Assembly: GCF_044324785.1 (NCBI RefSeq)
Contig: NZ_CP172127.1
Reading direction: 5' to 3' (one strand)
Origin: Escherichia coli
GTDB lineage: Bacteria; Pseudomonadota; Gammaproteobacteria; Enterobacterales; Enterobacteriaceae
DNA length: 64,000 nucleotides
Shown here: in pieces, positions 1-64,000 of the stretch
How positions within the stretch are numbered: the first letter of the stretch is position 1
Layout of the letters: each line of letters opens with the position of its first letter
Translations under genes and position numbers: made by a program
Notes under the pieces: model-generated
Told to the model about the DNA's origin: nothing
Databases searched by the model: none
What the model saw: the letters and a program-made list of their open reading frames with translations, nothing else

Positions 1-272
1 AGTAAGAGGGAGAAAATTAACGGTCAGTCCGCACGCTATAACCAAATTGTTCAGCTAAGAAAGAAAACCAGAGATGCTAATCGAAGGGTGAACACAACGG
101 CATTGTTATGTTTATTTATATAGTTAGTTTTATAGCTAAAATTGAAATTATAAAAATAAATAATGAATTAGCAGGAGCATCAACAGTAATATCTTAATCT
201 CTGGTCGATTTATGTAAAACCGACCAGTATTATCGATAAATTATCGTCTGACTTATTTTGCTTCGATAAAGC

Positions 273-617
273 TTACACCGCAGCCACAATCTTAATTTCA
301 ACTTTATACTTCGGGTTCATCAAACCCGCTTGTACCGTGCAGCGCACCGGCGCATGACCCGCGACAACCCAGGCATCCCACGCTTTATTCATCGCCGCGA
401 AGTCGTTTTTATCGGCCAGGAAAATGGTGGCATCCAGAATGCTCGATTTATTGCTGCCCTGTTTTTCCAGCACGGCGTCAATCTGCGCCAGCGTGTTGGC
501 GGTTTGCTCAAAGGCATCGGCGTCGAGGTTTTCCGGTACACCAGTGTAGTAGAGCGTGTTGTTGTGGATTACTACATCAGACCAGCGGGCTTCAGCATCG
601 ATACGAACGATAGTCAT
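273..617 (-). CDS. yoaB: RidA/YjgF-family protein YoaB
   Basis: Track ORF 273..665 trimmed to the tandem ATG at 615-620; product begins MTIVRIDAEAR (114 aa). Confidence 0.85.
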   Translation of the reverse strand: MTIVRIDAEARWSDVVIHNNTLYYTGVPENLDADAFEQTANTLAQIDAVLEKQGSNKSSILDATIFLADKNDFAAMNKAWDAWVVAGHAPVRCTVQAGLMNPKYKVEIKIVAAV

Positions 618-724
618 CATTTTGTCCTCATTATACTTCCATTTTCGTGCTGCAAAGACTGCCACAATGTGAGGTCGCCGTCACCACTTCAACTGGCGAA
701 AGCGCCCTCATCCTGACATAATCC

Positions 725-740
725 CTGTTCAAATCAACAG
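725..740. promoter_or_regulatory. LexA box (SOS operator) upstream of yoaA
   Basis: CTGTTCAAATCAACAG fits CTGT-N8-ACAG; sits 9 bp before the yoaA GTG start in the yoaB-yoaA divergent region. Confidence 0.6.
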
Positions 741-748
741 GGGGTAGT

Positions 749-2659
749 GTGACGGACGATTTTGCACCAGACGGTCAGCTGGCGAAAGCGATACCAGGCT
801 TTAAGCCGCGAGAACCACAGCGACAGATGGCGGTAGCCGTCACCCAGGCGATAGAAAAAGGCCAGCCGCTGGTGGTGGAAGCAGGAACCGGTACGGGCAA
901 AACCTACGCTTACCTGGCCCCTGCGCTGCGGGCGAAAAAGAAAGTCATTATCTCGACCGGCTCAAAAGCGTTGCAGGATCAGCTCTACAGCCGCGATTTG
1001 CCAACAGTCTCAAAGGCGTTGAAATATACGGGCAACGTGGCGTTGCTGAAAGGGCGCTCAAACTACCTCTGCCTCGAACGTCTCGAACAGCAGGCGCTGG
1101 CGGGCGGCGATCTGCCGGTACAAATCTTAAGCGATGTGATCCTGCTGCGCTCCTGGTCTAATCAAACAGTCGATGGTGATATCAGCACCTGCGTCAGCGT
1201 GGCGGAAGATTCACAGGCGTGGCCGCTGGTCACCAGCACCAACGACAACTGTCTTGGCAGCGACTGCCCGATGTATAAAGATTGCTTTGTGGTCAAAGCA
1301 CGTAAAAAAGCGATGGACGCCGATGTGGTGGTGGTAAACCATCATCTCTTTCTGGCGGATATGGTGGTTAAAGAGAGTGGATTTGGCGAGTTGATCCCGG
1401 AAGCGGACGTCATGATCTTCGACGAAGCCCATCAGCTACCGGACATTGCCAGCCAGTATTTTGGTCAGTCACTCTCCAGTCGACAACTGCTCGACCTGGC
1501 AAAAGACATCACCATCGCCTACCGCACCGAATTAAAAGACACCCAGCAGTTACAAAAGTGCGCTGATCGTCTTGCCCAGAGTGCGCAGGATTTTCGTCTG
1601 CAACTCGGTGAGCCAGGTTATCGCGGTAACCTGCGTGAGCTGTTAGCTAATCCGCAAATTCAGCGGGCATTTTTACTGCTCGATGACACCCTGGAACTTT
1701 GTTATGACGTGGCGAAACTGTCACTGGGGCGTTCCGCCTTGCTGGATGCGGCATTTGAGCGCGCCACGTTGTATCGCACACGGCTGAAGCGGCTAAAAGA
1801 GATCAATCAGCCGGGCTACAGCTACTGGTACGAATGCACTTCGCGCCATTTTACTCTGGCTCTCACGCCGCTCAGCGTGGCGGATAAATTCAAAGAGTTA
1901 ATGGCGCAAAAGCCCGGTAGCTGGATCTTCACCTCAGCAACGCTGTCGGTGAACGACGATCTGCATCATTTCACCTCGCGGCTTGGGATAGAACAGGCGG
2001 AGTCGTTGCTATTGCCAAGCCCGTTTGATTACAGCCGCCAGGCGTTACTCTGTGTGCCGCGCAACCTGCCGCAAACCAATCAACCGGGCTCCGCACGGCA
2101 ACTGGCGGCAATGTTGCGACCGATCATCGAAGCTAACAACGGTCGTTGTTTTATGCTTTGTACCTCGCACGCCATGATGCGCGATCTGGCCGAGCAGTTC
2201 CGCGCTACCATGACGCTTCCCGTTTTGTTGCAGGGGGAAACCAGCAAAGGGCAACTGTTGCAGCAATTTGTCAGTGCCGGTAATGCGCTTCTTGTGGCAA
2301 CCAGTAGTTTCTGGGAAGGGGTGGACGTGCGTGGCGATACATTGTCATTGGTAATTATCGACAAATTGCCGTTTACCTCGCCGGATGATCCACTGTTAAA
2401 AGCGCGCATGGAAGATTGTCGTTTGCGCGGTGGCGACCCGTTCGATGAAGTACAACTGCCGGATGCGGTGATTACTCTCAAGCAGGGAGTAGGGCGACTG
2501 ATTCGCGACGCCGACGATCGCGGCGTGCTGGTGATTTGCGATAATCGGCTGGTGATGCGCCCTTACGGCGCGACGTTTCTCGCCAGTCTGCCGCCCGCGC
2601 CGCGCACCCGTGACATTGCCCGTGCGGTTCGCTTCCTTGCGATACCATCCTCCAGGTAA
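749..2659 (+). CDS. yoaA: DinG/XPD-family ATP-dependent helicase YoaA
   Basis: 636-aa ORF with GTG start; Walker A AGTGTGKT, DEAH-type box DEAHQL, Cys-rich Fe-S motif CLGSDCPMYKDC. Confidence 0.9.
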   Translation: MTDDFAPDGQLAKAIPGFKPREPQRQMAVAVTQAIEKGQPLVVEAGTGTGKTYAYLAPALRAKKKVIISTGSKALQDQLYSRDLPTVSKALKYTGNVALLKGRSNYLCLERLEQQALAGGDLPVQILSDVILLRSWSNQTVDGDISTCVSVAEDSQAWPLVTSTNDNCLGSDCPMYKDCFVVKARKKAMDADVVVVNHHLFLADMVVKESGFGELIPEADVMIFDEAHQLPDIASQYFGQSLSSRQLLDLAKDITIAYRTELKDTQQLQKCADRLAQSAQDFRLQLGEPGYRGNLRELLANPQIQRAFLLLDDTLELCYDVAKLSLGRSALLDAAFERATLYRTRLKRLKEINQPGYSYWYECTSRHFTLALTPLSVADKFKELMAQKPGSWIFTSATLSVNDDLHHFTSRLGIEQAESLLLPSPFDYSRQALLCVPRNLPQTNQPGSARQLAAMLRPIIEANNGRCFMLCTSHAMMRDLAEQFRATMTLPVLLQGETSKGQLLQQFVSAGNALLVATSSFWEGVDVRGDTLSLVIIDKLPFTSPDDPLLKARMEDCRLRGGDPFDEVQLPDAVITLKQGVGRLIRDADDRGVLVICDNRLVMRPYGATFLASLPPAPRTRDIARAVRFLAIPSSR

Positions 2660-2716
2660 TTTGTTACGGAGTATGGTATGATGCGCGCCTTTTTATTGAT
2701 CTAAGCACGAAGACCC

Positions 2717-3412
2717 ATGCGAATTCTGGCTATCGATACCGCGACAGAGGCCTGCTCTGTCGCTCTGTGGAACGACGGCACTGTCAACGCTCATTTTGAG
2801 CTTTGCCCTCGTGAACATACTCAACGAATTTTACCGATGGTGCAGGATATCCTGACCACCAGCGGAACTTCCCTGACTGACATTAACGCTCTGGCTTACG
2901 GGCGCGGCCCCGGTAGCTTTACTGGCGTGCGCATTGGTATTGGCATCGCGCAAGGGCTGGCACTTGGCGCAGAGCTGCCGATGATTGGCGTCTCCACGCT
3001 AATGACGATGGCGCAAGGGGCGTGGCGCAAAAACGGCGCAACACGCGTGCTGGCAGCCATTGACGCGCGAATGGGCGAAGTTTACTGGGCCGAATATCAG
3101 CGTGATGAAAACGGTATCTGGCACGGTGAAGAAACCGAAGCCGTACTCAAACCTGAACTCGTTCATGAACGGATGCAACAGCTTTCCGGGGAATGGGTGA
3201 CGGTAGGTACAGGCTGGCAAGCCTGGCCGGATCTCGGTAAAGAGAGCGGGCTGGTTTTGCGCTACGGAGAAGTTTTACTGCCAGCGGCGGAAGATATGCT
3301 GCCGATTGCTTGTCAGATGTTTGCCGAGGGTAAAACGGTGGCGGTGGAACATGCCGAACCGGTTTATTTACGTAACAACGTCGCATGGAAGAAACTTCCG
3401 GGCAAAGAATGA
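2717..3412 (+). CDS. tsaB: tRNA t6A37 threonylcarbamoyltransferase partner TsaB (YeaZ)
   Basis: 231-aa ORF; N-terminus [17 protein letters not shown] typical of the Kae1/TsaB/YeaZ family. Confidence 0.9.
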
Positions 3413-3450
3413 ATCTTAAGAGTATGCCCTGAGAAAAAAGGAGTCGCATC

Positions 3451-4032
3451 ATGGCGGTTCAAAAGAATGTTATCAAAGGCATACTGGCAGGTACGTTTGC
3501 GCTAATGCTGAGCGGTTGTGTCACTGTGCCGGACGCCATTAAAGGCAGCAGTCCCACGCCGCAACAAGATTTAGTTCGGGTGATGAGTGCGCCGCAGCTG
3601 TACGTTGGTCAGGAGGCTCGCTTTGGCGGCAAAGTGGTTGCGGTACAAAACCAGCAAGGGAAAACCCGCCTGGAAATTGCTACCGTACCGCTGGACAGCG
3701 GTGCCAGACCGACGCTGGGAGAACCTTCTCGCGGGCGCATTTATGCCGATGTGAATGGTTTTCTTGATCCGGTCGATTTCCGTGGGCAGCTGGTGACAGT
3801 TGTCGGGCCAATCACCGGTACGGTTGACGGAAAAATCGGCAACACGCCCTATAAATTTATGGTGATGCAGGCAACAGGTTACAAACGTTGGCATTTAACC
3901 CAGCAGGTGATTATGCCGCCTCAGCCGATTGATCCATGGTTTTATGGCGGTCGTGGCTGGCCCTATGGCTACGGCGGATGGGGCTGGTATAATCCCGGCC
4001 CTGCGAGAGTACAAACAGTTGTAACTGAATAA
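3451..4032 (+). CDS. yeaY: Slp-family outer-membrane lipoprotein YeaY
   Basis: 193 aa; signal peptide ending in lipobox LSGC. Confidence 0.85.
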
Positions 4033-4053
4033 TTGCTTGTTTTTAAAGAAAAA

Positions 4054-4078
4054 GAAACAGCGGCTGGTCCGCTGTTTC
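4054..4078. promoter_or_regulatory. FadR operator-like inverted repeat (distal site) and hairpin after yeaY
   Basis: GAAACAGCGG-CTGGT-CCGCTGTTTC is a perfect 10-bp inverted repeat containing CTGGTC; matches the distal fadD FadR site as I recall it. Confidence 0.5.
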
Positions 4079-4147
4079 TGCATTCTTACGGTAAAGATAA
4101 AAATAAATAGTGACGCGCTTCGCAACCTTTTCGTTGGGTAATTATCA

Positions 4148-4164
4148 AGCTGGTATGATGAGTT
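4148..4164. promoter_or_regulatory. FadR operator (proximal site) in fadD promoter
   Basis: AGCTGGTATGATGAGTT fits the FadR consensus AnCTGGTCnGAcnnGTT; about 70 bp before the fadD TTG start. Confidence 0.6.
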
Positions 4165-4236
4165 AATATTATGTTAACGGCATGTATATCATTTGGGGTT
4201 GCGATGACGACGAACACGCATTTTAGAGGTGAAGAA

Positions 4237-5922
4237 TTGAAGAAGGTTTGGCTTAACCGTTATCCCGCGGACGTTCCGACGGAGATCAACCCTGACCGTT
4301 ATCAATCTCTGGTAGATATGTTTGAGCAGTCGGTCGCGCGCTACGCCGATCAACCCGCGTTTGTGAATATGGGGGAGGTGATGACCTTCCGCAAACTGGA
4401 AGAACGCAGTCGCGCGTTTGCCGCTTATTTGCAACAAGGGTTGGGACTGAAGAAAGGCGATCGCGTTGCGTTGATGATGCCTAATTTATTGCAATATCCG
4501 GTGGCGCTGTTTGGCATTTTGCGTGCCGGGATGATTGTCGTAAACGTTAACCCGTTGTATACCCCGCGTGAACTTGAGCATCAGCTTAACGATAGCGGCG
4601 CATCGGCGATTGTTATCGTGTCTAACTTTGCCCACACTCTGGAAAAAGTGGTTGATAAAACCGCCGTTCAGCACGTAATTCTGACCCGTATGGGCGATCA
4701 GCTATCTACGGCAAAAGGCACGGTAGTCAATTTCGTTGTTAAATACATCAAGCGTCTGGTGCCGAAATACCATCTGCCAGATGCCATTTCATTTCGTAGC
4801 GCCCTGCACAACGGCTACCGGATGCAGTACGTCAAACCCGAACTGGTGCCGGAAGATTTAGCTTTCCTGCAATACACCGGCGGTACCACTGGTGTGGCGA
4901 AAGGCGCGATGCTGACTCACCGCAATATGCTGGCGAACCTGGAACAGGTTAACGCGACCTATGGTCCGCTGTTGCATCCGGGCAAAGAGCTGGTGGTGAC
5001 GGCGCTGCCGCTGTATCACATTTTTGCACTGACCATTAACTGCCTGCTGTTTATCGAACTGGGTGGGCAGAACCTGCTTATCACTAATCCGCGCGATATT
5101 CCAGGGTTGGTAAAAGAGTTAGCGAAATATCCGTTTACCGCTATCACTGGCGTTAACACCTTGTTCAATGCGTTGCTGAACAATAAAGAGTTCCAGCAGC
5201 TGGATTTCTCCAGTCTGCATCTTTCCGCAGGCGGAGGGATGCCTGTTCAGCAAGTGGTGGCAGAACGTTGGGTGAAACTGACTGGACAGTATCTGCTGGA
5301 AGGTTATGGCCTGACCGAGTGTGCGCCGCTGGTCAGCGTTAACCCGTATGATATTGATTATCATAGTGGTAGCATCGGTTTGCCGGTGCCATCGACGGAA
5401 GCCAAACTGGTGGATGACGACGACAACGAAGTACCACCGGGTCAACCGGGTGAGCTTTGTGTCAAAGGACCGCAGGTGATGCTGGGTTACTGGCAGCGTC
5501 CGGATGCTACCGATGAAATCATCAAAAATGGCTGGTTACACACCGGCGACATCGCGGTGATGGATGAAGAAGGATTCCTGCGCATTGTCGATCGTAAAAA
5601 AGACATGATTCTGGTTTCCGGTTTTAACGTCTATCCCAACGAGATTGAAGATGTCGTCATGCAGCATCCTGGCGTACAGGAAGTCGCGGCTGTTGGCGTA
5701 CCTTCCGGCTCCAGTGGTGAAGCGGTGAAAATCTTCGTAGTGAAAAAAGATCCATCGCTTACCGAAGAGTCACTGGTGACTTTTTGCCGCCGTCAGCTCA
5801 CGGGCTACAAAGTACCGAAGCTGGTGGAGTTTCGTGATGAGTTACCGAAATCTAACGTCGGAAAAATTTTGCGACGAGAATTACGTGACGAAGCGCGCGG
5901 CAAAGTGGACAATAAAGCCTGA
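4237..5922 (+). CDS. fadD: long-chain fatty-acid-CoA ligase FadD
   Basis: AMP-binding signature [12 protein letters not shown]; conserved N-terminus [14 protein letters not shown] starts at TTG 4237 after a GAGGTG RBS; track ORF extends upstream to ATG 4171. Confidence 0.9.
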
Positions 5923-5941
5923 GCGTTAAGTCAGTCGTCAG

Positions 5942-5967
5942 ACGCCGGTTAATCCGGCGTTTTTTTT
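5942..5967 (+). terminator. intrinsic terminator of fadD
   Basis: ACGCCGG-TTAAT-CCGGCGT stem-loop followed by T8, 20 bp after the fadD stop. Confidence 0.8.
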
Positions 5968-5991
5968 GACGCCCACTAAAGAGAATACAAT

Positions 5992-7119
5992 TTGAATTAC
6001 CAAATGATTACCACGGACGATGCGCTGGCTTCTTTGTGTGAAGCCGTCCGTGCCTTTCCGGCGATAGCCCTGGATACTGAATTTGTTCGTACGCGCACCT
6101 ATTACCCGCAACTGGGTCTAATTCAACTTTTTGATGGTGAGCATCTGGCGCTAATTGATCCTCTCGGGATCTCCGACTGGTCACCGCTGAAAGCGATCCT
6201 GCGCGATCCGTCCATCACAAAATTTCTCCATGCGGGCAGTGAAGATCTGGAAGTGTTCCTCAATGTCTTTGGCGAATTACCACAACCCTTGATTGACACG
6301 CAAATCCTTGCTGCCTTCTGCGGACGCCCGATGTCATGGGGTTTCGCTTCCATGGTGGAAGAGTATTCCGGCGTTACGCTGGACAAGAGTGAATCGCGCA
6401 CCGACTGGCTGGCCAGACCGCTGACCGAACGTCAGTGTGAATACGCAGCGGCGGATGTCTGGTATCTGTTACCGATCACCGCAAAGCTTATGGTAGAAAC
6501 GGAGGCCTCCGGCTGGCTACCTGCGGCGCTGGATGAATGCCGCCTGATGCAAATGCGTCGTCAGGAAGTCGTTGCACCGGAAGATGCCTGGCGTGATATT
6601 ACCAATGCCTGGCAGTTACGCACACGCCAACTGGCCTGTCTGCAACTGTTAGCCGACTGGCGACTGCGCAAGGCGCGGGAGCGCGATCTGGCGGTGAACT
6701 TTGTCGTGCGTGAAGAGCATTTGTGGTCGGTAGCGCGTTATATGCCGGGAAGTTTAGGCGAACTGGACAGCCTGGGCTTATCCGGTAGCGAAATCCGCTT
6801 TCACGGTAAAACGCTGCTGGCGCTGGTGGAAAAAGCGCAGACATTGCCGGAAGAGGCCTTACCGCAGCCGATGCTTAACCTGATGGACATGCCGGGTTAT
6901 CGTAAAGCGTTTAAAGCGATTAAGTCGTTGATTACTGACGTGAGCGAAACGCACAAGATCAGCGCCGAATTGCTGGCATCGCGTCGGCAAATCAACCAAC
7001 TGCTGAACTGGCACTGGAAACTGAAACCGCAGAACAATTTGCCGGAGCTGATTTCCGGCTGGCGTGGTGAGCTGATGGCGGAAGCATTACACAATTTATT
7101 GCAGGAATATCCGCAGTAA
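5992..7119 (+). CDS. rnd: ribonuclease D
   Basis: 375-aa ORF MNYQMITTDDALASL starting at TTG 5992 (non-ATG start is established for rnd). Confidence 0.9.
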   Translation: MNYQMITTDDALASLCEAVRAFPAIALDTEFVRTRTYYPQLGLIQLFDGEHLALIDPLGISDWSPLKAILRDPSITKFLHAGSEDLEVFLNVFGELPQPLIDTQILAAFCGRPMSWGFASMVEEYSGVTLDKSESRTDWLARPLTERQCEYAAADVWYLLPITAKLMVETEASGWLPAALDECRLMQMRRQEVVAPEDAWRDITNAWQLRTRQLACLQLLADWRLRKARERDLAVNFVVREEHLWSVARYMPGSLGELDSLGLSGSEIRFHGKTLLALVEKAQTLPEEALPQPMLNLMDMPGYRKAFKAIKSLITDVSETHKISAELLASRRQINQLLNWHWKLKPQNNLPELISGWRGELMAEALHNLLQEYPQ

Positions 7120-7125
7120 AATCTT

Positions 7126-7168
7126 CCGAAGCCGGACTGGGCGCGCTCAGCGCCACATCCGGCTTCGG
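7126..7168. terminator. long palindromic hairpin between convergent rnd and yeaX
   Basis: CCGAAGCCGGA...TCCGGCTTCGG 11-bp stem with an inner GGCGC/GCGCC stem; lies between the two stop codons. Confidence 0.5.
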
Positions 7169-7172
7169 CAAA

Positions 7173-8138
7173 CTACAAATCCAACACCAGGCGTTTACCC
7201 TTCGCGCGCGAACAACAGATCAACATACTTTGCTGGCTGGCACGCTCTTCATCGCTAAAATACTGATCCCGATGGTCAGCTTCACCTTCCAGTATTGCCG
7301 TTTCGCAGGTTCCGCATACCCCTTCACGACATAAACATTCCACTTTCGCTGCTTTATTATTTTCAATAACCTGCAAAATAGTCATCTCTTCCGGCACCAC
7401 ATACTCTTTACCGGAACGGGCAAGCACCAGGGTAAATGCATCGCCGGTTTTGTCTTCAATCGCAAATTGTTCAAAGTGCAGCGTATCGGCGGCGATGTCC
7501 AGACGCGCAGCTTCACTTCTTACCGCCTCATTTAGCGCTTCGGGGCCACAGGTATAAACATGTGTGCCAGGTTCGATATCCGCCAATAATCGCGCTAATT
7601 CCAGTCGTGTTCCGGTTGATGAATGATGCAAATGGACTTTCTCAGCCTGCGGATGCTGGACTAGCTCATCACGAAATGCGCAACTTTCTGGATTTCGTGA
7701 GCAGTAATGTAACTGCCAGTCGACGTCGCTGTATTGCATCTCTGCCAGGTGCGACAGGAAAGGGGTGATACCAATGCCTCCCGCGATAAACAGATGCTTT
7801 CTGGCCGAGGGAATTAGCGCAAACAGGTTATTAGGCGTTGAAATCGTTAACCGATCGCCCACTTTTACCTGCTGATGCAAAAAGCGGGAACCGCCGCGCG
7901 AGTTTTCCTCCAGCCGAACGGCAATCTGATAACAAGAGGTGTCATGCGGCGAACTCAGTAGTGAATACGCATTGCTGTACTCGTTATCACCATCGCTCAT
8001 CTGCACAATGACGTGACTTCCTCCGGTAAACGCAGGTAATGGTTTGCCATCGGTTGCCACCAGCGTGAAGCGTTTCACCTGTTCGGTAAGCGGTTCAATT
8101 TGGCTCACCTGTACTTCAAACATTTGATAGTCTGACAT
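7173..8138 (-). CDS. yeaX: reductase subunit of Rieske-type carnitine monooxygenase (CntB-like)
   Basis: 321 aa; C-terminal plant-type 2Fe-2S motif CREGVCGTCE. Confidence 0.85.
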   Translation of the reverse strand: MSDYQMFEVQVSQIEPLTEQVKRFTLVATDGKPLPAFTGGSHVIVQMSDGDNEYSNAYSLLSSPHDTSCYQIAVRLEENSRGGSRFLHQQVKVGDRLTISTPNNLFALIPSARKHLFIAGGIGITPFLSHLAEMQYSDVDWQLHYCSRNPESCAFRDELVQHPQAEKVHLHHSSTGTRLELARLLADIEPGTHVYTCGPEALNEAVRSEAARLDIAADTLHFEQFAIEDKTGDAFTLVLARSGKEYVVPEEMTILQVIENNKAAKVECLCREGVCGTCETAILEGEADHRDQYFSDEERASQQSMLICCSRAKGKRLVLDL

Positions 8139-8193
8139 TGCTGTACTCCATCAAAAATCAGCCCAGCGGCGGAAAATACCGCCGCCGATGTCA

Positions 8194-9318
8194 TTAGTCC
8201 TTAAACACCTGCGCCAGCAGATTATGGAAATGGGCGATACCATGTTCGGAAATTCCGCTACCGCTACTGTCGGCCATGATGCGCCCCTGACCACGATAGC
8301 CACGCGATTTCAGCCCTTTCTGTACGCTTTCAACCAGACGTAAATCTTCCGGACGGAACACATCGCGATACCACTCAATCAGCGATTTTTGCTCGTCGGT
8401 TAACTCTTCATTGGTGAAGTAAATATCGTAGTTTTGCAGGGTAGTTTCAGAATCCACCGGGAATTCATAAATGACCGTCATCATCCCTTTGATCGGGGTG
8501 ACGTTCAGCATCGTGCACGGCCACAGCCAGAAACCGTGGAATGCCGCATCCGTGCCCTCTTCGAATTTGAAAGACTGTTCGGACGGTTTGGCGAAACCGT
8601 ACTGCAGCGTCCAGTTACCGTGCATGGTGTGCCAGTAACGATCAACCTGAACGGAGTCGGAGAAACCTGGATGCGCCGGACCACAGTGATAGCACTCGAG
8701 ATAGTTATCGACAATGTTCTTCCAGTTGGCAGGCGTGCGGGTGGTAAAGCGGGCCGCCAGTTTCAGGTCGTGGACTTCCGGGCAGGCTTCCAGCACTTTC
8801 GCGCCCAGACCGGGTAACTGATCTTCTACGCTGGTGGCGTTGGGGTCCATGTTGATGAAGACGAATCCGGCATATTCTTCCAGACGCACCGGAACCAGTT
8901 GCGCTTTGTCGCTATCGAAATTGGCGACGTTTTCGCAGTTACGTGCATGGGCCAGATTGCCATCGAGTTTGAATGCCCATGCGTGATACGGGCAGGTAAT
9001 CACATTTTTTGCTTTTCCTTCACCGCTCAACAACTGATGACCACGGTGCGGACACACGTTATAGAACGCGCGCAAAACCTTATCACGACCGCGTACCAGC
9101 ACGATGCTTTCGCCAATGATCTCACGCGTCACATAATCATTGGCATTAGCCAGTTCGCTGCTGTGAGCGACGCAAATCCAGCTTTTGGCGAAGACGTTCT
9201 CTTTTTCGTGTTCAAAGGCGTTCTGATCGGTATAAAAACGGGCAGGAATGGTCCACGCCTCTTGCGGGTTAGCGCAAAAATTTTCGGGTAGTACAAAGTC
9301 AGGGCTCAGATTGCTCAT
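8194..9318 (-). CDS. yeaW: Rieske oxygenase subunit of carnitine monooxygenase (CntA-like)
   Basis: Rieske motif CPHRGHQ...CPYHAW; conserved start MSNLSPDFVLPE at ATG 9318; track ORF is upstream-extended. Confidence 0.85.
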   Translation of the reverse strand: MSNLSPDFVLPENFCANPQEAWTIPARFYTDQNAFEHEKENVFAKSWICVAHSSELANANDYVTREIIGESIVLVRGRDKVLRAFYNVCPHRGHQLLSGEGKAKNVITCPYHAWAFKLDGNLAHARNCENVANFDSDKAQLVPVRLEEYAGFVFINMDPNATSVEDQLPGLGAKVLEACPEVHDLKLAARFTTRTPANWKNIVDNYLECYHCGPAHPGFSDSVQVDRYWHTMHGNWTLQYGFAKPSEQSFKFEEGTDAAFHGFWLWPCTMLNVTPIKGMMTVIYEFPVDSETTLQNYDIYFTNEELTDEQKSLIEWYRDVFRPEDLRLVESVQKGLKSRGYRGQGRIMADSSGSGISEHGIAHFHNLLAQVFKD

Positions 9319-9349
9319 AGGGTTACCTTTATCGTTAGGATGATGGCGC

Positions 9350-10960
9350 TCAGTTGTCGCCTTTGAATACGGTTCCCGCAGGGAGCACTGGTGTTTTTTC
9401 CAGGGCTTCAACCGGTGTCTGCGGGAGATAATGTTCAACTTGATGAGCCGGAATGTCGGCGTAATCCTGTTTCAGCCAGCGAATAAATCCGCCGACTTTC
9501 ACCAGTAAAATGACGAGGAAGGGAAGGGCTGTGAGCACGACGGTGGTTTTCATCGTTTCCAGCGAAGCACCGGTAAACAAGATGGAAAGCGGGATCAGAG
9601 TGATCACCACGCACCAGAAAAGACGCAGCCCACGGTCAGGATCTTCACCTTCCTGGAGATTACGCGTACTGGTCGCCGCCATGGTGTAGGCCACCGCATC
9701 CATATGCGAGGCAAGGAAAATAATCATCACGCCCAGGTATGCGGCGAGGAACAATTTACCGGCTGGCAACGACATCAGAACTTGCTGCACAGCTGTTTCA
9801 CCGCCCAGTGTTTCCAGCACCTGTGGGACGTTGATTACGCCATTGATAAACTGATGAATGGCATAGCTTTCCATTACGCCGAAGAAGAACCAGCAACCGA
9901 CGGTGCTGCCGAGGATCAGTCCCCAGATAACTTCTTTAATCTTATGACCGCGGGAAACGCGGGTGACAAACATTGCTACGCCAGGCGTGTATGAGATCCA
10001 CCACAGCCAGTAGAAAACGGTCCAGTTGCGGGTAAATGAACCATCGCCAAGCGGATCGGTGAATAAGCTCATTTGCAGGAAGTTTTGCGTGGTCAGGCCG
10101 ATGGCATTGATGATGCTGTTGGTAATAAATTCGGTTGGACCGACAATCAGCACCAGTAATGGCAGCAGGAACGCGCCCCAGCCAACCATTTTGCTCAGAC
10201 GTTGCAAACCGTTGTTGATACCAATCCATGAGCTTAGGCAAAAAATGCCGCCGGAAAGCAGGATCACAAATGCCTGCACGGTGAAGTTATCGGGTAAACC
10301 GGTCAGTGCGGAAAGTCCACGAGTAAAGGTTGCTGCGGTGACAACAAGGGAAATAGTCAGTGCGCCGACAGTGGCGATCAGGAACATCAAATCAACCAGT
10401 TTTCCCCATGGGCCTTGCGGGCGAACGCCGGTAATCGCGGCAATAATGCCGGAAAGACTCAGACCTTTGTTTTTCCGCACATGAAAGTGATAAGCCATGA
10501 TTAATGAGGCCAGCGTATAAGTTGCCCAGGCGCTGATGCCCCAGTGGAAGAAGGAGTAAGGGACGCTAAATTCGAGTGCCTGTTGTGAACGCGGTGCGAT
10601 ATTTAATCCAGGCGTTTGATAATAATAGGCCCATTCAGCAACCCCCCAATAAAGCGTAGAAGAACCTAAACCGGCACAAATAAACATAAACAGCCAGGAG
10701 AGCGTGCTGTATTCCGGTTTTCCTTCGCCAAGACGAATATTGCCGTATTTACTGGTGGCTAAATAAATCACCAGTCCCATTGCCAGCAAAACCAATACCT
10801 GTACGGCGGAACCTAACGTACGCGTAACAAAAGTGTATATTGCGTTGGCCGCGTCGGCCGATTGTTGTGGGAAAAGGCTTAATGCAGCTGCGATGAAAAG
10901 AATGGCCACCAGGCTGATGCTTATCAGCGGCACATCTTTTTTCTTAACATTGCTCATCAT
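9350..10960 (-). CDS. yeaV: BCCT-family (betaine/carnitine/choline) transporter YeaV
   Basis: Multi-TM ORF directly upstream of yeaW on the same strand; exact start uncertain (track ORF 536 aa may be N-terminally extended). Confidence 0.8.
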
Positions 10961-11165
10961 GAGTCATCTCCTGGGCATAAAAGCCCGTCTCTGGCTTTTG
11001 CCAGTTGTAATTATTTGCAGGGTAATGAGTTGTATGTTGTGTTTAACAAATTGATTATTTGCATGTTACATAAATTAAACAATTAAGAATACGGAAAGCC
11101 ATAAAACACGAAACGGAAACAATAAAAGGTGAAATGACGCAGGTTATTAACTGCAAAGAACGAAT

Positions 11166-11190
11166 AAAAAAACCGCGTCAGTGACGCGGT
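11166..11190 (-). terminator. intrinsic terminator of dmlA
   Basis: On the minus strand ACCGCG-TCACTGA-CGCGGT followed by T7, 20 nt after the dmlA stop. Confidence 0.75.
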
Positions 11191-11210
11191 TCAAATAAAC
11201 TGGTTTGACC

Positions 11211-12296
11211 TTAACGCAAAATAATTTTGCAAATCGCGTCGGCAACCTGTGGCGTGGTGGCACTGCCTTTCATATCCGGTGTTTTCGGCCCGTGAGCAAT
11301 CACTTCTTCAATCGCTGCCAGAATACCGTTATGCGCTTGCTGGAAACGCTCATCGCCATTGCCGAGAAAATCGAGCATCATTGCACCGGCCCAAATTGTG
11401 GCAATAGGGTTAGCAATATTTTTCCCGTAGATATCCGGCGCGGAACCGTGAACAGGCTCGAAGAGCGACGGGAAAGTGCGTTCCGGATTCAGGTTGGCGG
11501 ATGGGGCAATGCCAATGGTGCCGGTGCAGGCCGGGCCAAGATCGGAAAGGATATCGCCAAACAAATTGGACGCCACCACCACATCGAAGCGTTCCGGCTG
11601 CATCACAAAACGCGCGCAGAGAATATCAATATGCTGCTTGTCCCAGCGGATCTCCGGGTAATTCTCGGCCATTGCTTCCACTCGCTCATCCCAGTACGGC
11701 ATGCTGATGGCTAAACCGTTTGATTTAGTGGCAGAGGTTAGCGTCTTACGTGGGCGGCTTTGCGCAAGTTCGAAGGCATAACGCAAAATGCGATCGACAC
11801 CACGACGCGTAAATACCGATTCCTGAATGACGACTTCATGCTCTGTACCTTCATTCACTCTACCGCCGAGCGAGGAATATTCGCCTTCGGTGTTTTCCCT
11901 GACCACGTAAAAATCGATGTCGCCAGGCTGTTTTCCCGCCAGCGGGCAGGGAACGCCAGGAAAGAGACGAACCGGGCGCAGGTTGACGTACTGGTCGAAT
12001 TCACGACGAAATTTCAGCAGCGAACCCCACAACGAAATATGGTCCGGAACGGTGTCCGGCCAGCCGACGGCACCAAAATAGATGGCGTCGAAACGGCTAA
12101 GTTGCTCATGCCAGTCGTCCGGCATCATTTTACCGTGATGGCTGTAATACTCGCAGCTCGCCCACTCCATTTGCTCAAAACTCAAGGCGAAGCCCCAGCG
12201 CTCAGCGGCAGCCTGTAACACGCGAATCCCTTCAGGAAGGACTTCTTTGCCAATCCCGTCTCCCGGGATCGCAGCAATACGCATCGTTTTCATCAT
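11211..12296 (-). CDS. dmlA: D-malate dehydrogenase (decarboxylating), isocitrate/isopropylmalate DH family
   Basis: 361-aa ORF MMKTMRIAAIPGDGIGKEV with the family N-terminal fold signature. Confidence 0.85.
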   Translation of the reverse strand: MMKTMRIAAIPGDGIGKEVLPEGIRVLQAAAERWGFALSFEQMEWASCEYYSHHGKMMPDDWHEQLSRFDAIYFGAVGWPDTVPDHISLWGSLLKFRREFDQYVNLRPVRLFPGVPCPLAGKQPGDIDFYVVRENTEGEYSSLGGRVNEGTEHEVVIQESVFTRRGVDRILRYAFELAQSRPRKTLTSATKSNGLAISMPYWDERVEAMAENYPEIRWDKQHIDILCARFVMQPERFDVVVASNLFGDILSDLGPACTGTIGIAPSANLNPERTFPSLFEPVHGSAPDIYGKNIANPIATIWAGAMMLDFLGNGDERFQQAHNGILAAIEEVIAHGPKTPDMKGSATTPQVADAICKIILR

Positions 12297-12398
12297 TGGG
12301 TTCTCACTTCCTGACCATCAAAATTGACAACATCACCATCCTATAATTGACTGAAAAGGAATTAATCCCCGTAACTGGTGAAACATAAAACACGAATC

Positions 12399-13322
12399 AT
12401 GAATAATTTACCGCTGCTGAACGATTTGCGCGTCTTTATGCTGGTGGCTCGCCGGGCTGGTTTTGCCGCCGTGGCGGAAGAACTGGGCGTTTCACCGGCG
12501 TTCGTCAGCAAGCGCATCGCCTTGCTGGAGCAAACGCTAAACGTGGTGTTGTTACACCGCACCACCCGCCGCGTCACCATTACCGAAGAAGGAGAGCGGA
12601 TTTATGAATGGGCGCAGCGGATTTTGCAGGATGTCGGTCAGATGATGGACGAACTTTCTGACGTGCGTCAGGTGCCACAGGGGATGCTGCGTATTATCAG
12701 CAGCTTTGGTTTTGGACGACAGGTGGTGGCTCCGGCGTTATCAGCGCTGGCGAAGGCGTATCCGCAACTGGAATTACGTTTTGATGTGGAAGACCGGCTG
12801 GTCGATTTGGTCAATGAAGGTGTCGATCTCGATATTCGCATTGGCGATGACATCGCCCCTAATTTAATCGCCCGCAAACTGGCGACCAATTACCGCATTC
12901 TCTGCGCGTCGCCGGAATTTATTGCGCAACATGGCACGCCGAAACATTTAACCGATCTTTCTGCATTGCCGTGCCTGGTCATTAAAGAGCGCGATCATCC
13001 TTTTGGTGTCTGGCAATTACGCAATAAAGAAGGCCACCATGCGATTAAAGTCACCGGCCCACTGTCGTCTAATCATGGAGAAATTGTCCATCAGTGGTGT
13101 CTCGATGGGCAGGGGATTGCTCTGCGTTCCTGGTGGGATGTTAGCGAAAACATTGCCAGTGGTCATTTAGTGCAAGTGCTACCGGAATATTACCAGCCAG
13201 CGAACGTCTGGGCCGTTTATGTTTCAAGGCTGGCGACGTCAGCGAAAGTGCGGATAACGGTAGAATTTTTACGCCAGTATTTTGCCGAGCACTACCCGAA
13301 TTTTTCACTGGAGCATGCCTGA
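12399..13322 (+). CDS. dmlR: LysR-type transcriptional regulator DmlR
   Basis: N-terminal HTH MNNLPLLNDLRVFMLVARRAGFAAVAEELGVSPAFVS; divergent from dmlA; track ORF trimmed to ATG 12399. Confidence 0.85.
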   Translation: MNNLPLLNDLRVFMLVARRAGFAAVAEELGVSPAFVSKRIALLEQTLNVVLLHRTTRRVTITEEGERIYEWAQRILQDVGQMMDELSDVRQVPQGMLRIISSFGFGRQVVAPALSALAKAYPQLELRFDVEDRLVDLVNEGVDLDIRIGDDIAPNLIARKLATNYRILCASPEFIAQHGTPKHLTDLSALPCLVIKERDHPFGVWQLRNKEGHHAIKVTGPLSSNHGEIVHQWCLDGQGIALRSWWDVSENIASGHLVQVLPEYYQPANVWAVYVSRLATSAKVRITVEFLRQYFAEHYPNFSLEHA

Positions 13323-13379
13323 TTAATGATTCAATTATCGGGTTGATATCGGGTTAAAACCTGATTTTCTCCTTTCTAA

Positions 13380-14087
<708 letters not shown>

Positions 14088-14094
14088 TACTTTC

Positions 14095-14114
14095 AGCCCG
14101 CGTTGTCGCGGGCT
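14095..14114 (+). terminator. hairpin after leuE (terminator candidate)
   Basis: AGCCCGCG-TTGT-CGCGGGCT 8-bp GC stem 8 nt after the leuE stop; weak U-tract. Confidence 0.45.
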
Positions 14115-14169
14115 TCCCATCTGTAATCCTCCCTGATTCTTCTCTGATATGGTGCTAAAAAGTAACCAA

Positions 14170-14194
14170 TAAATGGTATTTAAAATGCAAATTA
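14170..14194. promoter_or_regulatory. NsrR-like operator upstream of yeaR-yoaG
   Basis: AT-rich imperfect inverted repeat AAATGGTATTT-A-AAATGCAAATT resembling the 11-1-11 NsrR motif, about 70 bp before yeaR. Confidence 0.5.
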
Positions 14195-14259
14195 TCAGGC
14201 GTACCCTGAAACGGCTGGAATAAACCATTTTCAGCGCATTCACCGAAGGAGGGAAAAGG

Positions 14260-14619
14260 ATGCTGCAAATCCCACAGAATTATATTCATACGCGCTCAAC
14301 GCCTTTCTGGAATAAACAAACTGCGCCTGCCGGAATATTCGAACGTCATCTTGATAAAGGAACGCGCCCGGGAGTTTACCCACGCCTTTCCGTTATGCAT
14401 GGGGCGGTCAAATATCTCGGCTACCCTGATGAACACAGTGCAGAGCCTGATCAAGTGATCCTTATCGAAGCGGGGCAGTTTGCGGTGTTCCCTCCAGAAA
14501 AGTGGCACAACATTGAAGCCATGACTGACGATACTTATTTCAACATTGACTTCTTCGTTGCCCCTGAAGTCCTGATGGAAGGTGCGCAACAACGGAAAGT
14601 CATTCATAACGGGAAATGA
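14260..14619 (+). CDS. yeaR: DUF1971 protein YeaR
   Basis: 119-aa ORF; 3-nt gap to yoaG suggests an operon. Confidence 0.85.
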   Translation: MLQIPQNYIHTRSTPFWNKQTAPAGIFERHLDKGTRPGVYPRLSVMHGAVKYLGYPDEHSAEPDQVILIEAGQFAVFPPEKWHNIEAMTDDTYFNIDFFVAPEVLMEGAQQRKVIHNGK

Positions 14620-14622
14620 ATC

Positions 14623-14805
14623 ATGGGCAAAGCAACGTATACCGTGACCGTCACCAATAACAGCAATGGCGTTTCTGTCGATTATGAAACAGAGACGCCG
14701 ATGACTTTGCTGGTGCCAGAAGTGGCGGCTGAAGTGATAAAAGATCTGGTGAATACCGTGCGTTCTTATGACACGGAAAACGAACATGATGTTTGTGGTT
14801 GGTAA
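14623..14805 (+). CDS. yoaG: DUF1869 small protein YoaG
   Basis: 60-aa ORF MGKATYTVTVTNNSNG immediately after yeaR. Confidence 0.8.
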   Translation: MGKATYTVTVTNNSNGVSVDYETETPMTLLVPEVAAEVIKDLVNTVRSYDTENEHDVCGW

Positions 14806-14952
14806 TTATCTCTGATCGTTGATGGCGCAATTTCTGCGCCATCGCAAAAAAATCCTCCGTGATGCTCGTCACAAATTTTGCCCTCCCGATGTTGTGCTAT
14901 GCTTTTTATCAGCGACTAACCCGCTAATGCAAAACAGATAAGTGAGGAAACA

Positions 14953-15201
14953 ATGGGCATTCTGTCATGGATTATTTTTGGGCTTATTGCCGGTATTCTG
15001 GCGAAGTGGATCATGCCAGGTAAAGATGGTGGTGGATTCTTTATGACTATCCTGCTGGGGATAGTCGGTGCCGTAGTCGGCGGATGGATCAGCACGCTGT
15101 TTGGCTTTGGTAAAGTCGATGGCTTCAATTTTGGCAGCTTCGTGGTTGCCGTTATTGGCGCGATTGTCGTGCTGTTTATCTACAGAAAGATTAAAAGTTA
15201 A
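14953..15201 (+). CDS. yeaQ: GlsB/YeaQ/YmgE-family small membrane protein
   Basis: 82-aa glycine-rich two-TM ORF MGILSWIIFGLIAGILAKW. Confidence 0.85.
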   Translation: MGILSWIIFGLIAGILAKWIMPGKDGGGFFMTILLGIVGAVVGGWISTLFGFGKVDGFNFGSFVVAVIGAIVVLFIYRKIKS

Positions 15202-15214
15202 CGTTTAAATTGCA

Positions 15215-15249
15215 CAAAGGCTGCACACAGGCAGCCTTTGCTATTTTCT
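15215..15249. terminator. terminator hairpin after yeaQ
   Basis: CAAAGGCTGC-ACACAG-GCAGCCTTTG 10-bp perfect stem followed by CTATTTTCT; lies between the yeaQ stop and the yoaJ stop. Confidence 0.7.
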
Positions 15250-15259
15250 AGATGTGACG

Positions 15260-15334
15260 TTACCACCATCCCAGCTCAGTGCCGAGTACGACAATAATCG
15301 CCACACCCATCATAATAATCGTTGTTTTTTTCAT
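15260..15334 (-). CDS. yoaJ: small membrane protein YoaJ (24 aa)
   Basis: Direct reverse-complement reading gives MKKTTIIMMGVAIIVVLGTELGWW then stop; below the ORF-track size cutoff. Confidence 0.75.
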   Translation of the reverse strand: MKKTTIIMMGVAIIVVLGTELGWW

Positions 15335-15336
15335 CT

Positions 15337-15435
15337 TTATGCTCCCGGGGCAGCATAGCCGCCAATAAAAAACCATGCTAAAAATACGACCGCTGTAATA
15401 AAGATTACAACCGGAAAAATAATACCGATTCGCAT
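15337..15435 (-). CDS. yoaK: small membrane protein YoaK (32 aa)
   Basis: Direct reading gives MRIGIIFPVVIFITAVVFLAWFFIGGYAAPGA then stop; ends 2 nt before the yoaJ start. Confidence 0.75.
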   Translation of the reverse strand: MRIGIIFPVVIFITAVVFLAWFFIGGYAAPGA

Positions 15436-15467
15436 GTTATCACCAATCAAAAGGATGTGAATACGCC

Positions 15468-16493
15468 TCAGGAATGTAGCGCTGGATGCGCGACAAAAGG
15501 GGTTTTCTGTTTGTGTTTTTTCTCCTGATACATCGCGATATCGGCAGCATGCAGGGCACTGTCTGCATCGGTCGTTTCAGGATCGACTTCTACTATGCCA
15601 AGACTGGCACCGGGATAATACAAATCAACATCACCTAAGTGATATTCTCCACGTATTTGCTGTTGAATACGTTCTCGCAGCGACGAAATATCCGCATTCT
15701 CGTTGTTCAGTGAAACAACCAAAAACTCATCACCGCCGAGACGACCAATAACTTCGCCATTTTGCTGGAGCGTATTAAGGCGCTCGCCAACCTGAATGAG
15801 GAACAAATCACCACTATTATGACCAAAACGATCGTTGATTAATTTGAAGTTATCCAGATCGATAAACGCGATCATTATCTTATGGTTAAGATGTCGGGCG
15901 AGAGAAAACAGCGTCGTCAGGTTTTCAAAAATCGCCCGCCGATTCGGTAGCCCGGTTAACGAGTCGGTATACGATTGCGCAATCAGCGCAGCATTGGCTT
16001 CGCGCAGCTGTTCTACCAGCGCCTCTTTTTGAATATATTGTGCAATCAGTCCGGCGAATAACTGCAAAACCTGTTCCGCGCGTTCACTCCACTGGCGCTT
16101 CTCACTACTGGCGGCGCAAAGCGTGCCATAGAATGATCCATCCGGTAAGTGAATTGGCGTGCTCAGAAATGTGGTGATGCCAAGATTGCGTGCCGCAATA
16201 CAGTCGCCCCAACGGTCAGGGACTTCATCGCTGAAAAAGCAGTTTTCATCAATGGCGCGTTTGCATAACGAGTAATCCCACGAGACGGTAAAATTCTCCG
16301 GGATGTGCATTTTCTGGCTGTTACGGGCAAACATAATATGCTGCAGGCGCGCTTCGACATCCACTTTGGTCAGGTAGGTTGATTCCATATCAGTGACCAT
16401 TTCCAGCATCTCCAGAAGCTGTCGGACCAGGCTTTCCAGTGACTGTTCTTTGGCAAGGGATTGCGAGACGCGGGCGATAATCTGATCTGACAC
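15468..16493 (-). CDS. dgcP: diguanylate cyclase DgcP (YeaP), GAF-GGDEF
   Basis: GGDEF motif RLGGDEF with I-site-like RxxD context; GTG start at 16493 gives the 341-aa product; track ORF extended upstream. Confidence 0.85.
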   Translation of the reverse strand: MSDQIIARVSQSLAKEQSLESLVRQLLEMLEMVTDMESTYLTKVDVEARLQHIMFARNSQKMHIPENFTVSWDYSLCKRAIDENCFFSDEVPDRWGDCIAARNLGITTFLSTPIHLPDGSFYGTLCAASSEKRQWSERAEQVLQLFAGLIAQYIQKEALVEQLREANAALIAQSYTDSLTGLPNRRAIFENLTTLFSLARHLNHKIMIAFIDLDNFKLINDRFGHNSGDLFLIQVGERLNTLQQNGEVIGRLGGDEFLVVSLNNENADISSLRERIQQQIRGEYHLGDVDLYYPGASLGIVEVDPETTDADSALHAADIAMYQEKKHKQKTPFVAHPALHS

Positions 16494-16675
16494 GAAACAA
16501 CTCCAGGATACGGCGGGTAAATGCTGATTATTTAATCTTTGCAGGCATGATAAAACATCATCAACAAAGATGAAACAAGGCGTAATATGATTTGAGTGAA
16601 TGTAATAAAAATAGTGCTGCAAAACAAAACGATACCGCGATACTCTAAGCCTGGATAAATATGTGAGATCAATAA

Positions 16676-16930
16676 ATGAAAATTATCAGTTTTGTTCTGC
16701 CTTGCTTGCTGGTTCTGGCTGGTTGTTCAACCTCTTCTCAGCCAGAAGCACCTAAACCGCCGCAGATTGGTATGGCAAATCCGGCGTCGGTCTATTGCCA
16801 GCAGAAGGGCGGGACGCTCATTCCAGTGCAGACAGCGCAAGGGGTCAGCAACAATTGCAAATTACCGGGCGGTGAAACGATTGATGAATGGGCATTGTGG
16901 CGACGGGACCATCCGGCTGGTGAAAAATAA
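16676..16930 (+). CDS. yoaF: DUF333 lipoprotein YoaF
   Basis: 84 aa; signal peptide with lipobox LAGC. Confidence 0.8.
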   Translation: MKIISFVLPCLLVLAGCSTSSQPEAPKPPQIGMANPASVYCQQKGGTLIPVQTAQGVSNNCKLPGGETIDEWALWRRDHPAGEK

Positions 16931-16951
16931 CCGCCGGATGCTGTACTAAAA

Positions 16952-17299
16952 TCACAAGCTACGTAGCCAGTCGGCCAGCACCAGCGCATGGTTCTGCGTG
17001 GTGTTTTTTGCTGAGTAGAGCAGGGTCAGCGGCTGTTTTTTGGCGATGTCCGCCAGCCGCTTTCCTTCTTGCTCGTGTTGCGCCAGTTCTGCAAGATATT
17101 GCTCGCGAAAGGTTGCAAAATCGACGACTTCGCCGTGAAAGGCTTTGCGCAGTTCCGTTGACGGCGTGATTTCTTTATCCCACTCATCAAGGGCTAAATC
17201 GGTTTTTTTGATACCACGCGGCCAGAGGCGGTCGACCAGTACGCGATAACCATCGCTCTGTTCTGCCGGATCATAAACGCGTTTGCACTGAATATTCAT
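16952..17299 (-). CDS. yeaO: DUF488 protein YeaO
   Basis: 115-aa product from ATG 17299 (MNIQCKRVYD); track ORF has a 7-codon upstream extension. Confidence 0.8.
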   Translation of the reverse strand: MNIQCKRVYDPAEQSDGYRVLVDRLWPRGIKKTDLALDEWDKEITPSTELRKAFHGEVVDFATFREQYLAELAQHEQEGKRLADIAKKQPLTLLYSAKNTTQNHALVLADWLRSL

Positions 17300-17353
17300 C
17301 GTGTTTGTTCTCCCTTCCACGCATGATTGGTCACGTCACTATAGCACCGGATA

Positions 17354-18535
17354 TTAGCGAATTTCTTTGTCTCTCCCGGCGCAAAGTCCGAAAATCGCCA
17401 TCAGTAGTGAAAGTATGGCAACACCCATCAATGGTATGGACCAGTCACCGTTAGTATCGTGTATTTTACCCATCAGCGGCGGCCCACAGGCTGCCAGCAA
17501 ATACCCGACGGATTGTGCCATCCCCGAGAGTGCCGCCGCCTGATGCGCAGAACTTGCCCGAAGACCAATGAACGTCAACCCTAGTATCATTGTTGCGCCG
17601 GAACCAAAACCGAAAAGCAGAGTCCAGGTGATCGCGTGCGCTGGCATAAAGCAGAGCCCAACCGCGCCCACTGCGCACATCAAGGCAACGAACGCTGCAA
17701 TACCACGCTGATCTTTCACATGATGTAAGAAAAGTGGGATCAGCAAACCGGGAGCTGCTGTGGCTAGTTGCAGCAAACCATGCAGTGAACCCGCCTGTGC
17801 TTCGCTATAGCCGTGACTGATGAGGATCGCCGGAAGCCAGCCAATAATCACGTAATAGATCAGTGAGTTGATCCCAAGAAACAATGTTACCTGCCAGGCA
17901 AGCGGCGAACGCCAGATACCCCGAGTATGTAAGGCGCGTGAGGTACTCAAATTTGCATGTTGTTGACTTCGCCACTGTGGCAGCCATAAAAAAAGAGCCA
18001 GCAGAGGAAAACACATCAGCATGAGCAACGCGCCTTGCCAGCCAAAACCGTTCAAAGCCAGCGGCACGACCATAGCCGATCCCAGTGCCGCTGCAGCTCC
18101 CATTGTCAGGGAATATGCGCCGGTAAGTCTGGCGACGGAATGAGGGAAATCGCGTTTAATTAATCCTGGCAGTAAGACATTGCCTAATGCAATCCCACCG
18201 CCAATGACCGCTGTACCGCCAAATAATAAGTAAGGCGAAGGGAGAGAGCGAATTGCGATACCAGCACAGATCAAAAGTAACGCGGCAAACAGGCTACGCT
18301 CCATACCAAAACGTCGCGCCACCGGGGCAGCCAGCGGTGAGATTAGCGCAAAGGCTAATAATGGCAGGGTGGTCAATAAGCCGGTTTGCGCCGTCGTCAG
18401 CGAGTAAGCGAAACGAATCGTATCCAGTAACGGTGCTGCGCCGGTAAAGGTGACGCGTAATGTTGTGGCAATCATTAGAATGCCAGCGATAAGGACAATC
18501 CTGTTTTTGCCGCTTAATGAAGTTGAACAGGTCAT
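17354..18535 (-). CDS. yeaN: MFS transporter YeaN (NimT)
   Basis: 393-aa 12-TM-like ORF divergent from the AraC-family regulator yeaM. Confidence 0.8.
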   Translation of the reverse strand: MTCSTSLSGKNRIVLIAGILMIATTLRVTFTGAAPLLDTIRFAYSLTTAQTGLLTTLPLLAFALISPLAAPVARRFGMERSLFAALLLICAGIAIRSLPSPYLLFGGTAVIGGGIALGNVLLPGLIKRDFPHSVARLTGAYSLTMGAAAALGSAMVVPLALNGFGWQGALLMLMCFPLLALFLWLPQWRSQQHANLSTSRALHTRGIWRSPLAWQVTLFLGINSLIYYVIIGWLPAILISHGYSEAQAGSLHGLLQLATAAPGLLIPLFLHHVKDQRGIAAFVALMCAVGAVGLCFMPAHAITWTLLFGFGSGATMILGLTFIGLRASSAHQAAALSGMAQSVGYLLAACGPPLMGKIHDTNGDWSIPLMGVAILSLLMAIFGLCAGRDKEIR

Positions 18536-18631
18536 ATGCTTCTCATTGTTACAAACGAGGCTGTACCTTACCGTTTTTATTGTTATGTTGAATCAAGCTA
18601 AAATGACAAATTATCGCTAAATTCGGACAAA

Positions 18632-19453
18632 ATGATGCATAGGTTGAATCTCAATGGCTATGAACCCGACCGACACCATGAAGCCGCGGTCGCATTTTGT
18701 ATTCACGCCGGAACGGATGAGTTAACCAGTCCTGTACATCAGCACCGCAAAGGGCAGCTGATACTGGCGCTACATGGTGCAATTACCTGTACGGTGGAAA
18801 ATGCTTTGTGGATGGTGCCGCCGCAATATGCGGTTTGGATACCGGGAGGGGTGGAACATAGCAATCAAGTGACAGCTAACGCTGAACTCTGTTTTCTGTT
18901 TATCGAACCCAGCGCAGTGACAATGCCGACAACCTGTTGCACATTGAAAATATCGCCCTTATGCCGGGAATTAATTTTAACCCTGGCAAACAGGACGACG
19001 ACTCAGCGTGCTGAGCCGATGACCCGCAGATTAATTCAGGTCCTGTTTGATGAACTCCCTCAGCAGCCACAACAACAGCTGCACCTACCCGTTTCTTCTC
19101 ATCCTAAAATTCGCGCGATGGTGGAGATGATGGCGAAAGAGCCCGTCGAGTGGGGGTCATTGGGGCAATGGGCTCGCTTTTTTGCGATGAGTGAACGCAA
19201 TCTTGCCCGACTGATAGTGAAAGAGACGGGGTTGAGTTTTCGCCAGTGGCGTCAGCAGTTACAGCTGATTATGGCGCTTCAGGGATTAGTGAAAGGCGAT
19301 ACTGTACAGAAAGTTGCTCATACGCTGGGGTATGATTCAACAACGGCCTTTATTACTATGTTTAAGAAAGGCCTGGGGCAAACGCCAGGCCGATATATTG
19401 CGGGATTAACTACTGTTTCCCCACAATCAGCGAAACCAGACCCGCGGCAATAA
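18632..19453 (+). CDS. nimR: AraC-family transcriptional regulator NimR (YeaM)
   Basis: 273 aa; cupin-like N-terminus and C-terminal AraC HTH ([23 protein letters not shown]). Confidence 0.85.
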
Positions 19454-19856
19454 GCGGGCCAACCGGTACGCCGCGAAACAGCGCCACGCCCAAAACAGTG
19501 CCCACCAGCAGCCCGGCGACCAGTTGCGGCTGGCTGCCCATTAACGTCACGCCGCGCCCACCTAGCCAGGAGACAATAACGCCTACTGCAATTGCCACCA
19601 GCGATTTCCAGTTCAGAAACGAGTGAATCAGGGTTGAGGGCGGTAGCGTCCCGCTGGCGATGGGGGCCATAACGCCAATCGTCAGAATGATTATCCCGAT
19701 ACTTAGCCCCTGTTTTTCAATCCACGGGAAAAAGGTGCTTAACGGTGTGACGCGGACAATGATTAACACCAGAATTGAAACGGCGACAGTGGTGTTATGA
19801 CTGATAAAGCCCAGCGCAGCTAACCCGAGCAGGATCAGCAAAGTGACATCAAACAT
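19410..19856 (-). CDS. yeaL: DUF441 inner-membrane protein YeaL
   Basis: 148-aa hydrophobic ORF; its 3' end overlaps the nimR 3' end by 44 nt. Confidence 0.8.
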
Positions 19857-20025
19857 CGTGGTTTCCTTGCCAAAGAATAATAAGCCTGCTTACTTTACGC
19901 TTGCTGCAGGAAGGAAGTAGAAAATCTTTACGTTTTTTGCATAAAAAATCAGGCGAACTGTCATCAAACTGCCATTTGCGCACGCTAACAATAACGTGAA
20001 AACAGCTATCTCCCGGGGGCATACT

Positions 20026-20130
20026 ATGAACGATCAAATGTTCGTCGAGACTCTGATTATCACGTCATCGTTTTTTGCCATTGCTGTTGTGCTGGTTTTG
20101 TCCGTTCTTCTTATCGAACGGACAGGCTAG
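20026..20130 (+). CDS. yoaI: small membrane protein YoaI (34 aa)
   Basis: Direct reading gives [34 protein letters not shown] then TAG; stop codon abuts the yeaK stop. Confidence 0.75.
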
Positions 20131-20634
20131 TTACGCAGTGCGGCGGAAATTGACCAGTTCTGGTTGCGCAATGCGCAAATAATCCGCGGTTTTCAAAATA
20201 ACGGATTTATCCAGCATGCCTGCATTGAAGGCGATTTCATCAAATCGTTCGAAGAGTAGGGGATCGGCAACCAGTTTGAGTTTTGGATGGAAGCTGAAAG
20301 GGGGGATCGCGCCGAAGACACAGCCTGTGAGTTCATCGACTTCCGCCGGGCTGGCCAACGAAGCGCGTAATCCGCCTATATGGCTGGCGAGTTGGCTCAG
20401 ATCGGCCTGTTGATCGGCAGCGAGGATCGCCAGAACATGTTGATTTACACCATTGCCTTTGACTTTACATACCAGTGCCTTAGCCCCCTGGCCTAAAGCG
20501 GTGCCACGAATTTCTGACACCGCTTCACATTTACCTACCGCTTCATGGGTAACGACGCGGAAGTCAGCACCTTCTTGTGATAATAAAGCGATTAACCGCT
20601 GATGCGTCACGCTTCCTTTAGCCATTTCAGTCAT
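20131..20634 (-). CDS. yeaK: YbaK/ProX-type aminoacyl-tRNA deacylase YeaK
   Basis: 167-aa ORF MTEMAKGSVTHQRLIALLSQEGADFRVVTHEA. Confidence 0.8.
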   Translation of the reverse strand: MTEMAKGSVTHQRLIALLSQEGADFRVVTHEAVGKCEAVSEIRGTALGQGAKALVCKVKGNGVNQHVLAILAADQQADLSQLASHIGGLRASLASPAEVDELTGCVFGAIPPFSFHPKLKLVADPLLFERFDEIAFNAGMLDKSVILKTADYLRIAQPELVNFRRTA

Positions 20635-20676
20635 TTCATGCTCCTGAGATTACAAGCAAACAACCACAGAAGGTTA

Positions 20677-22167
20677 TCATGAACGGCTGTTTTTGTTCTG
20701 CTTATTGACATATAAACGCTCATCGGAAGCTTTATACGCATCATGTAACGTATCGTTTTCTTTCATCGCGTAAATACCGGAAGAGAAGCCGATCTCTTTC
20801 TGCGGCGCGATATGTTGCAGACGTTTTTCGATACGTTCAGGCAGTTGTGCTGCAATTTGCGGCGTTGAATCGACAAGAATGATGCAGAATTCATCGCCAC
20901 CGAGTCGGATGGCATAATCACTTTTACGAATCGACTGTTTAATCGCCTGCGCTAATAACGTAATCGCTAAATCCCCCTCCTGATGACCGAGGGTGTCATT
21001 TATTTGCTTTAACTTGTCCATGTCAATTGCAATAAACATCACCGAAGAACCGGATTGCACCAGTTTCTGCAACCGCTGCTCCAGTTCAGGGGTTAAAATT
21101 TTGCGATTATACAGTCCAGTCATCGCATCACTAATATTTTCTCGCGACACATTTTGGTATAAACGGAAGTGCATCCGGACCATATTCAACAAAATTAATG
21201 CCGTCAAAATCCAGAACAGAACGCTTTTCCACGAAGACGTGATAAAGTAAAGAATATCAATGGATAACGAGACACGAATGCCGCCCGGTAAGTCATGGAC
21301 GTAACTGACATACTGGAACAGATTATCTTCGCTCTGGTTGATGATAATGTCGCGCCCCGAATCGGTATCGGTTAGCGTGACATTGAGAAAACGCCAGAGG
21401 AGAGGGCGGTCATGAGTGTAAAAGATATTCCGCAGATTGTTTTTGTTAATATCCAGCAGCACAATCCCTTTTAGCTGCCCTGCGACATATACCGGCGTCA
21501 GCAAACTCATCACGTTCTGTTTAGTACGCTGATCCTGGTAAATGCTCGATAATACGGTACGCCCGGTAAATACCTTTTCAATATCTTTGCGATCGATGCC
21601 AATACTTCCTGACTGCAGGAAAGACCAGTTATTCATCGCAAAGTACTCAACATTAACCGGCTCATAAAAATAGACATAGCGGTCATTGAGATCGAGATAA
21701 TAGTGAAATTTCTCTTCGGCCATCCCAAGACCTGAACCGTAATCATCCTGGTGGCGGTTGCCTTCCACTGCCTGATCAAAAGCGGGTAATAGTGCAGCAG
21801 CTTCCACAATTGTGTCGCAGTCAGTGGATGCGGTTTGTAGTGTGCCGCGTAAGCCCGGGTATTTATGGGCAGTCAGGTTTAAGCCATGGGTATTATTGGC
21901 AGACTCAAAAGCCTCGCAGATGGCGCGCCGCTGTTCTGGCGACACTTCCGACTGCTCAGCAGCGAGAGCGCGCATCACATGCGCGGCAATACTCTGATTC
22001 TGATACTTATCATAAAGAAAGGAGGAGTCTGCTCTCTGCACGATATAGCGCAGATAGGCACTCATTGCTCTGTCGCTGGCGACAAGTTCAAAAATAAGGA
22101 AGGAAGATGTCAGCACAATGACACTTGCGGCGATAAAATGCCGGAGCATTCTATGGTGCAATTTCAT
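20677..22167 (-). CDS. dgcJ: membrane diguanylate cyclase DgcJ (YeaJ)
   Basis: GGDEF motif RLGGDEF; two TM segments flanking a periplasmic sensor region; conserved start MKLHHRMLRHF at ATG 22167 (track ORF extended by 60 codons). Confidence 0.85.
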   Translation of the reverse strand: MKLHHRMLRHFIAASVIVLTSSFLIFELVASDRAMSAYLRYIVQRADSSFLYDKYQNQSIAAHVMRALAAEQSEVSPEQRRAICEAFESANNTHGLNLTAHKYPGLRGTLQTASTDCDTIVEAAALLPAFDQAVEGNRHQDDYGSGLGMAEEKFHYYLDLNDRYVYFYEPVNVEYFAMNNWSFLQSGSIGIDRKDIEKVFTGRTVLSSIYQDQRTKQNVMSLLTPVYVAGQLKGIVLLDINKNNLRNIFYTHDRPLLWRFLNVTLTDTDSGRDIIINQSEDNLFQYVSYVHDLPGGIRVSLSIDILYFITSSWKSVLFWILTALILLNMVRMHFRLYQNVSRENISDAMTGLYNRKILTPELEQRLQKLVQSGSSVMFIAIDMDKLKQINDTLGHQEGDLAITLLAQAIKQSIRKSDYAIRLGGDEFCIILVDSTPQIAAQLPERIEKRLQHIAPQKEIGFSSGIYAMKENDTLHDAYKASDERLYVNKQNKNSRS

Positions 22168-22347
22168 GATAAATGGCACTCCTTCGGTTAGTGAAACGAG
22201 AAAACCAGTTAAAGTTCGATTGCGGCCTGGCACAGGGGCGCTAATTATACTCATCTCTGCGCCGCTGGGGAGGGGAAATTTAGGGGTAATAGTAATAAAT
22301 TGTATGCAAAAGCCACGCAAAAAGCATGGCTCTGAATATTTTTGCAC

Positions 22348-23823
22348 TTAAATATGATGAATAATCACTTTGTTGCCCCCATCGCTTTTCGCTTCGCGTA
22401 AGGCTTTATCTGCTTCCGTCATGACAAGCGAGATATTACGTGTGTCACCCGTTGAAAAAACCGTGCCAATACTGATGGTCATTTGCTCAGGAACATCATA
22501 TCTGTTACTAAAGCCGGTCAGGAGTTCGACATTTTTACGCATACGATCCGCAATGATTTTTGCCTGGGCACTATTGAGTTCGGTAAATAGCAAGCCAAAC
22601 ACCTCACCCTCCAGTCGCGCTAAAATATCATCGGGGCGGATGCTTTGCTGGATAATATCGACAATTGAAACCAGCACTTTATCACCCACACGATGTCCCC
22701 ATTGGGCATTGATGCGTTTGAACTGATTAATATCAACCAGCATGACACAGAAGTCCTTAACAACAGGTCGCGACAATAATGACTCTACGCTGTTGAAAAA
22801 GTAGCGCCGATTATAAATATTGGTCAGCACATCATGAACTGCCAGTTTGCTGGAGAGTTGCAGTTCCTGAAAAATGTTATAAATCAGAAAAGACACAACA
22901 AACAGTTTACTGGAGACTTCAATCCCGCGACTGATATACCAGATGGTATAATTATACTCATCCAGAGTCAGTAGAAGTAAGTTGCAGCATAGCGATGCCA
23001 GACATAATAATGCTATTAACGGCCATAGTTCGCTGGCTAATCGTGTACGCATGATAATAAAGAACAGTAAAAATGCCCACAGACAAACCAATATTTTTGT
23101 ATAGTTGATTCCCCAGGTCGCAGTATGGTTGTCCGGACAGTAATCGACGACATACAAAGAATAGTCAGCGTTATAACTGCTCAGATTGTGTGCCAGAAGG
23201 GGAAAAACTAAAAAAGGAATCAGCGCCAGCAACAGGATCCCCGTTTTTTTCTTATTGTTGTCAAGGATGTTGTCTTTACCATAACAAAAGAGCGCCAGCG
23301 AGGTTAAACAAATAAAACTGAGTTGGCGGAAAATATAGAAAATAGAAACATCATTCGACTTTGTCTGGATCAGTGTGCTGTCGTTGATTGGTTTATGGAT
23401 AATTACAATGGTTTCAACTAAATAGATAAGGCCACTTAAAAATGCAAGGCTTAAAATGAGTGTTGGTAAAATTTGTTTGTTAGTGAAATATTTCATTAAC
23501 ATGAAAAGAAAAATGACGGCGTTAAGGAAAAACAAAGCCACAACAACCATCAGGTAATTCATCTGTGGGATGAGTTTTACATTCGTGTTTTCGTTATATA
23601 AGGTAGTAATGCAAAATAAAATTAACGTCAGCAATAAACTGAAAATAAAAAAGCCTTGAGCTTTTAATTTTTGTGTACCCATAGAAACCATAAAAAGGAG
23701 AGCAATGTGAGTGCTGGATTTTATTGATGGCAGAGATATATAGTTTTGACCAGGATCAATTTTCGTTAACGATAAAAAATATTTAAAGAATAACCCCAGG
23801 GAAACACGTGTTGACCGAATCAT
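22348..23823 (-). CDS. cdgI: membrane GGDEF-domain protein CdgI (YeaI) with degenerate active site
   Basis: 491 aa; multi-TM N-terminus; GGDEF position reads EGEVF, so probably not a cyclase. Confidence 0.8.
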   Translation of the reverse strand: MIRSTRVSLGLFFKYFLSLTKIDPGQNYISLPSIKSSTHIALLFMVSMGTQKLKAQGFFIFSLLLTLILFCITTLYNENTNVKLIPQMNYLMVVVALFFLNAVIFLFMLMKYFTNKQILPTLILSLAFLSGLIYLVETIVIIHKPINDSTLIQTKSNDVSIFYIFRQLSFICLTSLALFCYGKDNILDNNKKKTGILLLALIPFLVFPLLAHNLSSYNADYSLYVVDYCPDNHTATWGINYTKILVCLWAFLLFFIIMRTRLASELWPLIALLCLASLCCNLLLLTLDEYNYTIWYISRGIEVSSKLFVVSFLIYNIFQELQLSSKLAVHDVLTNIYNRRYFFNSVESLLSRPVVKDFCVMLVDINQFKRINAQWGHRVGDKVLVSIVDIIQQSIRPDDILARLEGEVFGLLFTELNSAQAKIIADRMRKNVELLTGFSNRYDVPEQMTISIGTVFSTGDTRNISLVMTEADKALREAKSDGGNKVIIHHI

Positions 23824-23969
23824 TTTTCCGAATGATTGTTTTCTGGAACTAAATTGTGTAAAGGTTATGCTGTCATATTTAAAGCGATTGTAAGCTAATG
23901 TATGTAATAAATGAGATAATTTACAGTGAGCTAAAAATCAGCCAGGCGATAATGACCCGGCTGATAGTT

Positions 23970-25265
<1,296 letters not shown>

Positions 25266-25365
25266 CTACATTTGCCAACTGTATGCTACGCCTGTGTTGC
25301 CGCTTCTCTGGCCCACGGTTCGCTGTCGTTGTAGGCCCGGTAGCATGTGTACCGGGCCAGGGTTG

Positions 25366-27300
25366 TTAAGACGATTTACGTACGCGCAAATACCATTCGC
25401 ACAGTAAACGCACCTGTTTACGGGTGTAGCCTTTTTCCATCATACGGTCGACAAAGTCGTCATGTTTCTTCTGCTCGTCGGTTGACGTTTTGGCGTTAAA
25501 CGAAATAACCGGCAACAGCTCCTCGGTATTGGAGAACATTTTCTTCTCAATAACCGTGCGCAGTTTTTCATAGCTGGTCCAGTTCGGATTGCGTCCGCTG
25601 TTATTCGCTCTGGCGCGCAGTACGAAGTTAACAATCTCGTTGCGGAAATCTTTTGGATTACTGATCCCCGCCGGTTTCTCGATTTTCTCCAGCTCGGCGT
25701 TAAGAGACTCGCGGTCAAACAACTGCCCGGTATCCGGATCGCGATACTCCTGATCCTGAATCCAGAAATCCGCGTAGGTAACATAACGGTCGAAAATGTT
25801 TTGCCCATATTCGGAATAGGATTCAAGGTAGGCCGTCTGGATCTCTTTGCCGATAAACTCGGCATATTTCGGGATCAGATAACCTTTCAGGAACTCCAGA
25901 TAGCGTTCTGCCTGCTCTTGCGGGAACTGCTCGCGCTCGATCTGCTGTTCCAGGACGTAGAACAGATGGACCGGGTTTGCCGCCACTTCTACATGATCGA
26001 AGTTGAACACGCGGGAGAGGATCTTAAACGCAAAACGCGTCGACAGACCGTTCATCCCTTCATCGACACCGGCATAGTCACGATATTCCTGATACGACTT
26101 GGCTTTGGGATCGGTGTCTTTCAGACTTTCGCCATCATAAACCCGCATCTTTGAATAAATGCTGGAGTTTTCTGGCTCTTTCAGGCGCGAAAGAATGGAG
26201 AAACGTGACAGTGTTTCCAGCGTGCCAGGGGCGCAGGGGGCGTGAGTCAATTCACTGTGATTAAGCAATTTCTCGTAGATTTTGATCTCTTCGGAAATGC
26301 GCAAGCAATACGGCACCTTCACGATGTAAACACGATCGAGGAAGGCTTCGTTGTTTTTGTTATTACGGAAAGTGACCCATTCGGATTCGTTCGAGTGGGC
26401 GAGAATAATCCCGTTGAACGGCAGGGCGGAGATACCTTCCGTCCCGTTGTAGTTACCTTCCTGAGTGGCGGTTAGCAAGGGATGCAGCACTTTTATCGGT
26501 GCTTTAAACATCTCGACAAATTCCATGATCCCCTGATTGGCGCGGCACAGCGCACCGGAATAGCCGTAGGCGTCCGGGTCATTCTGCGCGTAGTGTTCGA
26601 GTTTACGAATATCGACTTTCCCAACCAGCGCGGAGATGTCCTGGTTGTTCTCATCACCGGGTTCCGTTTTGGCGATAGCAATTTGTTGCAGAATTGACGG
26701 CCAGACCTTCACTACCCGGAACTTAGTGATATCGCCACCAAATTCATGCAGGCGTTTTGCCGCCCACGGCGACATGATGGTGCCGAGATAACGGCGAGGA
26801 ATGCCATACTCTTTTTCCAGAATCTGCGCATCTTCCTGCGGATTGAAAAGACAGAACGGATGATCGTTGACCGGGCTACGCTCACCGTTGGCGCTCAATA
26901 CATAAATCGGTACGAGCTGCATTAATGATTTCAGTCGCTCAGCAAGCGATGATTTACCCCCACCCACAGGCCCCAGCAGATACAGGATTTGTTTCTTCTC
27001 TTCCAGCCCCTGAGCCGCGTGTTTCAGATAAGAGACAATCTGTTCAATCGCGTCTTCCATGCCGTAAAACTCTTCAAACGCCGGATAACGTGCAATGACC
27101 CGGTTAGAAAAGAGTCGAGAAAGTCTGGGTTCCTGGGCTGTATCGACCATGACAGGCTCACCGATAGCCATCAATAGCCGCTCAGCCGCGTTGGCATAAG
27201 CACTGCGATCTTGCCGACAAGTGGTAAGAAACTCCTGCAGTGTGAACTCTTCGTCCTTGGCAGCTTCATATCGCTGGCGATAGTGATCGAATATATTCAT
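25366..27300 (-). CDS. yeaG: PrkA-family serine protein kinase YeaG
   Basis: 644 aa; AAA-type Walker A GPVGGGKSSLAERL in the N-terminal domain. Confidence 0.9.
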   Translation of the reverse strand: MNIFDHYRQRYEAAKDEEFTLQEFLTTCRQDRSAYANAAERLLMAIGEPVMVDTAQEPRLSRLFSNRVIARYPAFEEFYGMEDAIEQIVSYLKHAAQGLEEKKQILYLLGPVGGGKSSLAERLKSLMQLVPIYVLSANGERSPVNDHPFCLFNPQEDAQILEKEYGIPRRYLGTIMSPWAAKRLHEFGGDITKFRVVKVWPSILQQIAIAKTEPGDENNQDISALVGKVDIRKLEHYAQNDPDAYGYSGALCRANQGIMEFVEMFKAPIKVLHPLLTATQEGNYNGTEGISALPFNGIILAHSNESEWVTFRNNKNNEAFLDRVYIVKVPYCLRISEEIKIYEKLLNHSELTHAPCAPGTLETLSRFSILSRLKEPENSSIYSKMRVYDGESLKDTDPKAKSYQEYRDYAGVDEGMNGLSTRFAFKILSRVFNFDHVEVAANPVHLFYVLEQQIEREQFPQEQAERYLEFLKGYLIPKYAEFIGKEIQTAYLESYSEYGQNIFDRYVTYADFWIQDQEYRDPDTGQLFDRESLNAELEKIEKPAGISNPKDFRNEIVNFVLRARANNSGRNPNWTSYEKLRTVIEKKMFSNTEELLPVISFNAKTSTDEQKKHDDFVDRMMEKGYTRKQVRLLCEWYLRVRKSS

Positions 27301-27403
27301 GGTATGCCGTCCTTTCGTTTTTTAGCACAGGTTAAGAGCCGTTCATATGAATAGTAGAGGCTCCCGGAAGAGGTAAACTGAACGACGTCTCTTGCTAAAA
27401 CAC

Positions 27404-27419
27404 AGCAACTCTCATGCCA
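27404..27419 (-). promoter_or_regulatory. sigma54 promoter of yeaGH
   Basis: Minus strand reads TGGCAT-GAGAG-TTGCT, matching TGGCAC-N5-TTGCW with correct GG/GC spacing, about 105 nt before the yeaG ATG. Confidence 0.65.
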
Positions 27420-27735
27420 TTTTATCGACGATGAGAACAACGTGCCCGGTGATACACCTTCAAAATTAAGCGTAGATGGCAAATGGAAAACTTGCCTACA
27501 CGGCTTTCTTAATTTCAATGGCATATCAACAACTCATCCATAAATTTTGCATAATTAATGTAAAGACCAGGGTCGCCAGTAACGCTAAATTCATTTGGCT
27601 GTAAGCGCGATGTCATCCGCGTCAGGAAAATTAAACAGTTACTTTAAAAAATGAAAACGTAAAAAGGTTGGGTTTCGATGTATTGACGGGTAAACTTTGT
27701 CGCCCGCTAAACATTTGTTTAAGGAATGATTAATT

Positions 27736-28482
27736 GTGACCAAACTCAAACTTCTGGCACTTGGAGTGCTTATCGCAACGTCTGCAGGCGTAGCGCACGC
27801 TGAAGGTAAATTTTCCCTGGGCGCAGGCGTAGGTGTCGTTGAACACCCATATAAAGATTACGATACCGATGTTTACCCAGTACCGGTAATCAACTATGAA
27901 GGCGATAACTTCTGGTTCCGTGGCTTAGGTGGTGGTTACTACCTGTGGAATGACGCAACGGACAAACTTTCAATTACCGCTTATTGGTCGCCGCTTTACT
28001 TCAAAGCGAAAGACAGTGGCGATCACCAAATGCGTCACCTGGATGACCGTAAGAGCACCATGATGGCTGGTCTGTCTTATGCTCACTTTACCCAGTACGG
28101 TTACCTGCGTACCACCCTGGCTGGCGATACCCTGGATAACAGCAACGGCATCGTCTGGGATATGGCCTGGTTGTATCGTTACACCAACGGTGGCCTGACC
28201 GTGACTCCGGGTATTGGTGTGCAGTGGAACAGCGAAAACCAGAACGAATACTATTATGGCGTATCGCGCAAAGAGTCTGCTCGCAGCGGTCTGCGTGGCT
28301 ATAACCCGAACGACAGCTGGAGCCCTTACCTGGAGCTGAGCGCCAGCTACAACTTCCTCGGCGACTGGAGTGTTTACGGTACCGCGCGCTACACCCGTCT
28401 GTCTGATGAAGTTACTGACAGCCCAATGGTGGATAAATCCTGGACTGGCCTGATTTCTACCGGGATCACCTACAAATTCTGA
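27736..28482 (+). CDS. mipA: MltA-interacting outer-membrane protein MipA
   Basis: 248 aa; GTG start; cleavable signal peptide ...AGVAHA, beta-strand-rich, C-terminal F. Confidence 0.85.
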   Translation: MTKLKLLALGVLIATSAGVAHAEGKFSLGAGVGVVEHPYKDYDTDVYPVPVINYEGDNFWFRGLGGGYYLWNDATDKLSITAYWSPLYFKAKDSGDHQMRHLDDRKSTMMAGLSYAHFTQYGYLRTTLAGDTLDNSNGIVWDMAWLYRYTNGGLTVTPGIGVQWNSENQNEYYYGVSRKESARSGLRGYNPNDSWSPYLELSASYNFLGDWSVYGTARYTRLSDEVTDSPMVDKSWTGLISTGITYKF

Positions 28483-28513
28483 TAATGCATCTTTCCAGGG
28501 CATTTTGTGCATA

Positions 28514-28538
28514 AAAACAGGGCGTAATGCCCTGTTTT
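28514..28538 (+). terminator. intrinsic terminator of mipA
   Basis: AAAACAGGGC-GTAAT-GCCCTGTTTT perfect 10-bp stem ending in a T-run, 32 nt after the stop. Confidence 0.75.
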
Positions 28539-28571
28539 GCATTACGGTGGTGCAATACCTGGGAGGAAACA

Positions 28572-29426
28572 ATGCAACAAAAAATGATTCAATTTAGTGG
28601 CGATCTCTCACTGCCAGCCATAGGGCAGGGAACATGGTATATGGGCGAAGATGCCAGTCAGCGTAAAACAGAAGTTGCTGCACTACGCGCGGGCATTGAG
28701 CTCGGTTTAACCCTCATTGATACCGCCGAAATGTATGCTGATGGCGGTGCCGAAATGGTGGTTGGGGAAGCATTAACCGGCCTGCGTGAGAACGTCTTTC
28801 TCGTCTCTAAAGTCTATCCGTGGAATGCTGGCGGGCAAAAAGCGATAAATGCATGCGAAGCCAGTTTACGCCGTCTCAATACTGATTATCTCGATCTCTA
28901 CTTATTACACTGGTCTGGCAGTTTCGCTTTTGAAGAGACTGTCGCAGCGATGGAAAAATTGATTGCCCAGGGAAAAATCCGCCGCTGGGGCGTTTCTAAC
29001 CTTGATTATGCCGATATGCAGGAACTCTGGCAGCTGCCGGGGGGAAATCAGTGTGCCACTAATCAGGTGCTTTACCATCTCGGTTCACGAGGGATTGAGT
29101 ACGATCTACTCCCCTGGTGCCAGCAACAGAAGATACCGGTGATGGCTTACAGTCCGTTAGCTCAGGCCGGGCGGTTGCGCAATGGGCTGCTAAAAAACGC
29201 AGTAGTCAACGAAATTGCACATGCTCACAATATCAGCGCGGCACAAGTATTGTTAGCGTGGGTAATCAGCCATCAGGGGGTGATGGCGATTCCAAAAGCG
29301 GCCACGATAGCCCATGTCCAACAAAATGCGGCTGTGCTTGAGGTTGAACTTTCGTCAGCGGAATTAGCTATGCTGGATAAGGCATATCCGGCACCAAAAG
29401 GTAAAACTGCGCTGGATATGGTGTGA
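28572..29426 (+). CDS. yeaE: aldo-keto reductase YeaE
   Basis: 284-aa product MQQKMIQFSGD from ATG 28572 with GGGAGG RBS; AKR fold. Confidence 0.85.
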   Translation: MQQKMIQFSGDLSLPAIGQGTWYMGEDASQRKTEVAALRAGIELGLTLIDTAEMYADGGAEMVVGEALTGLRENVFLVSKVYPWNAGGQKAINACEASLRRLNTDYLDLYLLHWSGSFAFEETVAAMEKLIAQGKIRRWGVSNLDYADMQELWQLPGGNQCATNQVLYHLGSRGIEYDLLPWCQQQKIPVMAYSPLAQAGRLRNGLLKNAVVNEIAHAHNISAAQVLLAWVISHQGVMAIPKAATIAHVQQNAAVLEVELSSAELAMLDKAYPAPKGKTALDMV

Positions 29427-29435
29427 TGTTGATAC

Positions 29436-29460
29436 GTGCCGGATGCATCGCACCCGGCAC
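29436..29460. repeat. REP-like palindrome between convergent yeaE and yeaD
   Basis: GTGCCGGATGCATCGCACCCGGCAC with 7-bp stems; GCCGGATGC resembles REP elements. Confidence 0.45.
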
Positions 29461-29476
29461 ACAACATTAACGCAAA

Positions 29477-30361
29477 TTAACGTTTGGCAACGCGAATGGA
29501 TTGCGCCAGATGTGCAGGTTTTTCTTTGGTGACTTTTTGCGTTTCTGAAGCGTAAGCCGTTTCTACACAAACAAAGGTCTTGTAGCCATCGTCCGGCATG
29601 TCGCCCATGCTAACTGAAAGCGCCGGTCCCGGATTCCAGCCTACAACGTTCAGATGATGCTGGTGACCTACGGCGATAATACGATTCAGCGCTTCATCAT
29701 TAATCACGCTGCAATCTTGCGGATTCAGATACACGCGATCGGTACGGTCAGGGAAGGTCTGAATACCGTCGGTCAGTACATCTTCTTTCGCGTCATTCAC
29801 TTTATCAATGAAGCGATCGCCCAGCCCACTGACGCTTACCTTAGCGATATCACCCACGTTAAAGTAGGTATGCAGGGCAGAGGTGGTTTCAAATTCGCCA
29901 TGTGATTCAAGATCGATTTCACAGGTTTTACCCACGCGGAAATGCGCTAACAGCGTAAAGTCGTGCGGCCAGAATTTTTTCGTCTCTTCGCTTTGCGTCA
30001 ATTCAAAAGTCAGCGCTACGCCATCAGCATCTTCATGATGTGATTTCAGCGTCCACGGCAGGTTGCGGGCAAAACCGTGCGCAGGCAGGCCTTGTTGTGC
30101 AGCCGGACCAAACCACGGCCAGCAAACCGGTACGCCACCGCGAATAGCGACGCCATTTTTGAACGGTGTGTTATTGCTCAACCACAGAACTTCTTCTTCA
30201 CCCGCAGGTTTCCATGAGAGAAGGTGTGCGCCCTGTAATGCAAAAGAGGCTTTTACCTGGGGATGATCGACCACAATGAGGTCCAGTTCATCCAGTTTAC
30301 GACGGGAGAGGACAGGGGAGATTTGTTCGATGACCGGAAGGGCAAAAATTTTCTTAATCAT
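29477..30361 (-). CDS. yeaD: aldose-1-epimerase-family protein (glucose-6-phosphate 1-epimerase) YeaD
   Basis: 294-aa product from ATG 30361 (MIKKIFALPVIEQ); track ORF carries 7 extra codons. Confidence 0.85.
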   Translation of the reverse strand: MIKKIFALPVIEQISPVLSRRKLDELDLIVVDHPQVKASFALQGAHLLSWKPAGEEEVLWLSNNTPFKNGVAIRGGVPVCWPWFGPAAQQGLPAHGFARNLPWTLKSHHEDADGVALTFELTQSEETKKFWPHDFTLLAHFRVGKTCEIDLESHGEFETTSALHTYFNVGDIAKVSVSGLGDRFIDKVNDAKEDVLTDGIQTFPDRTDRVYLNPQDCSVINDEALNRIIAVGHQHHLNVVGWNPGPALSVSMGDMPDDGYKTFVCVETAYASETQKVTKEKPAHLAQSIRVAKR

Positions 30362-30392
30362 GACGCAGTCCTTTAACTTCATTTTATCAGGT

Positions 30393-30423
30393 AAAAAAAA
30401 GAGCGACCGAAGTCGCTCTTTTT
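30393..30423. terminator. bidirectional intrinsic terminator (gapA / yeaD)
   Basis: A8-GAGCGAC-CGAA-GTCGCTC-T5; on the minus strand the stem is followed by a U-tract 21 nt after the gapA stop. Confidence 0.8.
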
Positions 30424-30444
30424 AGATCACAGTGTCATCTCAAC

Positions 30445-31452
<1,008 letters not shown>

Positions 31453-31647
31453 CTATTTGTTAGTGAATAAAAGGTTGCCTGTAAAATTACAAAAACCTTA
31501 CGCAGCGTCAAGCGGAATCGTGTCAATCATTGCGACAAATCAATCCTGTGCCTAAGCATTACGCGACTGACTCGCCTCACTCTTCCTTTGGGCTTGAGAC
31601 CACATGGGGTCGGCGTCCCGAATTTTAAAGGGCAATTACGATAAAAA

Positions 31648-31663
31648 TGTGATTTTCATCACG
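31648..31663. promoter_or_regulatory. CRP-like binding site in the gapA-msrB divergent region
   Basis: TGTGATTTTCATCACG matches TGTGA-N6-TCACA at 9 of 10 half-site positions. Confidence 0.5.
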
Positions 31664-31781
31664 ATTTAGGTGCAGCCATTTCGTCGAGATCAAGTTTAGG
31701 ACAAATTTTTGCCAGTTGGTGTTAATGTTTTGTTAGAATCAGTCGCGTAATGTGAGCACGATTAAAGTGAGATGTGAGCAA

Positions 31782-32195
31782 ATGGCTAATAAACCTTCGG
31801 CAGAAGAACTGAAAAAAAATTTGTCCGAGATGCAGTTCTACGTGACGCAGAATCATGGGACAGAGCCGCCATTTACGGGTCGTTTACTGCATAACAAGCG
31901 TGACGGCGTATATCACTGTTTGATCTGCGATGCCCCGCTGTTTCATTCCCAAACCAAGTATGATTCCGGCTGTGGCTGGCCCAGTTTCTACGAACCGGTG
32001 AGTGAAGAATCCATTCGTTATATCAAAGACTTGTCACATGGAATGCAGCGCATAGAAATTCGTTGCGGTAACTGTGATGCCCATCTGGGGCATGTCTTCC
32101 CCGACGGGCCGCAGCCAACGGGCGAACGTTATTGTGTTAACTCTGCCTCTTTACGCTTTACCGATGGCGAAAACGGCGAAGAAATCAACGGTTGA
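31782..32195 (+). CDS. msrB: methionine-R-sulfoxide reductase MsrB
   Basis: 137 aa from ATG 31782; two CxxC zinc motifs (CLICDAP, CGNCDAH) and catalytic RYCVNSASL. Confidence 0.9.
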
Positions 32196-32236
32196 AAAAA
32201 CGATTCAGCAACTTATTCCACAGGAGCGGAAAAATT

Positions 32237-32509
32237 ATGAATCTTGATGACATTATCAACAGCATGACGCCTGAGGTATACCAGCGTTTGTCAACAGCCG
32301 TTGAACTGGGTAAGTGGCCAGATGGCGTTGCGCTGACCGAGGAACAAAAAGAGAACTGCCTGCAACTGGTGATGCTGTGGCAAGCCCGCCATAATACCGA
32401 AGCTCAGCATATGACAATTGACACAAATGGTCAGATGGTTATGAAGAGCAAACAACAGTTAAAAGAAGATTTTGGTATCTCAGCAAAGCCTATTGCCATG
32501 TTTAAGTAA
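32237..32509 (+). CDS. yeaC: DUF1315 protein YeaC
   Basis: 90-aa product MNLDDIINSMTPEVYQRL; overlaps the msrB end region, suggesting an operon. Confidence 0.8.
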   Translation: MNLDDIINSMTPEVYQRLSTAVELGKWPDGVALTEEQKENCLQLVMLWQARHNTEAQHMTIDTNGQMVMKSKQQLKEDFGISAKPIAMFK

Positions 32510-32878
32510 GTGGTTTATCCCCTTTTTGCCGCGATTATAAAGGGGATATCCAACAATAACCCCACGACTCATCTCAATTATCTCGTCACGACCAGGCAAA
32601 GCCCCAGCCCGGTCTCTTGCAGTCGCGTTCACGCCTGAATGACTTCTCCTGAACTTAAGTCTCAGACCTATTTGGCCGGTAATCCCTCTCAAATTTGCTC
32701 ATTTTGCGTTCCGCCTTCCATCAACCTGTAACAGATCCAGCCATTTTCTGCGTAATTGTGATCTCAGTTGTAAAACGCAGATCATTATCTGTGTTTTGCA
32801 GATTTAATGTTGACCTCAAAAATCATGTGGGTAAGTATGATGACCATCTAAGCAAAACAAAACACAGAGGATGACGCA

Positions 32879-33955
32879 ATGAAAGCACTGGCTCGGTTTG
32901 GCAAAGCCTTTGGCGGCTACAAGATGATCGATGTGCCACAACCCATTTGTGGCCCGGAAGATGTAGTGATTGAAATTAAAGCCGCGGCAATCTGCGGCGC
33001 AGACATGAAGCACTACAATGTCGATAGCGGTTCTGATGAGTTTAACTCTATCCGCGGCCATGAGTTCGCAGGTTGTATTACGCAGGTTGGTGAAAAAGTC
33101 AAAGACTGGAAAGTGGGGCAACGCGTCGTGTCGGATAACAGCGGTCACGTCTGCGGCGTTTGTCCGGCCTGTGAACAAGGTGATTTTCTGTGTTGTACAG
33201 AAAAAGTAAACCTTGGTCTGGATAACAATACCTGGGGCGGTGGTTTTTCCAAATATTGTCTGGTTCCTGGCGAAATTCTCAAAATTCATCGTCATGCGTT
33301 GTGGGAAATCCCTGATGGTGTTGATTATGAGGACGCAGCCGTACTTGACCCTATCTGTAATGCCTACAAATCCATCGCGCAGCAATCGAAATTCCTTCCT
33401 GGTCAGGATGTGGTCGTCATCGGCACTGGCCCACTCGGGCTGTTCTCCGTACAAATGGCGCGGATTATGGGGGCGGTAAATATCGTCGTCGTTGGTCTGC
33501 AAGAAGATGTGGCGGTCCGCTTTCCGGTTGCAAAAGAACTGGGTGCGACGGCTGTAGTAAATGGTTCTACCGAAGATGTGGTGGCGCGCTGCCAGCAAAT
33601 TTGTGGCAAAGACAATCTGGGACTGGTGATTGAATGCTCCGGTGCCAATATCGCACTGAAACAAGCCATCGAAATGCTCCGCCCGAACGGGGAAGTGGTA
33701 CGCGTTGGAATGGGCTTCAAACCTCTTGATTTCTCGATTAATGACATTACCGCCTGGAACAAAAGCATCATTGGGCATATGGCCTATGACTCCACCTCAT
33801 GGCGTAACGCTCTCCGGCTATTAGCCAGCGGCGCTATCAAAGTCAAACCGATGATCACGCATCGTATCGGCCTGTCGCAATGGCGCGAAGGGTTTGAAGC
33901 GATGGTCGATAAAACCGCAATCAAAGTGATCATGACTTACGACTTTGATGAATAA
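32879..33955 (+). CDS. ydjL: zinc-dependent MDR-family alcohol/polyol dehydrogenase YdjL
   Basis: 358 aa; catalytic Zn motif GHEFAG and structural Zn Cys cluster CGVCPACEQGDFLCC. Confidence 0.85.
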   Translation: MKALARFGKAFGGYKMIDVPQPICGPEDVVIEIKAAAICGADMKHYNVDSGSDEFNSIRGHEFAGCITQVGEKVKDWKVGQRVVSDNSGHVCGVCPACEQGDFLCCTEKVNLGLDNNTWGGGFSKYCLVPGEILKIHRHALWEIPDGVDYEDAAVLDPICNAYKSIAQQSKFLPGQDVVVIGTGPLGLFSVQMARIMGAVNIVVVGLQEDVAVRFPVAKELGATAVVNGSTEDVVARCQQICGKDNLGLVIECSGANIALKQAIEMLRPNGEVVRVGMGFKPLDFSINDITAWNKSIIGHMAYDSTSWRNALRLLASGAIKVKPMITHRIGLSQWREGFEAMVDKTAIKVIMTYDFDE

Positions 33956-33981
33956 CTACTCTCCTGAAGGAACGTTATCGC

Positions 33982-35361
33982 ATGGAACAGATAACAAAAC
34001 CGCATTGTGGTGCACGGCTGGATCGCTTACCGGATTGCCGCTGGCATTCGTCAATGTTTGCTATCGTCGCGTTTGGCTTGCTTGTCTGCTGGAGTAATGC
34101 CGTTGGTGGCTTGATCCTCGCGCAGCTGAAAGAGTTGGGCTGGACAGATAATTCCACCACTGCCACATTCTCAGCAATCACGACCGCCGGAATGTTTCTC
34201 GGTGCGCTGGTTGGCGGCATCATCGGTGACAAAACCGGTCGCAGAAATGCGTTCATCCTCTATGAGGCCATTCATATTGCCTCGATGGTGGTCGGTGCTT
34301 TTTCACCGAATATGGATTTCCTTATTGCCTGCCGTTTTGTGATGGGCGTTGGGCTGGGAGCTTTACTGGTGACGCTGTTTGCTGGGTTCACCGAATATAT
34401 GCCCGGTAGAAATCGCGGAACGTGGTCCAGTCGGGTTTCCTTTATTGGCAACTGGTCATATCCGCTCTGTTCATTGATTGCGATGGGACTCACGCCGCTG
34501 ATTAGTGCTGAGTGGAACTGGCGGGTACAACTGCTTATCCCTGCAATATTGTCGCTTATCGCTACGGCGCTGGCCTGGCGCTACTTTCCTGAATCCCCGC
34601 GCTGGCTGGAATCGCGCGGACGGTATCAGGAAGCCGAGAAAGTCATGCGGAGTATAGAAGAAGGCGTCATACGCCAGACGGGTAAACCTTTGCCGCCCGT
34701 GGTTATTGCTGATGACGGTAAAGCGCCACAAGCGGTGCCGTATTCAGCCTTACTGACAGGCGTATTACTGAAACGCGTGATATTAGGTTCTTGTGTGCTG
34801 ATTGCCATGAACGTTGTGCAGTACACACTAATTAACTGGTTGCCAACGATATTCATGACCCAGGGGATTAATTTAAAAGACTCGATTGTTTTAAATACCA
34901 TGAGTATGTTTGGCGCGCCATTTGGTATTTTTATTGCCATGCTGGTGATGGATAAAATTCCGCGTAAAACAATGGGTGTGGGGCTATTAATCCTGATTGC
35001 GGTGCTCGGATATATCTATTCACTGCAAACCAGTATGTTGCTCATAACGTTGATTGGTTTCTTCCTGATTACTTTCGTCTATATGTACGTTTGCTATGCC
35101 TCGGCAGTGTATGTCCCTGAAATCTGGCCGACAGAGGCCAAACTCCGTGGCTCCGGTCTGGCGAATGCGGTAGGGCGAATCAGTGGTATTGCCGCACCTT
35201 ATGCCGTTGCAGTGCTGCTCAGTAGTTATGGCGTAACGGGAGTCTTTATTCTTCTGGGGGCGGTTTCAATTATTGTCGCAATTGCTATCGCCACCATTGG
35301 AATTGAAACCAAAGGTGTCTCCGTTGAAAGTTTAAGTATTGATGCAGTAGTCAATAAATAA
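33982..35361 (+). CDS. ydjK: MFS sugar/metabolite transporter YdjK
   Basis: 459-aa 12-TM ORF with MFS motif GDKTGRR between TM2 and TM3. Confidence 0.85.
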   Translation: MEQITKPHCGARLDRLPDCRWHSSMFAIVAFGLLVCWSNAVGGLILAQLKELGWTDNSTTATFSAITTAGMFLGALVGGIIGDKTGRRNAFILYEAIHIASMVVGAFSPNMDFLIACRFVMGVGLGALLVTLFAGFTEYMPGRNRGTWSSRVSFIGNWSYPLCSLIAMGLTPLISAEWNWRVQLLIPAILSLIATALAWRYFPESPRWLESRGRYQEAEKVMRSIEEGVIRQTGKPLPPVVIADDGKAPQAVPYSALLTGVLLKRVILGSCVLIAMNVVQYTLINWLPTIFMTQGINLKDSIVLNTMSMFGAPFGIFIAMLVMDKIPRKTMGVGLLILIAVLGYIYSLQTSMLLITLIGFFLITFVYMYVCYASAVYVPEIWPTEAKLRGSGLANAVGRISGIAAPYAVAVLLSSYGVTGVFILLGAVSIIVAIAIATIGIETKGVSVESLSIDAVVNK

Positions 35362-35377
35362 TACTGGTGGATTCAAA

Positions 35378-36421
35378 ATGAAAAATTCAAAAGCAATATT
35401 GCAGGTGCCGGGCACAATGAAAATTATTTCAGCAGAAATACCTGTGCCTAAAGAAGATGAAGTTTTGATTAAAGTGGAATATGTCGGTATTTGTGGTTCA
35501 GATGTACATGGTTTTGAATCAGGCCCGTTTATTCCGCCTAAAGACCCAAATCAAGAAATTGGCCTGGGACATGAATGCGCCGGGACGGTTGTGGCTGTGG
35601 GAAGCCGTGTGCGCAAATTTAAAGCGGGGGATCGGGTAAATATCGAACCTGGCGTTCCTTGCGGTCACTGTCGTTACTGTCTGGAAGGCAAATATAACAT
35701 CTGCCCGGACGTTGATTTTATGGCGACACAACCTAACTACCGCGGCGCATTAACGCACTATCTGTGTCATCCGGAGAGCTTTACTTACAAACTGCCCGAC
35801 AATATGGACACGATGGAAGGGGCGCTGGTGGAGCCTGCCGCAGTCGGGATGCATGCCGCGATGCTGGCAGATGTTAAACCGGGTAAGAAGATAATTATTC
35901 TGGGAGCGGGTTGTATTGGTTTGATGACGTTGCAAGCGTGCAAATGCCTGGGAGCAACGGAAATTGCCGTCGTTGATGTACTGGAAAAACGTCTGGCAAT
36001 GGCGGAACAGCTTGGTGCGACAGTGGTTATTAACGGCGCAAAAGAAGACACTATTGCACGCTGTCAGCAATTTACCGAAGACATGGGCGAAGATATTGTT
36101 TTCGAAACAGCGGGTTCTGCGGTCACCGTTAAACAGGCACCTTATCTGGTAATGCGCGGCGGTAAAATTATGATTGTTGGTACTGTACCGGGCGATTCGG
36201 CAATCAATTTCCTCAAAATCAATCGCGAAGTCACTATCCAGACAGTATTCCGCTATGCCAATCGTTATCCGGTCACGATTGAAGCTATTTCCACAGGGCG
36301 ATTCGATGTGAAATCGATGGTGACACATATTTACGATTATCAGGATGTACAACAGGCATTTGAAGAGTCGGTTAACAACAAACGCGACATTATTAAAGGC
36401 GTTATTAAAATTAGCGATTAA
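35378..36421 (+). CDS. ydjJ: zinc-dependent MDR-family dehydrogenase YdjJ
   Basis: 347 aa; GHECAG and CGHCRYC zinc motifs; Rossmann GAGCIG. Confidence 0.85.
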   Translation: MKNSKAILQVPGTMKIISAEIPVPKEDEVLIKVEYVGICGSDVHGFESGPFIPPKDPNQEIGLGHECAGTVVAVGSRVRKFKAGDRVNIEPGVPCGHCRYCLEGKYNICPDVDFMATQPNYRGALTHYLCHPESFTYKLPDNMDTMEGALVEPAAVGMHAAMLADVKPGKKIIILGAGCIGLMTLQACKCLGATEIAVVDVLEKRLAMAEQLGATVVINGAKEDTIARCQQFTEDMGEDIVFETAGSAVTVKQAPYLVMRGGKIMIVGTVPGDSAINFLKINREVTIQTVFRYANRYPVTIEAISTGRFDVKSMVTHIYDYQDVQQAFEESVNNKRDIIKGVIKISD

Positions 36422-36441
36422 TTAATACGGGAGAACAGAAT

Positions 36442-37278
36442 ATGCTCGCAGATATCAGATATTGGGAAAACGATGCCACAAATAAACATTATGCAATTGC
36501 CCATTTTAACGTATGGAATGCAGAAATGTTGATGGGCGTTATCGACGCAGCCGAAGAAGCGAAATCACCGGTTATTATTTCTTTTGGTACAGGTTTTGTC
36601 GGCAACACCTCATTTGAAGATTTCTCTCACATGATGGTATCAATGGCACAAAAAGCAACGGTGCCGGTAATAACTCATTGGGATCATGGTCGGAGTATGG
36701 AGATTATTCATAACGCCTGGACTCATGGTATGAATTCATTAATGCGTGATGCTTCCGCGTTTGATTTCGAAGAAAATATTCGTTTAACCAAAGAGGCTGT
36801 TGATTTTTTCCATCCGCTGGGTATTCCGGTAGAGGCGGAATTAGGGCATGTCGGTAATGAAACCGTTTATGAGGAAGCTCTGGCGGGCTATCACTATACC
36901 GATCCTGACCAGGCGGCTGAATTTGTTGAACGTACGGGCTGTGACTCATTGGCTGTCGCCATCGGCAACCAGCATGGGGTTTATACGTCAGAGCCACAAT
37001 TGAACTTTGAGGTCGTCAAACGCGTACGCGATGCCGTTTCTGTTCCGCTGGTTTTGCACGGTGCATCGGGGATCAGTGATGCCGACATTAAAACTGCAAT
37101 TTCGTTGGGTATCGCGAAAATCAACATTCATACGGAGCTCTGTCAGGCCGCAATGGTAACAGTGAAAGAAAACCAGGATCAGCCTTTCCTGCATTTAGAA
37201 CGTGAAGTACGTAAAGCTGTAAAAGAACGGGCATTGGAAAAAATTAAACTGTTCGGTTCTGATGGCAAAGCGGAATAA
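36442..37278 (+). CDS. ydjI: class II (metal-dependent) aldolase YdjI
   Basis: 278-aa ORF with class II fructose-bisphosphate/tagatose-bisphosphate aldolase family features. Confidence 0.8.
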   Translation: MLADIRYWENDATNKHYAIAHFNVWNAEMLMGVIDAAEEAKSPVIISFGTGFVGNTSFEDFSHMMVSMAQKATVPVITHWDHGRSMEIIHNAWTHGMNSLMRDASAFDFEENIRLTKEAVDFFHPLGIPVEAELGHVGNETVYEEALAGYHYTDPDQAAEFVERTGCDSLAVAIGNQHGVYTSEPQLNFEVVKRVRDAVSVPLVLHGASGISDADIKTAISLGIAKINIHTELCQAAMVTVKENQDQPFLHLEREVRKAVKERALEKIKLFGSDGKAE

Positions 37279-37282
37279 TGAT

Positions 37283-38230
37283 ATGGATAATCTCGACGTT
37301 ATTTGTATAGGTGCCGCTATTGTTGATATTCCATTGCAACCGGTCAGTAAAAATATCTTTGATGTGGATTCTTATCCTCTTGAAAGAATCGCAATGACCA
37401 CCGGGGGTGATGCAATAAATGAAGCAACAATTATTTCTCGTCTGGGCCATCGCACAGCATTAATGAGTCGTATTGGTAAAGATGCCGCCGGGCAATTTAT
37501 TCTCGACCATTGCCGCAAAGAGAATATTGATATTCAAAACCTGAAGCAGGACGTCAGCATAGATACCTCTATTAACGTTGGACTGGTGACGGAGGATGGC
37601 GAGCGGACGTTTGTTACAAACCGTAACGGCAGTCTGTGGAAATTGAATATTGACGATGTTGATTTTTCGCGGTTTTCTCAGGCGAAATTATTATCACTGG
37701 CCAGTATTTTCAACAGTCCTCTATTGGATGGTAAAGCGCTAACAGAAATTTTTACGCAAGCTAAAGCCCGGCAGATGATTATCTGTGCCGATATGATCAA
37801 ACCGCGGTTGAATGAAACGCTGGATGATATTTGCGAAGCATTGAGTTATGTCGATTATCTGTTTCCTAATTTTGCCGAGGCAAAATTACTCACCGGGAAA
37901 GAGACACTGGATGAAATTGCTGACTGCTTTCTTGCGTGCGGCGTAAAAACGGTGGTGATTAAAACGGGTAAAGACGGCTGCTTTATCAAGCGTGGTGACA
38001 TGACGATGAAGGTGCCGGCGGTCGCAGGAATAACCGCCATCGACACTATTGGCGCAGGCGATAACTTTGCTTCTGGCTTTATAGCGGCTCTGTTAGAAGG
38101 CAAAAATCTGCGTGAATGCGCACGCTTTGCCAATGCAACGGCTGCTATTTCGGTTTTAAGCGTCGGTGCCACCACCGGTGTAAAAAACAGAAAGCTGGTC
38201 GAACAATTGCTGGAAGAATACGAAGGATAA
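37283..38230 (+). CDS. ydjH: PfkB-family sugar kinase YdjH
   Basis: 315 aa from ATG 37283; ribokinase-family motif DTIGAGDNFASGF. Confidence 0.85.
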   Translation: MDNLDVICIGAAIVDIPLQPVSKNIFDVDSYPLERIAMTTGGDAINEATIISRLGHRTALMSRIGKDAAGQFILDHCRKENIDIQNLKQDVSIDTSINVGLVTEDGERTFVTNRNGSLWKLNIDDVDFSRFSQAKLLSLASIFNSPLLDGKALTEIFTQAKARQMIICADMIKPRLNETLDDICEALSYVDYLFPNFAEAKLLTGKETLDEIADCFLACGVKTVVIKTGKDGCFIKRGDMTMKVPAVAGITAIDTIGAGDNFASGFIAALLEGKNLRECARFANATAAISVLSVGATTGVKNRKLVEQLLEEYEG

Positions 38231-38239
38231 TGAAGGCAA

Positions 38240-39220
38240 ATGAAAAAGATACCTTTAGGCACAACGGATATAACGCTTTCGCGAATGGGGTTGGGGACAT
38301 GGGCCATTGGCGGCGGTCCTGCATGGAATGGCGATCTCGATCGGCAAATATGTATTGATACGATTCTTGAAGCCCATCGTTGCGGCATTAACCTGATTGA
38401 TACTGCGCCAGGATATAACTTTGGCAATAGTGAAGTTATCGTCGGTCAGGCGTTAAAAAAACTGCCCCGTGAACAGGTTGTAGTAGAAACCAAATGCGGC
38501 ATTGTCTGGGAACGAAAAGGGAGTTTATTCAACAAAGTTGGCGATCGGCAGTTGTATAAAAACCTTTCCCCGGAATCTATCCGCGAAGAGGTAGAAGCCA
38601 GCTTGCAACGTCTGGGTATTGATTACATCGATATCTACATGACGCACTGGCAGTCGGTGCCGCCATTTTTTACGCCGATCGCTGAAACTGTCGCAGTGCT
38701 CAATGAGTTAAAGGCCGAAGGGAAAATTCGCGCTATCGGCGCTGCTAACGTCGATGCTGACCATATCCGCGAGTATCTGCAATATGGTGAACTGGATATT
38801 ATTCAGGCGAAATACAGTATCCTCGACCGGGCAATGGAAAGCGAACTGCTGCCGCTATGTCGTGATAATGGCATTGTGGTTCAGGTTTATTCCCCGCTAG
38901 AGCAGGGATTGTTGACCGGTACCATCACTCGTGATTACGTTCCGGGCGGCGCTCGGGCAAATAAAGTCTGGTTCCAGCGTGAAAACATGCTGAAAGTGAT
39001 TGATATGCTTGAACAGTGGCAGCCACTCTGTGCTCGTTATCAGTGCACAATTCCCACTCTGGCACTGGCGTGGATATTAAAACAGAGTGATTTAATCTCC
39101 ATTCTTAGTGGGGCTACTGCACCGGAACAGGTACGCGAAAATGTCGCGGCATTGAATATCAACTTATCGGATGCAGACGCAACATTGATGAGGGAAATGG
39201 CAGAGGCCCTGGAGCGTTAA
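38240..39220 (+). CDS. ydjG: aldo-keto reductase YdjG
   Basis: 326-aa AKR-fold ORF 10 nt after ydjH. Confidence 0.85.
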   Translation: MKKIPLGTTDITLSRMGLGTWAIGGGPAWNGDLDRQICIDTILEAHRCGINLIDTAPGYNFGNSEVIVGQALKKLPREQVVVETKCGIVWERKGSLFNKVGDRQLYKNLSPESIREEVEASLQRLGIDYIDIYMTHWQSVPPFFTPIAETVAVLNELKAEGKIRAIGAANVDADHIREYLQYGELDIIQAKYSILDRAMESELLPLCRDNGIVVQVYSPLEQGLLTGTITRDYVPGGARANKVWFQRENMLKVIDMLEQWQPLCARYQCTIPTLALAWILKQSDLISILSGATAPEQVRENVAALNINLSDADATLMREMAEALER

Positions 39221-39246
39221 ATACTCAACACGATTCACCTCTGTTT

Positions 39247-39274
39247 CTGTGAAAACTGTGATGAAAATCTGTGA
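39247..39274. promoter_or_regulatory. three direct CTGTGA repeats upstream of ydjF (candidate operator)
   Basis: CTGTGA at 39247, 39256 and 39269, with a fourth TGTGAT at 39327; about 85 bp before the ydjF GTG start. Confidence 0.35.
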
Positions 39275-39356
39275 TTCAAACAGGTTATTTTGAAAGTAAA
39301 CATCGGTTATGCGATAATCGCGCTAATGTGATGTAAAAAGATACAGGGGTGTAATC

Positions 39357-40115
39357 GTGGCGGCAAAAGACAGGATTCAGGCAATTAAGCAAATGGTTGC
39401 CAACGATAAAAAGGTGACAGTCTCAAATTTGAGTGGGATTTTTCAAGTAACCGAAGAAACCATTCGCCGCGATCTTGAGAAGCTGGAAGATGAAGGCTTT
39501 TTGACCAGAACCTATGGTGGTGCTGTTTTAAATACAGCGATGTTGACGGAGAATATCCATTTTTATAAGCGCGCTTCATCGTTTTATGAAGAGAAGCAGC
39601 TTATTGCACGCAAGGCACTACCCTTTATCGACAATAAAACCACTATGGCAGCCGATTCCAGTAGTACCGTTATGGAATTGCTCAAATTGTTGCAGGACCG
39701 TAGTGACCTGACGTTGCTAACCAACTCGGCGGAAGCGATTCATGTTCTGGCTCAATCAGAAATTAAAGTCGTTTCAACGGGGGGGGAACTAAACAAAAAT
39801 ACACTTTCCCTGCAAGGAAGAATTACTAAAGAGATCATCAGCCGCTACCATGTCGATATCATGGTAATGAGTTGTAAAGGTCTTGATATTAACAGCGGCG
39901 CGCTGGACTCTAACGAAGCGGAAGCTGAAATCAAAAAGACAATGATCCGTCAGGCGACAGAAGTTGCGTTATTGGTTGATCACTCTAAGTTTGATCGCAA
40001 AGCTTTTGTCCAGTTAGCTGACTTTAGTCATATTAATTACATAATAACTGATAAATCACCGGGTGCAGAGTGGATAGCATTTTGCAAAGACAATAATATC
40101 CAGCTGGTGTGGTAA
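39357..40115 (+). CDS. ydjF: DeoR-family transcriptional regulator YdjF
   Basis: 252 aa; GTG start; N-terminal HTH and C-terminal DeoR sugar-binding domain. Confidence 0.85.
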   Translation: MAAKDRIQAIKQMVANDKKVTVSNLSGIFQVTEETIRRDLEKLEDEGFLTRTYGGAVLNTAMLTENIHFYKRASSFYEEKQLIARKALPFIDNKTTMAADSSSTVMELLKLLQDRSDLTLLTNSAEAIHVLAQSEIKVVSTGGELNKNTLSLQGRITKEIISRYHVDIMVMSCKGLDINSGALDSNEAEAEIKKTMIRQATEVALLVDHSKFDRKAFVQLADFSHINYIITDKSPGAEWIAFCKDNNIQLVW

Positions 40116-40231
40116 TTTAAGCACACGTTGTCAATATTATTTGTTCCTGCGCCTGGAAATAAAATGATGATAAAGATGCGGCAAGTGAATTTGCCGCAAT
40201 TGCTACCTTTTTAGCAAATCCGAGGCACCTA

Positions 40232-41510
40232 ATGGAACAATATGATCAAATTGGCGCAAGACTGGACCGCTTGCCTTTGGCCCGGTTTCATTATCGTATA
40301 TTTGGTATTATAAGCTTTAGTCTGTTATTAACGGGTTTTTTGAGTTATTCAGGCAATGTTGTTTTAGCAAAGCTGGTAAGCAATGGATGGTCAAATAATT
40401 TCCTCAATGCCGCCTTTACCTCGGCATTAATGTTTGGTTATTTCATCGGCTCTCTTACCGGTGGGTTCATCGGTGATTATTTTGGGCGGCGCAGGGCTTT
40501 TCGCATAAATCTTCTCATCGTCGGTATTGCGGCAACAGGGGCCGCTTTTGTCCCTGATATGTACTGGCTCATCTTCTTTCGCTTCCTGATGGGCACAGGA
40601 ATGGGGGCGCTGATTATGGTTGGCTATGCTTCGTTTACGGAGTTTATCCCCGCGACGGTGCGTGGAAAATGGTCCGCGCGGCTCTCATTTGTCGGTAACT
40701 GGTCGCCCATGTTGTCTGCGGCGATAGGCGTGGTGGTTATCGCTTTTTTTAGTTGGCGGATAATGTTTCTGCTGGGTGGTATTGGCATACTGTTAGCCTG
40801 GTTTCTCTCAGGTAAATACTTTATTGAGTCGCCTCGATGGTTGGCGGGGAAAGGACAAATCGCAGGTGCAGAAAGCCAACTTCGTGAAGTAGAGCAGCAA
40901 ATTGAAAGAGAGAAGAGTGTTCGTTTACCCCCGCTTACTTTGAATCAGAGCAACAGCAAGGCTAACATAATCAATGGTACTTTCTGGCTGCTGTTTAAAG
41001 GGAAAATGTTACGACGTACATTAGTCGCGATTACTGTTTTAATTGCAATGAACATTTCACTTTATACCATCACCGTATGGATACCGACCATATTTGTTAA
41101 CTCCGGCATTGATGTCGATAAATCAATATTAATGACTGCTGTTATTATGATTGGTGCTCCGGTAGGAATATTTATTGCGGCATTAATTATTGATCATTTT
41201 CCTCGTCGATTATTTGGCTCCGCCTTACTTATTATTATTGCCGTGTTAGGCTATATCTATTCAATTCAGACTACAGAGTGGGCGATTTTAATCTATGGCC
41301 TGGTGATGATCTTCTTTTTATACATGTATGTTTGCTTCGCGTCGGCGGTTTATATCCCGGAGCTTTGGCCAACGCATTTACGCCTGCGCGGTTCAGGTTT
41401 CGTTAATGCCGTCGGACGGATCGTCGCGGTCTTCACGCCTTATGGCGTTGCGGCACTATTAACGCATTATGGGTCAATCACGGTGTTTATAGTGCTTGGC
41501 GTGATGTTAG

Positions 41511-41533
<23 letters not shown>
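40232..41533 (+). pseudogene. ydjE: MFS transporter ydjE, 3'-truncated by IS5 insertion
   Basis: Reading frame enters IS5 at codon 427 and ends after 7 IS-encoded residues (GKVRTSP); the displaced final 26 codons continue in frame at 42706..42789. Confidence 0.75.
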
Positions 41534-42705
<1,172 letters not shown>

Positions 42706-42789
42706 TTAGTGCTCTGTGCGCTGGTTCTCTCCATTTTTGGCATCGAAACGCGGAAGGTGTCATTGGAAGAGATTTCTGAGGTGAATTAA
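42706..42789 (+). other. ydjE: displaced 3' remnant of ydjE (last 26 codons plus stop)
   Basis: Joining 41510 to 42710 restores an in-frame MFS C-terminus ...VMLVLCALVLSIFGIETRKVSLEEISEVN, total 452 aa. Confidence 0.7.
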
Positions 42790-42839
42790 ATCTTTCGTTG
42801 ATGGCGTCAATTGCCAGAGGTACCACTGACGTGTTTTAT

Positions 42840-42874
42840 CTGGCCTACAATGGCAGTACAGAATTGTAGGCCAG
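42840..42874. repeat. REP-like palindrome between ydjE and pncA
   Basis: CTGGCCTACAAT...ATTGTAGGCCAG perfect 12-bp stem with 11-nt loop, 8 nt before the pncA stop. Confidence 0.5.
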
Positions 42875-42881
42875 CATAAAA

Positions 42882-43523
42882 TTACTCCTGCGTCTCTTCC
42901 CAGTCTGCCAGCGTATATAGCGTTGCCCCAGCTGCTGACATCTCCATAAACGCGTGCGCACTGTCCTGGGGCTGGATATTCACGCCACGACAACCATCGG
43001 TAATCACGTTTACCTTATAACCTAACTGTAACGCGTCCAGCACGGTAAACTTCACGCAATAGTCAGTAGCCAGGCCCATAACGATCAATTCATCGATTTC
43101 ATGATCGCGTAACCAGTCATCGAGAGAGGTTTTCTGCCGACGGCCGTTATCAAAAAAGGCACTGTAACTGTCAACTAAAAGATTTTCGCCTTTATGGAAC
43201 ACCGCTGCGATCGCTTTTTGGTTCAGTAACGGATGTAATTGTGCGCCTTCACTGTTCTGCACACAGTGATCTGGCCAGAAGGTTTGTGGCAAACCGTCGA
43301 GTTGGCCTGGCGTATAAGGCTCTACACCGTGCTGACTGGCAAAACTGCCGTGATTCGCCGGGTGCCAGTCCTGACTGGCGATAACCGCTTCACCGCGCGA
43401 CTGGCACCAGTCAATCAGGCGGTTAGCGACATCCACCGTACTGTCACCTTCCGGCACGGCGAGCGCGCCACCAGCACAGAAATCATTTTGTAAATCGACC
43501 AGTAACAGGGCGCGAGGGGGCAT
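42882..43523 (-). CDS. pncA: nicotinamidase/pyrazinamidase PncA
   Basis: 213-aa product MPPRALLLVDLQNDF from ATG 43523; isochorismatase-like fold. Confidence 0.9.
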   Translation of the reverse strand: MPPRALLLVDLQNDFCAGGALAVPEGDSTVDVANRLIDWCQSRGEAVIASQDWHPANHGSFASQHGVEPYTPGQLDGLPQTFWPDHCVQNSEGAQLHPLLNQKAIAAVFHKGENLLVDSYSAFFDNGRRQKTSLDDWLRDHEIDELIVMGLATDYCVKFTVLDALQLGYKVNVITDGCRGVNIQPQDSAHAFMEMSAAGATLYTLADWEETQE

Positions 43524-43533
43524 TGCAGTCTCC

Positions 43534-44550
43534 TTAATCATCCGGCGTCAGTTCGCCGCGCAGGTTTTGGCTCATGGCCTTGCGAATGGTTTCAGTATCC
43601 AGTTCCTGGCTAAGCAGGTAATGCAGTTTGGTTAGCGTGGCTTCTACAGTCATATCTGCACCGCCAATAACGCCGGCATGGGCGAGGGCGTTACCAGTGG
43701 CATACCCCCCCATGTTCACTTTACCGGACATACATTGTGTCAGGTTGACCACCACAATACCGCGATCGCTGGCTTCTTGTAATTCCTGCAGGAAGGCTTT
43801 GTTTTGTGGCGCATTACCCACGCCATATGAGCGCAGAATCAATGCTTTCACCGGTTGGCGCAGAAAATTGCGCACGACGTCAGCAGAAATCCCCGGATAA
43901 ATCGTCACTACGCCAATTGGTTGTGGCGTGATTGGATGAACGATCAATTCCCCTTCACCGTGCGGGGCGGGTGGCGTATTCAAACGACGAATATGGATAC
44001 CTGCTTCCAGTAACGGAGGAAGGTTTGGAGAGGCAAACGCATCAAAACCATCGGCATGGGCTTTGGTAGTGCGGTTGCCGCGATACAATCGGTTATTGAA
44101 AAAGAGCGTTACTTCGTTGATCGGATAATTCGCCGCAACGTACAACGCATTCAGCAGATTAATTTGTCCGTCAGAGCGTAACTCAGCCAGCGGGATTTGT
44201 GACCCTGTCACAATGACCGGTTTACCGAGATTCTCGAGCATGAACGACAGTGCAGAGGCGGTATACGCCATCGTGTCGGTGCCGTGCAGAATGACAAAAC
44301 CATCATAGTCGTCATAGTGCGCTTTAATATCTTCAGCAATATGCTGCCAGTCTTCTGGCGTCATATCAGAAGAATCCATCAGCGGCGTATATTCATGAAT
44401 GGTGAAATCTGGCATCTCCGGGCGATGGAATTCCGGCATCAGCGCCAGTTGGCGTTGTAGATGACCTGACACCGGAATATAACCCTGCTCGGAACGCTGC
44501 ATCCCGATGGTCCCGCCCGTGTAGGCGACGTAAATTGATTTCTTTTGCAT
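43534..44550 (-). CDS. ansA: cytoplasmic L-asparaginase I
   Basis: 338 aa from ATG 44550; asparaginase motif VAYTGGTIGM; 10-nt gap to pncA. Confidence 0.9.
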   Translation of the reverse strand: MQKKSIYVAYTGGTIGMQRSEQGYIPVSGHLQRQLALMPEFHRPEMPDFTIHEYTPLMDSSDMTPEDWQHIAEDIKAHYDDYDGFVILHGTDTMAYTASALSFMLENLGKPVIVTGSQIPLAELRSDGQINLLNALYVAANYPINEVTLFFNNRLYRGNRTTKAHADGFDAFASPNLPPLLEAGIHIRRLNTPPAPHGEGELIVHPITPQPIGVVTIYPGISADVVRNFLRQPVKALILRSYGVGNAPQNKAFLQELQEASDRGIVVVNLTQCMSGKVNMGGYATGNALAHAGVIGGADMTVEATLTKLHYLLSQELDTETIRKAMSQNLRGELTPDD

Positions 44551-44715
44551 GATATTGATATGAATGATATCGAAAGAGCAAAAGTATATACGTGAGGCAG
44601 GGGGAGCGCACCTGATACTATGCGGATAAGGAAATATGGGGCGAGACAGCGGGAAGAGGATTCGTAGAGGTAAAAATAATGTGGCCGACGATCTGTCGGC
44701 CAATCAGTACAAGAC

Positions 44716-56007: not shown

Positions 56008-56661
56008 TTATCGCAGTTTGTTGTAATTTTCTGACCACTGCGCCATATCCAGAACAGAACTATCAGCAGGAACATCCTGGAGATCGTGCGTTACCTGAAC
56101 GACGGGGATCGCCAGGGCGCGAACTTCGCTAAATACCCACTGGCGAAAATTATCGCGCAGAGCTACATCAAGACGGCTGAATGGCTCATCCAGTAGCAAC
56201 GCTTTTGGCTGAGCGAGAAGAGCGCGAAGCAGAGCAACGCGCGCTCGCTGACCACCGGACAGAGTAGCAGGATCCTGATGGAACATACCGCCAAGCCCCG
56301 CACGCTCCAGCGCATCATTTACCGCATCGCGCCTTGCAATACCTTTGAGTGCCGCTGGCAGAGCCAGCAGTAAATTTTGCCCGACGCTGAACTGGTCAAA
56401 TAACAGTGCATCCTGGAAAAGAATGCCAATCTGACGCTCTGCGGTGGGTAGCATGTCAATCCGTTGCTCATTGAGCCATAGCTCACCTGTACAAGAAAAC
56501 TGTCCGGCCAGCGCACCAATCATCCATGAAAACAGAGTGGATTTTCCACAGCCAGACGGCCCCATTAACGTGACAATGTCACATTTATCCACCGTAAAGT
56601 TAACGTTTGTCAGCAAGCAGCTTTCTGGTAAACGTAGCGAAACATTTTTCACGCAGAGCAT
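56008..56661 (-). CDS. ynjD: ABC transporter ATP-binding protein YnjD
   Basis: 217 aa from ATG 56661; Walker A GPSGCGKST and ABC signature LSGGQRAR. Confidence 0.85.
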   Translation of the reverse strand: MLCVKNVSLRLPESCLLTNVNFTVDKCDIVTLMGPSGCGKSTLFSWMIGALAGQFSCTGELWLNEQRIDMLPTAERQIGILFQDALLFDQFSVGQNLLLALPAALKGIARRDAVNDALERAGLGGMFHQDPATLSGGQRARVALLRALLAQPKALLLDEPFSRLDVALRDNFRQWVFSEVRALAIPVVQVTHDLQDVPADSSVLDMAQWSENYNKLR

Positions 56662-58196
56662 TAGCGGAGTCCTTGTCTGACATAACCTACCCATTTTGCG
56701 ACTAACGCGGTCAGGGCAAAAATAATAAGCGGTAATAGCAGTTGCCATAAAGCCTGGGCGGCGAGAATACCGTTGCTGCCGCCGCTGCTTAATGCCACCG
56801 CTTCAGTGGTGAGCGTCGGAAAACGCCCCGCGCCCAGCCACAGCGTCGGCATATACTGTGCAATACTGACTGAAAATCCCACCGCGAAGGCAATCAGCGT
56901 AGGGCGTAGCATAAGCGGACATTTCACGTAAAAGAAGATTTTGGACTGCGACCAGCCCAGTGTTTGCGCAATCAAAATTAACCGTGAATCAATGCGCTGC
57001 CAGGCGGGTTGCAGGATAAACAGCATCCACGGCATTACCCACAGCAGATGCCCCCAGACCACCGCCGTCCAGCTTCCATCCAGGTTTAGCCATAGAGCCA
57101 GCGTGTACTGGCCCGCCACCAGTGGCAGAGCGGGTAATAAAATGGGCAACCATAGCCACAACTGGCGACGCTGTGGCCCCCATTCCAGCCACAGCAGTAA
57201 CAGGAGCAAAGCGATGAATGTCGCCACCAGCCCCATTGTCAGGCTGTTGATGAGCGCTTCACTATTGATCGTCGACTGATCCGCGAGGATCGCCAGCAGA
57301 ACCACACACAGCACACCGGTCAAGGGTAAAAAACTCGCCAGCGTATTGCCTGGCAATAAAGACGTGGCAGGCTTACGAACGCCATCTACGCGGGGAATAT
57401 TACGCCGCCAGCCACGCCATAGCAGATAGCCCAGCAAAACGTAGGCGGCGAGTAACAGCATCAGCAGCAGGCTGGCGAGTGCGCCTTTCGCTTGTTGATC
57501 GGCGTCGCCCTGAGTTAACCACTGCCAGCTAATTACTGCCAGCGTCGGTGGATTACCTGGCCCAAGAATAATCGCCACATCCACGACCGACAGCGACCAG
57601 GCAACAATCGCCAGCATCGCCATTGCTAATGCAGGCGCGACGGAGGGCAACAGCAGCCAGTTCAGGCATTGCCAGCGGCTGTAGCCCAGCGAATCCAGCA
57701 CAATGACCTGCTGCAATAGCCGTTTTTCGCTCAATACTGCCGCTAAGATCCACAGCAGAAATGCGCTTTCTTTCACCGCCAGGGTGAGGCCCAGCCCAAT
57801 ACCCAATTTATCCATTGGCGGAGTGAAATATGGGAAATAGTCATAAAGCAGCCCTCCGTCAGCAAAGAGCAGAAGGGTGCTGGTGGCAAAAGCCACATGG
57901 GGAATGGCGAGCAGCCACGGCAGACGGGCGCACATACGCTGCCATTTCGGCCCAGGCCACAGCGCCACAATCACCAGCAGGGCAATCAACAACGCCCCGA
58001 CCGCCGCGATGGTTGTCGACACCAGCGTTGCCAGTAATGCCTGCGGTAACTGTGGATCGGCAAATAACGTCTGCCAGTGTGTCAACGACAAAGCAGGCGA
58101 TATCAGCGTGAGAGCTGCCGGGATCAGCGGTGCATAAATCACCGCCACCATCGCCCACAGCAAAAAGATTAATGCGTACCGTAACGGTGTAGCCAT
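56661..58196 (-). CDS. ynjC: ABC transporter permease YnjC (fused double permease)
   Basis: 511 aa from ATG 58196; about 12 TM segments; stop overlaps the ynjD start by 1 nt. Confidence 0.85.
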   Translation of the reverse strand: MATPLRYALIFLLWAMVAVIYAPLIPAALTLISPALSLTHWQTLFADPQLPQALLATLVSTTIAAVGALLIALLVIVALWPGPKWQRMCARLPWLLAIPHVAFATSTLLLFADGGLLYDYFPYFTPPMDKLGIGLGLTLAVKESAFLLWILAAVLSEKRLLQQVIVLDSLGYSRWQCLNWLLLPSVAPALAMAMLAIVAWSLSVVDVAIILGPGNPPTLAVISWQWLTQGDADQQAKGALASLLLMLLLAAYVLLGYLLWRGWRRNIPRVDGVRKPATSLLPGNTLASFLPLTGVLCVVLLAILADQSTINSEALINSLTMGLVATFIALLLLLLWLEWGPQRRQLWLWLPILLPALPLVAGQYTLALWLNLDGSWTAVVWGHLLWVMPWMLFILQPAWQRIDSRLILIAQTLGWSQSKIFFYVKCPLMLRPTLIAFAVGFSVSIAQYMPTLWLGAGRFPTLTTEAVALSSGGSNGILAAQALWQLLLPLIIFALTALVAKWVGYVRQGLR

Positions 58197-59338
58197 TCTT
58201 GTTCCAGCGCATTTACCCAACCTGCGTGCGGTTCAGCCAGTACCGGCGGCAGATCTTGCGGCATTCTTGATTGCAATGTTTCGCGCTGCCCATCAGGCAG
58301 TTTTTGCGGATCGAGAACAGAAGGATCGCCCCAGACAGCGGGATCTGCTTTACGCAATTGCGCATCGGGTGAGAGCAAGAAATTGGCAACTACCTTCGCC
58401 GCAGCACTGGCATTCGCGTTGGCAGGAATGGTGACGAAATGCACGTTGCCAATCATCCCCTCGCGAAAGCCAAAACTGTAACTGCTTGCAGGCAAATCGC
58501 CGCTGGCGATTTTTTGCTGCGCATGCGCGGGGTTAAAGGTCAGCGACAGGCGCAATGTGCCGGCTTTCAGCAGAGCATCCATCCGCGCGGGCGAAGGCGG
58601 GAAATCCTTTCCTTCGCGCCATAAATACGGATGCAGCGTATCAAGATATTGCCACAAGGGCGCAGTGACACGGGCGAAAGTCGCATCGTCCGGCGCTTCT
58701 TTTAATGCTGTGGGATCTGGCGTTAGCATAATCAGCAACTGTTCAAGAAACGCCGTGCCGGTAAAGTCCGGTGGGCGCGGATAGGTAACCGTGCCGGGAT
58801 TGGCTTTAGCAAACTCCAGTAAGGCTTGCGGCGTTTGTGGTGGCTGTGGCGTAACATCGCGGCGGGCGATAAATGTCAGTTGTGCGCCACCCCAGGGCGA
58901 TTCAGCCCCTTCTGTAGGCACTGAAAAATCTTCCCGCACCGGCAGCTGTGTGTCGACATAGCGCCAGTTGGGCAGAGTCTCCGCCCAGCCCGTTTGTAAT
59001 AAATTGGCCTCTTTTAAGGTGCGGAAGTTTTCGCCGTTCACCCAGAGCAGATCCACCGAGCCGCCCGTTTTACGTCCGGCAGCAGCTTCGGTCTGAATGC
59101 GCTTCACCGCGTCTGCGGCATCCGCGAGACGAACAATCTTCAGGTTTATAGCGTAATGGGTTTTCATCTCGCCGCTAACCCAGTCGAGATAGCGGTTAAT
59201 TGCGGTATCGCCGCCCCAGGCGTTAAACCATACGGTTTGTCCTTTGGCCTCATTTTTTATTTCCTGCCAGTCACTGGCATGTGTTGCCAAAGAAAACAGC
59301 GATAACAATCCCAGCAACCACCCACAATGGCGCATCAT
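58169..59338 (-). CDS. ynjB: ABC transporter periplasmic substrate-binding protein YnjB
   Basis: About 388 aa; signal peptide MMRHCGWLLGLLSLFSLATHA; 3' end overlaps the ynjC start by 28 nt. Confidence 0.85.
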   Translation of the reverse strand: MMRHCGWLLGLLSLFSLATHASDWQEIKNEAKGQTVWFNAWGGDTAINRYLDWVSGEMKTHYAINLKIVRLADAADAVKRIQTEAAAGRKTGGSVDLLWVNGENFRTLKEANLLQTGWAETLPNWRYVDTQLPVREDFSVPTEGAESPWGGAQLTFIARRDVTPQPPQTPQALLEFAKANPGTVTYPRPPDFTGTAFLEQLLIMLTPDPTALKEAPDDATFARVTAPLWQYLDTLHPYLWREGKDFPPSPARMDALLKAGTLRLSLTFNPAHAQQKIASGDLPASSYSFGFREGMIGNVHFVTIPANANASAAAKVVANFLLSPDAQLRKADPAVWGDPSVLDPQKLPDGQRETLQSRMPQDLPPVLAEPHAGWVNALEQEWLHRYGTH

Positions 59339-59344
59339 CTCTCC

Positions 59345-59893
59345 TTAAGAACGTTTTTCAGGAATACGGCACAGCCCCTGAGCGGGAATGTCCATGGCAG
59401 AATTAAAACGAGCCGACAGGTTTTGCAGGCCGATCAATGCCGTCAGTTCGGTGAGCGCCTGGGCGTCAAAATGCGCAGCCAGTCGGGTACGCAGGGCATC
59501 ATCGACCGTTGGCGGCGTTACGCTTGCGGCTTCGGCGTACTCCAGCGCCAGCCGTTCTTCATCGCTAAAGAGCGGGCTTTGCCGCCAGTCAGCCACTGCC
59601 AGCAGTTTATCGGTGCTGCCAGTGCGCTCGGCGACTTTCATACTGGTGATATCCACGCAAAACTCACACAGACACATTTGCGCAATGCGCGCGCTGACAA
59701 GCGATCGCACTACCGGATCCAGCGGTGAGCGTTTGCGCTCCAGCCAGCCGACAAACATCGACACCAGATAAAAGATAAACGGGATCCGCCCCCACCAGCG
59801 AATCGGGCTTAGCACCTCGCCGTAATGGCGACGATGCAGCCACGCCTGCGGACGTAAAATGAAAGGAATTTTGCTAAGCGGCGGTAAACCCAT
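59345..59893 (-). CDS. ynjA: carboxymuconolactone-decarboxylase/AhpD-like protein YnjA
   Basis: 182-aa ORF with Cys pair CLCEFC characteristic of AhpD-like proteins. Confidence 0.8.
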   Translation of the reverse strand: MGLPPLSKIPFILRPQAWLHRRHYGEVLSPIRWWGRIPFIFYLVSMFVGWLERKRSPLDPVVRSLVSARIAQMCLCEFCVDITSMKVAERTGSTDKLLAVADWRQSPLFSDEERLALEYAEAASVTPPTVDDALRTRLAAHFDAQALTELTALIGLQNLSARFNSAMDIPAQGLCRIPEKRS

Positions 59894-60600
59894 CAGGCAT
59901 TCCTCTTCTGGCGCTCAAGCCATATTTTCTTCGCCATAAAAATCACCACGGTCAGGGCAAACAGAATAAACAGTCCGGTGACAAACCAGAAAGTACCGCC
60001 TGTTAACATGCTGCCCGCCCAGGAATAAACAATAGTCGCCGGTAACTGACCAAGCCCGGTGGCGATAAAAAACGAGCGAAAACGTATTGAAGTCAAACCG
60101 GCAGCATAGCTGATTGGATCGAAAGGGACAAAAGGCAATAACCGACATACCAGGATGGTGTGTTTGCCGTAGCGAGTGAAAAAGCCGTCCATACTCTCAA
60201 GCACGGTCTTGCCGGTTAATTTTTCCACCACTTCGCGGCCCATCACTCTGGCGATAAAAAAGCACAGCGCCGCGCCGGCCATCGAACTGGTCCACGACAG
60301 CAAGCCACCCCAGAACGCGCCAAACAGCGACGCATTGGCAAAGGTGATCAAAAACGCAGGTAGCGGTGCAGCAATGGCCTGTAAAATCATCAACAAGAAC
60401 GATACAACTGCCGCTAGTGCGCCGTAAGACTGAATAAAGCGTTCTATACCCTGTTGGTCCACGGCGGCAAACGCCGTAACGCTGCGATTGATAAACTCAT
60501 GGACGCCGGGAAGCAGCGCCCATGCCAGCAGCATAGCGAACAACAGGATGATGAGGGTTATACGGTAGTACCAGATTTTTCGCGATTGCATCTTCATCAT
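59893..60600 (-). CDS. ydjZ: TVP38/TMEM64 (DedA-related) membrane protein YdjZ
   Basis: 235-aa multi-TM ORF; stop overlaps the ynjA start (ATGA). Confidence 0.8.
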   Translation of the reverse strand: MMKMQSRKIWYYRITLIILLFAMLLAWALLPGVHEFINRSVTAFAAVDQQGIERFIQSYGALAAVVSFLLMILQAIAAPLPAFLITFANASLFGAFWGGLLSWTSSMAGAALCFFIARVMGREVVEKLTGKTVLESMDGFFTRYGKHTILVCRLLPFVPFDPISYAAGLTSIRFRSFFIATGLGQLPATIVYSWAGSMLTGGTFWFVTGLFILFALTVVIFMAKKIWLERQKRNA

Positions 60601-60614
60601 CCTTTATCCTGGCT

Positions 60615-61292
60615 TTATTCGGTGATTTTAAAGGTAACCGTTGCCAGCGTGTTATCCGCCGGGAGAACCGAGGCATTGCCTTTGAATTTCACTTCGCCGC
60701 GTTTTTCCACCGCACCATAAGTGTATGTTGCATTGCTGACGATGCCGACCGGGCAGCTATCCAGACACACCAGGCAACCCGTTTTCTTCTCTTCTGCTGC
60801 CGTTAAATTACCGCCAAAGCGCATGTCCAGTTTCTTGCCATTACTGTCAACAATCACTTCATCGAAGGAATACGCTTTTGCCGCCCCTTGCCAGTTGACC
60901 GAAATATCCAGTTTGCTGCCTGTGACATGAGTCGTTTCTTTATTATCCATCGTCATGTTTTCGCCCGGCGTACCACCTGCCTCTTTCAGGGCTTCATAAA
61001 ATGCTTTCGGGGTCGCATAACCCATAAACAGCGATTTATGTCCGTTGGAGCCATCTTTAAACACAATACCGTGACGAGTGTCGTCGGTGAGGAAACGACC
61101 ATTAATTTGCACCAGCATGGTTACCGTATGGTTATTAGCATCGACACGCAGCGGTTGGCTGTTCGAAAGTCCGTCGTATTCCACTTTTGCCGCCGCATTC
61201 TCTTGTTGATCGCAGCCGCTAAGCCCAGCAACAGCCAGTAAACAGAGTGCAGCCAGTCCTTTTTTCCATGACACTGAATAATGTTGCAACAT
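60615..61292 (-). CDS. ydjY: secreted/lipoprotein-like protein YdjY
   Basis: 225 aa from ATG 61292 (MLQHYSVSWKKGLAALCLLAVAGLSGC, lipobox LSGC); track ORF extended by 54 codons. Confidence 0.8.
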   Translation of the reverse strand: MLQHYSVSWKKGLAALCLLAVAGLSGCDQQENAAAKVEYDGLSNSQPLRVDANNHTVTMLVQINGRFLTDDTRHGIVFKDGSNGHKSLFMGYATPKAFYEALKEAGGTPGENMTMDNKETTHVTGSKLDISVNWQGAAKAYSFDEVIVDSNGKKLDMRFGGNLTAAEEKKTGCLVCLDSCPVGIVSNATYTYGAVEKRGEVKFKGNASVLPADNTLATVTFKITE

Positions 61293-61296
61293 CGTT

Positions 61297-62007
61297 CTAT
61301 CCTTCATTTTTTGGGTGAGAAAGTGGGCTGCGGCGAGAAGCAGACAGATCCACATGTTTGTGTCGGGCGTAGAGTTTTGCGAGCTGGACGAGAATAAACA
61401 GCGCCAGGCCCGCCAGACAGAGTTGTAAAATAAAGCGCAGCGTAATGCCTTCATTGGCGAGATCGCTTGCCATCACGGTATAAATAACAATACCGGGCAG
61501 GGTCGTGAGTGCCGAAATAAGGGTATAAGGCCAGAAGGCGATTGTGGTTAATCCGTAAGCGTAATTTTGAATATTGTAAGGAAACAACGGGATTAAGCGG
61601 GTCAGAATAAGAAAATCAATACCGTTACGCGCAATGCCTTTTTCAATGGCCTGAAAGGTATGGCTATGGCCAACGTATTTCAGCAGTAAATCACGTCCCA
61701 GCCAGCGCGCCAGCAGGAATGAGCACGAGGAGGCCAGCGTGGCGGCAATTAATGATAGTAGTGTCCCTAAGAGCGGGCCAAAAACTATTCCTCCAGCGAT
61801 CACCAGTATGCTTCCTGGTAACAGAAAGAGGGTGGCAATGATGAATAACAGAATATAGAGGCTATAACCGAACAATCCGCTCTGGCGAATGAGTGTCAGT
61901 AAGTGAGGTAAATCGGTGAGCAGCTCGAATAAACCGAAAGCGTGGAAAGCGTAAATGACCAGCGCAAAAATAAGACAGGCAAACAGAAATTTACGCTCAG
62001 CGTTCAT
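61297..62007 (-). CDS. ydjX: TVP38/TMEM64 (DedA-related) membrane protein YdjX
   Basis: 236 aa from ATG 62007 (MNAERKFLFACLIFALV); paralogous in architecture to ydjZ. Confidence 0.8.
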   Translation of the reverse strand: MNAERKFLFACLIFALVIYAFHAFGLFELLTDLPHLLTLIRQSGLFGYSLYILLFIIATLFLLPGSILVIAGGIVFGPLLGTLLSLIAATLASSCSFLLARWLGRDLLLKYVGHSHTFQAIEKGIARNGIDFLILTRLIPLFPYNIQNYAYGLTTIAFWPYTLISALTTLPGIVIYTVMASDLANEGITLRFILQLCLAGLALFILVQLAKLYARHKHVDLSASRRSPLSHPKNEG

Positions 62008-62173
62008 TGTGGAGTTTCCTATATCAAACTTGATAATAGAGAAGTGGTCAGACAACTAAAAACGCAGTGACGGTATAACAAAGGGCGGCAGGCAACAAAT
62101 CATTACTGACAGTTTGTTGATTTTTCTCAAGGTTAATTCTCCTGACCCAGTTTGAGCCAGGAGAACAGCTAAA

Positions 62174-62980
62174 TTAGCGGCGGAAGGTCGCCCAGACGGG
62201 GGCGTGATCGGACGGTTTTTCCATGCTGCGGATTTCATAGTCGATGCCGGTTTCTACGCAACATTCTGCCAGCGGTTGGCTGGCGAGAAGCAGGTCGATA
62301 CGCAGACCGCGGTTATCGTCAAAACCTTTTGAGCGGTAATCAAACCATGAGAAACGATCGGCTGTTTGCGGATTCGCATGGCGGAAGGTATCGACCAACC
62401 CCCAGCTCATCAGTCTCTCCATCCATTCGCGTTCTTCAGGAAGGAAAGAGCATTTTCCGGTACGCAGCCAGCGCTTACGGTTCTCTTCGCCAATGCCAAT
62501 ATCCAGGTCGCCAGGACTGATATTCATATCGCCCATAATCAGCACCGGATTTTCACGCTTGAGTTCGGTTTCCAGGTAGTTTTGCAGATTCTGATAAAAC
62601 TGCGCCTTTGCCGGGAATTTTATCGGATGGTCGCGGCTTTCACCCTGCGGGAAGTAACCGTTGATCACGGTAACATTGCCCAGCGTCGAGGGGATTTCAG
62701 CCATAATAATTCGCCGTTGCGCCTCTTCGTCATCACCCGGAAAACCGCGACGCACGGCAATCGGCGTCTCTTTGGTCAGCAGCGCCACGCCATAATGGCC
62801 TTTCTGCCCGTGATAAAACACGTTGTAGCCGAGCTTCGCCACCTCTTCGAGCGGAAACATATCGTCATGAACTTTTGTCTCCTGCAGGCCAATCACATCC
62901 GGTTGGTGCTTTTCGACGATGGCTTCAAGCTGGTGAGGTCTGGCGCGCAGGCCGTTGATATTAAAAGAGACAAATTTCAT
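62174..62980 (-). CDS. xthA: exodeoxyribonuclease III
   Basis: 268 aa from ATG 62980 ([18 protein letters not shown]); AP-endonuclease fold. Confidence 0.9.
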
Positions 62981-63102
62981 AGTCGCTGCCATTTATTCAG
63001 ATAAAGAGTGCGTGGATGGTAGCAGAATTTCGCTTTGCGTACCGCCTGTTGTTAAGTGATTTGATCGATGGTTGTTAATGATGTCAACGATGGCGCAAAA
63101 AA

Positions 63103-63139
63103 TGCCCGCTTTTGGTGCGCGCTGCGTCAGAATGGCGCA
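63103..63139. promoter_or_regulatory. two adjacent NtrC-like enhancer sites upstream of astC
   Basis: TGCGTCAGAATGGCGCA (63123-63139) matches TGCACC-N5-GGTGCA at 13 of 17 positions; weaker TGCCCGCTTTTGGTGCG at 63103-63119; about 200 bp before the sigma54 promoter. Confidence 0.45.
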
Positions 63140-63337
63140 GTAATTTCCAGTAAATTTCGTCAATGATCACAATTCCAGAATTATATTTTACTTCTGCATA
63201 ACATTACGTTTTTTATTCTTTTTATTCACCCACATCGCAAACGTATTCACTTTATATGCACTTTAAATGCATATGGTTTGGTTATAACTCCTTGATTTCC
63301 AGTTAGCCTCCGCCGTTTATGCACTTTTATCACTGGC

Positions 63338-63353
63338 TGGCACGAACCCTGCA
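63338..63353 (+). promoter_or_regulatory. sigma54 promoter of the ast operon
   Basis: TGGCACGAACCCTGCA matches TGGCACG-N4-TTGCA with correct spacing, about 70 bp before the astC ATG. Confidence 0.7.
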
Positions 63354-63389
63354 ATCTACATTTACAGCGCAAACATTACTTATTATTAA

Positions 63390-64000
<611 letters not shown>

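Follow-up and report, generated by a model that had tools for sequence, protein, structure and literature searches.

In Escherichia coli, the characterized small membrane proteins exert their effect through binding to a larger protein of the membrane. YoaK and YoaJ belong to a set of small membrane proteins that was reportedly described by Hemm, Storz, and colleagues. Among the small inner-membrane regulators listed in the literature are AcrZ, MgrB, MgtS, and CydX (PMC10470546). These are single-pass helices of less than 50 aa that are encoded in or next to operons and that bind a larger membrane protein, and the conserved face of the YoaK helix described below is consistent with this pattern. 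On the other hand, a back-to-back pair with a coupled start and stop, as seen in yoaK-yoaJ, is unusual in that set.

Several experimental observations on the two proteins have been published. Chromosomally tagged YoaK is visible on immunoblots and is used there as a benchmark of weak small-protein expression (bioRxiv 10.1101/511675), and an HA-MBP-YoaJ fusion is integrally membrane-associated (PMC4597795). The same paper, in a statement that cites Fontaine et al. 2011, gives the type II (N-in/C-out) topology of YoaJ as experimentally confirmed. Purified RseP, a membrane protease, cleaves both YoaK and YoaJ in vitro, and the two are ranked there as "class II" candidate substrates (PMC10470546). 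In a passage of PMC12542507 that refers to Hemm 2010, YoaJ is said to go up after diamide, and YoaJ is also in use as a benign periplasmic fusion tag. At the transcript level, an RNA-seq operon resource assigns yeaP-yoaK-yoaJ to one operon (PMC4620388). According to these sources, as far as their statements on the two proteins go, YoaK and YoaJ are inserted into the inner membrane, YoaJ with its N-terminus in and its C-terminus out.

A different point of comparison is offered by temperate phages. The interval between cI and N, a recognized mosaic hotspot for defense genes that lysogens express, is occupied by rexAB in lambda and by bstA in BTP1 (PMC8585504). Phage-borne members of the YoaK family sit in the same slot, after the repressor and before variable cargo, whereas the yoaK gene studied here is chromosomal and follows a GGDEF gene. 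The products differ as well: RexB is built of several helices and BstA, with ~300 aa, is soluble, whereas YoaK counts 32 aa and has one helix.

Herein, we describe the yoaK-yoaJ pair in a stretch of 64,000 nucleotides of E. coli DNA (contig NZ_CP172127.1), referred to as the window. In our overall reading, which we consider very probably right, the locus holds the known yoaK and yoaJ genes at the end of a dgcP-yoaK-yoaJ transcript, with probably coupled translation and with helices that may bind a larger membrane partner. Both are already catalogued, annotated, and experimentally detected small-protein genes, and finding them adds nothing new in itself; spotting the pair is best seen as a correct positive control for the visual detection of very short genes. 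Comparison across species does yield testable handles on these two orphan proteins, namely a coupled-translation design shared across genera, a conserved face of the YoaK helix, and a robust link of the YoaK family to the repressor operons of temperate phages. The locus also gives one new lead, as relatives of YoaK lie right after the repressor gene in many prophages. If this link reflects function, it would provide the first biological context for a core E. coli small protein and would add a 32-residue peptide to the phage genes expressed in lysogens.

The yoaK-yoaJ locus

The features of the locus are collected in Table 1. Translation of both ranges bears out the coordinates, minus strand, lengths of 32 and 24 aa, and 2-nt gap that had been read by eye in a preliminary description of the window; the two nucleotides between the yoaK stop and the yoaJ start are AG. 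The names proposed there are correct too, since YoaK is 100% identical at the amino acid level to K-12 b4676 and YoaJ to K-12 b4675, and each protein passes its NCBIfam equivalog model over the full length. YoaK scores 69.1 bits against NF033821 (cut-off 32, E 1.8e-19, aligned 1-32 of 32), and YoaJ scores 60.4 bits against NF011343 (cut-off 54, E 1.1e-16, aligned 1-24 of 24). Compared with MG1655 over 281 nt, the window has one synonymous change in yoaK (TTT/TTC) and three substitutions in the non-coding tail. The pair thus matches that of K-12 in protein sequence, in its position between dgcP and yeaQ, in the 2-nt spacing, and in the terminator, and it does not differ in substance.

Table 1. 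Position of the yoaK-yoaJ genes, their signals, and their neighbors in the window
Feature	Position	Strand	Description	Basis
dgcP (yeaP)	15468..16493	-	GAF-GGDEF diguanylate cyclase, 5' gene of the unit	RefSeq annotation, translation, tblastn
dgcP stop codon	15470..15468	-	32 nt from here to the yoaK ATG	
yoaK Shine-Dalgarno-like GGTGAT	15439..15444	-	ends 3 nt 5' of the ATG	read from sequence
yoaK	15337..15435	-	32-aa single-pass small membrane protein MRIGIIFPVVIFITAVVFLAWFFIGGYAAPGA	translation, NF033821
yoaJ Shine-Dalgarno GGGAG	15342..15346	-	in YoaK codons P30-G31-A32, 7 nt 5' of the yoaJ ATG	
yoaK stop codon TAA	15339..15337	-	2 nt before the yoaJ ATG	window sequence
yoaJ start codon ATG	15334..15332	-		window sequence
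A7 run	15331..15325	-	directly 3' of the yoaJ ATG	
yoaJ	15260..15334	-	24-aa single-pass small membrane protein MKKTTIIMMGVAIIVVLGTELGWW	translation, NF011343
G+C-rich hairpin	15214..15241		11-bp stem, 6-nt loop, -21 kcal/mol, z -2.45; between convergent yoaJ and yeaQ	
yeaQ	14953..15201	+	82 aa, GlsB/YeaQ/YmgE family; convergent neighbor, context only, outside the operon	

The pair had also been called invisible to the ORF track. This holds under the length threshold used for that track; with a minimum of 20 aa, both genes are seen as ORFs of 37 and 38 aa, which are yoaK and yoaJ extended to an upstream TTG and ATG. Nor have the genes been overlooked in databases, as both carry RefSeq annotation in nearly every E. 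coli genome. The 186-nt yoaK-yoaJ region is found at a coverage of at least 80% in 5,403 of 5,426 complete E. coli genomes, and it is at least 99% identical in 4,891 of the 5,416 matching ones. In one strain, an IS1 deletion takes out yoaK and the 5' end of yoaJ, so the pair is non-essential.

Each protein has a single hydrophobic helix. The GRAVY values are 1.88 for YoaK and 1.22 for YoaJ, and the top 15-aa hydropathy window of YoaK reaches 3.10. The sequence of YoaJ, with KK near the N-terminus and GWW near the C-terminus, is consistent with the reported N-in/C-out orientation. That their functions are unknown, as the preliminary description had it, is still how the literature puts it. The experiments proposed there have largely been reported already, in the form of chromosomal tagging for YoaK and of membrane association and topology for YoaJ, and this published work already contradicts the refuting outcome named there, a lack of any tagged product.

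Coding status and selection

Chance alone produces many open frames of this size. A 3-kb stretch here is overlapped by 62 ORFs with a length of 20 aa or more, so the mere existence of such an ORF proves nothing about its status as a gene. What goes beyond chance is the conservation described below, together with the curated models and the identity to the K-12 genes. The comparative set comprised 80 loci, one genome per species, which were anchored on YeaQ and then scanned for small ORFs. The yoaK-yoaJ pair lies convergent to yeaQ in 29 of them, from Escherichia, Salmonella enterica subsp. arizonae, Citrobacter, Enterobacter, Leclercia, and one metagenome-assembled genome. Among the YeaQ-anchored loci of Klebsiella, Yersinia, Serratia, and others, no pair was found next to yeaQ. 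This does not prove absence because two loci (L096 and L097) have yoaK-yoaJ without an adjacent yeaQ, and the anchoring under-counts the distribution of the pair.

Pooled Nei-Gojobori estimates give an in-frame dN/dS of 0.049 for yoaK and of 0.162 for yoaJ, against 2.6-4.9 and 1.2-2.5, respectively, in the shifted frames. Variable third positions are spread over 30 of the 31 yoaK codons and over 21 of the 23 yoaJ codons. The low values in frame, set against values above 1 in the shifted frames, indicate that both are protein-coding and under purifying selection. Start codon, length, and stop are kept in more than 30 species, and YoaK is 81-94% identical between genera, as compared with 66-70% for the DgcP proteins of the same loci. 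Both yoaK and yoaJ are shown to be genuine protein-coding genes, and each encodes one hydrophobic helix.

Probable transcription unit and terminator

Anatomy and the RNA-seq study mentioned above lead us to infer that yoaK-yoaJ forms the tail of a dgcP-yoaK-yoaJ transcript. The distance from the dgcP stop to the yoaK ATG is 32-47 nt in all 29 dgcP-bearing loci, the window included, and a scan found no terminator-like site between the genes. The transcript would then end at the hairpin that follows yoaJ, a terminator it would have in common with the convergent yeaQ. Twenty orthologous sequences keep this hairpin, and 3 of the 10 pairs show compensatory double changes. E. coli has the better T-run toward yeaQ, Enterobacter toward yoaJ; as the favored side differs by lineage, the hairpin is best read as a bidirectional intrinsic terminator. 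Its distance from yoaJ, earlier given as 11 nt from the stop, needs correction: the strong core (15241..15214) starts 18 nt after the stop, and only weak outer pairs and an A-tract begin ~9-11 nt after it.

The pair can also stand without dgcP. In S. enterica subsp. arizonae (L008) and Citrobacter sedlakii (L013), yoaK and yoaJ are kept in the absence of dgcP, and yoaK faces yoaF across an intergenic region of ~160-200 nt. Its retention there implies a promoter of its own in those genomes and perhaps in E. coli too. A promoter scan of the E. coli sequence returned a single upstream sigma-70-like match, which overlaps the yoaK ATG, and such matches are no commoner than in shuffled sequences. 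A scan of the Salmonella intergenic region gave no match on the yoaK strand.

The yoaK-yoaJ junction

The spacing between the yoaK stop and the yoaJ start lies between +2 and -4 nt in every lineage examined. It is +2 nt in Escherichia, most Citrobacter, and Salmonella. Enterobacter and Leclercia have a spacing of 0 nt (TAAATG), and a single Citrobacter locus (L004) has one of -1 nt. Three more lineages, recovered by the profile search (L084, L096/L097, and L098), have an overlap of 4 nt, as ATGA or GTGA. The Enterobacter genes share one frame with nothing but a TAA between them, which rules out a longer YoaJ. The start codon of yoaJ is GTG in 7 of 30 unique orthologues.

Most orthologous loci have a motif of the GGTGA/GGTGG type at the Shine-Dalgarno-like site of yoaK, and the sequence further 5' diverges. 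The Shine-Dalgarno of yoaJ reads GGGAG or GGGGG across the orthologues, inside yoaK codons 30-32, and 28 unique orthologues keep either CCGGGAGCA or CCGGGGGCA at the junction. Of 28 unique sequences, 27 have A at the third base of Ala32 (entropy 0.22), whereas the remaining alanine codons of yoaK vary freely (1.6-1.7). This suppression of synonymous change points to an extra constraint at the nucleotide level. The junction combines a conserved, close or overlapping start and stop with a Shine-Dalgarno that is embedded in yoaK and subject to additional constraint.

On these comparative grounds, we infer that translation of yoaJ is probably coupled to that of yoaK. A ribosome that has completed yoaK would stop 2 nt short of the yoaJ ATG, over the Shine-Dalgarno formed by the last three yoaK codons, and coupling of this kind would lead to YoaK and YoaJ being made jointly and in similar amounts. 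The fold of the dgcP-yoaK-yoaJ junction RNA is no more stable than that of shuffled sequences (z = 0.53), and thus gives no hint that the yoaJ start is masked in a way that would make coupling obligatory. With its good Shine-Dalgarno, yoaJ could also initiate independently. In the literature examined, no experiment shows a dependence of yoaJ translation on that of yoaK.

The YoaK helix and its possible mode of action

The YoaK sequence of the window has the family motif FP...A...WF..GGYA.P within ~32 aa and one hydrophobic helix. Over 59 unique family members, F7, P8, A15, W21, F22, G26, Y27, A28, and P30 are invariant or nearly so. Conservation is periodic over residues 5-26, with a helical moment of 0.254 (permutation p = 0.002), and the variable positions 3, 6, 10, 14, 17, 20, and 24 form one stripe. 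Such a pattern fits a helix that would turn one stripe to the lipid and offer a conserved surface for protein contact. The solved structures searched contain no match to YoaK. We give even chances to the idea that YoaK packs its conserved face, to which F7, P8, A15, W21, F22, and G26 belong, on a larger, conserved inner-membrane protein, with YoaJ as a lineage-specific partner.

Relatives of YoaK in phages and prophages

A YoaK profile search over 1.84 billion representative proteins returned only 51 hits, and many of these are frameshifted or over-extended gene calls. The longer "YoaK" records of 52-97 aa, including a 57-aa YoaK-YoaJ fusion, likewise look like frameshifted assemblies or over-extended calls and were not accepted as true fusions. 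The divergent members of full length are encoded by prophages. In the prophage loci L082, L083, L091, L092/L093, and L094, the YoaK-family gene lies 4-48 nt 3' of a CI-type repressor gene on the same strand, with divergent cro- or cII-like genes upstream. In HK106, mEp234, mEp506, a Klebsiella phage, and several prophages, ORFs above the NF033821 cut-off lie 12-172 nt downstream of such a repressor, again on the same strand.

Phage genomes show the same arrangement. A tblastn search of GenBank phages found an unannotated YoaK-family ORF between cI and hicA in the lambdoid phages HK106, mEp234, and mEp506. The HK106 ORF (2501-2599 of locus L085) is directly downstream of the CI-type repressor, with no terminator predicted between the two, and the ORF of mEp234 falls within the pRM-to-Timm transcript of its annotated immunity region. 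As the first gene after CI, a phage YoaK homologue would be co-transcribed in lysogens ahead of the variable cargo of defense or toxin-antitoxin genes.

To widen the sample, IMG/VR was surveyed with a degenerate DNA pattern for W21..P30, which gave 90 matches, 89 of them true family members. Not all of these are phage genes: 34 of the 89 are host flank on contigs that end at the yoaK stop, and they were rejected as phage genes for this reason. In the one such locus that was looked at (L102), 266 nt separate dgcP from a phage integrase on its upstream side. The other 55 copies are of the phage type, and 45 of them have a CI-type repressor as the immediate upstream neighbor. These repressors make up 10 clusters below 60% identity, each of which matches HTH_3/Phage_CI_repr and/or Peptidase_S24.

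The phage copies are 32-34 aa long and pass the NF033821 cut-off at 55-68 bits. Their dN/dS of 0.167, as compared with ~1 in shifted frames, denotes purifying selection. The most diverse members of the YoaK family are phage genes. In the loci examined, a yoaJ-like ORF was never found after a phage copy. The gene that follows is hypervariable (at least 25 clusters) and includes BstA (380 bits), HicAB, a HipA-like kinase, and an ImmA-like peptidase. The family has no match in PHROGs or PADLOC, and our literature search found no publication on its association with CI repressors.

Alternative readings of the locus

Several other readings of yoaK-yoaJ have to be weighed against a known gene pair at the end of the dgcP transcript. 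The two ORFs could have arisen by chance in an untranslated 3' tail of dgcP, in a region that is otherwise spacer and terminator, and the plentiful frames of 20-40 aa in this stretch would suit that idea. Yet the in-frame dN/dS ratios against values above 1 in the other frames, the curated models passed by both proteins, the start, length, and stop conserved in more than 30 species, and the tagged proteins detected in published work refute it, and its probability is negligible. Hardly more credible are YoaK and YoaJ as type I toxin-like or holin-like peptides that damage the membrane and are silenced by an antisense RNA. Short and very hydrophobic single helices would be expected of such peptides, and the two were screened beside Hok toxins as RseP substrates (PMC10470546). 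However, there is no Rfam match in 14000-17500 at E values up to 1, no NCBIfam toxin match, and no long structured leader, and the opposite intergenic strand carries the yeaQ terminator only. The tagged proteins, moreover, build up in normal cells, and a peptide in use as a benign fusion tag makes a poor toxin candidate. In contrast to type I toxins of the Hok, Ldr, and Ibs type, yoaK-yoaJ has neither an RNA partner nor a family match, and we rejected a type I toxin locus on these two counts. More weight is due to the view that yoaK-yoaJ is an independent unit with a promoter inside or just after dgcP, in which yoaJ initiates by itself and the tight spacing reflects compactness. The pair does persist where dgcP is deleted (L008 and L013), yoaJ has its GGGAG at a suitable site 7 nt 5' of its ATG, the junction RNA has no significant structure, and YoaK is conserved far above DgcP. 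Against this stand the E. coli promoter match, which overlaps the yoaK ATG and is as frequent in shuffles, the Salmonella intergenic region devoid of a match on the yoaK strand, the three-gene operon called by RNA-seq (PMC4620388), and a spacing that never exceeds 2 nt and elsewhere becomes a 4-nt overlap, the usual signature of coupling. We regard an independent unit as possible but doubtful.

A last reading concerns function and builds on the phage relatives: YoaK, with or without YoaJ, would act in phage-host conflict or lysogeny, and the chromosomal gene would be a copy of a helix that phages express from their repressor operon. YoaK-family ORFs that pass NF033821 lie 3' of CI in HK106, mEp234, mEp506, a Klebsiella phage, and several prophages, and the IMG/VR copies extend this position to 10 repressor clusters. 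The purifying selection on the phage copies, the variable cargo with BstA, HicAB, and HipA-like genes behind them, and the known use of the cI-N interval by rexAB and bstA (PMC8585504) point the same way. Nevertheless, the window copy is a core chromosomal gene beside a diguanylate cyclase and outside any prophage, and we rejected it as a prophage immunity gene on account of this position. The phage copies are also without yoaJ, the family is missing from PADLOC and PHROGs, and a place in a hotspot amounts to guilt by association. The link between the YoaK family and CI repressors is an association, not a function, and a phage role of this kind appears rather unlikely to us. Conceivable forms, to be taken as speculative examples, are a block of superinfection at the inner membrane or the tuning of a host membrane protein in lysogens. 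Returning to a helix that binds a larger membrane protein, a tentative combination of both ideas, which we would not bet on, has YoaK targeting a conserved inner-membrane host protein for a phage-related end (superinfection exclusion or lysogeny control), with the dgcP-yoaK-yoaJ arrangement tying this activity to c-di-GMP or stationary-phase signaling.

Annotation of family members

The labels given to YoaK-family genes vary between databases. Neither YoaK nor YoaJ has a match in our local copy of Pfam, in PHROGs, or in PADLOC, and precomputed labels already include a newer Pfam family, PF28021:YoaK. RefSeq assigns the six HK106-type copies from E. coli prophages to the YoaK family, and the ORF of Klebsiella phage ST974-OXA48phi18.2 is mislabelled as a "CI transcriptional regulator." A separate chromosomal homologue of YoaK (L090) follows an unrelated MASE5-GGDEF gene and is not accompanied by yoaJ.

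YoaK and its cyclase neighbors

Judged by sequence identity, YoaK is much more constrained than DgcP, the enzyme encoded next to it. When the window (15468-16493) is compared with the YeaQ-anchored loci of other genomes, one per species (L002-L081), DgcP shows only 92% identity between Escherichia lineages and 66-70% to Citrobacter and Enterobacter, whereas the adjoining 32-aa YoaK retains 81-100%. dgcP is wholly absent, and yoaK-yoaJ kept, in Salmonella enterica subsp. arizonae (L008 4250-4700) and Citrobacter sedlakii (L013 4250-4650), and in both loci yoaK is divergent from yoaF. At a further locus (L090 1383-2635), a YoaK homologue without yoaJ, MKIGVLFPIAIIVAAIVFITWFIVGGYATQAS, starts 12 nt after an unrelated MASE5-GGDEF gene. 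This makes two independent pairings of YoaK with a gene for a diguanylate cyclase.

YoaK-family ORFs in phages and proviruses

The lambdoid phages HK106, mEp234, and mEp506 carry a 32-aa YoaK-family ORF between cI and hicA, where it is unannotated (the HK106 copy is MRIGIVFPILVFIVAMGFMAWFIIDGYATPSG); in Klebsiella phage ST974-OXA48phi18.2, the ORF bears the wrong label 'CI transcriptional regulator'. A CI-like repressor is found directly 5' of the ORF in 45 of the 55 phage-type copies from IMG/VR.

Matches with a chromosomal-type yoaK are present in IMG/VR as well. A dgcP-like ORF lies 5' of yoaK in nearly all of them (33/34), and in 29 of them the contig terminus is exactly the yoaK stop codon. 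At one of these loci (L102), a phage integrase gene is located 266 nt upstream of dgcP. It looks as if prophages integrate immediately 5' of dgcP in some Enterobacteriaceae, with host genes being swept into the provirus call.

Coordinates of YoaK-family ORFs, L102 genes, and window features
Feature	Location	Strand	Details
YoaK-family ORF, phage HK106	L085 2501-2599 = NC_019768.1 30461-30559	minus	
YoaK-family ORF, phage mEp234	L087 1562-1660		
YoaK-family ORF, Klebsiella phage ST974-OXA48phi18.2	L086 2501-2599		
Integrase gene	L102 5488-6471		
dgcP	L102 6737-7750		
yoaK	L102 7865-7964		
Sigma-70-like match	window 15434-15461	minus	TTCACA, 16-nt spacer, TAACAT, upstream TG
sroD small RNA	window 5881-5966	plus	Rfam RF00370, 115 bits

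Disrupted and apparently frameshifted copies

In E. coli NCCP 13717 (NZ_CP115984.1, L100 974-2573), an IS1 element stands in place of the dgcP 3' end, the whole of yoaK, and the 5' portion of yoaJ, giving a natural knockout of the yoaK-yoaJ pair in a clinical strain. In C. sedlakii NBRC 105722 (L013, about 4377-4389), the A-run after the yoaJ start has six A instead of seven (A7 at 15331-15325 in the window), which shifts the ATG out of the conserved YoaJ frame. Either this is a sequencing error, or the homopolymer carries a frameshift (pseudogene or slippage). Seven YoaK profile matches in the public protein set (P0001-P0004, P0008, P0017, and P0022; 52-97 aa) start with YoaK and then continue in another frame, among them a 57-aa YoaK-YoaJ 'fusion' (P0002). 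Instead of real fusions, these look like assemblies frameshifted around the CCCCGGG and A7 runs.

Promoter-like and RNA features

The -10 element of the sigma-70-like match overlaps the yoaK ATG. The match is probably due to chance; two such sites were found, against 3.5 expected. The 64-kb window holds no tRNA genes, and sroD is the only Rfam family that reaches its gathering score there.

Follow-up and report, generated by a model that had tools for sequence, protein, structure and literature searches.

GGDEF proteins with a degenerate active site can serve as c-di-GMP receptors. Caulobacter PopA and Pseudomonas PelD bind the nucleotide via their I-sites, and their GGDEF domains are joined to partner domains, i.e., receiver domains in PopA and a GAF domain plus transmembrane segments in PelD. 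By analogy, CdgI (YeaI) of Escherichia coli would resemble these receptors in pairing a non-catalytic A-site with a kept RxxD motif, but differs from them in its partner domain, MASE4. The two-domain MASE4-GGDEF architecture is that of DgcT (YcdT) and DgcX (family grouping as in PMC5635695 and PMC10459773). DgcT and CdgI have in common the local context SIRPDD-LAR-xGExF and a GC content of 0.39. DgcT and DgcX carry GGEEF and are active, whereas CdgI has EGEVF, NA for ND, and GGN for GRN, and the chromosomal sites of the genes differ. Orthologs from Citrobacter sp. R56, Awk 4, and NCU1 share 57-62% identity with CdgI and likewise lie between yeaH and dgcJ. Unlike CdgI, they have intact GGEEF, DxD, ND, and GRN, are presumably active, and represent the ancestral state. 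Neighboring same-strand c-di-GMP genes, as in cdgI-dgcJ, are also found in E. coli at dosC-dosP and pdeI-dgcI. In these pairs a cyclase gene and a phosphodiesterase gene lie 7-24 nt apart, while cdgI and dgcJ are separated by 180 nt with a hairpin and a -10 box in between; according to Sarenko 2017, a single operon encodes DgcO (DosC) and PdeO (DosP) (PMC5635695).

The yeaH-cdgI(yeaI)-dgcJ ... dgcP region is a known and well-studied E. coli locus. Published work already covers the genes with their names, the degeneration of the CdgI motif and its intact I-site, the finding that CdgI binds c-di-GMP, and its kinship with DgcT and DgcX. In Sarenko 2017 (PMC5635695), the purified GGDEF domain of CdgI is reported to bind c-di-GMP and to contact several other GGDEF domains, and the protein is reported as undetectable, toxic on overexpression, and CsrA-repressed. 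CdgI has been termed catalytically non-functional in a study that sets out the YcdT/DgcX/YeaI MASE4 family (PMC10459773), and cdgI is activated by the regulator SrsR (PMC9181523). Here, we arrive, with a probability of roughly 0.78, at a locus composed of two conventional cyclases and an A-site-decayed, I-site-retaining MASE4-GGDEF protein, CdgI, that was assembled by independent events and is transcribed as separate units. Our comparative additions are modest and consist of the intact A-site in Citrobacter, its drift in Escherichia, and purifying selection on the I-site and the whole protein.

We analyzed a stretch of 64,000 nucleotides from E. coli (contig NZ_CP172127.1; henceforth termed the window), in which positions 15468-23823 begin at the stop codon of dgcP and end at the annotated start of cdgI. 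An earlier note had placed three minus-strand GGDEF-domain genes within these 8.4 kb, with RLGGDEF motifs in dgcP and dgcJ, EGEVF in cdgI/yeaI, and yeaI next to dgcJ. The ORFs lie on the minus strand where it located them, all three motifs are present in the translations, and cdgI and dgcJ are adjacent with 180 nt between them. The coding sequences are as follows.

22348..23823, minus strand: cdgI (yeaI), annotated CDS of 491 aa, MASE4 plus degenerate GGDEF (ORF, Pfam, RefSeq annotation)
20677..22167, minus strand: dgcJ (yeaJ), CDS of 496 aa, GAPES1 periplasmic sensor plus intact GGDEF (Pfam, NCBIfam)
15468..16493, minus strand: dgcP (yeaP), CDS of 341 aa, GAF plus intact GGDEF (Pfam, annotation)

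The gene order is that of the E. coli chromosomal locus, yeaG-yeaH-cdgI-dgcJ-yeaK-yoaI-yeaL-nimR-nimT-yeaO-yoaF-dgcP. Mechanically called ORFs were too long for dgcJ (556 aa from GTG at 22347; annotated start ATG at 22167, 496 aa) and for dgcP (384 aa from TTG at 16622; annotated start GTG at 16493, 341 aa). The 8.4-kb stretch, annotated with dgcP, dgcJ, and cdgI, is present in 5421 of 5426 complete E. coli genomes at 95-99.5% identity, and the three-gene locus appears under the same gene names in 5399 of them.

All three proteins match the Pfam GGDEF family (PF00990; CdgI, E 5.4e-44; DgcJ, E 7.5e-40; DgcP, E 7.5e-41) and TIGR00254 (121-126 bits, cutoff 37.4). The GG[D/E]EF A-site is intact, as GGDEF, in DgcP (VIGRLGGDEFLVV; aa 253-257 of 341, nt 15723-15737) and in DgcJ (YAIRLGGDEFCII; aa 423-427 of 496, nt 20887-20901), and is replaced by EGEVF in CdgI (ILARLEGEVFGLL; aa 405-409 of 491, nt 22597-22611). 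The sensor regions belong to GAPES1 in DgcJ (Pfam, E 1.3e-150) and to GAF_2 in DgcP (Pfam, E 3e-10). With 747 bits, DgcJ exceeds the cutoff of 500 of its NCBIfam equivalog family NF040885, of which CdgI (65.7 bits) and DgcP (84 bits) are not members. An RxxD I-site occurs in CdgI (RPDD) and DgcJ (RKSD); DgcP has QNGE at that place. DgcJ and DgcP are conventional diguanylate cyclases with different sensors, a periplasmic GAPES1/dCache domain and a cytoplasmic GAF domain, respectively. The features of CdgI and the I-site of DgcJ are located as follows.

22867..23562, minus strand: MASE4 integral-membrane sensor domain, CdgI aa 88-319 (Pfam PF17158, E 3.7e-48)
22369..22842, minus strand: CdgI GGDEF domain, aa 328-485 (Pfam PF00990)
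22597..22611, minus strand: degenerate A-site EGEVF in place of GG[D/E]EF, CdgI aa 405-409 (translation)
22627..22638, minus strand: I-site RPDD (RxxD), CdgI aa 396-399, five residues upstream of the A-site (translation)
23689..23691, minus strand: Met45 codon of cdgI, the ortholog-conserved start that gives a 447-aa form (ortholog comparison)
20917..20928, minus strand: I-site RKSD (RxxD) of DgcJ (translation)

With an N-terminal PF17158 domain followed by GGDEF and similarity to DgcT over its full length, CdgI has the organization of the MASE4-GGDEF family. Its orthologs are 445-448 aa long versus the 491 aa annotated in E. coli, the DgcT alignment starts at CdgI residue 48, and the 44 codons upstream of Met45 hold stops in E. 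albertii, in an E. fergusonii-like contig (L016), and in Citrobacter-like loci.

Beyond the EGEVF motif, the A-site of CdgI has lost further residues, with NA for ND and GGN for GRN, the latter being intact in orthologs with GGEEF. An alignment of eight orthologs showed that CdgI retains the first metal-binding Asp as well as the guanine-contacting Asn and Asp, so that the A-site may still bind nucleotide; the third-position Glu of the motif is also kept in E. coli. In the same alignment the Arg and Asp of the I-site are invariant, and a single Escherichia genome (L018) has HPDD instead. A decayed A-site combined with a retained RxxD motif suggests that CdgI most likely makes no c-di-GMP, and its mode of action is most likely regulatory. 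The idea that the degenerate motif predicts a non-catalytic, possibly c-di-GMP-sensing protein, put forward in the earlier note, is supported by these data but had already appeared in print, in Sarenko 2017 (PMC5635695).

It is quite unlikely that CdgI is instead a working, perhaps weak, diguanylate cyclase in spite of EGEVF. This alternative can draw on several residues that E. coli retains (the metal-binding Asp, Asn and Asp at the guanine contact, and Glu at the third position), yet the first Gly and the fourth-position Glu of GG[D/E]EF are substituted and Gly replaces Arg in the C-terminal GRN motif. Spurbeck 2012, whose table lists the YeaI residues as KNAHDR-EGEVF, counts YeaI among the "verified" cyclases, citing Sanchez-Torres 2011 (PMC3484386). 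In that study the cyclase WspR restored biofilm formation to a CFT073 yeaI mutant in no-salt LB, which would fit an active YeaI, but failed to do so in M9-glycerol, which would not (PMC3484386). Later papers treat the protein as inactive (PMC5635695 and PMC10459773). A full-text literature search for the motif "EGEVF" returned no match. Sanchez-Torres 2011 reportedly found the EGEVF motif to be necessary for the effect of YeaI on motility. As a whole, the literature on YeaI is contradictory with respect to cyclase activity (PMC5635695, PMC3484386, PMC10459773).

Orthologs indicate how the non-catalytic A-site of CdgI arose. In every Escherichia species sampled the motif is degenerate, in the forms EGEVF, EGEEF, DGEVF, EGDVF, EGNVF, and EGKRF, and all Escherichia forms have GGN or SGN where GRN is expected. 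Motif positions 1 (E/D), 3 (E/D/N/K), and 4 (V/E/R) drift freely across these species, which would be unexpected under catalytic constraint and argues further against an active CdgI. GGEEF and GRN are intact in Citrobacter sp. R56, Awk 4, and NCU1 and in one further contig (P0020), all four with the ortholog in yeaH-ortholog-dgcJ-yeaK synteny. Intact GGEEF in syntenic Citrobacter genes, together with the variable degenerate motif in Escherichia, indicates that the active site decayed in place.

Decay of the active site could also mark cdgI as a functionless, decaying pseudogene. The degenerate A-site, the failure to observe the protein in laboratory cultures (PMC5635695), C-terminally truncated forms in the protein database (P0013, P0019, P0023), and the missing gene in S. 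flexneri 2457T would fit this view, which is nevertheless scarcely credible given the remaining data. Judged by coverage, 5408 of 5426 complete E. coli genomes carry an unbroken reading frame; it is also intact in each of the Escherichia species that were sampled, and the I-site is conserved. Between E. coli and E. albertii, dN/dS is 0.072 in both domains of cdgI and 0.033 for dgcJ, values that are approximate since dS is about 1 and thus near saturation. The overall range for both cdgI domains is about 0.07-0.10, as computed for E. coli, E. albertii, and the cryptic clades, wider comparisons being saturated (dS undefined) and left out. Deletion phenotypes (PMC3484386) and regulated expression (PMC9181523) have been published as well. 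The data are better accounted for by a non-catalytic CdgI maintained by selection; taken together, the locus offers a small, clean example of how an enzyme probably became a receptor without changing its chromosomal position.

The clustering of an active and an inactive paralog had been taken in the earlier note as a sign of a duplicated signaling module, in which cdgI and dgcJ, and perhaps dgcP, would be copies of one ancestral cyclase with one copy inactivated. The genes are indeed adjacent, on the same strand, and have a GGDEF domain in common, and when 19 GGDEF-domain genes were placed randomly on a 4.64-Mb circle, about 0.9% of the simulations had three of them inside 8356 bp (a nominal P of ~0.009 from a post-hoc test). 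The clustering is therefore nominally non-random, but the comparative data point to stepwise assembly and not to a single event. Neither mutual closest paralogy nor a shared architecture, as expected of tandem duplicates, was found for cdgI and dgcJ. Their N-terminal domains and that of DgcP are unrelated (MASE4, GAPES1, and GAF), and among 12 K-12 cyclases the best paralog of CdgI is DgcT, with 37% identity over 449 aa (E 1.5e-98), i.e., over the full length, and 45% in the GGDEF domain alone; dgcT lies elsewhere on the chromosome, away from cdgI. Sorted by bit score against CdgI, DgcJ comes only 8th of 12, with 27% identity confined to the GGDEF domain; in the ranking for DgcJ, CdgI is 9th of 12. 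The nearest paralogs are DgcO and DgcQ for DgcJ, and DgcQ, DgcE, and DgcC for DgcP, so that these two are not mutual nearest relatives among the 12 either. GC content is 0.388 in cdgI (0.363 5' of its GGDEF region, 0.36-0.38 in its orthologs) and 0.386 in dgcT versus 0.46 in dgcJ and 0.498 in the window. Salmonella, C. freundii, and Klebsiella (K. oxytoca) have dgcJ without cdgI. Since the syntenic Citrobacter orthologs keep GGEEF, inactive CdgI appears to result from in-place decay of an active MASE4 cyclase and not from copying of dgcJ. On these grounds we regard tandem duplication as highly improbable and do not uphold the duplicated module.

We instead favor a scenario in which independent events brought the three genes together, with dgcJ being old at its site. 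In Escherichia and a few Citrobacter species, a low-GC MASE4-GGDEF gene with intact GGEEF would have come to occupy the space between yeaH and dgcJ, and it would then have lost its active site in the Escherichia lineage while remaining under purifying selection. Between yeaH and dgcJ, neither Salmonella nor C. freundii nor K. oxytoca yielded any cdgI remnants, so this test does not separate gain from loss of cdgI.

Cross-species alignment of the cdgI-dgcJ intergenic region revealed two elements that a generic promoter and terminator scan had both missed.

22309..22333, minus strand: terminator-like hairpin directly 3' of the cdgI stop (MFE -15.5 kcal/mol, z = -4.05)
22244..22250, minus strand: GTATAAT, -10-like box upstream of dgcJ (cross-species alignment)

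The hairpin shows compensatory changes at 7 of 11 pairs (5 species), the GTATAAT box is unchanged across the 6 Escherichia and Citrobacter-like intergenic regions that were aligned, and a conserved Shine-Dalgarno sequence precedes dgcJ. A covarying hairpin and an invariant TATAAT between the genes, together with the 180-nt gap, argue against an operon and suggest that cdgI, with its predicted terminator, and dgcJ, with its predicted promoter, form separate transcription units.

As to mechanism, CdgI is a membrane-bound MASE4-GGDEF paralog of DgcT and DgcX with a decayed A-site and a kept RxxD motif. It most likely binds c-di-GMP at its I-site and acts by way of its GGDEF domain contacting other proteins, with MASE4 as the part that would contribute a signal from the membrane; expression is held very low under laboratory conditions. 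Citrobacter GGEEF and Escherichia EGEVF provide a natural pair for probing this role.

A more specific role can be imagined in relation to DgcJ, which signals locally to NfrB in phage N4 infection (PMC8669469, PMC8669472). That CdgI is dedicated to DgcJ, forming c-di-GMP-modulated heteromers that tune DgcJ output and hence NfrB-dependent glycan synthesis and phage N4 sensitivity, is rather unlikely. Unlikely, too, is the version in which CdgI is a c-di-GMP-gated, membrane-signal-responsive brake whose GGDEF heteromers control the DgcJ-NfrB signal and thereby the phage N4 glycan; if true, an enzyme would have been recruited as regulator of the neighboring cyclase after A-site decay in the Escherichia lineage. 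Against dedication, the two genes appear to be transcribed separately, dgcJ is common without cdgI, and our literature search for papers tying CdgI to DgcJ revealed no functional connection. In the text of Sarenko 2017, CdgI is described as undetectable under conditions where DgcJ is made, and none of its GGDEF partners is named (PMC5635695). In the N4 study, no dgc deletion except that of dgcJ had an effect; cdgI is not mentioned and may therefore not have been among the deletions tried (PMC8669469, PMC8669472). Dedication would nonetheless be in line with the contacts of the CdgI GGDEF domain, which according to Sarenko 2017 (PMC5635695) binds c-di-GMP and several other GGDEF domains, and with the intact GGDEF, I-site, and local action of DgcJ (PMC8669469, PMC8669472). 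It would also fit the genomic neighborhood, as cdgI orthologs adjoin dgcJ at every locus with enough flanking sequence.

Translation of the stretch at 15468-23823 bears out the claim of an earlier note that three GGDEF-domain genes lie on the minus strand within 8.4 kb. The observation is correct and already known. The annotated coding sequences are as follows:

15468-16493, minus strand: dgcP, 341 aa, GTG start
20677-22167, minus strand: dgcJ, 496 aa, ATG start
22348-23823, minus strand: cdgI (yeaI), 491 aa

Products of 384 aa (dgcP) and 556 aa (dgcJ) in a mechanical ORF list are over-extensions relative to the annotated starts, which give 341 and 496 aa. Megablast matched the 8.4-kb stretch to 5421 of the 5426 complete genomes of E. 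coli, 5399 of them at a coverage of at least 80% and 95-99.5% identity. Strain N3 gave the best-matching record; read in the plus-strand orientation of the window, its genes run dgcP, yoaF, yeaO, nimT, nimR, yeaL, yoaI, yeaK, dgcJ, cdgI, yeaH, yeaG. When 19 GGDEF-domain genes were placed at random on a 4.64-Mb circle, about 0.9% of trials brought three of them inside 8356 bp; by this post-hoc test, the clustering is therefore nominally non-random.

Each protein contains a full GGDEF domain (Pfam, E 1e-40 to 1e-44) joined to a different type of sensor: integral-membrane MASE4 in CdgI, periplasmic GAPES1 in DgcJ, and cytoplasmic GAF in DgcP. The catalytic A-site motifs read GRLGGDEF in DgcP, IRLGGDEF in DgcJ and ARLEGEVF in CdgI, as the earlier note had described (RLGGDEF in the first two, EGEVF in YeaI). 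An RxxD c-di-GMP-binding I-site is present in CdgI (RPDD, aa 396-399) and DgcJ (RKSD); the DgcP translation has QNGE at that position and no RxxD. DgcJ scores above the curated NCBIfam DgcJ equivalog cutoff (747 bits vs 500), and CdgI and DgcP pass the generic domain model only.

The local arrangement had also been taken to suggest a duplicated signalling module. We compared CdgI, DgcJ and DgcP with the ten remaining K-12 MG1655 cyclases of the GGDEF-only type, 13 proteins in all. The best paralog of CdgI is DgcT (37% identity across 449 residues, E 1.5e-98; 45% between the GGDEF domains), encoded elsewhere on the chromosome, a kinship published previously together with that to DgcX (PMC5635695; PMC10459773). 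Ranked by bit score against CdgI, DgcJ comes only 8th of 12, aligning over the GGDEF domain alone (27% identity, 58 bits). The nearest relatives of DgcJ are DgcO and DgcQ, and those of DgcP are DgcQ, DgcE and DgcC with almost tied scores. GC content is 0.388 in cdgI (0.363 in the part 5' of the GGDEF region), 0.459 in dgcJ and 0.498 in the whole window. The closer relationship to DgcT, the low rank of DgcJ and the differing GC argue that the neighbouring GGDEF genes are not duplicates of one another, and, with sensor domains that also differ, the duplication claim is unsupported. The marked AT-richness of cdgI relative to its neighbours and the window is shared by dgcT (0.386) and by the cdgI orthologs of E. 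fergusonii, E. albertii and Citrobacter (GC 0.36-0.38), which suggests foreign origin, silencing, or both.

Orthologs were surveyed by homolog searches, a scan of one genome per GTDB species and genomic-context look-up. Orthologs of cdgI lie between yeaH and dgcJ in E. coli, E. whittamii, E. albertii, E. fergusonii and three Citrobacter species (R56, Awk 4 and NCU1), as well as in genomes that carry the E. coli label at 87-90% identity and may represent cryptic clades. The three Citrobacter proteins (57-62% identity to CdgI) retain the complete catalytic set of GGEEF, DIDHFKxIND and GRN, and all remoter relatives, namely DgcT and the other-locus paralogs of Citrobacter werkmanii and C. youngae, carry GGEEF. 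The A-site is degenerate in every Escherichia ortholog sampled (EGEVF, EGEEF, DGEVF, EGDVF, EGNVF or EGKRF), and the Arg of GRN is substituted in all of them (GGN or SGN). These patterns are most simply read as loss of catalysis, within the Escherichia lineage, by a once-active MASE4 cyclase at the yeaH-dgcJ site, with drift of motif positions 1, 3 and 4 thereafter.

Every cdgI ortholog found with enough flanking sequence is followed by dgcJ. In Salmonella, Citrobacter freundii and Klebsiella oxytoca, dgcJ comes after yeaH with no MASE4 gene in between, and no cdgI remnants were found in the yeaH-dgcJ gaps of these three; in K. oxytoca (locus L032) the gap holds an unrelated glycosyltransferase family 9 gene. 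Salmonella (locus L029) also lacks dgcP at this locus, i.e., between yoaF and yeaQ, a gene present there in C. freundii and E. fergusonii. The absence of cdgI from these three loci, and additionally of dgcP from that of Salmonella, argues that the three-gene cluster was built stepwise.

The drift at the A-site is not matched in the rest of CdgI. The I-site Arg and Asp are invariant in an eight-ortholog alignment, and the E. coli-E. albertii comparison gives a dN/dS of 0.072 for each of the two parts of cdgI, MASE4 and GGDEF, and of 0.033 for dgcJ, ratios that are approximate since dS is about 1. In the same species pair, the dN of CdgI (0.074) is roughly double that of DgcJ (0.037). The sole I-site change among the orthologs examined is HPDD for RPDD in Escherichia sp. 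MOD1-EC7003 (L018, 4001-5341), whose CdgI is 98% identical to that of the window and also has NT for NA. A pseudogene was rejected: of the 5426 complete E. coli genomes, 5408 contain cdgI at a coverage of at least 80%. At 99% identity or more within E. coli, the whole 8.4-kb region is found in 480 genomes and cdgI by itself in only 3.

To the architecture, motifs, evolutionary path and selective constraint documented here, published work adds functional data. Sarenko et al. 2017 (PMC5635695) reported the degenerate A-site and intact I-site of CdgI, and showed that its purified GGDEF domain binds c-di-GMP and interacts strongly with a number of other GGDEF domains; as a possible role for CdgI, the authors suggested inhibition of other GGDEF proteins via c-di-GMP-modulated heteromers. 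In the same study, CdgI was below detection in growth-cycle immunoblots, toxic on overexpression and described as known to be CsrA-repressed. SrsR activates cdgI in stationary phase (PMC9181523). CdgI is most likely a membrane-anchored MASE4 sensor, produced only under particular conditions, whose GGDEF domain, we infer, no longer synthesises c-di-GMP but still binds it at the I-site; it probably acts via protein-protein contact. The proposal of a non-catalytic receptor is reasonable and already in print. The main counter-evidence comes from one paper, where YeaI is counted among the verified cyclases and, in one medium, the yeaI defect was relieved by a cyclase of foreign origin (PMC3484386); reported motility and biofilm phenotypes of yeaI deletions are inconsistent across strains and media (including PMC3484386).

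DgcJ has cyclase activity, signals locally to NfrB, a glycosyltransferase, and is the only cyclase that phage N4 requires for infection (PMC8669469, PMC8669472). DgcP is listed among the more strongly expressed cyclases that occur in every growth phase (PMC5635695). Its expression in S. flexneri is reported to raise c-di-GMP only slowly. A specific CdgI-DgcJ partnership is possible; a literature search for papers linking both found no functional connection.

Three sequence signals lie around cdgI; the first two below were missed by a generic promoter/terminator scan and emerged only from cross-species alignment:

22309-22333, minus strand: hairpin immediately 3' of the cdgI stop codon, -15.5 kcal/mol, z = -4.05
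22244-22250, minus strand: invariant GTATAAT about 75 nt 5' of dgcJ
23937-23965, minus strand: terminator-like hairpin just 3' of the yeaH stop, upstream of cdgI, 11 pairs and then a run of T

Compensatory changes affect 7 of the 11 pairs of the cdgI hairpin across five species. Together with an invariant AAGGAG ahead of the dgcJ start, this hairpin and GTATAAT are conserved within the 180-nt cdgI-dgcJ spacer and point to separate transcription units, in agreement with published data in which DgcJ is produced and CdgI escapes detection (PMC5635695). The hairpin after yeaH suggests that cdgI is transcribed separately from yeaGH too.

The cdgI-dgcJ locus seems liable to rearrange. Published work on K-12 stocks describes insertions of IS1 into dgcJ as well as a cdgI-dgcJ' deletion. 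The protein database holds single-record CdgI-DgcJ fusions, e.g., MASE4+GAPES1+GGDEF (P0026, 532 aa; P0035, 560 aa), and sizeable clusters of C-terminally truncated CdgI of 281-345 aa without GGDEF (P0013, P0019, P0023).

The first 44 codons of the 491-aa cdgI annotation (23692-23823, minus strand) are not conserved as coding sequence: in E. albertii, in an E. fergusonii-like contig (L016) and at Citrobacter-like loci, this frame is interrupted by stops. The annotated orthologs span 445-448 aa and the DgcT alignment begins at CdgI residue 48; the true start is probably Met45 (23689-23691) or Met48.

Follow-up and report, generated by a model that had tools for sequence, protein, structure and literature searches.

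A 44-nt convergent overlap between nimR and yeaL of Escherichia coli, probably a by-product of a shifted nimR stop codon

The nimR-yeaL Locus of E. coli

The DNA analyzed here is a stretch of 64,000 nucleotides of an E. coli genome (contig NZ_CP172127.1), which we refer to as the window. The genes nimR (yeaM) and yeaL lie in it on opposite strands, and their 3' ends share coding sequence:

17354-18535: nimT, divergently adjacent to nimR
18632..19453, + strand: nimR (yeaM) coding sequence, 273 aa, AraC-family regulator (open reading frame, Pfam, RefSeq name nimR)
19410..19856, - strand: yeaL coding sequence, 148 aa, DUF441 membrane protein (open reading frame, Pfam)
19410..19453, both strands: convergent coding overlap of 44 nt, NimR residues 260-273 and stop codon opposite YeaL residues 135-148 and stop codon
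19400..19450, + strand: post-domain tail of NimR, residues 257-273, non-conserved and rich in Pro, Ser, Thr and Gln
19424..19426, + strand: NimR codon 265 (CAA, Gln), a TAA or TGA stop in most other genera (80-locus alignment)
19451..19453, + strand: nimR stop codon TAA, antisense of the YeaL Leu135-Ile136 junction (CTT ATT)

Each strand of the overlap carries 13 full sense codons, 2 nt of a 14th and a stop codon, and the phase, read directly from the sequence, is (123:132). A sequence-only reading of this DNA had proposed a 44-nt convergent overlap of nimR and yeaL, and both the gene identities and the coordinates are borne out by the open reading frames, by RefSeq and by a 76-nt query around the overlap, which 5407 of 5426 complete E. 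coli genomes match with no more than two mismatches. As the region is reproduced in so many genomes, the overlap is not a sequencing error. The same 44-nt overlap is found in the RefSeq annotation of K-12, of the closest strain, of an O157:H7 strain and of strain 99-3165; in K-12 the coordinates are 1872376-1872822 (+) for yeaL and 1872779-1873600 (-) for yeaM (PMC7373196 Table S1). The overlap is already annotated and already known, and there is nothing unusual about it among short convergent overlaps.

Both reading frames are genuine, conserved protein-coding genes with orthologues in dozens of genera. NimR shows the architecture of the AraC/XylS family, with an N-terminal cupin-like sensor domain and a C-terminal double helix-turn-helix. 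In Pfam it matches AraC_binding (residues 22-148), Cupin_2, HTH_18 (residues 180-255, E = 3.4e-19) and HTH_AraC. HTH_18 ends at residue 255-256, the sole match to a solved structure (PDB 6swi) covers residues 178-255, and the AraC-family matches in NCBIfam likewise stop near residue 255. Because the DNA-binding domain ends at residue 255, the part of NimR within the overlap (residues 260-273) belongs to a post-domain tail. In YeaL, residues 7-145 of 148 match positions 1-139 of 139 of the DUF441 profile (Pfam, E = 2.7e-44), and the overlap therefore carries the conserved end of this protein, which corresponds to its last transmembrane helix. A scan of NCBIfam returned no model for YeaL.

In the literature, NimR (YeaM) is an AraC-family regulator with nimR/nimT as its single target; it represses nimT and controls sensitivity to 2-nitroimidazole (PMC5934670, citing Ogasawara et al., 2015). 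No functional link between nimR and yeaL was found in the literature. Many species have yeaL without nimR, and in some of these another convergent gene abuts yeaL.

Overlap Length Across the Enterobacteriaceae

Conservation across the Enterobacteriaceae, to which the sequence-only reading had pointed, was assessed by scanning species-representative genomes for YeaL. This gave 80 Enterobacteriaceae loci, in each of which the nimR orthologue and both stop codons were located. The length of the overlap proved labile among the 80 loci, with 17 nt the commonest value:

44 nt: E. coli, the Citrobacter freundii group and some other Citrobacter; also strain S646 of the C. amalonaticus group
17 nt (commonest): most genera, including Klebsiella, Enterobacter, Raoultella, Kluyvera, Leclercia and Lelliottia; further loci are an Escherichia lineage labelled E. 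coli E69 and C. youngae ATCC 29220
45 nt: Yokenella
20-21 nt: part of the C. amalonaticus group; S. enterica subsp. diarizonae
6 nt: Trabulsiella
0 nt: S. enterica subsp. arizonae
-1 to -5 nt: Cedecea sulfonylureivorans, C. werkmanii, Buttiauxella
gaps of 120-216 nt between the genes: few loci
nimR absent beside yeaL: E. albertii, E. whittamii, Kosakonia, Phytobacter and others

The two proteins differ in how their C-termini behave. The YeaL stop lies at the same codon in all 80 loci and the protein is conserved to its last residues. In a C-terminal alignment, the NimR orthologues diverge in sequence and length after ...TPGRY255, with total lengths of 257-276 aa. In S. enterica subsp. diarizonae and arizonae, nimR differs from its Escherichia and Citrobacter counterparts by a 1-nt indel at the 3' end, placing the tail in a different frame that ends in …TPGQYLTGELLFSHN before the stop in diarizonae (overlap 21 nt) and in …TPGQYLTG before the stop in arizonae (0 nt). 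Such a change of frame again indicates that the tail can vary freely.

Several loci show rearrangements at this site. In E. coli 23CRST051 (NZ_AP045826.1; locus L085, 1501-2303) an IS1 element lies in or next to the nimR/yeaL overlap and separates the genes, both of which have acquired new C-termini (nimR 840 nt, a yeaL-like frame of 501 nt), so that the pair is naturally uncoupled. In Escherichia sp. MOD1-EC7003 (locus L003, approximately 2470-2620) a remnant of nimR consists of a match to residues 2-42 joined to the last 22 codons or so, which adjoin and overlap yeaL; the yeaL coding sequence is intact, and half of the stem of a putative terminator described below is lost with the deletion. 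Twelve of the nimR-less loci belong to Kosakonia, Phytobacter, Entomohabitans, Dryocola and Cedecea neteri. In these, a different convergent gene (C-terminus like ...YYLLCSALE..WQRR) ends a few bases from the yeaL stop; the lack of a spacer downstream of yeaL is thus seen in other, unrelated settings as well.

Origin of the 44-nt Overlap

The difference between the 17-nt and 44-nt arrangements can be traced to one codon. At window positions 19424-19426, genera with a 17-nt overlap (NimR of 264 aa) have TAA or TGA, whereas E. coli (273 aa) has CAA. The first bases of NimR codon 265 and YeaL codon 145 are complementary to each other, and in the 80-locus alignment Ile145 of YeaL (ATY) goes with a nimR stop, while Val145 (GTG or GTT; GTG in E. 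coli) goes with CAA. This covariation of the stop with Ile145 includes apparent reversions in E. coli E69 and C. youngae ATCC 29220. Comparison with outgroups suggests, by parsimony, that the 17-nt overlap is ancestral and the 44-nt overlap derived, and requires no fewer than two apparent reversals.

Where translation of the longer NimR ends is also set by yeaL. The TAA at 19451-19453 exists because of the synonymous Leu codon (CTT) used in yeaL; other genera have CTG ATT at YeaL Leu135-Ile136, which yields no stop in the nimR frame.

We next considered the length of the overlap against chance. In this antisense phase the stop frequency is approximately 5% per codon, as counted over the 45 long open reading frames of the window. 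Reading in from the 3' end of a gene, the median open run is 19 codons, and a run of at least 14 codons is possible in 67% of the 45. If nimR has no stop of its own ahead of yeaL, 44 nt is the length to be expected, and a run of at least 14 codons is expected by chance.

A Putative yeaL Terminator Inside nimR

As there is no spacer between the genes, the signals that stop transcription must sit inside the partner gene. A terminator scan identified a candidate for yeaL:

19360..19391, - strand: putative intrinsic terminator of yeaL, within nimR codons 244-254 (conserved AraC motif)

The hairpin site given by the consensus terminator scan (19391..19370, - strand) starts 18 nt past the yeaL stop. 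Its stem, GGCCUGG/CCAGGCC, has seven pairs (six of them G-C) around an 8-nt loop, and is followed by the tail UUUCUUAAAC (scan tail TTTCTTAAAC). The U-tract is interrupted in E. coli (UUUCUU); the tail is UUUUUU in Citrobacter and Salmonella, and an independent scan confirmed the site in C. braakii and found no such site in K. pneumoniae. The E. coli yeaL 3' region folds at -14.1 kcal/mol, which is not stronger than shuffled sequence (z = -0.49) and by itself is unremarkable.

The codons of nimR that encode the stem are conserved at their synonymous positions. Among 22 Escherichia, Citrobacter and Salmonella sequences, the four wobble positions in the stem (Gly247 GGC, Leu248 CTG, Pro252 CCA and Gly253 GGC) are identical in at least 21, while the three wobble positions in the loop vary (diversity 0.52-0.76). 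Only 10.5% of the 152 conserved-residue codons of nimR are so invariant, giving p of approximately 1e-4, a value that is approximate as the sequences are phylogenetically related. The stem holds the only two of 11 Gly codons and the only one of 10 Pro codons in nimR to be conserved to this degree. Folding of the same eight codons gave a mean of -13.8 kcal/mol for Escherichia, Citrobacter and Salmonella, vs. -6.6 for 34 other genera. No compensatory double changes were found in the stem among the 22 sequences; given this and the z-score of -0.49, it is the synonymous-site conservation that argues for a terminator, and this conservation could instead reflect a function of the nimR mRNA or codon bias.

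From these sequence comparisons we infer a putative intrinsic terminator of yeaL in the Escherichia/Citrobacter/Salmonella clade. That the AraC-motif codons of nimR double as the yeaL terminator in this clade, with four synonymous positions held for pairing of the stem, and that nimR would thereby be shielded from antisense transcription while itself reading through yeaL, is a proposal to which we give about even odds. The embedded terminator, rather than the overlap, may be the part that is so far undescribed.

The hairpin is alike to known intrinsic terminators located in a neighboring coding sequence in its GC-rich stem (7-9 bp in this class), loop (4-8 nt), U-tract and position 18 nt past the yeaL stop, and in that synonymous positions of the host gene, nimR, appear to be held so that the putative stem pairs. 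It differs from them in that the yeaL candidate is known from sequence alone, has an imperfect U-tract in E. coli and is absent from most genera with the gene pair. Nor is the candidate bidirectional, the + strand tail (GAUAUAUU) being U-poor and inside the nimR frame. A bidirectional terminator serving both genes was rejected, as the + strand tail GATATATT lacks a U-tract and the hairpin is located within the nimR open reading frame, upstream of its stop. In the interval 18000-20700, an Rfam scan gave nothing above threshold; the best hit, JUMPstart, scored 21.5 bits where the gathering score is 35 (E = 0.14).

Transcription of the Gene Pair

On the + strand, the terminator scan found no terminator-like site for nimR in 18400-20200, and a promoter scan of the same interval found no consensus promoters. 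Past the nimR stop the sequence has an unusual base composition:

19440..19600, + strand: untranslated C-rich, G-poor stretch past the nimR stop (yeaL antisense), GC 0.61-0.70, GC skew -0.20 to -0.27

More speculatively, the composition of this stretch would make it a possible Rho entry region for nimR transcripts.

The sequence-only reading had also deduced overlapping convergent transcripts. This holds in so far as two complete mRNAs logically share at least 44 nt, and antisense RNA-seq reads over yeaL have been published: in the wild type, sense and antisense values are 4.5 and 2.9 RPM for yeaL, and 17.6 and 0.84 RPM for yeaM (PMC7373196 Table S1c). Both genes are weakly expressed and these values are low per-gene counts from one study. 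Their pattern fits nimR read-through into yeaL and an early end of yeaL transcripts inside nimR. Neither gene appears, with regard to 3' ends, in the accessible part of the Term-seq supplements of eLife 62438.

A selected role for the overlap could be sought in this convergent transcription, which might couple the two genes in the manner of an excludon, through RNA polymerase collision or cleavage of the duplex by RNase III. Many genera retain the tail-to-tail arrangement with overlapping ends, the antisense reads of yeaL amount to approximately one third of the nimR sense density per kb, low-level p19-captured dsRNA reads are recorded for both nimR and yeaL (PMC7373196), and convergent excludons are common in E. 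coli, where 165 have been reported (PMC12288877). Like these, the nimR and yeaL mRNAs would be complementary over at least 44 nt, or approximately 92 nt if the yeaL terminator is real. The likeness is one of gene arrangement, and the length of the nimR/yeaL overlap is evolutionarily labile. Lengths from -5 to 45 nt, gaps of 120-216 nt in some species and the absence of nimR beside yeaL in E. albertii, E. whittamii, Kosakonia, Phytobacter and others all speak against coupling, as do the lack of a known functional link between the genes and the description of NimR as a regulator with a single target (PMC5934670). Sense reads of neither gene rise in rnc mutants (PMC7373196), leaving coupling through RNase III unsupported, and in the accessible part of the dsRNA table of that study nimR and yeaL are mentioned in the per-gene sheets only. 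We consider selection for coupling improbable, at around one chance in ten.

Constraint on the Two Reading Frames

The sequence-only reading had stated that the overlap constrains both sequences, which the alignments do not support. In the 14 species with a NimR of 273 aa, YeaL residues 135-148 are invariant (0 of 14 positions vary), whereas 10 of the 14 positions of the NimR tail vary, with non-conservative changes. In phase (123:132) the third positions of yeaL codons face the second positions of nimR codons, and selection on the NimR tail should therefore lower synonymous diversity of yeaL in the overlap. In the group with a 44-nt overlap, third-position diversity of yeaL was 0.288 in the overlap vs. 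0.367 in the rest of the gene, a difference that is not significant (P = 0.14); in the wider clade the values were 0.392 and 0.382 (P = 0.55). Constraint from both sides was consequently rejected, as the NimR tail causes no significant fall in synonymous variation of yeaL. Together, the variable NimR tail, the invariant YeaL end and the undiminished diversity of yeaL argue that the constraint visible in these alignments is one-sided and that the NimR tail passively follows yeaL.

These data also bear on the idea that the nine-residue extension of NimR is a functional gain, such as a tail for stability or interaction, with both frames under selection. The 273-aa form is fixed in E. coli and common to many Citrobacter species, and T261, S263, S266 and P269 are invariant within it; these four residues, however, face YeaL codons that are unchanged in the same species. 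The variation at the other positions is of a non-conservative kind (K/R/T/I, D/V/G, P/L/R), related lineages have shorter proteins of 257-265 aa, and the tail lies beyond every domain match. With the synonymous diversity of yeaL not significantly depressed, a functional tail appears very unlikely.

That the overlap is an artefact of annotation or sequencing, with one frame ending earlier or being misassigned, can practically be dismissed: many convergent overlaps above 60 bp are misannotated 3' extensions (PMC2478687) and most NimR orthologues are nine residues shorter, but stop codons require no judgement of start sites, the nimR frame meets no stop before 19451, nor the yeaL frame before 19412, and the sequence is reproduced in 5407 genomes with YeaL conserved to its last residues. 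A misannotated or truncated NimR or YeaL was rejected at the DNA level on the open reading frames, the concordant genomes and the orthologue alignments. The suspicion that a true product might be shorter does not apply to E. coli, which has no earlier in-frame stop; it does describe most orthologues, in which NimR has 264 aa and the overlap 17 nt.

A Neutral Stop-Shift Reading of the Overlap

The reading that we favor, with a probability of roughly 0.85, is that of a neutral stop-shift overlap between two genuine genes, including transcription termination inside the partner genes. In this reading, nimR and yeaL are independent genes placed tail to tail with zero intergenic spacer, and the overlap is a neutral by-product of where the first in-frame stop falls when nimR is read across the antisense of yeaL. 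In E. coli and the C. freundii group, the conservative change of YeaL Ile145 to Val (A to G on the yeaL strand) would have turned the nimR stop into CAA, making NimR nine codons longer, up to the TAA that arises from CTT-ATT in yeaL. These additional residues fall beyond the AraC DNA-binding domain, are not conserved and are without selection of their own; selection acts on YeaL, the tail mirroring synonymous changes of yeaL. Transcription of yeaL probably ends at the hairpin and U-tract antisense within nimR codons 244-254, and that of nimR, which has no intrinsic terminator, probably runs into the antisense of yeaL until stopped by Rho or by decay. The stop shift and the one-sided selection are shown by sequence comparison, and the two termination steps are those we infer.

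Convergent overlapping gene pairs were reportedly treated by Rogozin et al. in 2002, as cited in Palleja et al. The phase (123:132) is the commonest for convergent overlaps below approximately 50 bp, and the phase frequencies in E. coli fit an origin by stop-codon mutation (Lillo and Krakauer, 2007; PMC2174442). The same stop-shift mechanism was described by Palleja et al. (2008), who found convergent overlaps to be the class most often real (PMC2478687). As in such pairs, nimR and yeaL are both real genes, lie on opposite strands and share only their 3' ends, with a stop displaced relative to the orthologues; they likewise have phase (123:132), a length below the 60-bp artefact range and an overlap kept only among close relatives. 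Nothing essential sets them apart, and what nimR/yeaL adds is an Ile/Val exchange that toggles the stop of the neighboring gene in several lineages.

The overlap itself is of little significance, being in the standard annotation of every E. coli genome and of a well-described class. It does provide a clean teaching example, in which a conservative Ile/Val change switches the stop of a neighbor and just one of the two frames is under selection. If the embedded terminator is true, it would be one more regulatory RNA structure kept through the synonymous sites of an unrelated gene on the opposite strand. It would then be relevant to recoding and genome design, as synonymous changes in nimR codons 247-253 could alter termination of yeaL.

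Other Features of the Window

Ten convergent pairs are annotated in the window; nimR and yeaL overlap by 44 nt, ynjH and nudG by 35 nt, and yoaI and yeaK abut. The genes ynjH (53273..53545, + strand) and nudG (53511..53918, - strand) share positions 53511-53545 and are RefSeq-annotated in the closest genome; the pair resembles nimR/yeaL in orientation class, in its similar length, in lying in the same genome region and in being annotated by RefSeq, and consists of different genes. In the interval 20026-20634, yoaI (+ strand, ending at 20130) and yeaK (- strand, ending at 20131) meet with a gap of zero. Published RNA-seq values for yoaI are higher in antisense (13.4 RPM) than in sense (2.4 RPM), consistent with read-through from yeaK.

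Compared with the closest complete genome (NZ_CP062811.1), the window contains an insertion of approximately 1.2 kb at 41510-42705. It encodes an IS5-family transposase (open reading frame 41543..42559; NCBIfam NF033581, E = 1.8e-109) and lies in the 3' end of ydjE, leaving an open reading frame of 433 aa with an altered C-terminus.

Follow-up and report, generated by a model that had tools for sequence, protein, structure and literature searches.

Neighbouring genes on opposite strands whose 3′ untranslated regions (UTRs) overlap are described as convergent excludons, and the Escherichia coli pair yoaI/yeaK is like them in its convergence, in its transcript overlap, in an RNase III-type duplex and in being listed among them. 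Where excludons show mutual exclusion, however, this pair shows a 1.7-fold decrease in yeaK RNA that is borderline and possibly indirect. Tail-to-tail overlaps of four nucleotides (CTAG or TTAG) are a second close relative, and the same gene pair has them in several other genera; in Escherichia, by contrast, the two stop codons abut without a common base, so either open reading frame (ORF) can be deleted without touching the coding sequence of the other. Bidirectional intrinsic terminators share with yoaI/yeaK the presence of one strong hairpin at a convergent junction, but here the hairpin lies inside an ORF and is not followed by a U-tract, and published coverage shows read-through. In noncontiguous operons an opposite-strand gene is nested between co-transcribed genes, as Saenz-Lahoya and colleagues are said to have reported in 2019 for menE-menC/ytkD of S. 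aureus. The position of yoaI, on the opposite strand between the same-strand genes yeaK and yeaL, is alike, and read-through over yoaI is supported; yeaK and yeaL are nevertheless parted by a region of Rho termination, with yeaL RNA about 10 times lower. The three noncontiguous operons that ExcludonFinder lists for E. coli do not include yeaK-yoaI-yeaL (NAR 2025, PMC12288877).

The locus was analyzed within a 64-kb window of an E. coli chromosome that is reversed relative to MG1655, such that an MG1655 coordinate equals 1894208 minus the window coordinate. On the plus strand, yoaI occupies positions 20026–20130 (ATG at 20026–20028, TAG at 20128–20130) and encodes a 34-aa single-pass small membrane protein. 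On the minus strand, yeaK occupies positions 20131–20634 and encodes a 167-aa mischarged aminoacyl-tRNA deacylase, its TAA stop reading as plus-strand TTA at 20131–20133. The letters at the junction are GGC TAG followed directly by TTA CGC, leaving a spacer of 0 nt; with a gap of exactly 0 and no shared nucleotide, the two are not overlapping coding sequences. Downstream of yeaK on the same strand is yeaL (19410–19856; DUF441), and yoaI with its promoter fills the space between yeaK and yeaL. YoaI matches the NCBIfam equivalog NF041475 ("small membrane protein YoaI") over residues 1–34 of 34 with 79.8 bits (cutoff 45), and the Pfam tRNA_edit (aminoacyl-tRNA editing) domain is present in YeaK (E=3e-27). 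Because conservation across genera starts at M-N-D, we take the ATG at 20026, rather than the in-frame GTG upstream at 19996, as the yoaI start. A sequence-only reading of this DNA had proposed a 34-aa membrane protein gene whose TAG abuts the convergent yeaK stop, and the sequence, its ORFs and the MG1655 RefSeq annotation, in which yeaK (1873574–1874077) and yoaI (1874078–1874182) are likewise separated by a gap of 0, all bear this out. Both genes are annotated at the locus in 5411 of 5426 complete E. coli genomes.

A gap of this size is not unusual locally. The MG1655 stretch that matches the window holds 10 convergent pairs with gaps of -44, -35, 0, 8, 21, 47, 53, 58, 92 and 116 nt, and in half of these two separate terminators would not fit. 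The idea that the zero gap is a statistical oddity was therefore rejected, since the local spread of convergent gaps shows it to be no more than chance. The pair next door, yeaL (minus strand) and nimR (yeaM, plus strand), is more extreme, with coding sequences that overlap by 44 bp (19410–19453), and it too is in the convergent excludon list of ExcludonFinder (NAR 2025, PMC12288877). At another convergent pair of the window, nudG/ynjH, the coding overlap is 35 bp (about 52311–52345; MG1655 1841863–1841897), and this pair is also in the published excludon list. The yoaI/yeaK arrangement is thus correctly described but ordinary; practically all E. coli genomes carry it in their annotation, and its overlap has already been catalogued.

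To place the junction in the family, we compared 80 yeaK loci from species representatives across Enterobacteriaceae. A YoaI-like ORF was found in 40 of the 80, in every case (40/40) convergent with yeaK and at a stop-to-stop gap of -4 to +30 nt. The two stops abut (gap 0) in the window, in all six other Escherichia lineages and in Cedecea, and the gap is -4, with a common CTAG or TTAG, in eight loci of other genera, the taxa with this 4-nt overlap including Salmonella diarizonae and arizonae, Trabulsiella, Yokenella, a Pluralibacter MAG and Enterobacter sp. BIGb0383; another 13 loci, chiefly Enterobacter and Lelliottia, have gaps of 20–22 nt. In 67 of the 80 loci yeaK and yeaL are adjacent on one strand. 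The spacer between them measures 249–328 nt where yoaI is present (one locus excepted, at 1184 nt) and 60–186 nt where it is absent, apart from four long-spacer loci (246–324 nt); yoaI, with its promoter, thus takes up the interval between yeaK and yeaL and sits directly against yeaK. A search of the long-spacer loci without a match (Kluyvera and others) for a divergent YoaI-like ORF found none. Among the taxa that lack yoaI and have the 60–186-nt spacer are the Citrobacter freundii group, Klebsiella, Raoultella, Atlantibacter and Pseudocitrobacter. This patchy distribution implies several losses of yoaI, or its gain, within a conserved yeaK-yeaL pair. In Enterobacter quasihormaechei (L052) the YoaI-like C-terminal part stands alone, about 20 nt past the end of yeaK, ending ASVLLLENG before the stop and missing the MND N-terminus; it is probably a decayed yoaI. 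In E. coli strain A30 (NZ_CP092500.1; L084, 1–330), an IS5 insertion leaves approximately the last 27 nt of yoaI and an intact yeaK; this locus is a natural yoaI knockout in which the yeaK 3′ UTR has been replaced as well.

Transcription of yoaI is driven from a Pho box (PhoB binding site) at 19959–19976 on the plus strand, which is an exact and unique match to the published site TGTCATCAAACTGCCATT. The gene is strongly PhoB-dependent, with RNA values of 12,266 in wild type and 28 in ΔphoB (mBio 2023, PMC10294691). A Shine–Dalgarno-like GGGGG at 20015–20019 (plus strand), 7–11 nt 5′ of the ATG, is the putative ribosome-binding site as read from the sequence. In the same leader K-12 differs from the window by one base, at 20024 (GCATGC versus GCATAC). 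No sigma-70 consensus promoter was found by consensus scan on either strand of 19300–21000.

The sequence-only reading had also held that the junction leaves no room for separate terminators, and this was upheld: a consensus scan detected nothing terminator-like close to the junction on either strand, nor within about 600 nt on the relevant strands, and the sole local hairpin is without a U-tract. That hairpin (20099–20124), whose inverted repeats (TGTCCGTTC/GAACGGACA) pair perfectly over 9 bp around a loop of 8 nt, can form on both strands, is GC-rich and stands between convergent genes, though inside the last codons of the yoaI ORF, beginning 7 nt beyond the yeaK stop codon. Its predicted folding energy is -23.6 kcal/mol (z -3.9) on the plus (yoaI) strand and -15.7 kcal/mol (z -3.8) on the minus (yeaK) strand. 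The letters after the stem are GGCUAGUUACGC on the plus strand and AAAACCAGCAC on the minus strand, a U-tract on neither; in view of this and of the empty scan, a terminator at the junction was rejected, whether intrinsic or bidirectional. E. coli, E. albertii and the MOD1 lineage all keep the same stem core, and their SNPs fall in the loop; at 20124 K-12 has a different Thr codon from the window (ACC versus ACA), giving a stem of 8 bp instead of 9. Outside these three groups a conserved RNA structure in the 3′ codons of yoaI was rejected, as a codon-anchored alignment shows that the synonymous sites that form the stem (Ser3, Val3 and the Arg codon) vary freely across genera. Over the 53 nt from the yeaK stop codon, the mean folding z was -0.9 in loci with yoaI, -0.2 in those without and +0.4 in the control, and it is in E. 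coli, E. albertii and the MOD1 lineage alone that the junction folds strongly. A search for known RNA families gave just one sub-threshold Rfam match, to JUMPstart in antisense yeaL (19621–19650, plus strand; 21.5 bits against a gathering score of 35, E=0.11), which is most likely chance.

A different junction is found in Enterobacter-type loci, where a GC-rich hairpin, GGCTGAC...GTCAGCC, lies in the roughly 20-nt spacer between yeaK and yoaI (L035 and, similarly, L031, L038, L049, L051 and L065). In Enterobacter wuhouensis (L035, 1173–1201) the scan calls this spacer hairpin terminator-like. It includes the TGA stop of yoaI and is followed on the yeaK strand by a U-run that the last yoaI codons encode, and it looks like an intrinsic terminator for yeaK, of a kind that E. 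coli does not have. From these differences at the junction, the mode in which the yeaK transcript ends would differ between genera. For yoaI, none of its loci leaves room for a terminator of its own.

Published transcriptomes show that the transcripts of the pair overlap. ExcludonFinder places yeaK-yoaI among 165 convergent excludons, each present in at least half of 58 MG1655 transcriptomes, on the criterion that coverage beyond each gene boundary exceeds 50% of the gene mean, a criterion that a zero-gap pair satisfies almost automatically, as coverage must persist just a few nucleotides past each stop; its authors state that convergent pairs could not be validated with dsRNA data (NAR 2025, PMC12288877). 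Strand-specific counts are more direct. In wild-type cells, Table S1c of Huang et al. (mBio 2020, PMC7373196) gives 45.36 sense and 3.28 antisense RPM for yeaK and 2.35 sense and 13.36 antisense RPM for yoaI. Per nucleotide, yeaK-strand RNA has a density of 0.090 RPM in yeaK (504 nt) and 0.127 RPM across yoaI (105 nt), so it spans all of yoaI without an evident drop; in two rnc mutants from the same data, the density antisense to yoaI was 55–81% of the sense density in yeaK. As these densities match and no promoter-like site is found on this strand, read-through is favoured over an independent start, and we infer that the antisense RNA over yoaI is yeaK read-through.

The two RNAs have also been captured together. 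Table S3 of Huang et al. (PMC7373196) contains a perfect duplex bound in vivo by p19, with strands CGGGGGCAUGCUAUGAACGAUC (yoaI sense, 210 reads) and UCGUUCAUAGCAUGCCCCCGGG (yeaK strand, 166 reads). Converted from U00096.2 coordinates, it maps to 20012–20035 as a 22-bp RNase III-type duplex with 2-nt 3′ overhangs, formed by yoaI mRNA and yeaK-strand RNA over the Shine–Dalgarno sequence and start codon of yoaI; the single K-12 difference in the leader falls inside this site. Per nucleotide, p19-captured dsRNA is about 6–10 times more abundant over yoaI than over yeaK (PMC7373196, Table S1b). Adjacent opposite-strand genes arranged tail to tail and, from these published data, overlapping transcripts and an RNase III-processed duplex are thus all present at the locus, as in convergent excludons.

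Downstream, the yeaK-sense transcript meets a region of Rho termination, classed as "antisense yoaI" with a Rho score of 2.8 (p=1e-5), whose peak lies at 19983 on the minus strand (MG1655 1874225, plus strand; Adams et al., eLife 2021, PMC7815308, Supplementary file 2). The peak comes 148 nt after the yeaK stop codon and 43 nt past the yoaI ATG, a coarse position since scoring was done in 800-nt windows. The tables of Adams et al. (PMC7815308) hold no discrete Term-seq 3′ end in the locus, by gene name or by coordinate, and the SMRT-Cappable-seq supplements have no entry for these genes among full-length transcripts. That yeaL RNA is about 10 times less abundant than yeaK RNA (PMC10294691, PMC7373196) is consistent with termination ahead of yeaL.

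For the opposite direction, the antisense reads on yeaK in the data of Huang et al. (PMC7373196; LB, where yoaI is barely expressed) amount by our calculation to about 100–150 nt at the density of yoaI sense RNA, which supports an overlap with the 3′ end of yeaK. For about 280 nt past the yoaI stop the RNA is rich in G and shows no evident site for early Rho loading; a C-rich/G-poor stretch first appears 287–430 nt into antisense yeaK and, judged by composition, is where Rho may load. The earlier claim that the two 3′ UTRs are fully antisense to each other's coding regions therefore holds in one direction: three independent published datasets place the yeaK 3′ UTR across all of yoaI, whereas on the yoaI side a partial overlap of yeaK is indicated in LB and "fully" is unsupported.

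How strongly one gene affects the other can be gauged from the directional ScriptSeq libraries of the PhoB regulon study (PMC10294691). Under phosphate limitation, wild-type cells had yoaI RNA values of 11,755 and 12,778 and ΔphoB cells 32 and 23; for yeaK RNA the values were 389 and 413 in wild type and 709 and 655 in ΔphoB. With PhoB active, yoaI is thus up about 440-fold (8.8 log2) and yeaK down 1.7-fold (log2 -0.8, q=0.0115), a change that by its q value and its size below 2-fold misses the authors' own cut-offs; dgcJ/yeaJ, the gene upstream, shows no significant change (log2 +0.4). By our calculation, induced yoaI RNA exceeds yeaK RNA about 150-fold per nucleotide. The yeaK decrease could be an indirect effect, as many growth-related genes shift similarly in that table. 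Nor does loss of RNase III raise yeaK sense RNA, which goes from 45 RPM to 33 and 15 RPM in rnc mutants (PMC7373196). The prediction that yoaI induction lowers yeaK thus came out right in direction, but the effect is small, borderline and below the authors' cut-offs. Given the 1.7-fold size, the missed thresholds, the similar shifts elsewhere and the rnc data, a strong mutually exclusive switch is unsupported, and the reciprocal effect on expression looks weak, at most small.

The best explanation, and one we hold to be quite probable together with its read-through, Rho and RNase III steps, is tolerated genome compaction with mild transcriptional or RNA interference and no dedicated switch. 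In this model yoaI is a PhoB-activated gene placed on the opposite strand inside the spacer of the conserved same-strand neighbours yeaK and yeaL. With an intrinsic terminator for neither gene at the junction, the yeaK-strand transcript would run over the whole of yoaI until Rho stops it near the yoaI promoter, before yeaL; yoaI transcripts would enter the 3′ part of yeaK, where Rho probably ends them too. Wherever both RNAs exist they would pair, and RNase III would cut the duplex. Of these elements, the overlap, the duplex and the Rho region are demonstrated in published work.

Against this model stand several readings of the same evidence. If the overlap were a functional excludon, a selected switch in which PhoB-driven yoaI and yeaK repress each other substantially by polymerase collision and RNase III, one would expect the catalogue entry and the RNase III-type duplex captured at yoaI, and the fall of yeaK under active PhoB with dgcJ/yeaJ unchanged would suggest an effect local to the 3′ end; packing within 30 nt is, moreover, kept in all 40 yoaI-bearing loci. 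We nevertheless consider such a switch unlikely, because the effect on yeaK is small and below threshold despite the large excess of yoaI RNA, yeaK sense RNA is no higher in rnc mutants, half of the yeaK loci are without yoaI, and the terminator-like hairpin that yeaK has for itself in Enterobacter means that the overlap of yeaK RNA with yoaI is not conserved. Another improbable reading concerns the yeaK-strand RNA over yoaI, which could be a separate antisense RNA, or an extended 5′ leader of yeaL, that starts in yoaI or in the 3′ end of yeaK. A yeaL promoter must indeed sit on that strand between 19857 and about 20130, and the wild-type density is slightly higher over yoaI than in yeaK; on the other hand, the scan finds no promoter-like site on that strand, the density over yoaI is similar to that in yeaK in three strains and about 12 times that of yeaL, and the Rho region sits between yoaI and yeaL.

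The hairpin at 20099–20124 invites yet another reading, in which it serves both genes as a common bidirectional 3′-end element, a terminator or a block to exonucleases, and mature transcripts overlap by just about 30 nt. It is strong, statistically unusual (z about -3.8 on both strands) and placed exactly at the junction, and in E. coli and E. albertii its stem core is invariant while synonymous sites of the loop are variable. After trimming by exonucleases, Rho-terminated mRNAs are reported to have their 3′ ends set by stable hairpins (Dar and Sorek 2018). Even so, we regard this reading as very improbable: neither strand has a U-tract after the stem and no Term-seq 3′ end is reported there, yeaK-strand coverage continues undiminished across yoaI, and the duplex was captured about 65 nt past the hairpin. 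The synonymous stem positions are also free to vary outside E. coli and its closest relatives, and on yoaI mRNA the stem is inside an ORF, where ribosomes would unwind it. Tolerated compaction with mild interference thus remains the reading we prefer.

A more specific role for the overlap was considered because the captured duplex covers the Shine–Dalgarno sequence and start codon of yoaI and because an effect of Mg2+ on YoaI is unexplained: under low Mg2+, YoaI rises post-transcriptionally and independently of PhoQ (bioRxiv 10.1101/2024.09.13.612970). The Rho-terminated yeaK 3′ UTR might act as a cis-antisense regulator of YoaI synthesis by pairing with these elements, which could explain the rise, although we think this very doubtful. 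The Mg2+ dependence persists in a chromosomal yoaI-SPA strain (bioRxiv 10.1101/2024.09.13.612970), which argues against it; by the standard design of such strains, the SPA tag and its cassette should separate yoaI from yeaK. If it were true, yeaK transcription, Rho termination or RNase III activity would set YoaI translation, the rise of YoaI on Mg2+ starvation could follow from this and feed into EnvZ-OmpR signalling, and the locus would be a compact case of a 3′ UTR controlling a neighbouring gene in cis.

As a discovery the arrangement carries little weight, being annotated and its overlap being in published catalogues; its consequences are practical. Knocking out yoaI, tagging its C terminus or inserting a resistance cassette substitutes other sequence for the natural yeaK 3′ UTR, and yeaK mRNA could change as a result. 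Altered yeaK transcription, in turn, also alters the antisense RNA over the yoaI ribosome-binding site. Studies of YoaI as a connector between PhoR-PhoB and EnvZ-OmpR should therefore control for the overlap with yeaK.

Follow-up and report, generated by a model that had tools for sequence, protein, structure and literature searches.

At the class II promoters galP1, melR and mglB, a CRP dimer is centred at -41.5, where it covers a poor -35 element that is paired with a good -10 hexamer; a poor -35 overlapped by the activator's own site is the usual class II anatomy. According to RegulonDB, mglBAC, galETKM, glpTQ and ykgR also carry a CRP site at -41.5. In some divergent spacers, one such site faces two promoters. 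The glpTQ and glpABC operons share a single CRP site, at -41.5 and -90.5, and RegulonDB documents both directions; malI/malXY is another divergent spacer in which a CRP site that lies at -41.5 of one operon falls near -90 of the other.

The closest described system is the gapA regulatory region itself. Shimada et al. 2011 (PMC3105977) reprint, in their Table S4, a RegulonDB entry that lists a CRP site for gapA as an activator at -41.5, with the sequence gctgcacctaAATCGTGATGAAAATCACATTTttatcgtaat. The same study reports a cAMP-CRP SELEX-chip peak labelled 'msrB< >gapA', with CGTGATGAAAATCACA, at 1.86058 Mb, and its SELEX-clone table contains one clone from the msrB/gapA spacer (Tables S2 and S3); altogether, its genomic SELEX recovered 92 known CRP targets, gapA included. 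PhyloScan 2007 (PMC1794230) placed gapA/yeaA in the top 20 of its cross-species CRP predictions. In Kim 2018 and McCloskey 2018, CRP activates gapA while Cra represses it and dominates; on acetate, gapA falls despite active CRP, with Cra the dominant regulator (Kim 2018).

Four gapA promoters are given in Table 1 of Olvera et al. 2009 (PMC2759082), located from the ATG at -36 (P1), -153 (P2), -174 (P3) and -245 (P4). The entry for gapAP3, at -174, names the regulator 'Crp' and has the sequence TCACATTTTTATCGTAATTGCCCTTTAAAATTCGGGGCG. When glucose-grown cells were analysed by 5' RACE, P1 transcripts were the only ones found and P3 was undetected (Olvera 2009). That P3 is Crp-regulated and P1 is not is taken at second hand from Olvera 2009, where Charpentier and Branlant 1994 are cited for it.

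Here, we analyse the gapA-msrB spacer within a 64-kb stretch of Escherichia coli DNA (the window, which denotes that whole stretch). Its CRP site is the same object as the RegulonDB/EcoCyc site for gapA (P3, -41.5, activator), with the same sequence, spacer and position. P3 shares with galP1, melR and mglB the -41.5 centre, the poor and overlapped -35 and the good -10. P3 differs from them in being a minor member of an array of four promoters, with a very strong, CRP-independent P1 downstream of it; Cra has also been shown to override CRP. To what is already catalogued we add a phylogenetic footprint across 78 Enterobacteriaceae species and the exact position of the site with respect to each of the spacer's five transcription starts.

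Materials and methods

Start sites were placed in the window by the 3' ends of published promoter sequences. CRP matches were scored with a symmetric weight matrix trained on the RegulonDB sites for CRP that Shimada et al. 2011 (PMC3105977) give in Table S4, with the gapA site excluded. A scan for MsrB, with one genome per species, returned 80 Enterobacteriaceae loci. The gapA and msrB genes were divergent neighbours in 77 of the 80, with spacers between 334 and 352 bp; these 77 spacers and the window's own form the alignment used throughout (n = 78, more than 20 genera).

Results

The divergent spacer extends over positions 31441-31781 of the window, 341 bp between the gapA ATG (31440, minus strand) and the msrB ATG (31782, plus strand), and both gene names agree with the MG1655 annotation. 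Inside it lies the site:

31648..31663, no strand: 16-bp core, with half-sites TGTGA (31648-31652) and TCACG (31659-31663) and a 6-bp spacer between them
31645..31666, no strand: full 22-bp cAMP-CRP binding site AAATGTGATTTTCATCACGATT, centre 31655.5

The 16-mer TGTGATTTTCATCACG at window positions 31648-31663 matches 9 of the 10 defined positions of the core TGTGA-N6-TCACA, with exactly 6 bp separating the half-sites. An earlier note on this DNA had reported a strong CRP-like site with this score at this place, and we confirm both its sequence and its coordinates. The note's distances of about 210 bp upstream of gapA and about 120 bp upstream of msrB are also borne out, as the near edge of the site is 208 bp from the gapA start and the opposite edge is 119 bp from the msrB start. 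The 22-bp CRP consensus is AAATGTGATCTAGATCACATTT, with which the 22-mer agrees at 17 of 22 positions.

The gapA site in RegulonDB, including AATCGTGATGAAAATCACATTT, is identical to the window sequence when read as its reverse complement, and the SELEX-chip hit of Shimada 2011 has this sequence too. While the site is unchanged, the window strain departs from MG1655 nearby, by three SNPs in the spacer (31616, 31706 and 31745), none of which is in or adjoins the palindrome. In MG1655 coordinates, the core corresponds to 1,862,548-1,862,563 and the P3 start to 1,862,597. Strain N3 has a 100% identical spacer. The spacer occurs in 5425 of 5426 complete E. coli genomes, and 5286 of those 5425 carry an identical 60-mer spanning the site.

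We then compared the match with chance expectation. With up to one mismatch, the core pattern occurs three times in the 64-kb window, where 1.96 occurrences are expected, and at least three occurrences were found in 29 of 100 shuffles of the window. The core match by itself is not beyond chance. On the CRP matrix, the gapA-msrB site is the top-scoring 16-mer among 63,985 window positions (14.1 bits), and between 89 and 91% of the training RegulonDB sites score below it with the leave-out matrix. A shuffled window yields on average 0.09 (matrix from the SELEX-confirmed subset) to 0.35 (broader set) equal or better matrix matches, and 9-29% of shuffled windows contain an equally good match. Judged from the letters of the window, the site is a good candidate, though not a decisive one.

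Conservation is what lifts the site far above chance. Across the alignment (n = 78), its half-sites are near-invariant as (T/C)GTGA ... TCAC(A/G), with a mean column entropy of 0.22 bit, while the 6 bp between them are near random at 1.62 bit and the whole spacer region averages 0.53 bit. At least 8 of the 10 core positions are retained in 78 of 78 species, and all 10 (a perfect TGTGA/TCACA) in 43; Escherichia and most Citrobacter have TCACG as the second half-site. The A/T bases that flank the core within the 22-bp site are conserved too. In all 78 species, the orthologous 16-mer is the best CRP-matrix match of its own spacer. The distance from the CRP centre to the near-invariant TTTAAAG (31625-31631) is also the same in every species, with no indel between. 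As read from this alignment, kept half-sites, a free spacer between them and fixed phasing are together what a site bound by a dimeric protein should show.

These data bear on two readings in which no protein binds. In favour of a palindrome that arose by chance and has no regulatory role, the core pattern shows no excess in the window (three occurrences, 1.96 expected), and equal matrix scores turn up in 9-29% of shuffled windows. Such a palindrome would not be expected to keep its half-sites in every one of 78 species, drawn from more than 20 genera, when the bases between them are randomised, nor to be the best match of the spacer every time; together with the SELEX-chip binding and the RegulonDB entry, this leaves a chance origin very hard to credit. 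The inverted repeat could instead work as RNA, folding into a hairpin within the leader made from gapA P4 (about +22 to +39): P4 starts upstream of it at 31685, and a 5-bp stem capped by a GAAA loop is possible on the minus-strand RNA. The predicted fold is weak (-5.8 kcal/mol, z = -1.8, with 11 of 200 shuffles as good) and has no Rfam match. Across the 78 species, the stem is kept at the level of its sequence, and compensatory changes are absent. Just one pair varies, that of positions 1 and 16; on the minus-strand RNA of P4 its bases are non-complementary in 16 of 78 (TG, AA), and CA yields a U-G wobble; positions 6 and 11 are frequently unpaired. We consider the hairpin reading extremely improbable.

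The site is a genuine cAMP-CRP binding site, for which the published binding experiment is the genomic SELEX of the spacer. The earlier note's reading of a CRP site is supported, as RegulonDB and the SELEX-chip peak both document a cAMP-CRP target. The site is also already known, being on record as the place from which CRP activates the minor gapA promoter P3. CRP-S (Sxy-dependent) sites have TGCGA/TCGCA cores; these are absent here, and a CRP-S site was rejected. An FNR site was rejected as well: the half-sites are TGTGA and not TTGAT, and the FNR peak of Myers 2013 maps to about 31518, 137 bp off.

To relate the site to transcription, we located each gapA start site and the promoter elements near the palindrome:

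31476, minus strand: gapA P1 start (major), at -36 of the ATG, with A 31476 as the last base of the published sequence; CRP centre at -179.5
31593, minus strand: gapA P2 start (sigma-32 type), -153 from the ATG; CRP centre at -62.5
31614, minus strand: gapA P3 start (minor), 174 nt upstream of the ATG; CRP centre at -41.5, a class II position
31685, minus strand: gapA P4 start, -245 from the ATG, with its -10 TAAACT at 31698..31693; the CRP site is downstream of this start, centred at about +30.5
31627..31622, minus strand: P3 -10 hexamer TAAAAT, occupying -13..-8 of the P3 start
31645..31650, minus strand: P3 -35 position, ACATTT, agreeing with TTGACA at about 1-2 of 6 positions when a 17-bp spacer is assumed; under the CRP site

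The P3 start follows from the published distance (31440 + 174 = 31614), which is also where the published P3 sequence stops, and the site's centre at 31655.5 therefore lies at -41.5 of P3, as in RegulonDB. The earlier note had proposed that the site could serve gapA. This part of its claim stands through P3; the distance to the ATG that it gave is not the one that counts, and P1 is reported not to be Crp-regulated.

P2 and P3 are closely interleaved. The P2 elements, CTTTAAA-N14-CCCCATGT (31630..31602, minus strand), form a near-consensus sigma-32 promoter, and both of them, ACATGGGG included, are conserved across the family in the 78-species alignment. The -35-like CTTTAAA of P2 (31630..31624) overlaps the P3 -10, so that two sigma factors use the same bases. 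Because TTTAAAG is also part of this P2 element, its fixed spacing from the CRP centre cannot single out P3 from P2. One of the three SNPs, at 31616, falls at -2 of the P3 start and within the P2 spacer, and the base found in the window is almost absent in the 77 other species. Further upstream, the P4 -10 is covered by a conserved block at 31691-31706 (n = 78).

On these grounds, the site is very probably what the catalogue says it is, a cAMP-CRP site that acts as a class II activator of the minor promoter P3. For the contact mechanism at P3, we infer the following from the geometry. A CRP dimer at 31645-31666, centred 41.5 bp upstream of the P3 start at 31614 on the minus strand, would overlap and replace the weak -35, so that RNA polymerase would use the good -10, TAAAAT. 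CRP would directly touch the alpha subunits of the polymerase, as in class II activation. When cAMP is high, a CRP-dependent transcript with a 174-nt leader would be added to the far stronger, CRP-independent output of P1.

The main effect of CRP may instead fall on P2, as class I-type activation, or on P4, as a roadblock. The -62.5 centre at P2 adjoins the canonical class I position of -61.5, and the site is downstream of the P4 start, at +30.5. The literature that we found assigns Crp control to P3 only and documents no CRP effect on gapA P2, and CRP is not known to act at a sigma-32 promoter of gapA. We regard this reading as improbable, and P3 remains the preferred target.

The fifth start site of the spacer belongs to msrB, on the other strand:

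31747, plus strand: msrB start, giving a 35-nt 5' UTR; CRP centre at -91.5
31731..31739, plus strand: msrB extended -10, TGtTAGAAT, at -16..-8 of the msrB start and conserved in 77 of 78 species

A 35-nt msrB 5' UTR was reported in Bos 2013, and the residues named there (G6 U7 G8, C11 and G32 C33 A34) fit the window only if +1 is 31747. Between the CRP centre and the extended -10, 73 of 78 species have 75 bp, and another 4 have 76 bp. Class I sites share one helical face, with centres near -61.5, -72, -82.5 or -93; work by Gaston and by Ushida and Aiba in 1990 reportedly gives the last of these as -92.5/-93.

With these positions, the same CRP dimer could mainly or additionally be a class I activator of msrB that recruits the alpha C-terminal domain, which would make the site a bidirectional element. 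The centre at -91.5 is near the class I position, and the 75-bp spacing is fixed in most species, with -92.5 in the four that have 76 bp, though the intervening sequence varies. As the oppositely transcribed neighbour of gapA, msrB is among the predicted CRP targets of Shimada 2011 (PMC3105977). Several observations point the other way. A centre at -91.5 is 1-1.5 bp off the optimal class I position and so slightly off the best helical face, and the extended -10 of msrB is good enough that an activator may not be needed. The gapA P4 elements in the intervening DNA, together with a general scarcity of indels in spacers of 334-352 bp, could account for the constant spacing. In the literature, we found no experiment that shows CRP dependence of msrB. 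Activation of msrB, for which the earlier note also allowed, is a prediction that the geometry permits, but we hold it to be rather unlikely.

The msrB side of the spacer has two further features. One is the SNP at 31745, which falls at position -2 of msrB. The other is the 16-mer TGTGAGCACGATTAAA (31751-31766), which resembles a CRP site less closely (9.7 bits); it covers positions +5 to +20 of the mRNA and shares bases with RyhB pairing site I. This 16-mer is poorly conserved across the 78 species, and we therefore treat it as probably a chance match and not as a second CRP site.

Discussion

The identification of this site has little discovery value, as it has long been in RegulonDB, was recovered by SELEX and has entered published models of the central carbon metabolic network. 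In physiological terms the site probably counts for little, because glucose-grown cells show only P1 transcripts and Cra overrides CRP on acetate.

What the comparison brings in is msrB, which lies at a conserved, class I-compatible distance from the site and would extend the CRP regulon only modestly. A single dimer might combine class II action at gapA P3 with class I action at msrB (-91.5), and might also influence P2 (-62.5). We hold this combined arrangement to be rather unlikely. It would have almost the same geometry as glpTQ/glpABC (-41.5/-90.5, against -41.5/-91.5 here); for glp, however, both directions are documented, whereas the msrB direction is a prediction. If it is true, methionine-sulfoxide repair would be tied to carbon status across the Enterobacteriaceae.

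Several observations concern the surroundings of the site. In the 78 species from more than 20 genera, the segment of about 100 bp that precedes the gapA ATG (31441-31541) hardly varies, and it is far more conserved than the remainder of the spacer. It contains the P1 leader, the extended -10, a T-tract spacer, the -35 and about 30 bp beyond. Kim 2018 places a Cra site downstream of the upstream gapA promoters, and this segment probably includes it, with GGAATCGTGTCA as a predicted, Cra-like sequence. Myers 2013 reports an FNR ChIP-seq peak at K-12 U00096.2 position 1,860,717; the study attributes the peak to msrB, classed as 'directly activated', and the peak region holds no start site. By coordinate mapping, its position near 31518 falls in the invariant block upstream of P1, near TTGCGacaaATCAA (31530-31543).

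The 1307-bp contig CALMKU010000237.1, filed under 'uncultured Tolumonas sp.', has an Escherichia-type spacer and an msrB 100% identical to that of E. coli; the metagenome-assembled genome to which it is assigned is probably contaminated with E. coli DNA, or the contig was mis-binned.

Elsewhere in the window, two other near-consensus CRP cores, TGTGACCAAACTCAAA (27735-27750) and CGTGATGCTCGTCACA (14858-14873), hold matrix ranks 2 and 3. The SELEX-chip table of Shimada 2011 (PMC3105977) lists both, as mipA< >yeaGH and yeaQ< <yoaG. With ranks 1-3 all in that table, the window's three best CRP-like sequences are therefore published cAMP-CRP binders.

Follow-up and report, generated by a model that had tools for sequence, protein, structure and literature searches.

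The window analysed here, a 64,000-nucleotide stretch of Escherichia coli contig NZ_CP172127.1 (GCF_044324785.1), carries the previously described ydjLKJIHG-ydjF-ydjE carbohydrate-breakdown cluster, an ordinary and known E. coli locus. Eight open reading frames lie on the plus strand between 32879 and 41533 in the order ydjL, ydjK, ydjJ, ydjI, ydjH, ydjG, ydjF, ydjE, flanked by yeaC and pncA with the order and orientation of annotated E. coli records (msrB-yeaC and pncA-ansA sides). The window is collinear with MG1655 from 1893983 down to 1831408, and genes, order, orientation and flanks are those of the K-12 locus (b1776-b1769), with about 98% DNA identity. The eight-gene cluster that a sequence-only reading had placed here is thus confirmed. 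Its features, with the basis of each call in brackets, are the following:

32757-32772, plus strand: candidate CRP-like site TGTGATCTCAGTTGTA, in which only the left half, TGTGA, matches well
32773-32805, plus strand: candidate YdjF operator site 1, palindromic, AAACGCAGATCATTATCTGTGTTTTGCAGATTT, ending 4 nt short of the -35 hexamer
32810-32838, plus strand: putative ydjL promoter, -35 TTGACC (32810-32815), 17-nt spacer, -10 AAGTAT (32833-32838) (read from the sequence)
32860-32868, plus strand: third half-site AAACACAGA, adjoining the ydjL ribosome-binding site
32879-33955, plus strand: ydjL, Zn-dependent medium-chain dehydrogenase, threonine/sorbitol dehydrogenase-like, intact (PDB and profile comparison)
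33982-35361, plus strand: ydjK, MFS transporter, full length, intact (profile match, K-12 comparison)
35378-36421, plus strand: ydjJ, Zn-dependent polyol dehydrogenase, sorbitol dehydrogenase/ketose reductase-like, intact (PDB match)
36442-37278, plus strand: ydjI, class II ketose-phosphate aldolase, intact (PDB 6OFU, TIGR00167)
37283-38230, plus strand: ydjH, PfkB-family sugar kinase, intact (PDB 3H49/3IN1, Pfam PfkB)
38240-39220, plus strand: ydjG, aldo-keto reductase, intact (NF049922 equivalog)
39245-39318, plus strand: ydjF control region with half-sites TTCTGTG (39245) and ATCTGTG (39267) and a promoter-like element
39357-40115, plus strand: ydjF, DeoR/GlpR-family regulator, GTG start, intact (Pfam domains)
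40177-40198, no strand assigned: GC-rich hairpin between ydjF and ydjE (sequence scan)
40232-41510, plus strand: 5' part of ydjE, codons 1-426 of 452, interrupted by IS5 after codon 426 (full truncated frame 40232-41533)
41511-42705, plus strand: complete IS5, 1195 bp (inverted repeats, target duplication, transposase profile)
42710-42789, plus strand: 3' remnant of ydjE, codons 427-452 and stop, beyond the range given by the sequence-only reading

Crystal structures are on record for YdjI, YdjH and YdjJ. In particular, YdjI, with one amino-acid difference from K-12, matches PDB 6OFU ('YdjI aldolase') with 624 bits over residues 1-278 and passes TIGR00167 (323.7 bits, cut-off 215.6), while an identity as GatY/KbaY or FbaA was rejected because the equivalog scores fall below their cut-offs (for example TIGR01858, 224 against 443.55, and TIGR01859, 246 against 343). 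YdjH, with two differences from K-12, matches PDB 3H49/3IN1 with 684 bits and is a full-length PfkB protein (PF00294, 247.8 bits, residues 5-300); ribokinase, IolC, fructokinase and KDG kinase identities were discarded on scores below cut-off (best TIGR04382, 141.9 against 300 bits), as was the alternative start at ATG 37262 in the ORF list, since RefSeq and PDB 3H49 support 37283. The MG1655 RefSeq products are L-glycero-L-galacto-octuluronate kinase for YdjH and the matching 1-phosphate aldolase for YdjI. According to PMC9602453, which summarises Huddleston & Raushel 2019, long-chain monosaccharides with carboxylate termini are preferred, and the kinase and aldolase favour 7-9-carbon sugars ending in a carboxylate in vitro. 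These records, in part from a secondary source, agree with the higher-carbon 2-keto sugars that the sequence-only reading had named for the two enzymes. The 'best' in vitro substrate is described as having no known natural source (PMC9602453), so that the true substrate may differ. A full-text literature search found no paper naming a physiological substrate or inducer, in line with the earlier view that the natural inducer is unclear.

The two dehydrogenases can be placed in the polyol-dehydrogenase branch by full-length similarity to solved sorbitol and threonine dehydrogenases. YdjJ matches PDB 5VM2 with 772 bits, followed by ketose reductase and sorbitol dehydrogenase (226-256 bits), while the nearest PDB entries to YdjL are L-threonine 3-dehydrogenases (133-149 bits); each differs from K-12 at four amino acids. 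YdjL stays under the cut-off of every specific NCBIfam equivalog, and Tdh, IdnD, GatD and IolM were rejected as identities for either protein as all equivalog scores were under cut-off. YdjG passes the methylglyoxal reductase equivalog NF049922 (628 bits, cut-off 550) and reduces methylglyoxal in vitro in an NADH-dependent reaction (PMC6561318; NF049922). The transporters YdjK and YdjE are 45% identical and both match the Sugar_tr profile. Taken with the DeoR-type YdjF, these profile and PDB matches bear out the earlier inventory of two Zn dehydrogenases, two MFS transporters, a class II aldolase, a PfkB kinase, an aldo-keto reductase and a DeoR regulator.

YdjF, given as an uncharacterised DeoR-family regulator in PMC4797297, combines an N-terminal HTH_DeoR domain (PF08220, 61.7 bits) with a C-terminal DeoRC sensor domain (PF00455, 167.2 bits) and differs from K-12 at two amino acids. 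Site 1, a stretch also picked up as a hairpin by the terminator scan, contains the half-sites AAACGCAGA at 32773 and TCTGTGTTT at 32788, and the half-site consensus A(A/T)ACA(C/A)AGA, present on either side of the ydjL promoter in Enterobacterales and Firmicutes alike, may serve as the YdjF operator. Upstream of ydjL, the half-sites show an enrichment of about 80-fold in enterics and about 20-fold in non-enterics, and a 7-mer half-site is enriched 18-fold upstream of enteric ydjF, although it was these very sequences that first suggested the motif and, being related, they do not count as independent. When 8-mers were learned from Firmicutes alone and tested on enterics, they recurred at the enteric ydjL site 1. 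The same enrichment analysis found none upstream of ydjE or ydjK. TTGAC(C/A) is kept at the -35 place of ydjL in Enterobacterales and Firmicutes. A promoter scan places the ydjF promoter-like element, TTGAAA-17-GATAAT with a TG extension, at 39290-39318 (10 of 12 matches), and autoregulation by YdjF may be inferred from the sequence of this region. The centre of the CRP-like site lies some 80 nt upstream of the putative ydjL transcription start, the TGTGATCT block is conserved across Enterobacterales in the alignment, and ydjLKJIHG is among the predicted Crp-activated units (PMC8085971). A ydjL promoter fragment has been found active in the mouse gut, switching on during transit (PMC6561318), and Rho-dependent attenuation has been reported for the ydjL 5' region.

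Of the eight frames only ydjE is broken, by the IS5 that the sequence-only reading had noticed; the insertion follows codon 426 of its 452. The element is 99.8% identical to annotated IS5; its terminal inverted repeats, 16 bp each, differ at a single position, it is bordered by the 4-bp target duplication TTAG (41507-41510 and 42706-42709), and its transposase gene (41579-42559), oriented as ydjE, passes NF033581 (365.7 bits, cut-off 140). It thus shares with known IS5 the 1195-bp length, the 16-bp repeats, the 4-bp YTAR duplication and the NF033581 DDE transposase. Joining 40232-41510 to 42710-42789 restores a 452-residue frame collinear with K-12 YdjE. The truncated frame enters IS5, adds GKVRTSP and stops at 41531-41533; the end coordinate 41533 given for the cluster is this stop codon inside IS5. 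The MFS_1/Sugar_tr matches (Pfam) of YdjE stop at residue 425-426, and the insertion splits in half the final helix (residues 418-436), which is also the most hydrophobic of the protein. A search of 5,426 complete E. coli genomes did not find the ydjE-IS5 junction in any of them, which marks the insertion as a private event. Activating IS5 insertions are known at bgl, fucAO, glpFK and flhDC; here, by contrast, no downstream gene is placed for activation and pncA is convergent, so that the effect would be simple truncation. Judged from the sequence, IS5 most likely inactivates the accessory transporter YdjE and spares the seven core genes, although some YdjE activity might survive the loss of no more than 26 C-terminal residues.

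In the proposed pathway, the substrate, most probably a polyol or 2-ketose with a terminal carboxylate, would be taken up by an MFS transporter, YdjK being the conserved one and YdjE its paralogue. YdjJ and/or YdjL would then oxidise it to a 2-ketose, YdjH would phosphorylate the C1 hydroxyl, and YdjI would cleave the ketose-1-phosphate to dihydroxyacetone phosphate and an aldehyde-acid, whose aldehyde could be reduced by YdjG or by one of the dehydrogenases. YdjF is expected to act as a repressor at the ydjL promoter and probably also at that of ydjF, through the A(A/T)ACA(C/A)AGA half-sites just upstream of the ydjL -35 and beside the ribosome-binding site, with a phosphorylated intermediate as probable inducer and CRP as putative activator. 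In the strain of the window, IS5 entered a TTAG in the last transmembrane helix of YdjE. A probability of about 0.8 is given to this reading of the locus as a dedicated carbohydrate-catabolic module, including the pathway, the YdjF/CRP control and the loss of YdjE by IS5.

The pathway follows a logic common to L-fucose and L-rhamnose breakdown (FucK/FucA/FucO, RhaB/RhaD), in which a 2-ketose passes through a C1 kinase and a class II aldolase to dihydroxyacetone phosphate and an aldehyde that meets an oxidoreductase; FucR, moreover, is a DeoR-type regulator responding to ketose-1-phosphate. However, the ydj kinase is PfkB and theirs FGGY, the ydj aldolase belongs to the FBP/TBP-aldolase family and theirs to the FucA/RhaD family, and two upstream polyol dehydrogenases stand where those pathways have an isomerase. 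The galactitol/D-altritol/D-tagatose pathways (gat operon; Agrobacterium altritol-galactitol) combine the same kinds of protein as the ydj cluster: Zn polyol dehydrogenases, a kinase of the PfkB family, a class II aldolase of the GatY/KbaY family and, in GatR, a DeoR regulator. By contrast, YdjI, YdjH, YdjJ and YdjL fall below the NCBIfam cut-offs for GatY/KbaY, tagatose kinases and GatD, ydj uptake is by MFS rather than PTS, and the ydj enzymes' in vitro preference, as given by a secondary source, is for C7-C9 uronate-type ketoses.

Cross-phylum synteny, the variable transporter slot and the candidate YdjF half-site are the comparative additions of this work. Synteny of the L-J-I-H-G-F core extends over 80 genomes from Enterobacterales, Gilliamella, Lachnospiraceae, Veillonella, Megamonas, Anaerococcus, Atopobiaceae and Synergistaceae, and YdjI is 73-87% identical across Enterobacterales and many gut Firmicutes. 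The second transporter is the MFS protein YdjE, an SDF/DAACS dicarboxylate-type symporter (29 loci; Pfam SDF 270 bits) or a LivHMGF-type ABC system (12 loci), which fits a carboxylate-bearing substrate. By this comparison, ydjE is a variable "second transporter" slot outside the conserved core cassette; this position, together with the candidate operator missing upstream, suggests that its loss probably spares the core pathway.

The natural substrate could instead be a neutral hexitol or ketohexose (allitol, D-allulose or sorbitol type), the octuluronate activities being promiscuous, with oxidation by YdjJ/YdjL, phosphorylation by YdjH and epimerisation before cleavage or glycolysis. This would suit the closeness of YdjJ to sorbitol dehydrogenase and ketose reductase and the Sugar_tr matches of YdjK and YdjE. 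Moreover, a ketose-phosphate 3-epimerase resembling AlsE (257 bits against NF007266, below its cut-off, 271) is encoded between ydjL and ydjK at 25 non-enteric loci. Such an enzyme is easier to reconcile with a neutral ketose carrying a distal phosphate than with a uronate phosphorylated at C1, which counts against a carboxylate-bearing substrate. Yet the cassettes of enterobacteria lack an epimerase, the transporters that take the place of YdjE in the second slot belong to acid or amino-acid rather than sugar types, and the kinase and aldolase preference, as given by a secondary source, is for 7-9-carbon, carboxylate-ended sugars, so that a neutral substrate is considered unlikely.

Still less probable is a silent, decaying remnant in E. 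coli, with the ydjE insertion as one step of loss. Such decay would be consistent with the reported Rho-dependent attenuation, with a near-full-length copy in only 4220 of 5426 complete genomes (about 22% without one), with low prevalence in phylogroup B1 (PMC9602453) and with independent IS5-family insertions in ydjH, ydjJ and the ydjF-ydjE spacer of other isolates. However, none of the tested IS junctions occurs in more than one genome, Enterobacteriaceae genera share the chromosomal position of the cluster, and promoter activity has been seen in the mouse gut (PMC6561318). In the window, ydjL to ydjF are free of frameshifts and stop codons, with 1-4 amino-acid changes per gene from K-12, and the cluster departs from K-12 otherwise only in the IS5 insertion and in a YdjE allele divergent in the central loop (residues 215-258). 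The dN/dS of 0.03-0.10 against K-12 for all seven genes indicates that they are kept under strong purifying selection. Finally, a cluster that mainly detoxifies methylglyoxal and other reactive aldehydes through YdjG and the two dehydrogenases, raised by the authors of PMC6561318 as a possible reason for gut expression and consistent with the activity of YdjG, is very improbable, as it leaves the kinase, the aldolase, two transporters and a DeoR regulator of the sugar-phosphate type in strict cross-phylum synteny unexplained, and E. coli has further methylglyoxal reductases, with yeaE just upstream in the same region.

The dedicated catabolic module thus remains the preferred reading. More tentatively, and with the odds slightly against it, the cassette with its promoter/operator layout may be a module spread horizontally among gut bacteria of several phyla for the degradation of a carboxylate-bearing polyol or ketose common in the gut. 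If so, the second transporters, the Firmicutes AlsE-like epimerase and the YdjF half-sites would provide handles for finding the compound, and the recurrent private IS5 hits would suggest that the module is dispensable outside the gut niche.

The locus in the window is the known ydj cluster, correctly identified by the sequence-only reading, and the finding is therefore already known. The ORF list for positions 30000-45000 holds eight consecutive plus-strand reading frames over 32879-41533; the next frame, at 41543-42559, encodes 338 aa. Positions 32000-43000 match ydjL, ydjK, ydjJ, ydjI, ydjH, ydjG, ydjF and ydjE by megablast against 5,426 complete E. coli genomes, 4,220 of which carry a near-full-length copy of the cluster. 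Annotated records flank it with msrB-yeaC and pncA-ansA, and the window aligns collinearly over its full length with MG1655 (1893983 to 1831408, about 98% identity) with only two structural differences. These annotated matches, flanks and collinearity confirm the observation and exclude a chance pattern. The G+C content of the cluster is lower than that of the whole window (46.8% vs 49.8%), and several enterobacterial genera carry it at the same place, with yeaC and pncA as neighbours; the acquisition was therefore old. Among the carbohydrate clusters of E. coli that count as "orphans", this locus is one of the better studied, and its presence in an E. coli window is expected.

Two observations concern the rest of the window. 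An Rfam scan found no RNA family inside the cluster, the sole match at the family gathering score being the small RNA sroD, far upstream (5881-5966, plus strand, 115 bits). In addition, a 224-bp stretch at 10833-11056 is missing from MG1655 and found in 2,930 of the 5,426 complete genomes; it bears the 5' end of yeaV (ORF 9350-10960, minus strand), which encodes 536 aa here vs 481 aa as annotated in K-12, so that a K-12 deletion took the native yeaV start and its upstream region.

Codon-by-codon comparison with MG1655 gives equal lengths and zero internal stop codons for ydjL, K, J, I, H, G and F, with 8-23 nucleotide and 1-4 amino-acid differences per gene. The dN/dS values of 0.03-0.10 indicate that ydjL to ydjF are under strong purifying selection. 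The families proposed from the sequence (two Zn-dependent dehydrogenases, two MFS transporters, a class II aldolase, a PfkB kinase, an aldo-keto reductase and a DeoR-type regulator) match the profile and PDB results. In particular, YdjI scores above the TIGR00167 cut-off and is near-identical to PDB 6OFU; YdjH has a full PfkB domain and matches PDB 3H49/3IN1; YdjJ matches PDB 5VM2, its closest characterised relatives being sorbitol dehydrogenase and ketose reductase; YdjL is closest to threonine 3-dehydrogenases; YdjG exceeds the NF049922 equivalog cut-off (NADH-dependent methylglyoxal reductase); YdjF combines HTH_DeoR and DeoRC domains; and YdjK and YdjE are both MFS proteins with 45% mutual identity. 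None of the cluster enzymes reaches a curated cut-off for characterised equivalogs, GatY/KbaY, FbaA, ribokinase, IolC, Tdh, IdnD and GatD among them, and by these profile comparisons they are family members with a specificity of their own.

The last gene, ydjE, had been described as disrupted by IS5, and the element is complete:

41511-42705: IS5, 1195 bp, with a TTAG duplication on both sides
41579-42559: IS5 transposase, 326 aa, above the NF033581 cut-off

Its junctions read ...GTGATG TTAG / GGAAGGTGCGAACAAG ... CTTATTCGCACCTTCC / TTAG TGCTC..., its two 16-bp terminal inverted repeats differ at one position out of 16, and it is 99.8% identical to an annotated IS5. When the element is removed in silico together with one copy of TTAG, the 452-aa YdjE frame reads through again. 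The insertion point, after codon 426, splits the final helix (residues 418-436), the most hydrophobic one, about halfway, and GKVRTSP takes the place of the final 26 residues; from this predicted product, the ydjE::IS5 allele would be a loss of function. Without the insertion, ydjE is 99.8% identical to the alleles of many strains, so that its amino-acid differences from K-12 YdjE, 9 of 12 of which sit in the central cytoplasmic loop (residues 215-258; 40874-41005), represent allelic variation rather than decay.

Activation of a neighbouring gene by IS5 is rejected, since downstream pncA is convergent and no neighbour is positioned for it. A lineage-wide or hotspot insertion at the exact site was likewise dropped, as the junction was found in none of the 5,426 complete genomes. 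The insertion is thus private, and it is the sole strain-specific feature of the cluster. The sole full-length match is strain A10, where an IS5, with a junction private to that genome, occupies a TTAG in the spacer between ydjF and ydjE, about 20 nt ahead of the ydjE start codon. Strain 1008S19 carries an IS5-family insertion within ydjH, and strain PI12 an ISKpn26 at the ydjJ 3' end; these independent insertions lie, in the coordinates of their own loci, at L002 10216-11410, L086 ~5958-7132 and L087 ~4605-5840. Such independent hits in ydjH, ydjJ and the ydjF-ydjE spacer indicate that the cluster is lost sporadically, yet it is under purifying selection where intact. The ydjE::IS5 allele itself is a strain marker of little broader significance.

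What is published on the pathway agrees with this reading of the genes. The RefSeq product names in MG1655 are "L-glycero-L-galacto-octuluronate kinase" for YdjH and "L-glycero-L-galacto-octuluronate-1-phosphate aldolase" for YdjI. As summarized in a citing paper, the two enzymes favour long-chain monosaccharides with a carboxylate terminus (Huddleston & Raushel, Biochemistry 2019, via PMC9602453), and that summary gives their best substrate no known natural abundance (PMC9602453). Taken from these names, PDB titles and this citing paper, the biochemistry accords with the higher-carbon 2-keto sugars named in the sequence-only reading. The ydjL promoter, inactive in culture, switches on as cells pass through the mouse gut, and YdjG protein is raised in the caecum (PMC6561318). 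Rho-dependent attenuation has been described in the ydjL 5' region (bioRxiv 10.1101/2020.07.18.207399), a serum metabolomics screen linked YdjE mutants to altered export of acetophenone and 3-phenyllactate (PMC10971958), and one list of DeoR-family regulators counts YdjF as uncharacterised (PMC4797297). The ydjLKJIHG genes are in a list of predicted Crp-activated genes (PMC8085971); in our search for a full CRP site upstream of ydjL, the left half alone was convincing. No paper found in the literature search names a physiological substrate, an inducer or a YdjF regulon, in line with the earlier statement that the natural inducer is not established. Together, the agreeing record and this search support the first interpretation as one already known.

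The control regions offer a candidate YdjF operator. Alignment of the sequences upstream of ydjL reveals a conserved block, TTTGTGATCTnAGTTGTGAAAtGCAGATCattATCTGTGTTTTaAAGATTTnnTGTTGACCTCAAAGATTTTGTGGtTAAGTAT in Enterobacterales and, at the same place in Firmicutes, AATCTTTGAAACACAGAAAAnnAATTGACAnnAACAAAGATTT, the words common to both being A(A/T)ACA(C/A)AGA (the half-site) and AAAGATTT. In most genera the shared words flank a TTGAC(C/A) -35 hexamer on both sides. Half-sites in the window are found at these positions:

Ahead of ydjL: 32773, 32788 and 32860
Ahead of ydjF: 39245 and 39267

Within 150 nt upstream of ydjL the half-site is enriched about 80-fold in enterics and about 20-fold in other lineages, and its 7-mer form 18-fold upstream of enteric ydjF, figures that are not probabilities because the motif was first noticed in the same, related sequences. 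Upstream of ydjE and ydjK a search for the half-site gave none, and neither form is enriched there. The 8-mers AACACAGA, AAACACAG and AAAGATTT, learned from non-enteric sequences only, turn up in 67-81% of the enteric regions upstream of ydjL, compared with roughly 1-3% of background 200-nt windows; the window contains the first two. A terminator scan flagged 32768-32801 as terminator-like; this was rejected in favour of a palindromic operator candidate, as the segment precedes the conserved -35 hexamer and its words are conserved across phyla. The half-sites are predicted YdjF operators. Release of the repressor by a phosphorylated intermediate is usual in the DeoR family, and by analogy YdjF would be a repressor freed in this way. 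A further half-site between -35 and -10 reads CAAAGATTT in other enterobacterial genera and Lachnospiraceae and is degenerate in Escherichia (CAAAAATCA at 32816-32832 of the window), so that in E. coli ydjL may be held less tightly by YdjF.

A YdjI scan of one genome per species recovered 80 loci. The identity of YdjI is 91-99% within Enterobacterales; it is 73-87% for the proteins of Lachnospiraceae, Oscillospiraceae, Clostridium, Veillonella, Megamonas, Anaerococcus, Erysipelotrichaceae, Atopobiaceae, Synergistaceae and bee-gut Gilliamella. Almost all of these taxa are gut or host-associated. Across these loci L, J, I, H, G and F keep company and order, in the following arrangements:

Gene order of the ydj cassette by lineage
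Enterobacterales: L-K-J-I-H-G-F-E
Lachnospiraceae and several others: L-(AlsE-like ketose-phosphate 3-epimerase)-K-J-I-H-G-F-(SDF/DAACS symporter)
Group without ydjK: L-J-I-H/G-F, then a LivHMGF-type ABC system
Veillonella: E-L-K-J-I-H-G-F

These lineage-specific architectures place ydjE in a variable "second transporter" slot, which elsewhere holds families typical of carboxylates and amino acids. One non-enteric locus (L043, from the lachnospiracean Schaedlerella arabinosiphila, 6479-7174 and 14464-15810) and 25-29 others carry the AlsE-like epimerase, between ydjL and ydjK, and the SDF/DAACS dicarboxylate-type symporter, after ydjF or, in Erysipelotrichaceae, between ydjG and ydjF. Beside cassettes without ydjK (L056 12846-20640, also L047, L060, L070, L077, L078 and L080) recurs a set of neighbours of varying order and orientation: an aminotransferase, an RraA-like aldolase/decarboxylase, a LysR regulator, PxpABC (5-oxoprolinase-type) and a D-2-hydroxyacid dehydrogenase, adjoined in L056 by a glutamate-dehydrogenase-like gene. 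The linkage of this set to ydj genes is suggestive and yielded no pathway. In one Lachnospiraceae genome (L025, 107-4790), a second, divergent partial set lies directly upstream of the main cassette, with a PfkB kinase (41% identity), an aldo-keto reductase (32%) and two Zn-dependent dehydrogenases (50% and 26%).

With respect to the substrate, second transporters of carboxylate and amino-acid type agree with the carboxylate-ended compounds that the kinase and aldolase are reported to favour in vitro. The main rival is a substrate of the neutral ketose phosphate type, towards which the AlsE-like epimerase points and against which these transporter families stand. Since the promoter is silent in the laboratory and active in the mouse gut, and many gut Firmicutes share the cassette, the natural substrate is probably a metabolite found in the gut, with ecological relevance of a general kind. 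Of what this window offers, the operator candidate and the comparison of gene content alone make the substrate more approachable, by narrowing the experiments that bear on it. The remaining value of the locus is the question of its natural gut substrate.

What the first reader, a model, noticed from the sequence alone, without database searches (positions are those of the whole stretch)
39241..39332. Iterated CTGTGA motifs upstream of the DeoR regulator gene ydjF
Three direct CTGTGA repeats at 39247, 39256 and 39269 and a fourth TGTGAT at 39327 occur within 110 bp before the ydjF GTG start. DeoR-family repressors often bind iterated direct repeats, and TGTGA is also a CRP half-site. The region could be an autoregulatory operator, a catabolite-control element, or both.
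Basis: seen in the sequence. Interest (0 to 1): 0.3.

Follow-up and report, generated by a model that had tools for sequence, protein, structure and literature searches.

The report
Composite control region upstream of ydjF
The repeated CTGTGA words before the E. coli regulator gene ydjF are real but are not one repeated element: one lies in a conserved candidate YdjF binding site, one is an E. coli-only addition forming a weak, already published CRP site, and one borders a conserved RNA segment predicted to hide the ydjF ribosome-binding site in read-through operon transcripts.

Summary
CTGTGA occurs at 39247, 39256 and 39269, and TGTGAT at 39327, in the 136-bp ydjG-ydjF spacer.

The four copies are not equivalent.
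- **Copy 3** sits in a 17-bp pseudo-palindrome, AATCTGTGATTCAAACA (39266-39282). It is conserved in 29 orthologous loci and recurs at the same distance (7 bp) from the -35 box of the ydjL operon promoter. A motif model built without the window's own sites ranks these two sites first and second of 127,968 window positions. This is the best candidate YdjF operator.
- **Copy 2** is specific to Escherichia coli. With copy 3 it forms TGTGATGAAAATCTGT, the CRP box published from genomic SELEX (Shimada 2011). It scores a modest 8.3 bits and is absent in other genera.
- **Copy 1** lies at the inner end of a conserved anti-Shine-Dalgarno segment (39229-39249). This segment pairs with the ydjF SD and GTG start (39338-39359) and shows compensatory changes. 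The published sigma-70 promoter (TTGAAA-17-GATAAT) lies inside the loop. Only read-through mRNA from ydjG should therefore have a masked ribosome-binding site.
- **Copy 4** is Escherichia-only and shows no sign of function.

The promoter and the CRP binding are already known. The operator and the RNA helix are new predictions of known kinds. Interest is modest.

The parts
39247..39252 (+). CTGTGA copy 1. It is conserved as CTGTGT in other genera. CTG (39247-39249) is the last part of the 5' arm of the RNA helix. It matches the operator model poorly (6 bits or less).
39256..39261 (+). CTGTGA copy 2. It is specific to E. coli. It forms the left half-site of the published CRP box and is part of a weak second operator-like copy (39253-39269; 10.3 bits with the model built without the window's sites, 9.2 bits with the full model).
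39269..39274 (+). CTGTGA copy 3. It is the core of the conserved operator's left half-site and also overlaps the degenerate right half of the CRP box.
39327..39332 (+). TGTGAT copy 4. It lies about +2 to +7 from the predicted transcription start and occurs only in Escherichia. It scores low for both CRP (2.2 bits) and the operator model (3.6 bits). There is no evidence of function.
39266..39282 (.). Candidate YdjF operator AATCTGTGATTCAAACA, with a 7-3-7 pseudo-palindromic core ATCTGTG-ATT-CAAACAG at 39267-39283. It ends 7 bp before the -35 box and its centre is about -52.
   Evidence: De novo motif. Top-scoring position of 127,968 with a model built without the window's sites (24.3 bits). Conserved in the 29 orthologous loci (22 from the genome scan, 7 from the protein look-ups).
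39257..39272 (.). CRP box TGTGATGAAAATCTGT, the reverse complement of ACAGATTTTCATCACA in Shimada 2011 Table S3. Its centre at 39264.5 is about -60.5 to -61.5 from the predicted start.
39290..39318 (+). Sigma-70 promoter of ydjF: -35 TTGAAA (39290-39295), 17-bp spacer with an extended -10 TG (39310-39311), and -10 GATAAT (39313-39318). The start is predicted at about 39325-39326.
   Evidence: The same hexamers are listed as a constitutive RpoD promoter of ydjF in Shimada 2014. Conserved.
39229..39249 (+). 5' arm of a long-range RNA helix (anti-SD, anti-start): CACGATTCACCTCTGTTTCTG. The conserved core is ACCTCTGTTTC (39237-39247).
39338..39359 (+). 3' arm of the helix, AAGATACAGGGGTGTAATCGTG. 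It contains the ydjF Shine-Dalgarno AGGGG (39345-39349) and the GTG start (39357-39359).
39357..40115 (+). ydjF, a DeoR/GlpR-family regulator (HTH_DeoR plus DeoRC domains, 252 aa).
32786..32802 (.). Matching operator TATCTGTGTTTTGCAGA at the ydjL operon promoter. It also ends 7 bp before its -35 box (TTGACC, 32810-32815).
   Evidence: 18.8 bits, second of 127,968
32767..32783 (-). Weaker inverted partner site GATCTGCGTTTTACAAC at the ydjL promoter, with its centre 19 bp upstream of the main site.
   Evidence: 11.4 bits, rank 11

Best explanation
The ydjG-ydjF spacer is a composite control region for the regulator gene ydjF. The CTGTGA copies belong to three different elements.

(A) Operator. 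A 17-bp pseudo-palindrome (39266-39282, containing copy 3) is the operator of YdjF itself. The same motif sits at the same place, ending 7 bp before the -35 box, at the ydjL promoter that drives ydjLKJIHG. YdjF, probably as a dimer or dimer of dimers, would therefore control both its own promoter and the catabolic operon. By family precedent it most likely acts as a repressor released by a sugar-phosphate made by the pathway. The sign of regulation is inferred, not shown.

(B) CRP site. In E. coli only, substitutions just upstream created copy 2. With copy 3 it gives a one-good-half-site CRP box centred about -61 (a class-I position). This accounts for the published in-vitro cAMP-CRP binding and adds catabolite input. 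It overlaps the operator by 7 bp.

(C) RNA helix. The conserved block carrying copy 1 is mainly an RNA element. ACCUCUGUUUC pairs with the ydjF Shine-Dalgarno region, and in Escherichia the pairing extends to the GUG start. The ydjF promoter lies inside the roughly 90-nt loop and no terminator follows ydjG. Transcripts reading through from the operon therefore carry both arms and have a masked ribosome-binding site. Transcripts started at the ydjF promoter lack the 5' arm and can be translated. This would uncouple YdjF synthesis from operon induction.

Copy 4 has no detectable role.
For: Promoter. TTGAAA-17-GATAAT with an extended -10 TG was the only sigma-70 match in the scanned 1,200-base region 38700-39900. 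It is published as an RNAP-only SELEX promoter and is conserved across genera.

Operator.
- An unbiased search seeded from every 17-mer, over 19 ydjF and ydjL upstream regions from 10 divergent lineages (YdjF identity down to 62%), returns AATCTGTGTTTCAGACA. Its information content is 15.5 bits against 10.1-10.8 in 10 shuffles.
- Enterobacillus has the perfect palindrome AAATCTGTGTTTCACAGATTT at its ydjL promoter.
- A model built without the window's sites ranks 39266-39282 (24.3 bits) and 32786-32802 (18.8 bits) first and second of 127,968 window positions. The next best scores 13.2.
- Both sites end 7 bp before their -35 boxes.
- The whole ydjL...ydjG-ydjF cluster is syntenic in all of these lineages.
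- The YdjF recognition helix TEETIRRDLEKLE is invariant.

CRP. The published SELEX box equals 39257-39272. It scores 8.3 bits, rank 34 in the window. A held-out gapA site scored 17.2 bits as a positive control. The box is absent in orthologs.

RNA helix.
- In most of the 30 sequences tested, the best duplex between the ydjF SD/start region and the upstream spacer falls on the homologous block. Energies are -16 to -29 kcal/mol with z from -2.8 to -6.9 in 27 sequences; the other 3 (L037, L039, L040) do not differ from shuffles.
- RNAalifold predicts the 12-bp helix independently.
- The E. coli MFE structure contains it (-45 kcal/mol, z -4.1).
- 75.5% of cells are paired, against 53% or less when the partner is slid. 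The covariation score is 0.222 against 0.167 in shuffles (0 of 500 reach it). Compensatory pairs include CG6/UA5/AU1 and UA12/UG5/CG3.
- Four different sequence versions keep complementarity: CCTCTGTTT/AAACAGAGG, CCTCC/GGAGG, CCCCATT/AATGGGG and GCCTTTTTT/AAAACAAGGGT.
- The predicted unpaired probability of the SD is 0.000 in read-through RNA and 0.44-0.67 in RNA started at the ydjF promoter.
- No terminator-like site was found.
Against: - No protein-binding or expression data for YdjF exist in the searched literature. It is listed as uncharacterized, and nothing further turned up.
- The orthologous promoters are related by descent, so motif statistics overstate independence.
- A model made from enterobacterial ydjL sites alone did not pick the ydjF site. 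The link appeared only after adding divergent lineages.
- A site centred at -52 is more typical of an activator than a repressor, and the ydjF promoter is strong without any factor.
- The transcription start is predicted, not measured.
- The helix closes a loop of about 90 nt and could be outcompeted during transcription.
- The helix is weak or absent in Enterobacillus and in two Firmicute loci.
- The outer part of the helix does not hold in a fixed alignment register.
- The CRP box is weak. Boxes of equal or better score occur about once per 1.9 kb. The SELEX peak has roughly 100-300 bp resolution, so the exact CRP contact is not proven.
Confidence: 0.6

Rival explanations
1. All four CTGTGA/TGTGAT copies are iterated direct-repeat binding units for YdjF and form one autoregulatory operator array.
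For: Copy 3 lies in the conserved motif. Copy 2 lies in a weak operator-like copy (9-10 bits) offset by 13 bp. In some lineages the ydjL promoter carries two direct copies about 20-21 bp apart (Agarivorans, Caproiciproducens, L040). Tandem sites are therefore used by this regulator family at this cluster.
Against: Copies 2 and 4 are absent outside Escherichia. Copy 1 scores 6 bits or less, and copy 4 scores 3.6 bits. The conserved unit is a 17-bp dyad, not the hexamer. The spacings of 9, 13 and 58 bp fit no regular array.
Confidence: 0.12
2. The cluster is essentially a catabolite-control element. CRP-cAMP is the main factor acting here, and the conserved blocks are CRP half-sites.
For: A published cAMP-dependent SELEX peak maps to this spacer, with its box at 39257-39272. 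The box centre is about -61 from the predicted start. TGTGA is the CRP half-site.
Against: Only one 16-mer reaches a moderate score (8.3 bits). Those starting at 39248, 39270 and 39327 score 2.6 bits or less. No ortholog outside E. coli has a box at this position, yet the flanking blocks are nearly invariant. Conservation therefore cannot be due to CRP. The ydjL promoter shares the conserved motif but has no CRP-like box and was not a SELEX target.
Confidence: 0.15
3. The conserved 17-bp motif is bound by a different regulator, not YdjF. Alternatively it is a promoter UP-like element kept for RNA polymerase alpha-subunit contact.
For: The motif lies immediately upstream of the -35 box at both promoters, where UP elements and many global regulators act. 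It is A/T-rich on its right side. No binding data tie it to YdjF.
Against: The motif travels with the ydjF cluster into Vibrio-like (Agarivorans) and Firmicute genomes. There it sits at varied positions, including over the -35/-10 region of ydjF promoters. That fits a cluster-encoded factor, not a host global factor or an UP element. Its dyad symmetry, perfect in Enterobacillus, indicates a dimeric protein site.
Confidence: 0.13
4. Block A (ACCTCTGTTTCTGTG) is conserved as a DNA site, for example an upstream YdjF half-operator two helical turns from the main one. Its complementarity to the SD is incidental, since anti-SD-like CCUC motifs pair with any SD.
For: TCTGTG in block A lies 21-22 bp upstream of TCTGTG in the main operator in all enterics. 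In Yokenella and Intestinirhabdus this region scores 8-12 bits on the operator model.
Against: In most species block A scores 5 bits or less on the operator model. Complementarity extends well beyond CCUC, to 12-21 bp, and includes the start codon in Escherichia. It is maintained by compensatory changes in lineages where both arms have different sequences.
Confidence: 0.15

Closest known systems
Operators of DeoR/GlpR-family sugar-phosphate repressors (E. coli DeoR 16-bp palindrome; GlpR tandem operators)
   Same: An adjacent gene encodes an HTH_DeoR + DeoRC protein. The site is a dyad-symmetric element about 17 bp long. Sites occur at both the regulator's own promoter and the catabolic operon promoter. 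Some lineages have paired sites about two helical turns apart.
   Different: The sequence (ATCTGTG-N3-CACAGAT) differs from the DeoR and GlpR operators as I recall them. The main site lies upstream of the -35 box (centre about -52) rather than over the core promoter. Binding, effector and sign of regulation are untested.
Class I CRP-dependent promoters (lac P1 type, CRP centred at -61.5)
   Same: A TGTGA-N6-TCxxx box centred about -61 from the predicted start. cAMP-dependent CRP binding to this spacer in genomic SELEX (Shimada 2011, PMC3105977).
   Different: The right half-site is TCTGT, matching 2 of 5 bases. The score is at the low end of SELEX boxes. The box is not conserved outside E. coli. 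The promoter is already near consensus and was scored as constitutive. No in-vivo CRP dependence is known.
Fold-back inhibition of IS10 and IS50 transposase translation in read-through transcripts (recalled from Davis, Simons & Kleckner 1985 and Krebs & Reznikoff 1986; not re-read here)
   Same: A sequence upstream of the gene's own promoter is complementary to the ribosome-binding site. Only transcripts coming from outside carry both arms and are translationally silent. The native transcript starts inside the loop.
   Different: Here the protected gene is a chromosomal regulator at the 3' end of the operon it presumably controls, not a transposase. The loop is about 90 nt. The effect on translation is predicted only.
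Constitutive sigma-70 promoters mapped by RNAP genomic SELEX (Shimada 2014, PMC3946193)
   Same: The identical hexamers TTGAAA-17-GATAAT are listed there for ydjF.
   Different: Nothing differs. This part is already known.

Membership tests
CRP (cAMP receptor protein) binding site | Match to the 16-bp TGTGA-N6-TCACA consensus | tested here: inconclusive
   A model built from 149 SELEX boxes gives 8.3 bits for 39257-39272. That is rank 34 of about 64,000 positions and the 25th percentile of the training boxes. The left half is perfect and the right half matches 2 of 5 bases.
CRP (cAMP receptor protein) binding site | [quoted passage not shown] | not testable with these tools
   Published genomic SELEX-chip peak between ydjG and ydjF, with this box named. 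No footprint, and no in-vivo data found.
CRP (cAMP receptor protein) binding site | Helical-phase position for activation (-41.5, -61.5, -71.5 and so on) | tested here: inconclusive
   The centre at 39264.5 is -60.5 or -61.5 from a start predicted at 39325 or 39326. The start is not measured.
CRP (cAMP receptor protein) binding site | Conservation of the site in orthologous promoters | tested here: not met
   The best box at the same place scores 5.0 bits in E. whittamii and 2.5 in Escherichia sp. E1V33, and is absent in other genera.
DeoR/GlpR-family operator (autoregulatory) | Cognate regulator with HTH_DeoR and DeoRC domains encoded next to the site | tested here: met
   ydjF is annotated as DeoR/GlpR family. 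PF08220 and PF00455 hit the orthologs.
DeoR/GlpR-family operator (autoregulatory) | The same motif upstream of the regulator gene and of the operon it accompanies, co-inherited with the regulator | tested here: met
   The de novo motif is found in both promoter sets across 10 lineages. The two sites are first and second in the window with a model built without them.
DeoR/GlpR-family operator (autoregulatory) | Dyad or repeated architecture compatible with an oligomeric HTH protein | tested here: met
   A 7-3-7 pseudo-palindrome, perfect (9-3-9) in Enterobacillus. Paired sites lie 19-21 bp apart at ydjL promoters.
   Only copy 3 is inside the conserved motif. Copies 2 and 4 are lineage-specific.
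DeoR/GlpR-family operator (autoregulatory) | Binding by YdjF and effector-dependent release | not testable with these tools
   No data found. YdjF is listed as uncharacterized.
RBS-sequestering fold-back (anti-SD) element | Upstream segment complementary to the SD and start codon, more stable than chance | tested here: met
   -27.3 kcal/mol, z -6.3 in the window. Similar values in most orthologs. MFE z -4.1.
RBS-sequestering fold-back (anti-SD) element | Pairing maintained by compensatory change | tested here: met
   9 of 19 pairs show double changes. Covariation is 0.222 against 0.167 in shuffles (0 of 500 reach it). 75.5% of cells are paired, against 53% or less when slid. Caveats: the sequences are related, and the outer helix is not in a fixed register.
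RBS-sequestering fold-back (anti-SD) element | The gene's own promoter lies between the two arms, and no terminator separates it from the upstream gene | tested here: met
   The promoter at 39290-39318 lies between the arms at 39229-39249 and 39338-39359. No terminator-like sites were found. The start is predicted only.
RBS-sequestering fold-back (anti-SD) element | Reduced translation of read-through transcripts | not testable with these tools
   Only predicted accessibility is available: SD unpaired probability 0.000 against 0.44-0.67.

The most novel reading that the evidence does not exclude
The conserved long-range anti-SD helix makes translation of the regulator YdjF depend on where its mRNA started. 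Read-through from the induced ydjLKJIHG operon would be translationally silent, and only RNA started at the ydjF promoter would be translated. This would be a chromosomal counterpart of IS10/IS50 fold-back inhibition, used to insulate a repressor gene placed at the 3' end of its own target operon from feedback. It is conserved from E. coli to Agarivorans and to at least one Gram-positive-like lineage.
Probability: 0.45. Interest if true: 0.55.

Novelty: new member of a known kind. Interest (0 to 1): 0.38.

Why it matters
YdjF is one of the few E. coli transcription factors still listed as uncharacterized. The ydjLKJIHG operon is silent in culture but switched on in the mouse gut (PMC6561318), and its regulation is unknown.

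A concrete 17-bp operator at both promoters gives a direct handle for EMSA, ChIP and reporter work, and for finding the inducer. The predicted RBS-masking helix would explain how a regulator gene with no terminator in front of it avoids being over-made whenever its operon is induced. That design principle could be looked for at other regulator genes placed at operon ends.

The E. coli-specific CRP box is a small example of recent gain of catabolite input by a few substitutions next to an older operator.

Tried and rejected
- **ydjL-only model.** A model made only from enterobacterial ydjL promoter 17-, 21-, 41- and 51-mers did not recover the ydjF site; other window positions scored higher. 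This looked like evidence against a shared motif. Divergent lineages (Agarivorans, Pectobacterium sp., Enterobacillus, Firmicute-like loci) later supplied intermediate forms.
- **Consensus matching by mismatches.** Matching to ATCTGTGNNNCACAGAT at 4 mismatches or fewer is too noisy. It picks conserved coding sequences such as the ICGAD zinc-dehydrogenase motif of ydjL and ydjJ.
- **CRP as the cause of conservation.** Rejected.
- **By-eye comparisons.** I compared the region with Cra (TGAATC half-site on the minus strand of the operator), GalR and FNR (CAGAT-N4-ATCTG at ydjL). None was tested with models, and none explains co-inheritance with ydjF.
- **Rfam.** No family matches 38800-39800 at E <= 1.
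- **Terminator.** None lies between ydjG and ydjF.
- **Literature.** Searches for ydjF, the ydj genes and b1770 found no binding or regulation study. A search for a citable open-access description of IS10 fold-back inhibition failed, so that analogy rests on memory.
- **Outer helix.** The 7-bp outer helix seen in E. coli does not hold as fixed alignment columns in other genera. Per-sequence duplex predictions suggest lineage-specific extensions instead.

Full report
**Context.** The window carries the E. coli ydjLKJIHG-ydjF-ydjE region on the + strand. A 99.8% match is annotated ydjG (aldo-keto reductase) followed by ydjF (DeoR/GlpR-family regulator). ydjG ends at 39220 and ydjF starts with GTG at 39357. 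The spacer is 100% identical in many complete E. coli genomes and nearly invariant across the species. The cluster is present in 4329 of 5426 complete genomes.

**Observation.** CTGTGA is at 39247, 39256 and 39269, and TGTGAT at 39327, as reported. The hexamer is not enriched in the window (18 copies against 24.9 expected). A triple of some hexamer within 28 bp is found twice in the window, against about 0.5 expected under a Markov model. The cluster is real but not compelling on its own.

**What was already known.**
- Shimada et al. 2014 list TTGAAA-17-GATAAT between ydjG and ydjF as a constitutive RpoD promoter. The scan here finds the same site at 39290-39318, with an extended -10 TG.
- Shimada et al. 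2011 list ydjF among new cAMP-CRP SELEX targets. Their Table S3 gives the box ACAGATTTTCATCACA at 1.85297 Mb. Its reverse complement is TGTGATGAAAATCTGT at 39257-39272, which spans copy 2 and the start of copy 3.
- YdjF itself is listed as an uncharacterized DeoR-family factor.
- The ydjL promoter is reported to be off in culture and on in the mouse gut, with unknown regulation.

**CRP assessment.** I built a symmetric model from 149 SELEX boxes in that table, leaving out the gapA box.
- The gapA box in the window, used as a positive control, scores 17.2 bits.
- The ydjF box scores 8.3 bits. That is rank 34 of about 64,000 positions and the 25th percentile of the training boxes.
- The other TGTGA-starting 16-mers score 2.6 bits or less.
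- In 22 orthologous loci the same position scores 5.0 bits (E. whittamii), 2.5 bits (Escherichia sp.) or nothing.

The CRP box is therefore a weak, E. coli-specific site. Its centre (39264.5) would be about -61 from a start at 39325-39326, a class-I position. The start is predicted, not measured.

**Phylogenetic footprint.** A genome scan with YdjF gave 22 orthologous loci in Escherichia, Citrobacter, Klebsiella, Raoultella, Budvicia, Yokenella, Intestinirhabdus, Symbiopectobacterium and Serratia. Seven more distant loci came from protein-based look-ups: Agarivorans, Pectobacterium sp., Enterobacillus, two unnamed metagenome lineages, Caproiciproducens, and one further lineage at 62% identity. 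All keep the order ydjL...ydjG-ydjF.

Alignment of the spacer shows these conserved features:
- block A, ACCTCTGTTTCTGTG (39237-39251);
- block B, AAATCTGTGATTCAnACAnGTT (39266-39286);
- the -35 and -10 boxes;
- the SD region.

The stretch between A and B (39253-39265) is variable. Copy 2 lies there and exists only in E. coli. Copy 4 exists only in Escherichia.

**Block B is a candidate YdjF operator.**
- The ydjL promoter has a strongly conserved block ending in ATCTGTGTTTTAAAGAT (E. coli: ATCTGTGTTTTGCAGAT). Its end lies 7 bp before the -35 box TTGACC, exactly as block B ends 7 bp before TTGAAA.
- Distant lineages provide intermediates. The ydjL site of locus L036 (AAATCTGTTATTCGGACAT) is almost the enterobacterial ydjF site. 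Enterobacillus has a perfect palindrome, AAATCTGTGTTTCACAGATTT.
- A search seeded from every 17-mer over 19 upstream regions of 10 lineages converges on AATCTGTGTTTCAGACA. Its information content is 15.5 bits, against 10.1-10.8 in shuffles.
- Rebuilt without the two window sites, the model ranks 39266-39282 (24.3 bits) and 32786-32802 (18.8 bits) first and second of 127,968 window positions. The next best scores 13.2.
- The YdjF recognition helix is invariant across these orthologs. Much of that helix is a family-wide signature, so this is weak support.
- Copy 2 lies in a weak copy of the motif offset by 13 bp (9-10 bits). Copy 1 scores 6 bits or less.

That YdjF is the binding protein, and that it represses, are inferences from co-inheritance and family precedent. 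The position at -52 would also suit an activator.

**Block A is mainly an RNA element.**
- ACCTCTGTTTC is the reverse complement of the SD region, GAAACAGAGGT in most genera and ATACAGGGGTG in E. coli with G-U pairs.
- Without any alignment, the best duplex between the 25 nt around the ydjF start and the upstream spacer falls on the homologous block in most of the 30 sequences tested. Energies are -16 to -29 kcal/mol with z from -2.8 to -6.9 in 27 of them. Enterobacillus and two Firmicute loci do not differ from shuffles.
- In E. coli the helix runs 39229-39249 with 39338-39359 and includes the GTG start.
- RNAalifold predicts the 12-bp core independently.
- The single-sequence MFE structure contains it (-45 kcal/mol, z -4.1).
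- On a 20-sequence alignment, 75.5% of cells pair, against 53% or less with slid partners. Nine pairs carry double changes, and no shuffle reaches the covariation score.
- Lineages with different arm sequences keep complementarity: CCTCC/GGAGG, CCCCATT/AATGGGG and GCCTTTTTT/AAAACAAGGGT.
- The ydjF promoter lies in the loop and no terminator follows ydjG. Read-through RNA should therefore have a masked SD (unpaired probability 0.000). RNA started at the ydjF promoter lacks the 5' arm (0.44-0.67).
- No Rfam family matches.

From memory, the closest described mechanism is fold-back inhibition of IS10 and IS50 transposase in read-through transcripts.

**Synthesis.** The four copies are not one iterated element.
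- Copy 3 is the core of a conserved dyad operator.
- Copy 2 is a recent E. coli addition that creates the published CRP box and a weak second operator-like copy.
- Copy 1 marks the junction of the anti-SD arm.
- Copy 4 has no support for any role.

Shown here are the coordinates, the conservation pattern, the motif statistics, the RNA complementarity and covariation, and agreement with the published SELEX data. Inferred are YdjF as the binding protein, repression, the transcription start, an in-vivo role for CRP and the translational effect of the helix.

**Novelty and score.** The promoter and CRP binding are published. The operator and the fold-back helix appear undescribed in the searchable literature, but both belong to well-known kinds of element. 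The result makes an uncharacterized regulator directly testable, and it is of moderate interest to specialists.

Noticed in passing
window 41543-42559 (+), with ydjE at 40232-41533: A 338-aa DDE transposase ORF (PF01609 + PF05598; from memory, IS5-like by its domains and 338-aa size) directly follows a ydjE shortened to 433 aa, against 452 aa in the reference strain. This looks like an insertion sequence in the 3' end of ydjE in this strain.
   Followed up: partly
window 44550-44570: This is the only other hexamer triple in the window: TGATAT three times within 21 bp on one strand. I did not examine it.
   Followed up: no
window 32755-32783 (ydjL promoter): A sharply bounded conserved element, TTTGTGATCTnAGTTGTGAAATGCAGATCA, lies upstream of the main ydjL operator. 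It has TGTG motifs 12 and 21 bp apart and two conserved GATC (Dam) sites. The TTTGTGATC part scores poorly for both CRP and the operator model and is unexplained.
   Followed up: partly
window 33185-33201 (inside ydjL): TTTCTGTGTTGTACAGA scores 12.6 bits on the operator model. Its 17-mer core, TTCTGTGTTGTACAGAA, is identical in Agarivorans, Pectobacterium sp. and locus L036 despite lying in coding sequence (Leu-Cys-Cys-Thr-Glu). It could be codon constraint or an internal auxiliary operator.
   Followed up: partly
loci L039, L040, L038 and L035: The complete ydjL-(rpe)-ydjK-ydjJ-ydjI-ydjH-ydjG-ydjF cluster, with YdjF 62-76% identical, occurs in Firmicute-like genomes (Caproiciproducens and others) and in some Proteobacteria, with an added ribulose-phosphate 3-epimerase gene. 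This suggests horizontal spread of the whole regulated cluster.
   Followed up: partly
window 39253-39282; L002 8897-8926: In Escherichia the variable segment resembles a 13-bp-offset partial copy of the operator's left part. E. whittamii has AATCTATGATTTA next to AATCTGTGATTCA (11 of 13 identical). The A-to-B block distance does not change, so this is not a simple duplication-insertion.
   Followed up: partly
window 31648-31663: The known gapA/msrB CRP box (TGTGATTTTCATCACG) is the top CRP-model hit in the window at 17.2 bits, although it was held out of the model. This confirms that the model works.
   Followed up: yes
E. coli genome collection: The ydj spacer and its flanks are missing from about 20% of complete E. 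coli genomes (present in 4329 of 5426). One hit lies on a plasmid record.
   Followed up: no
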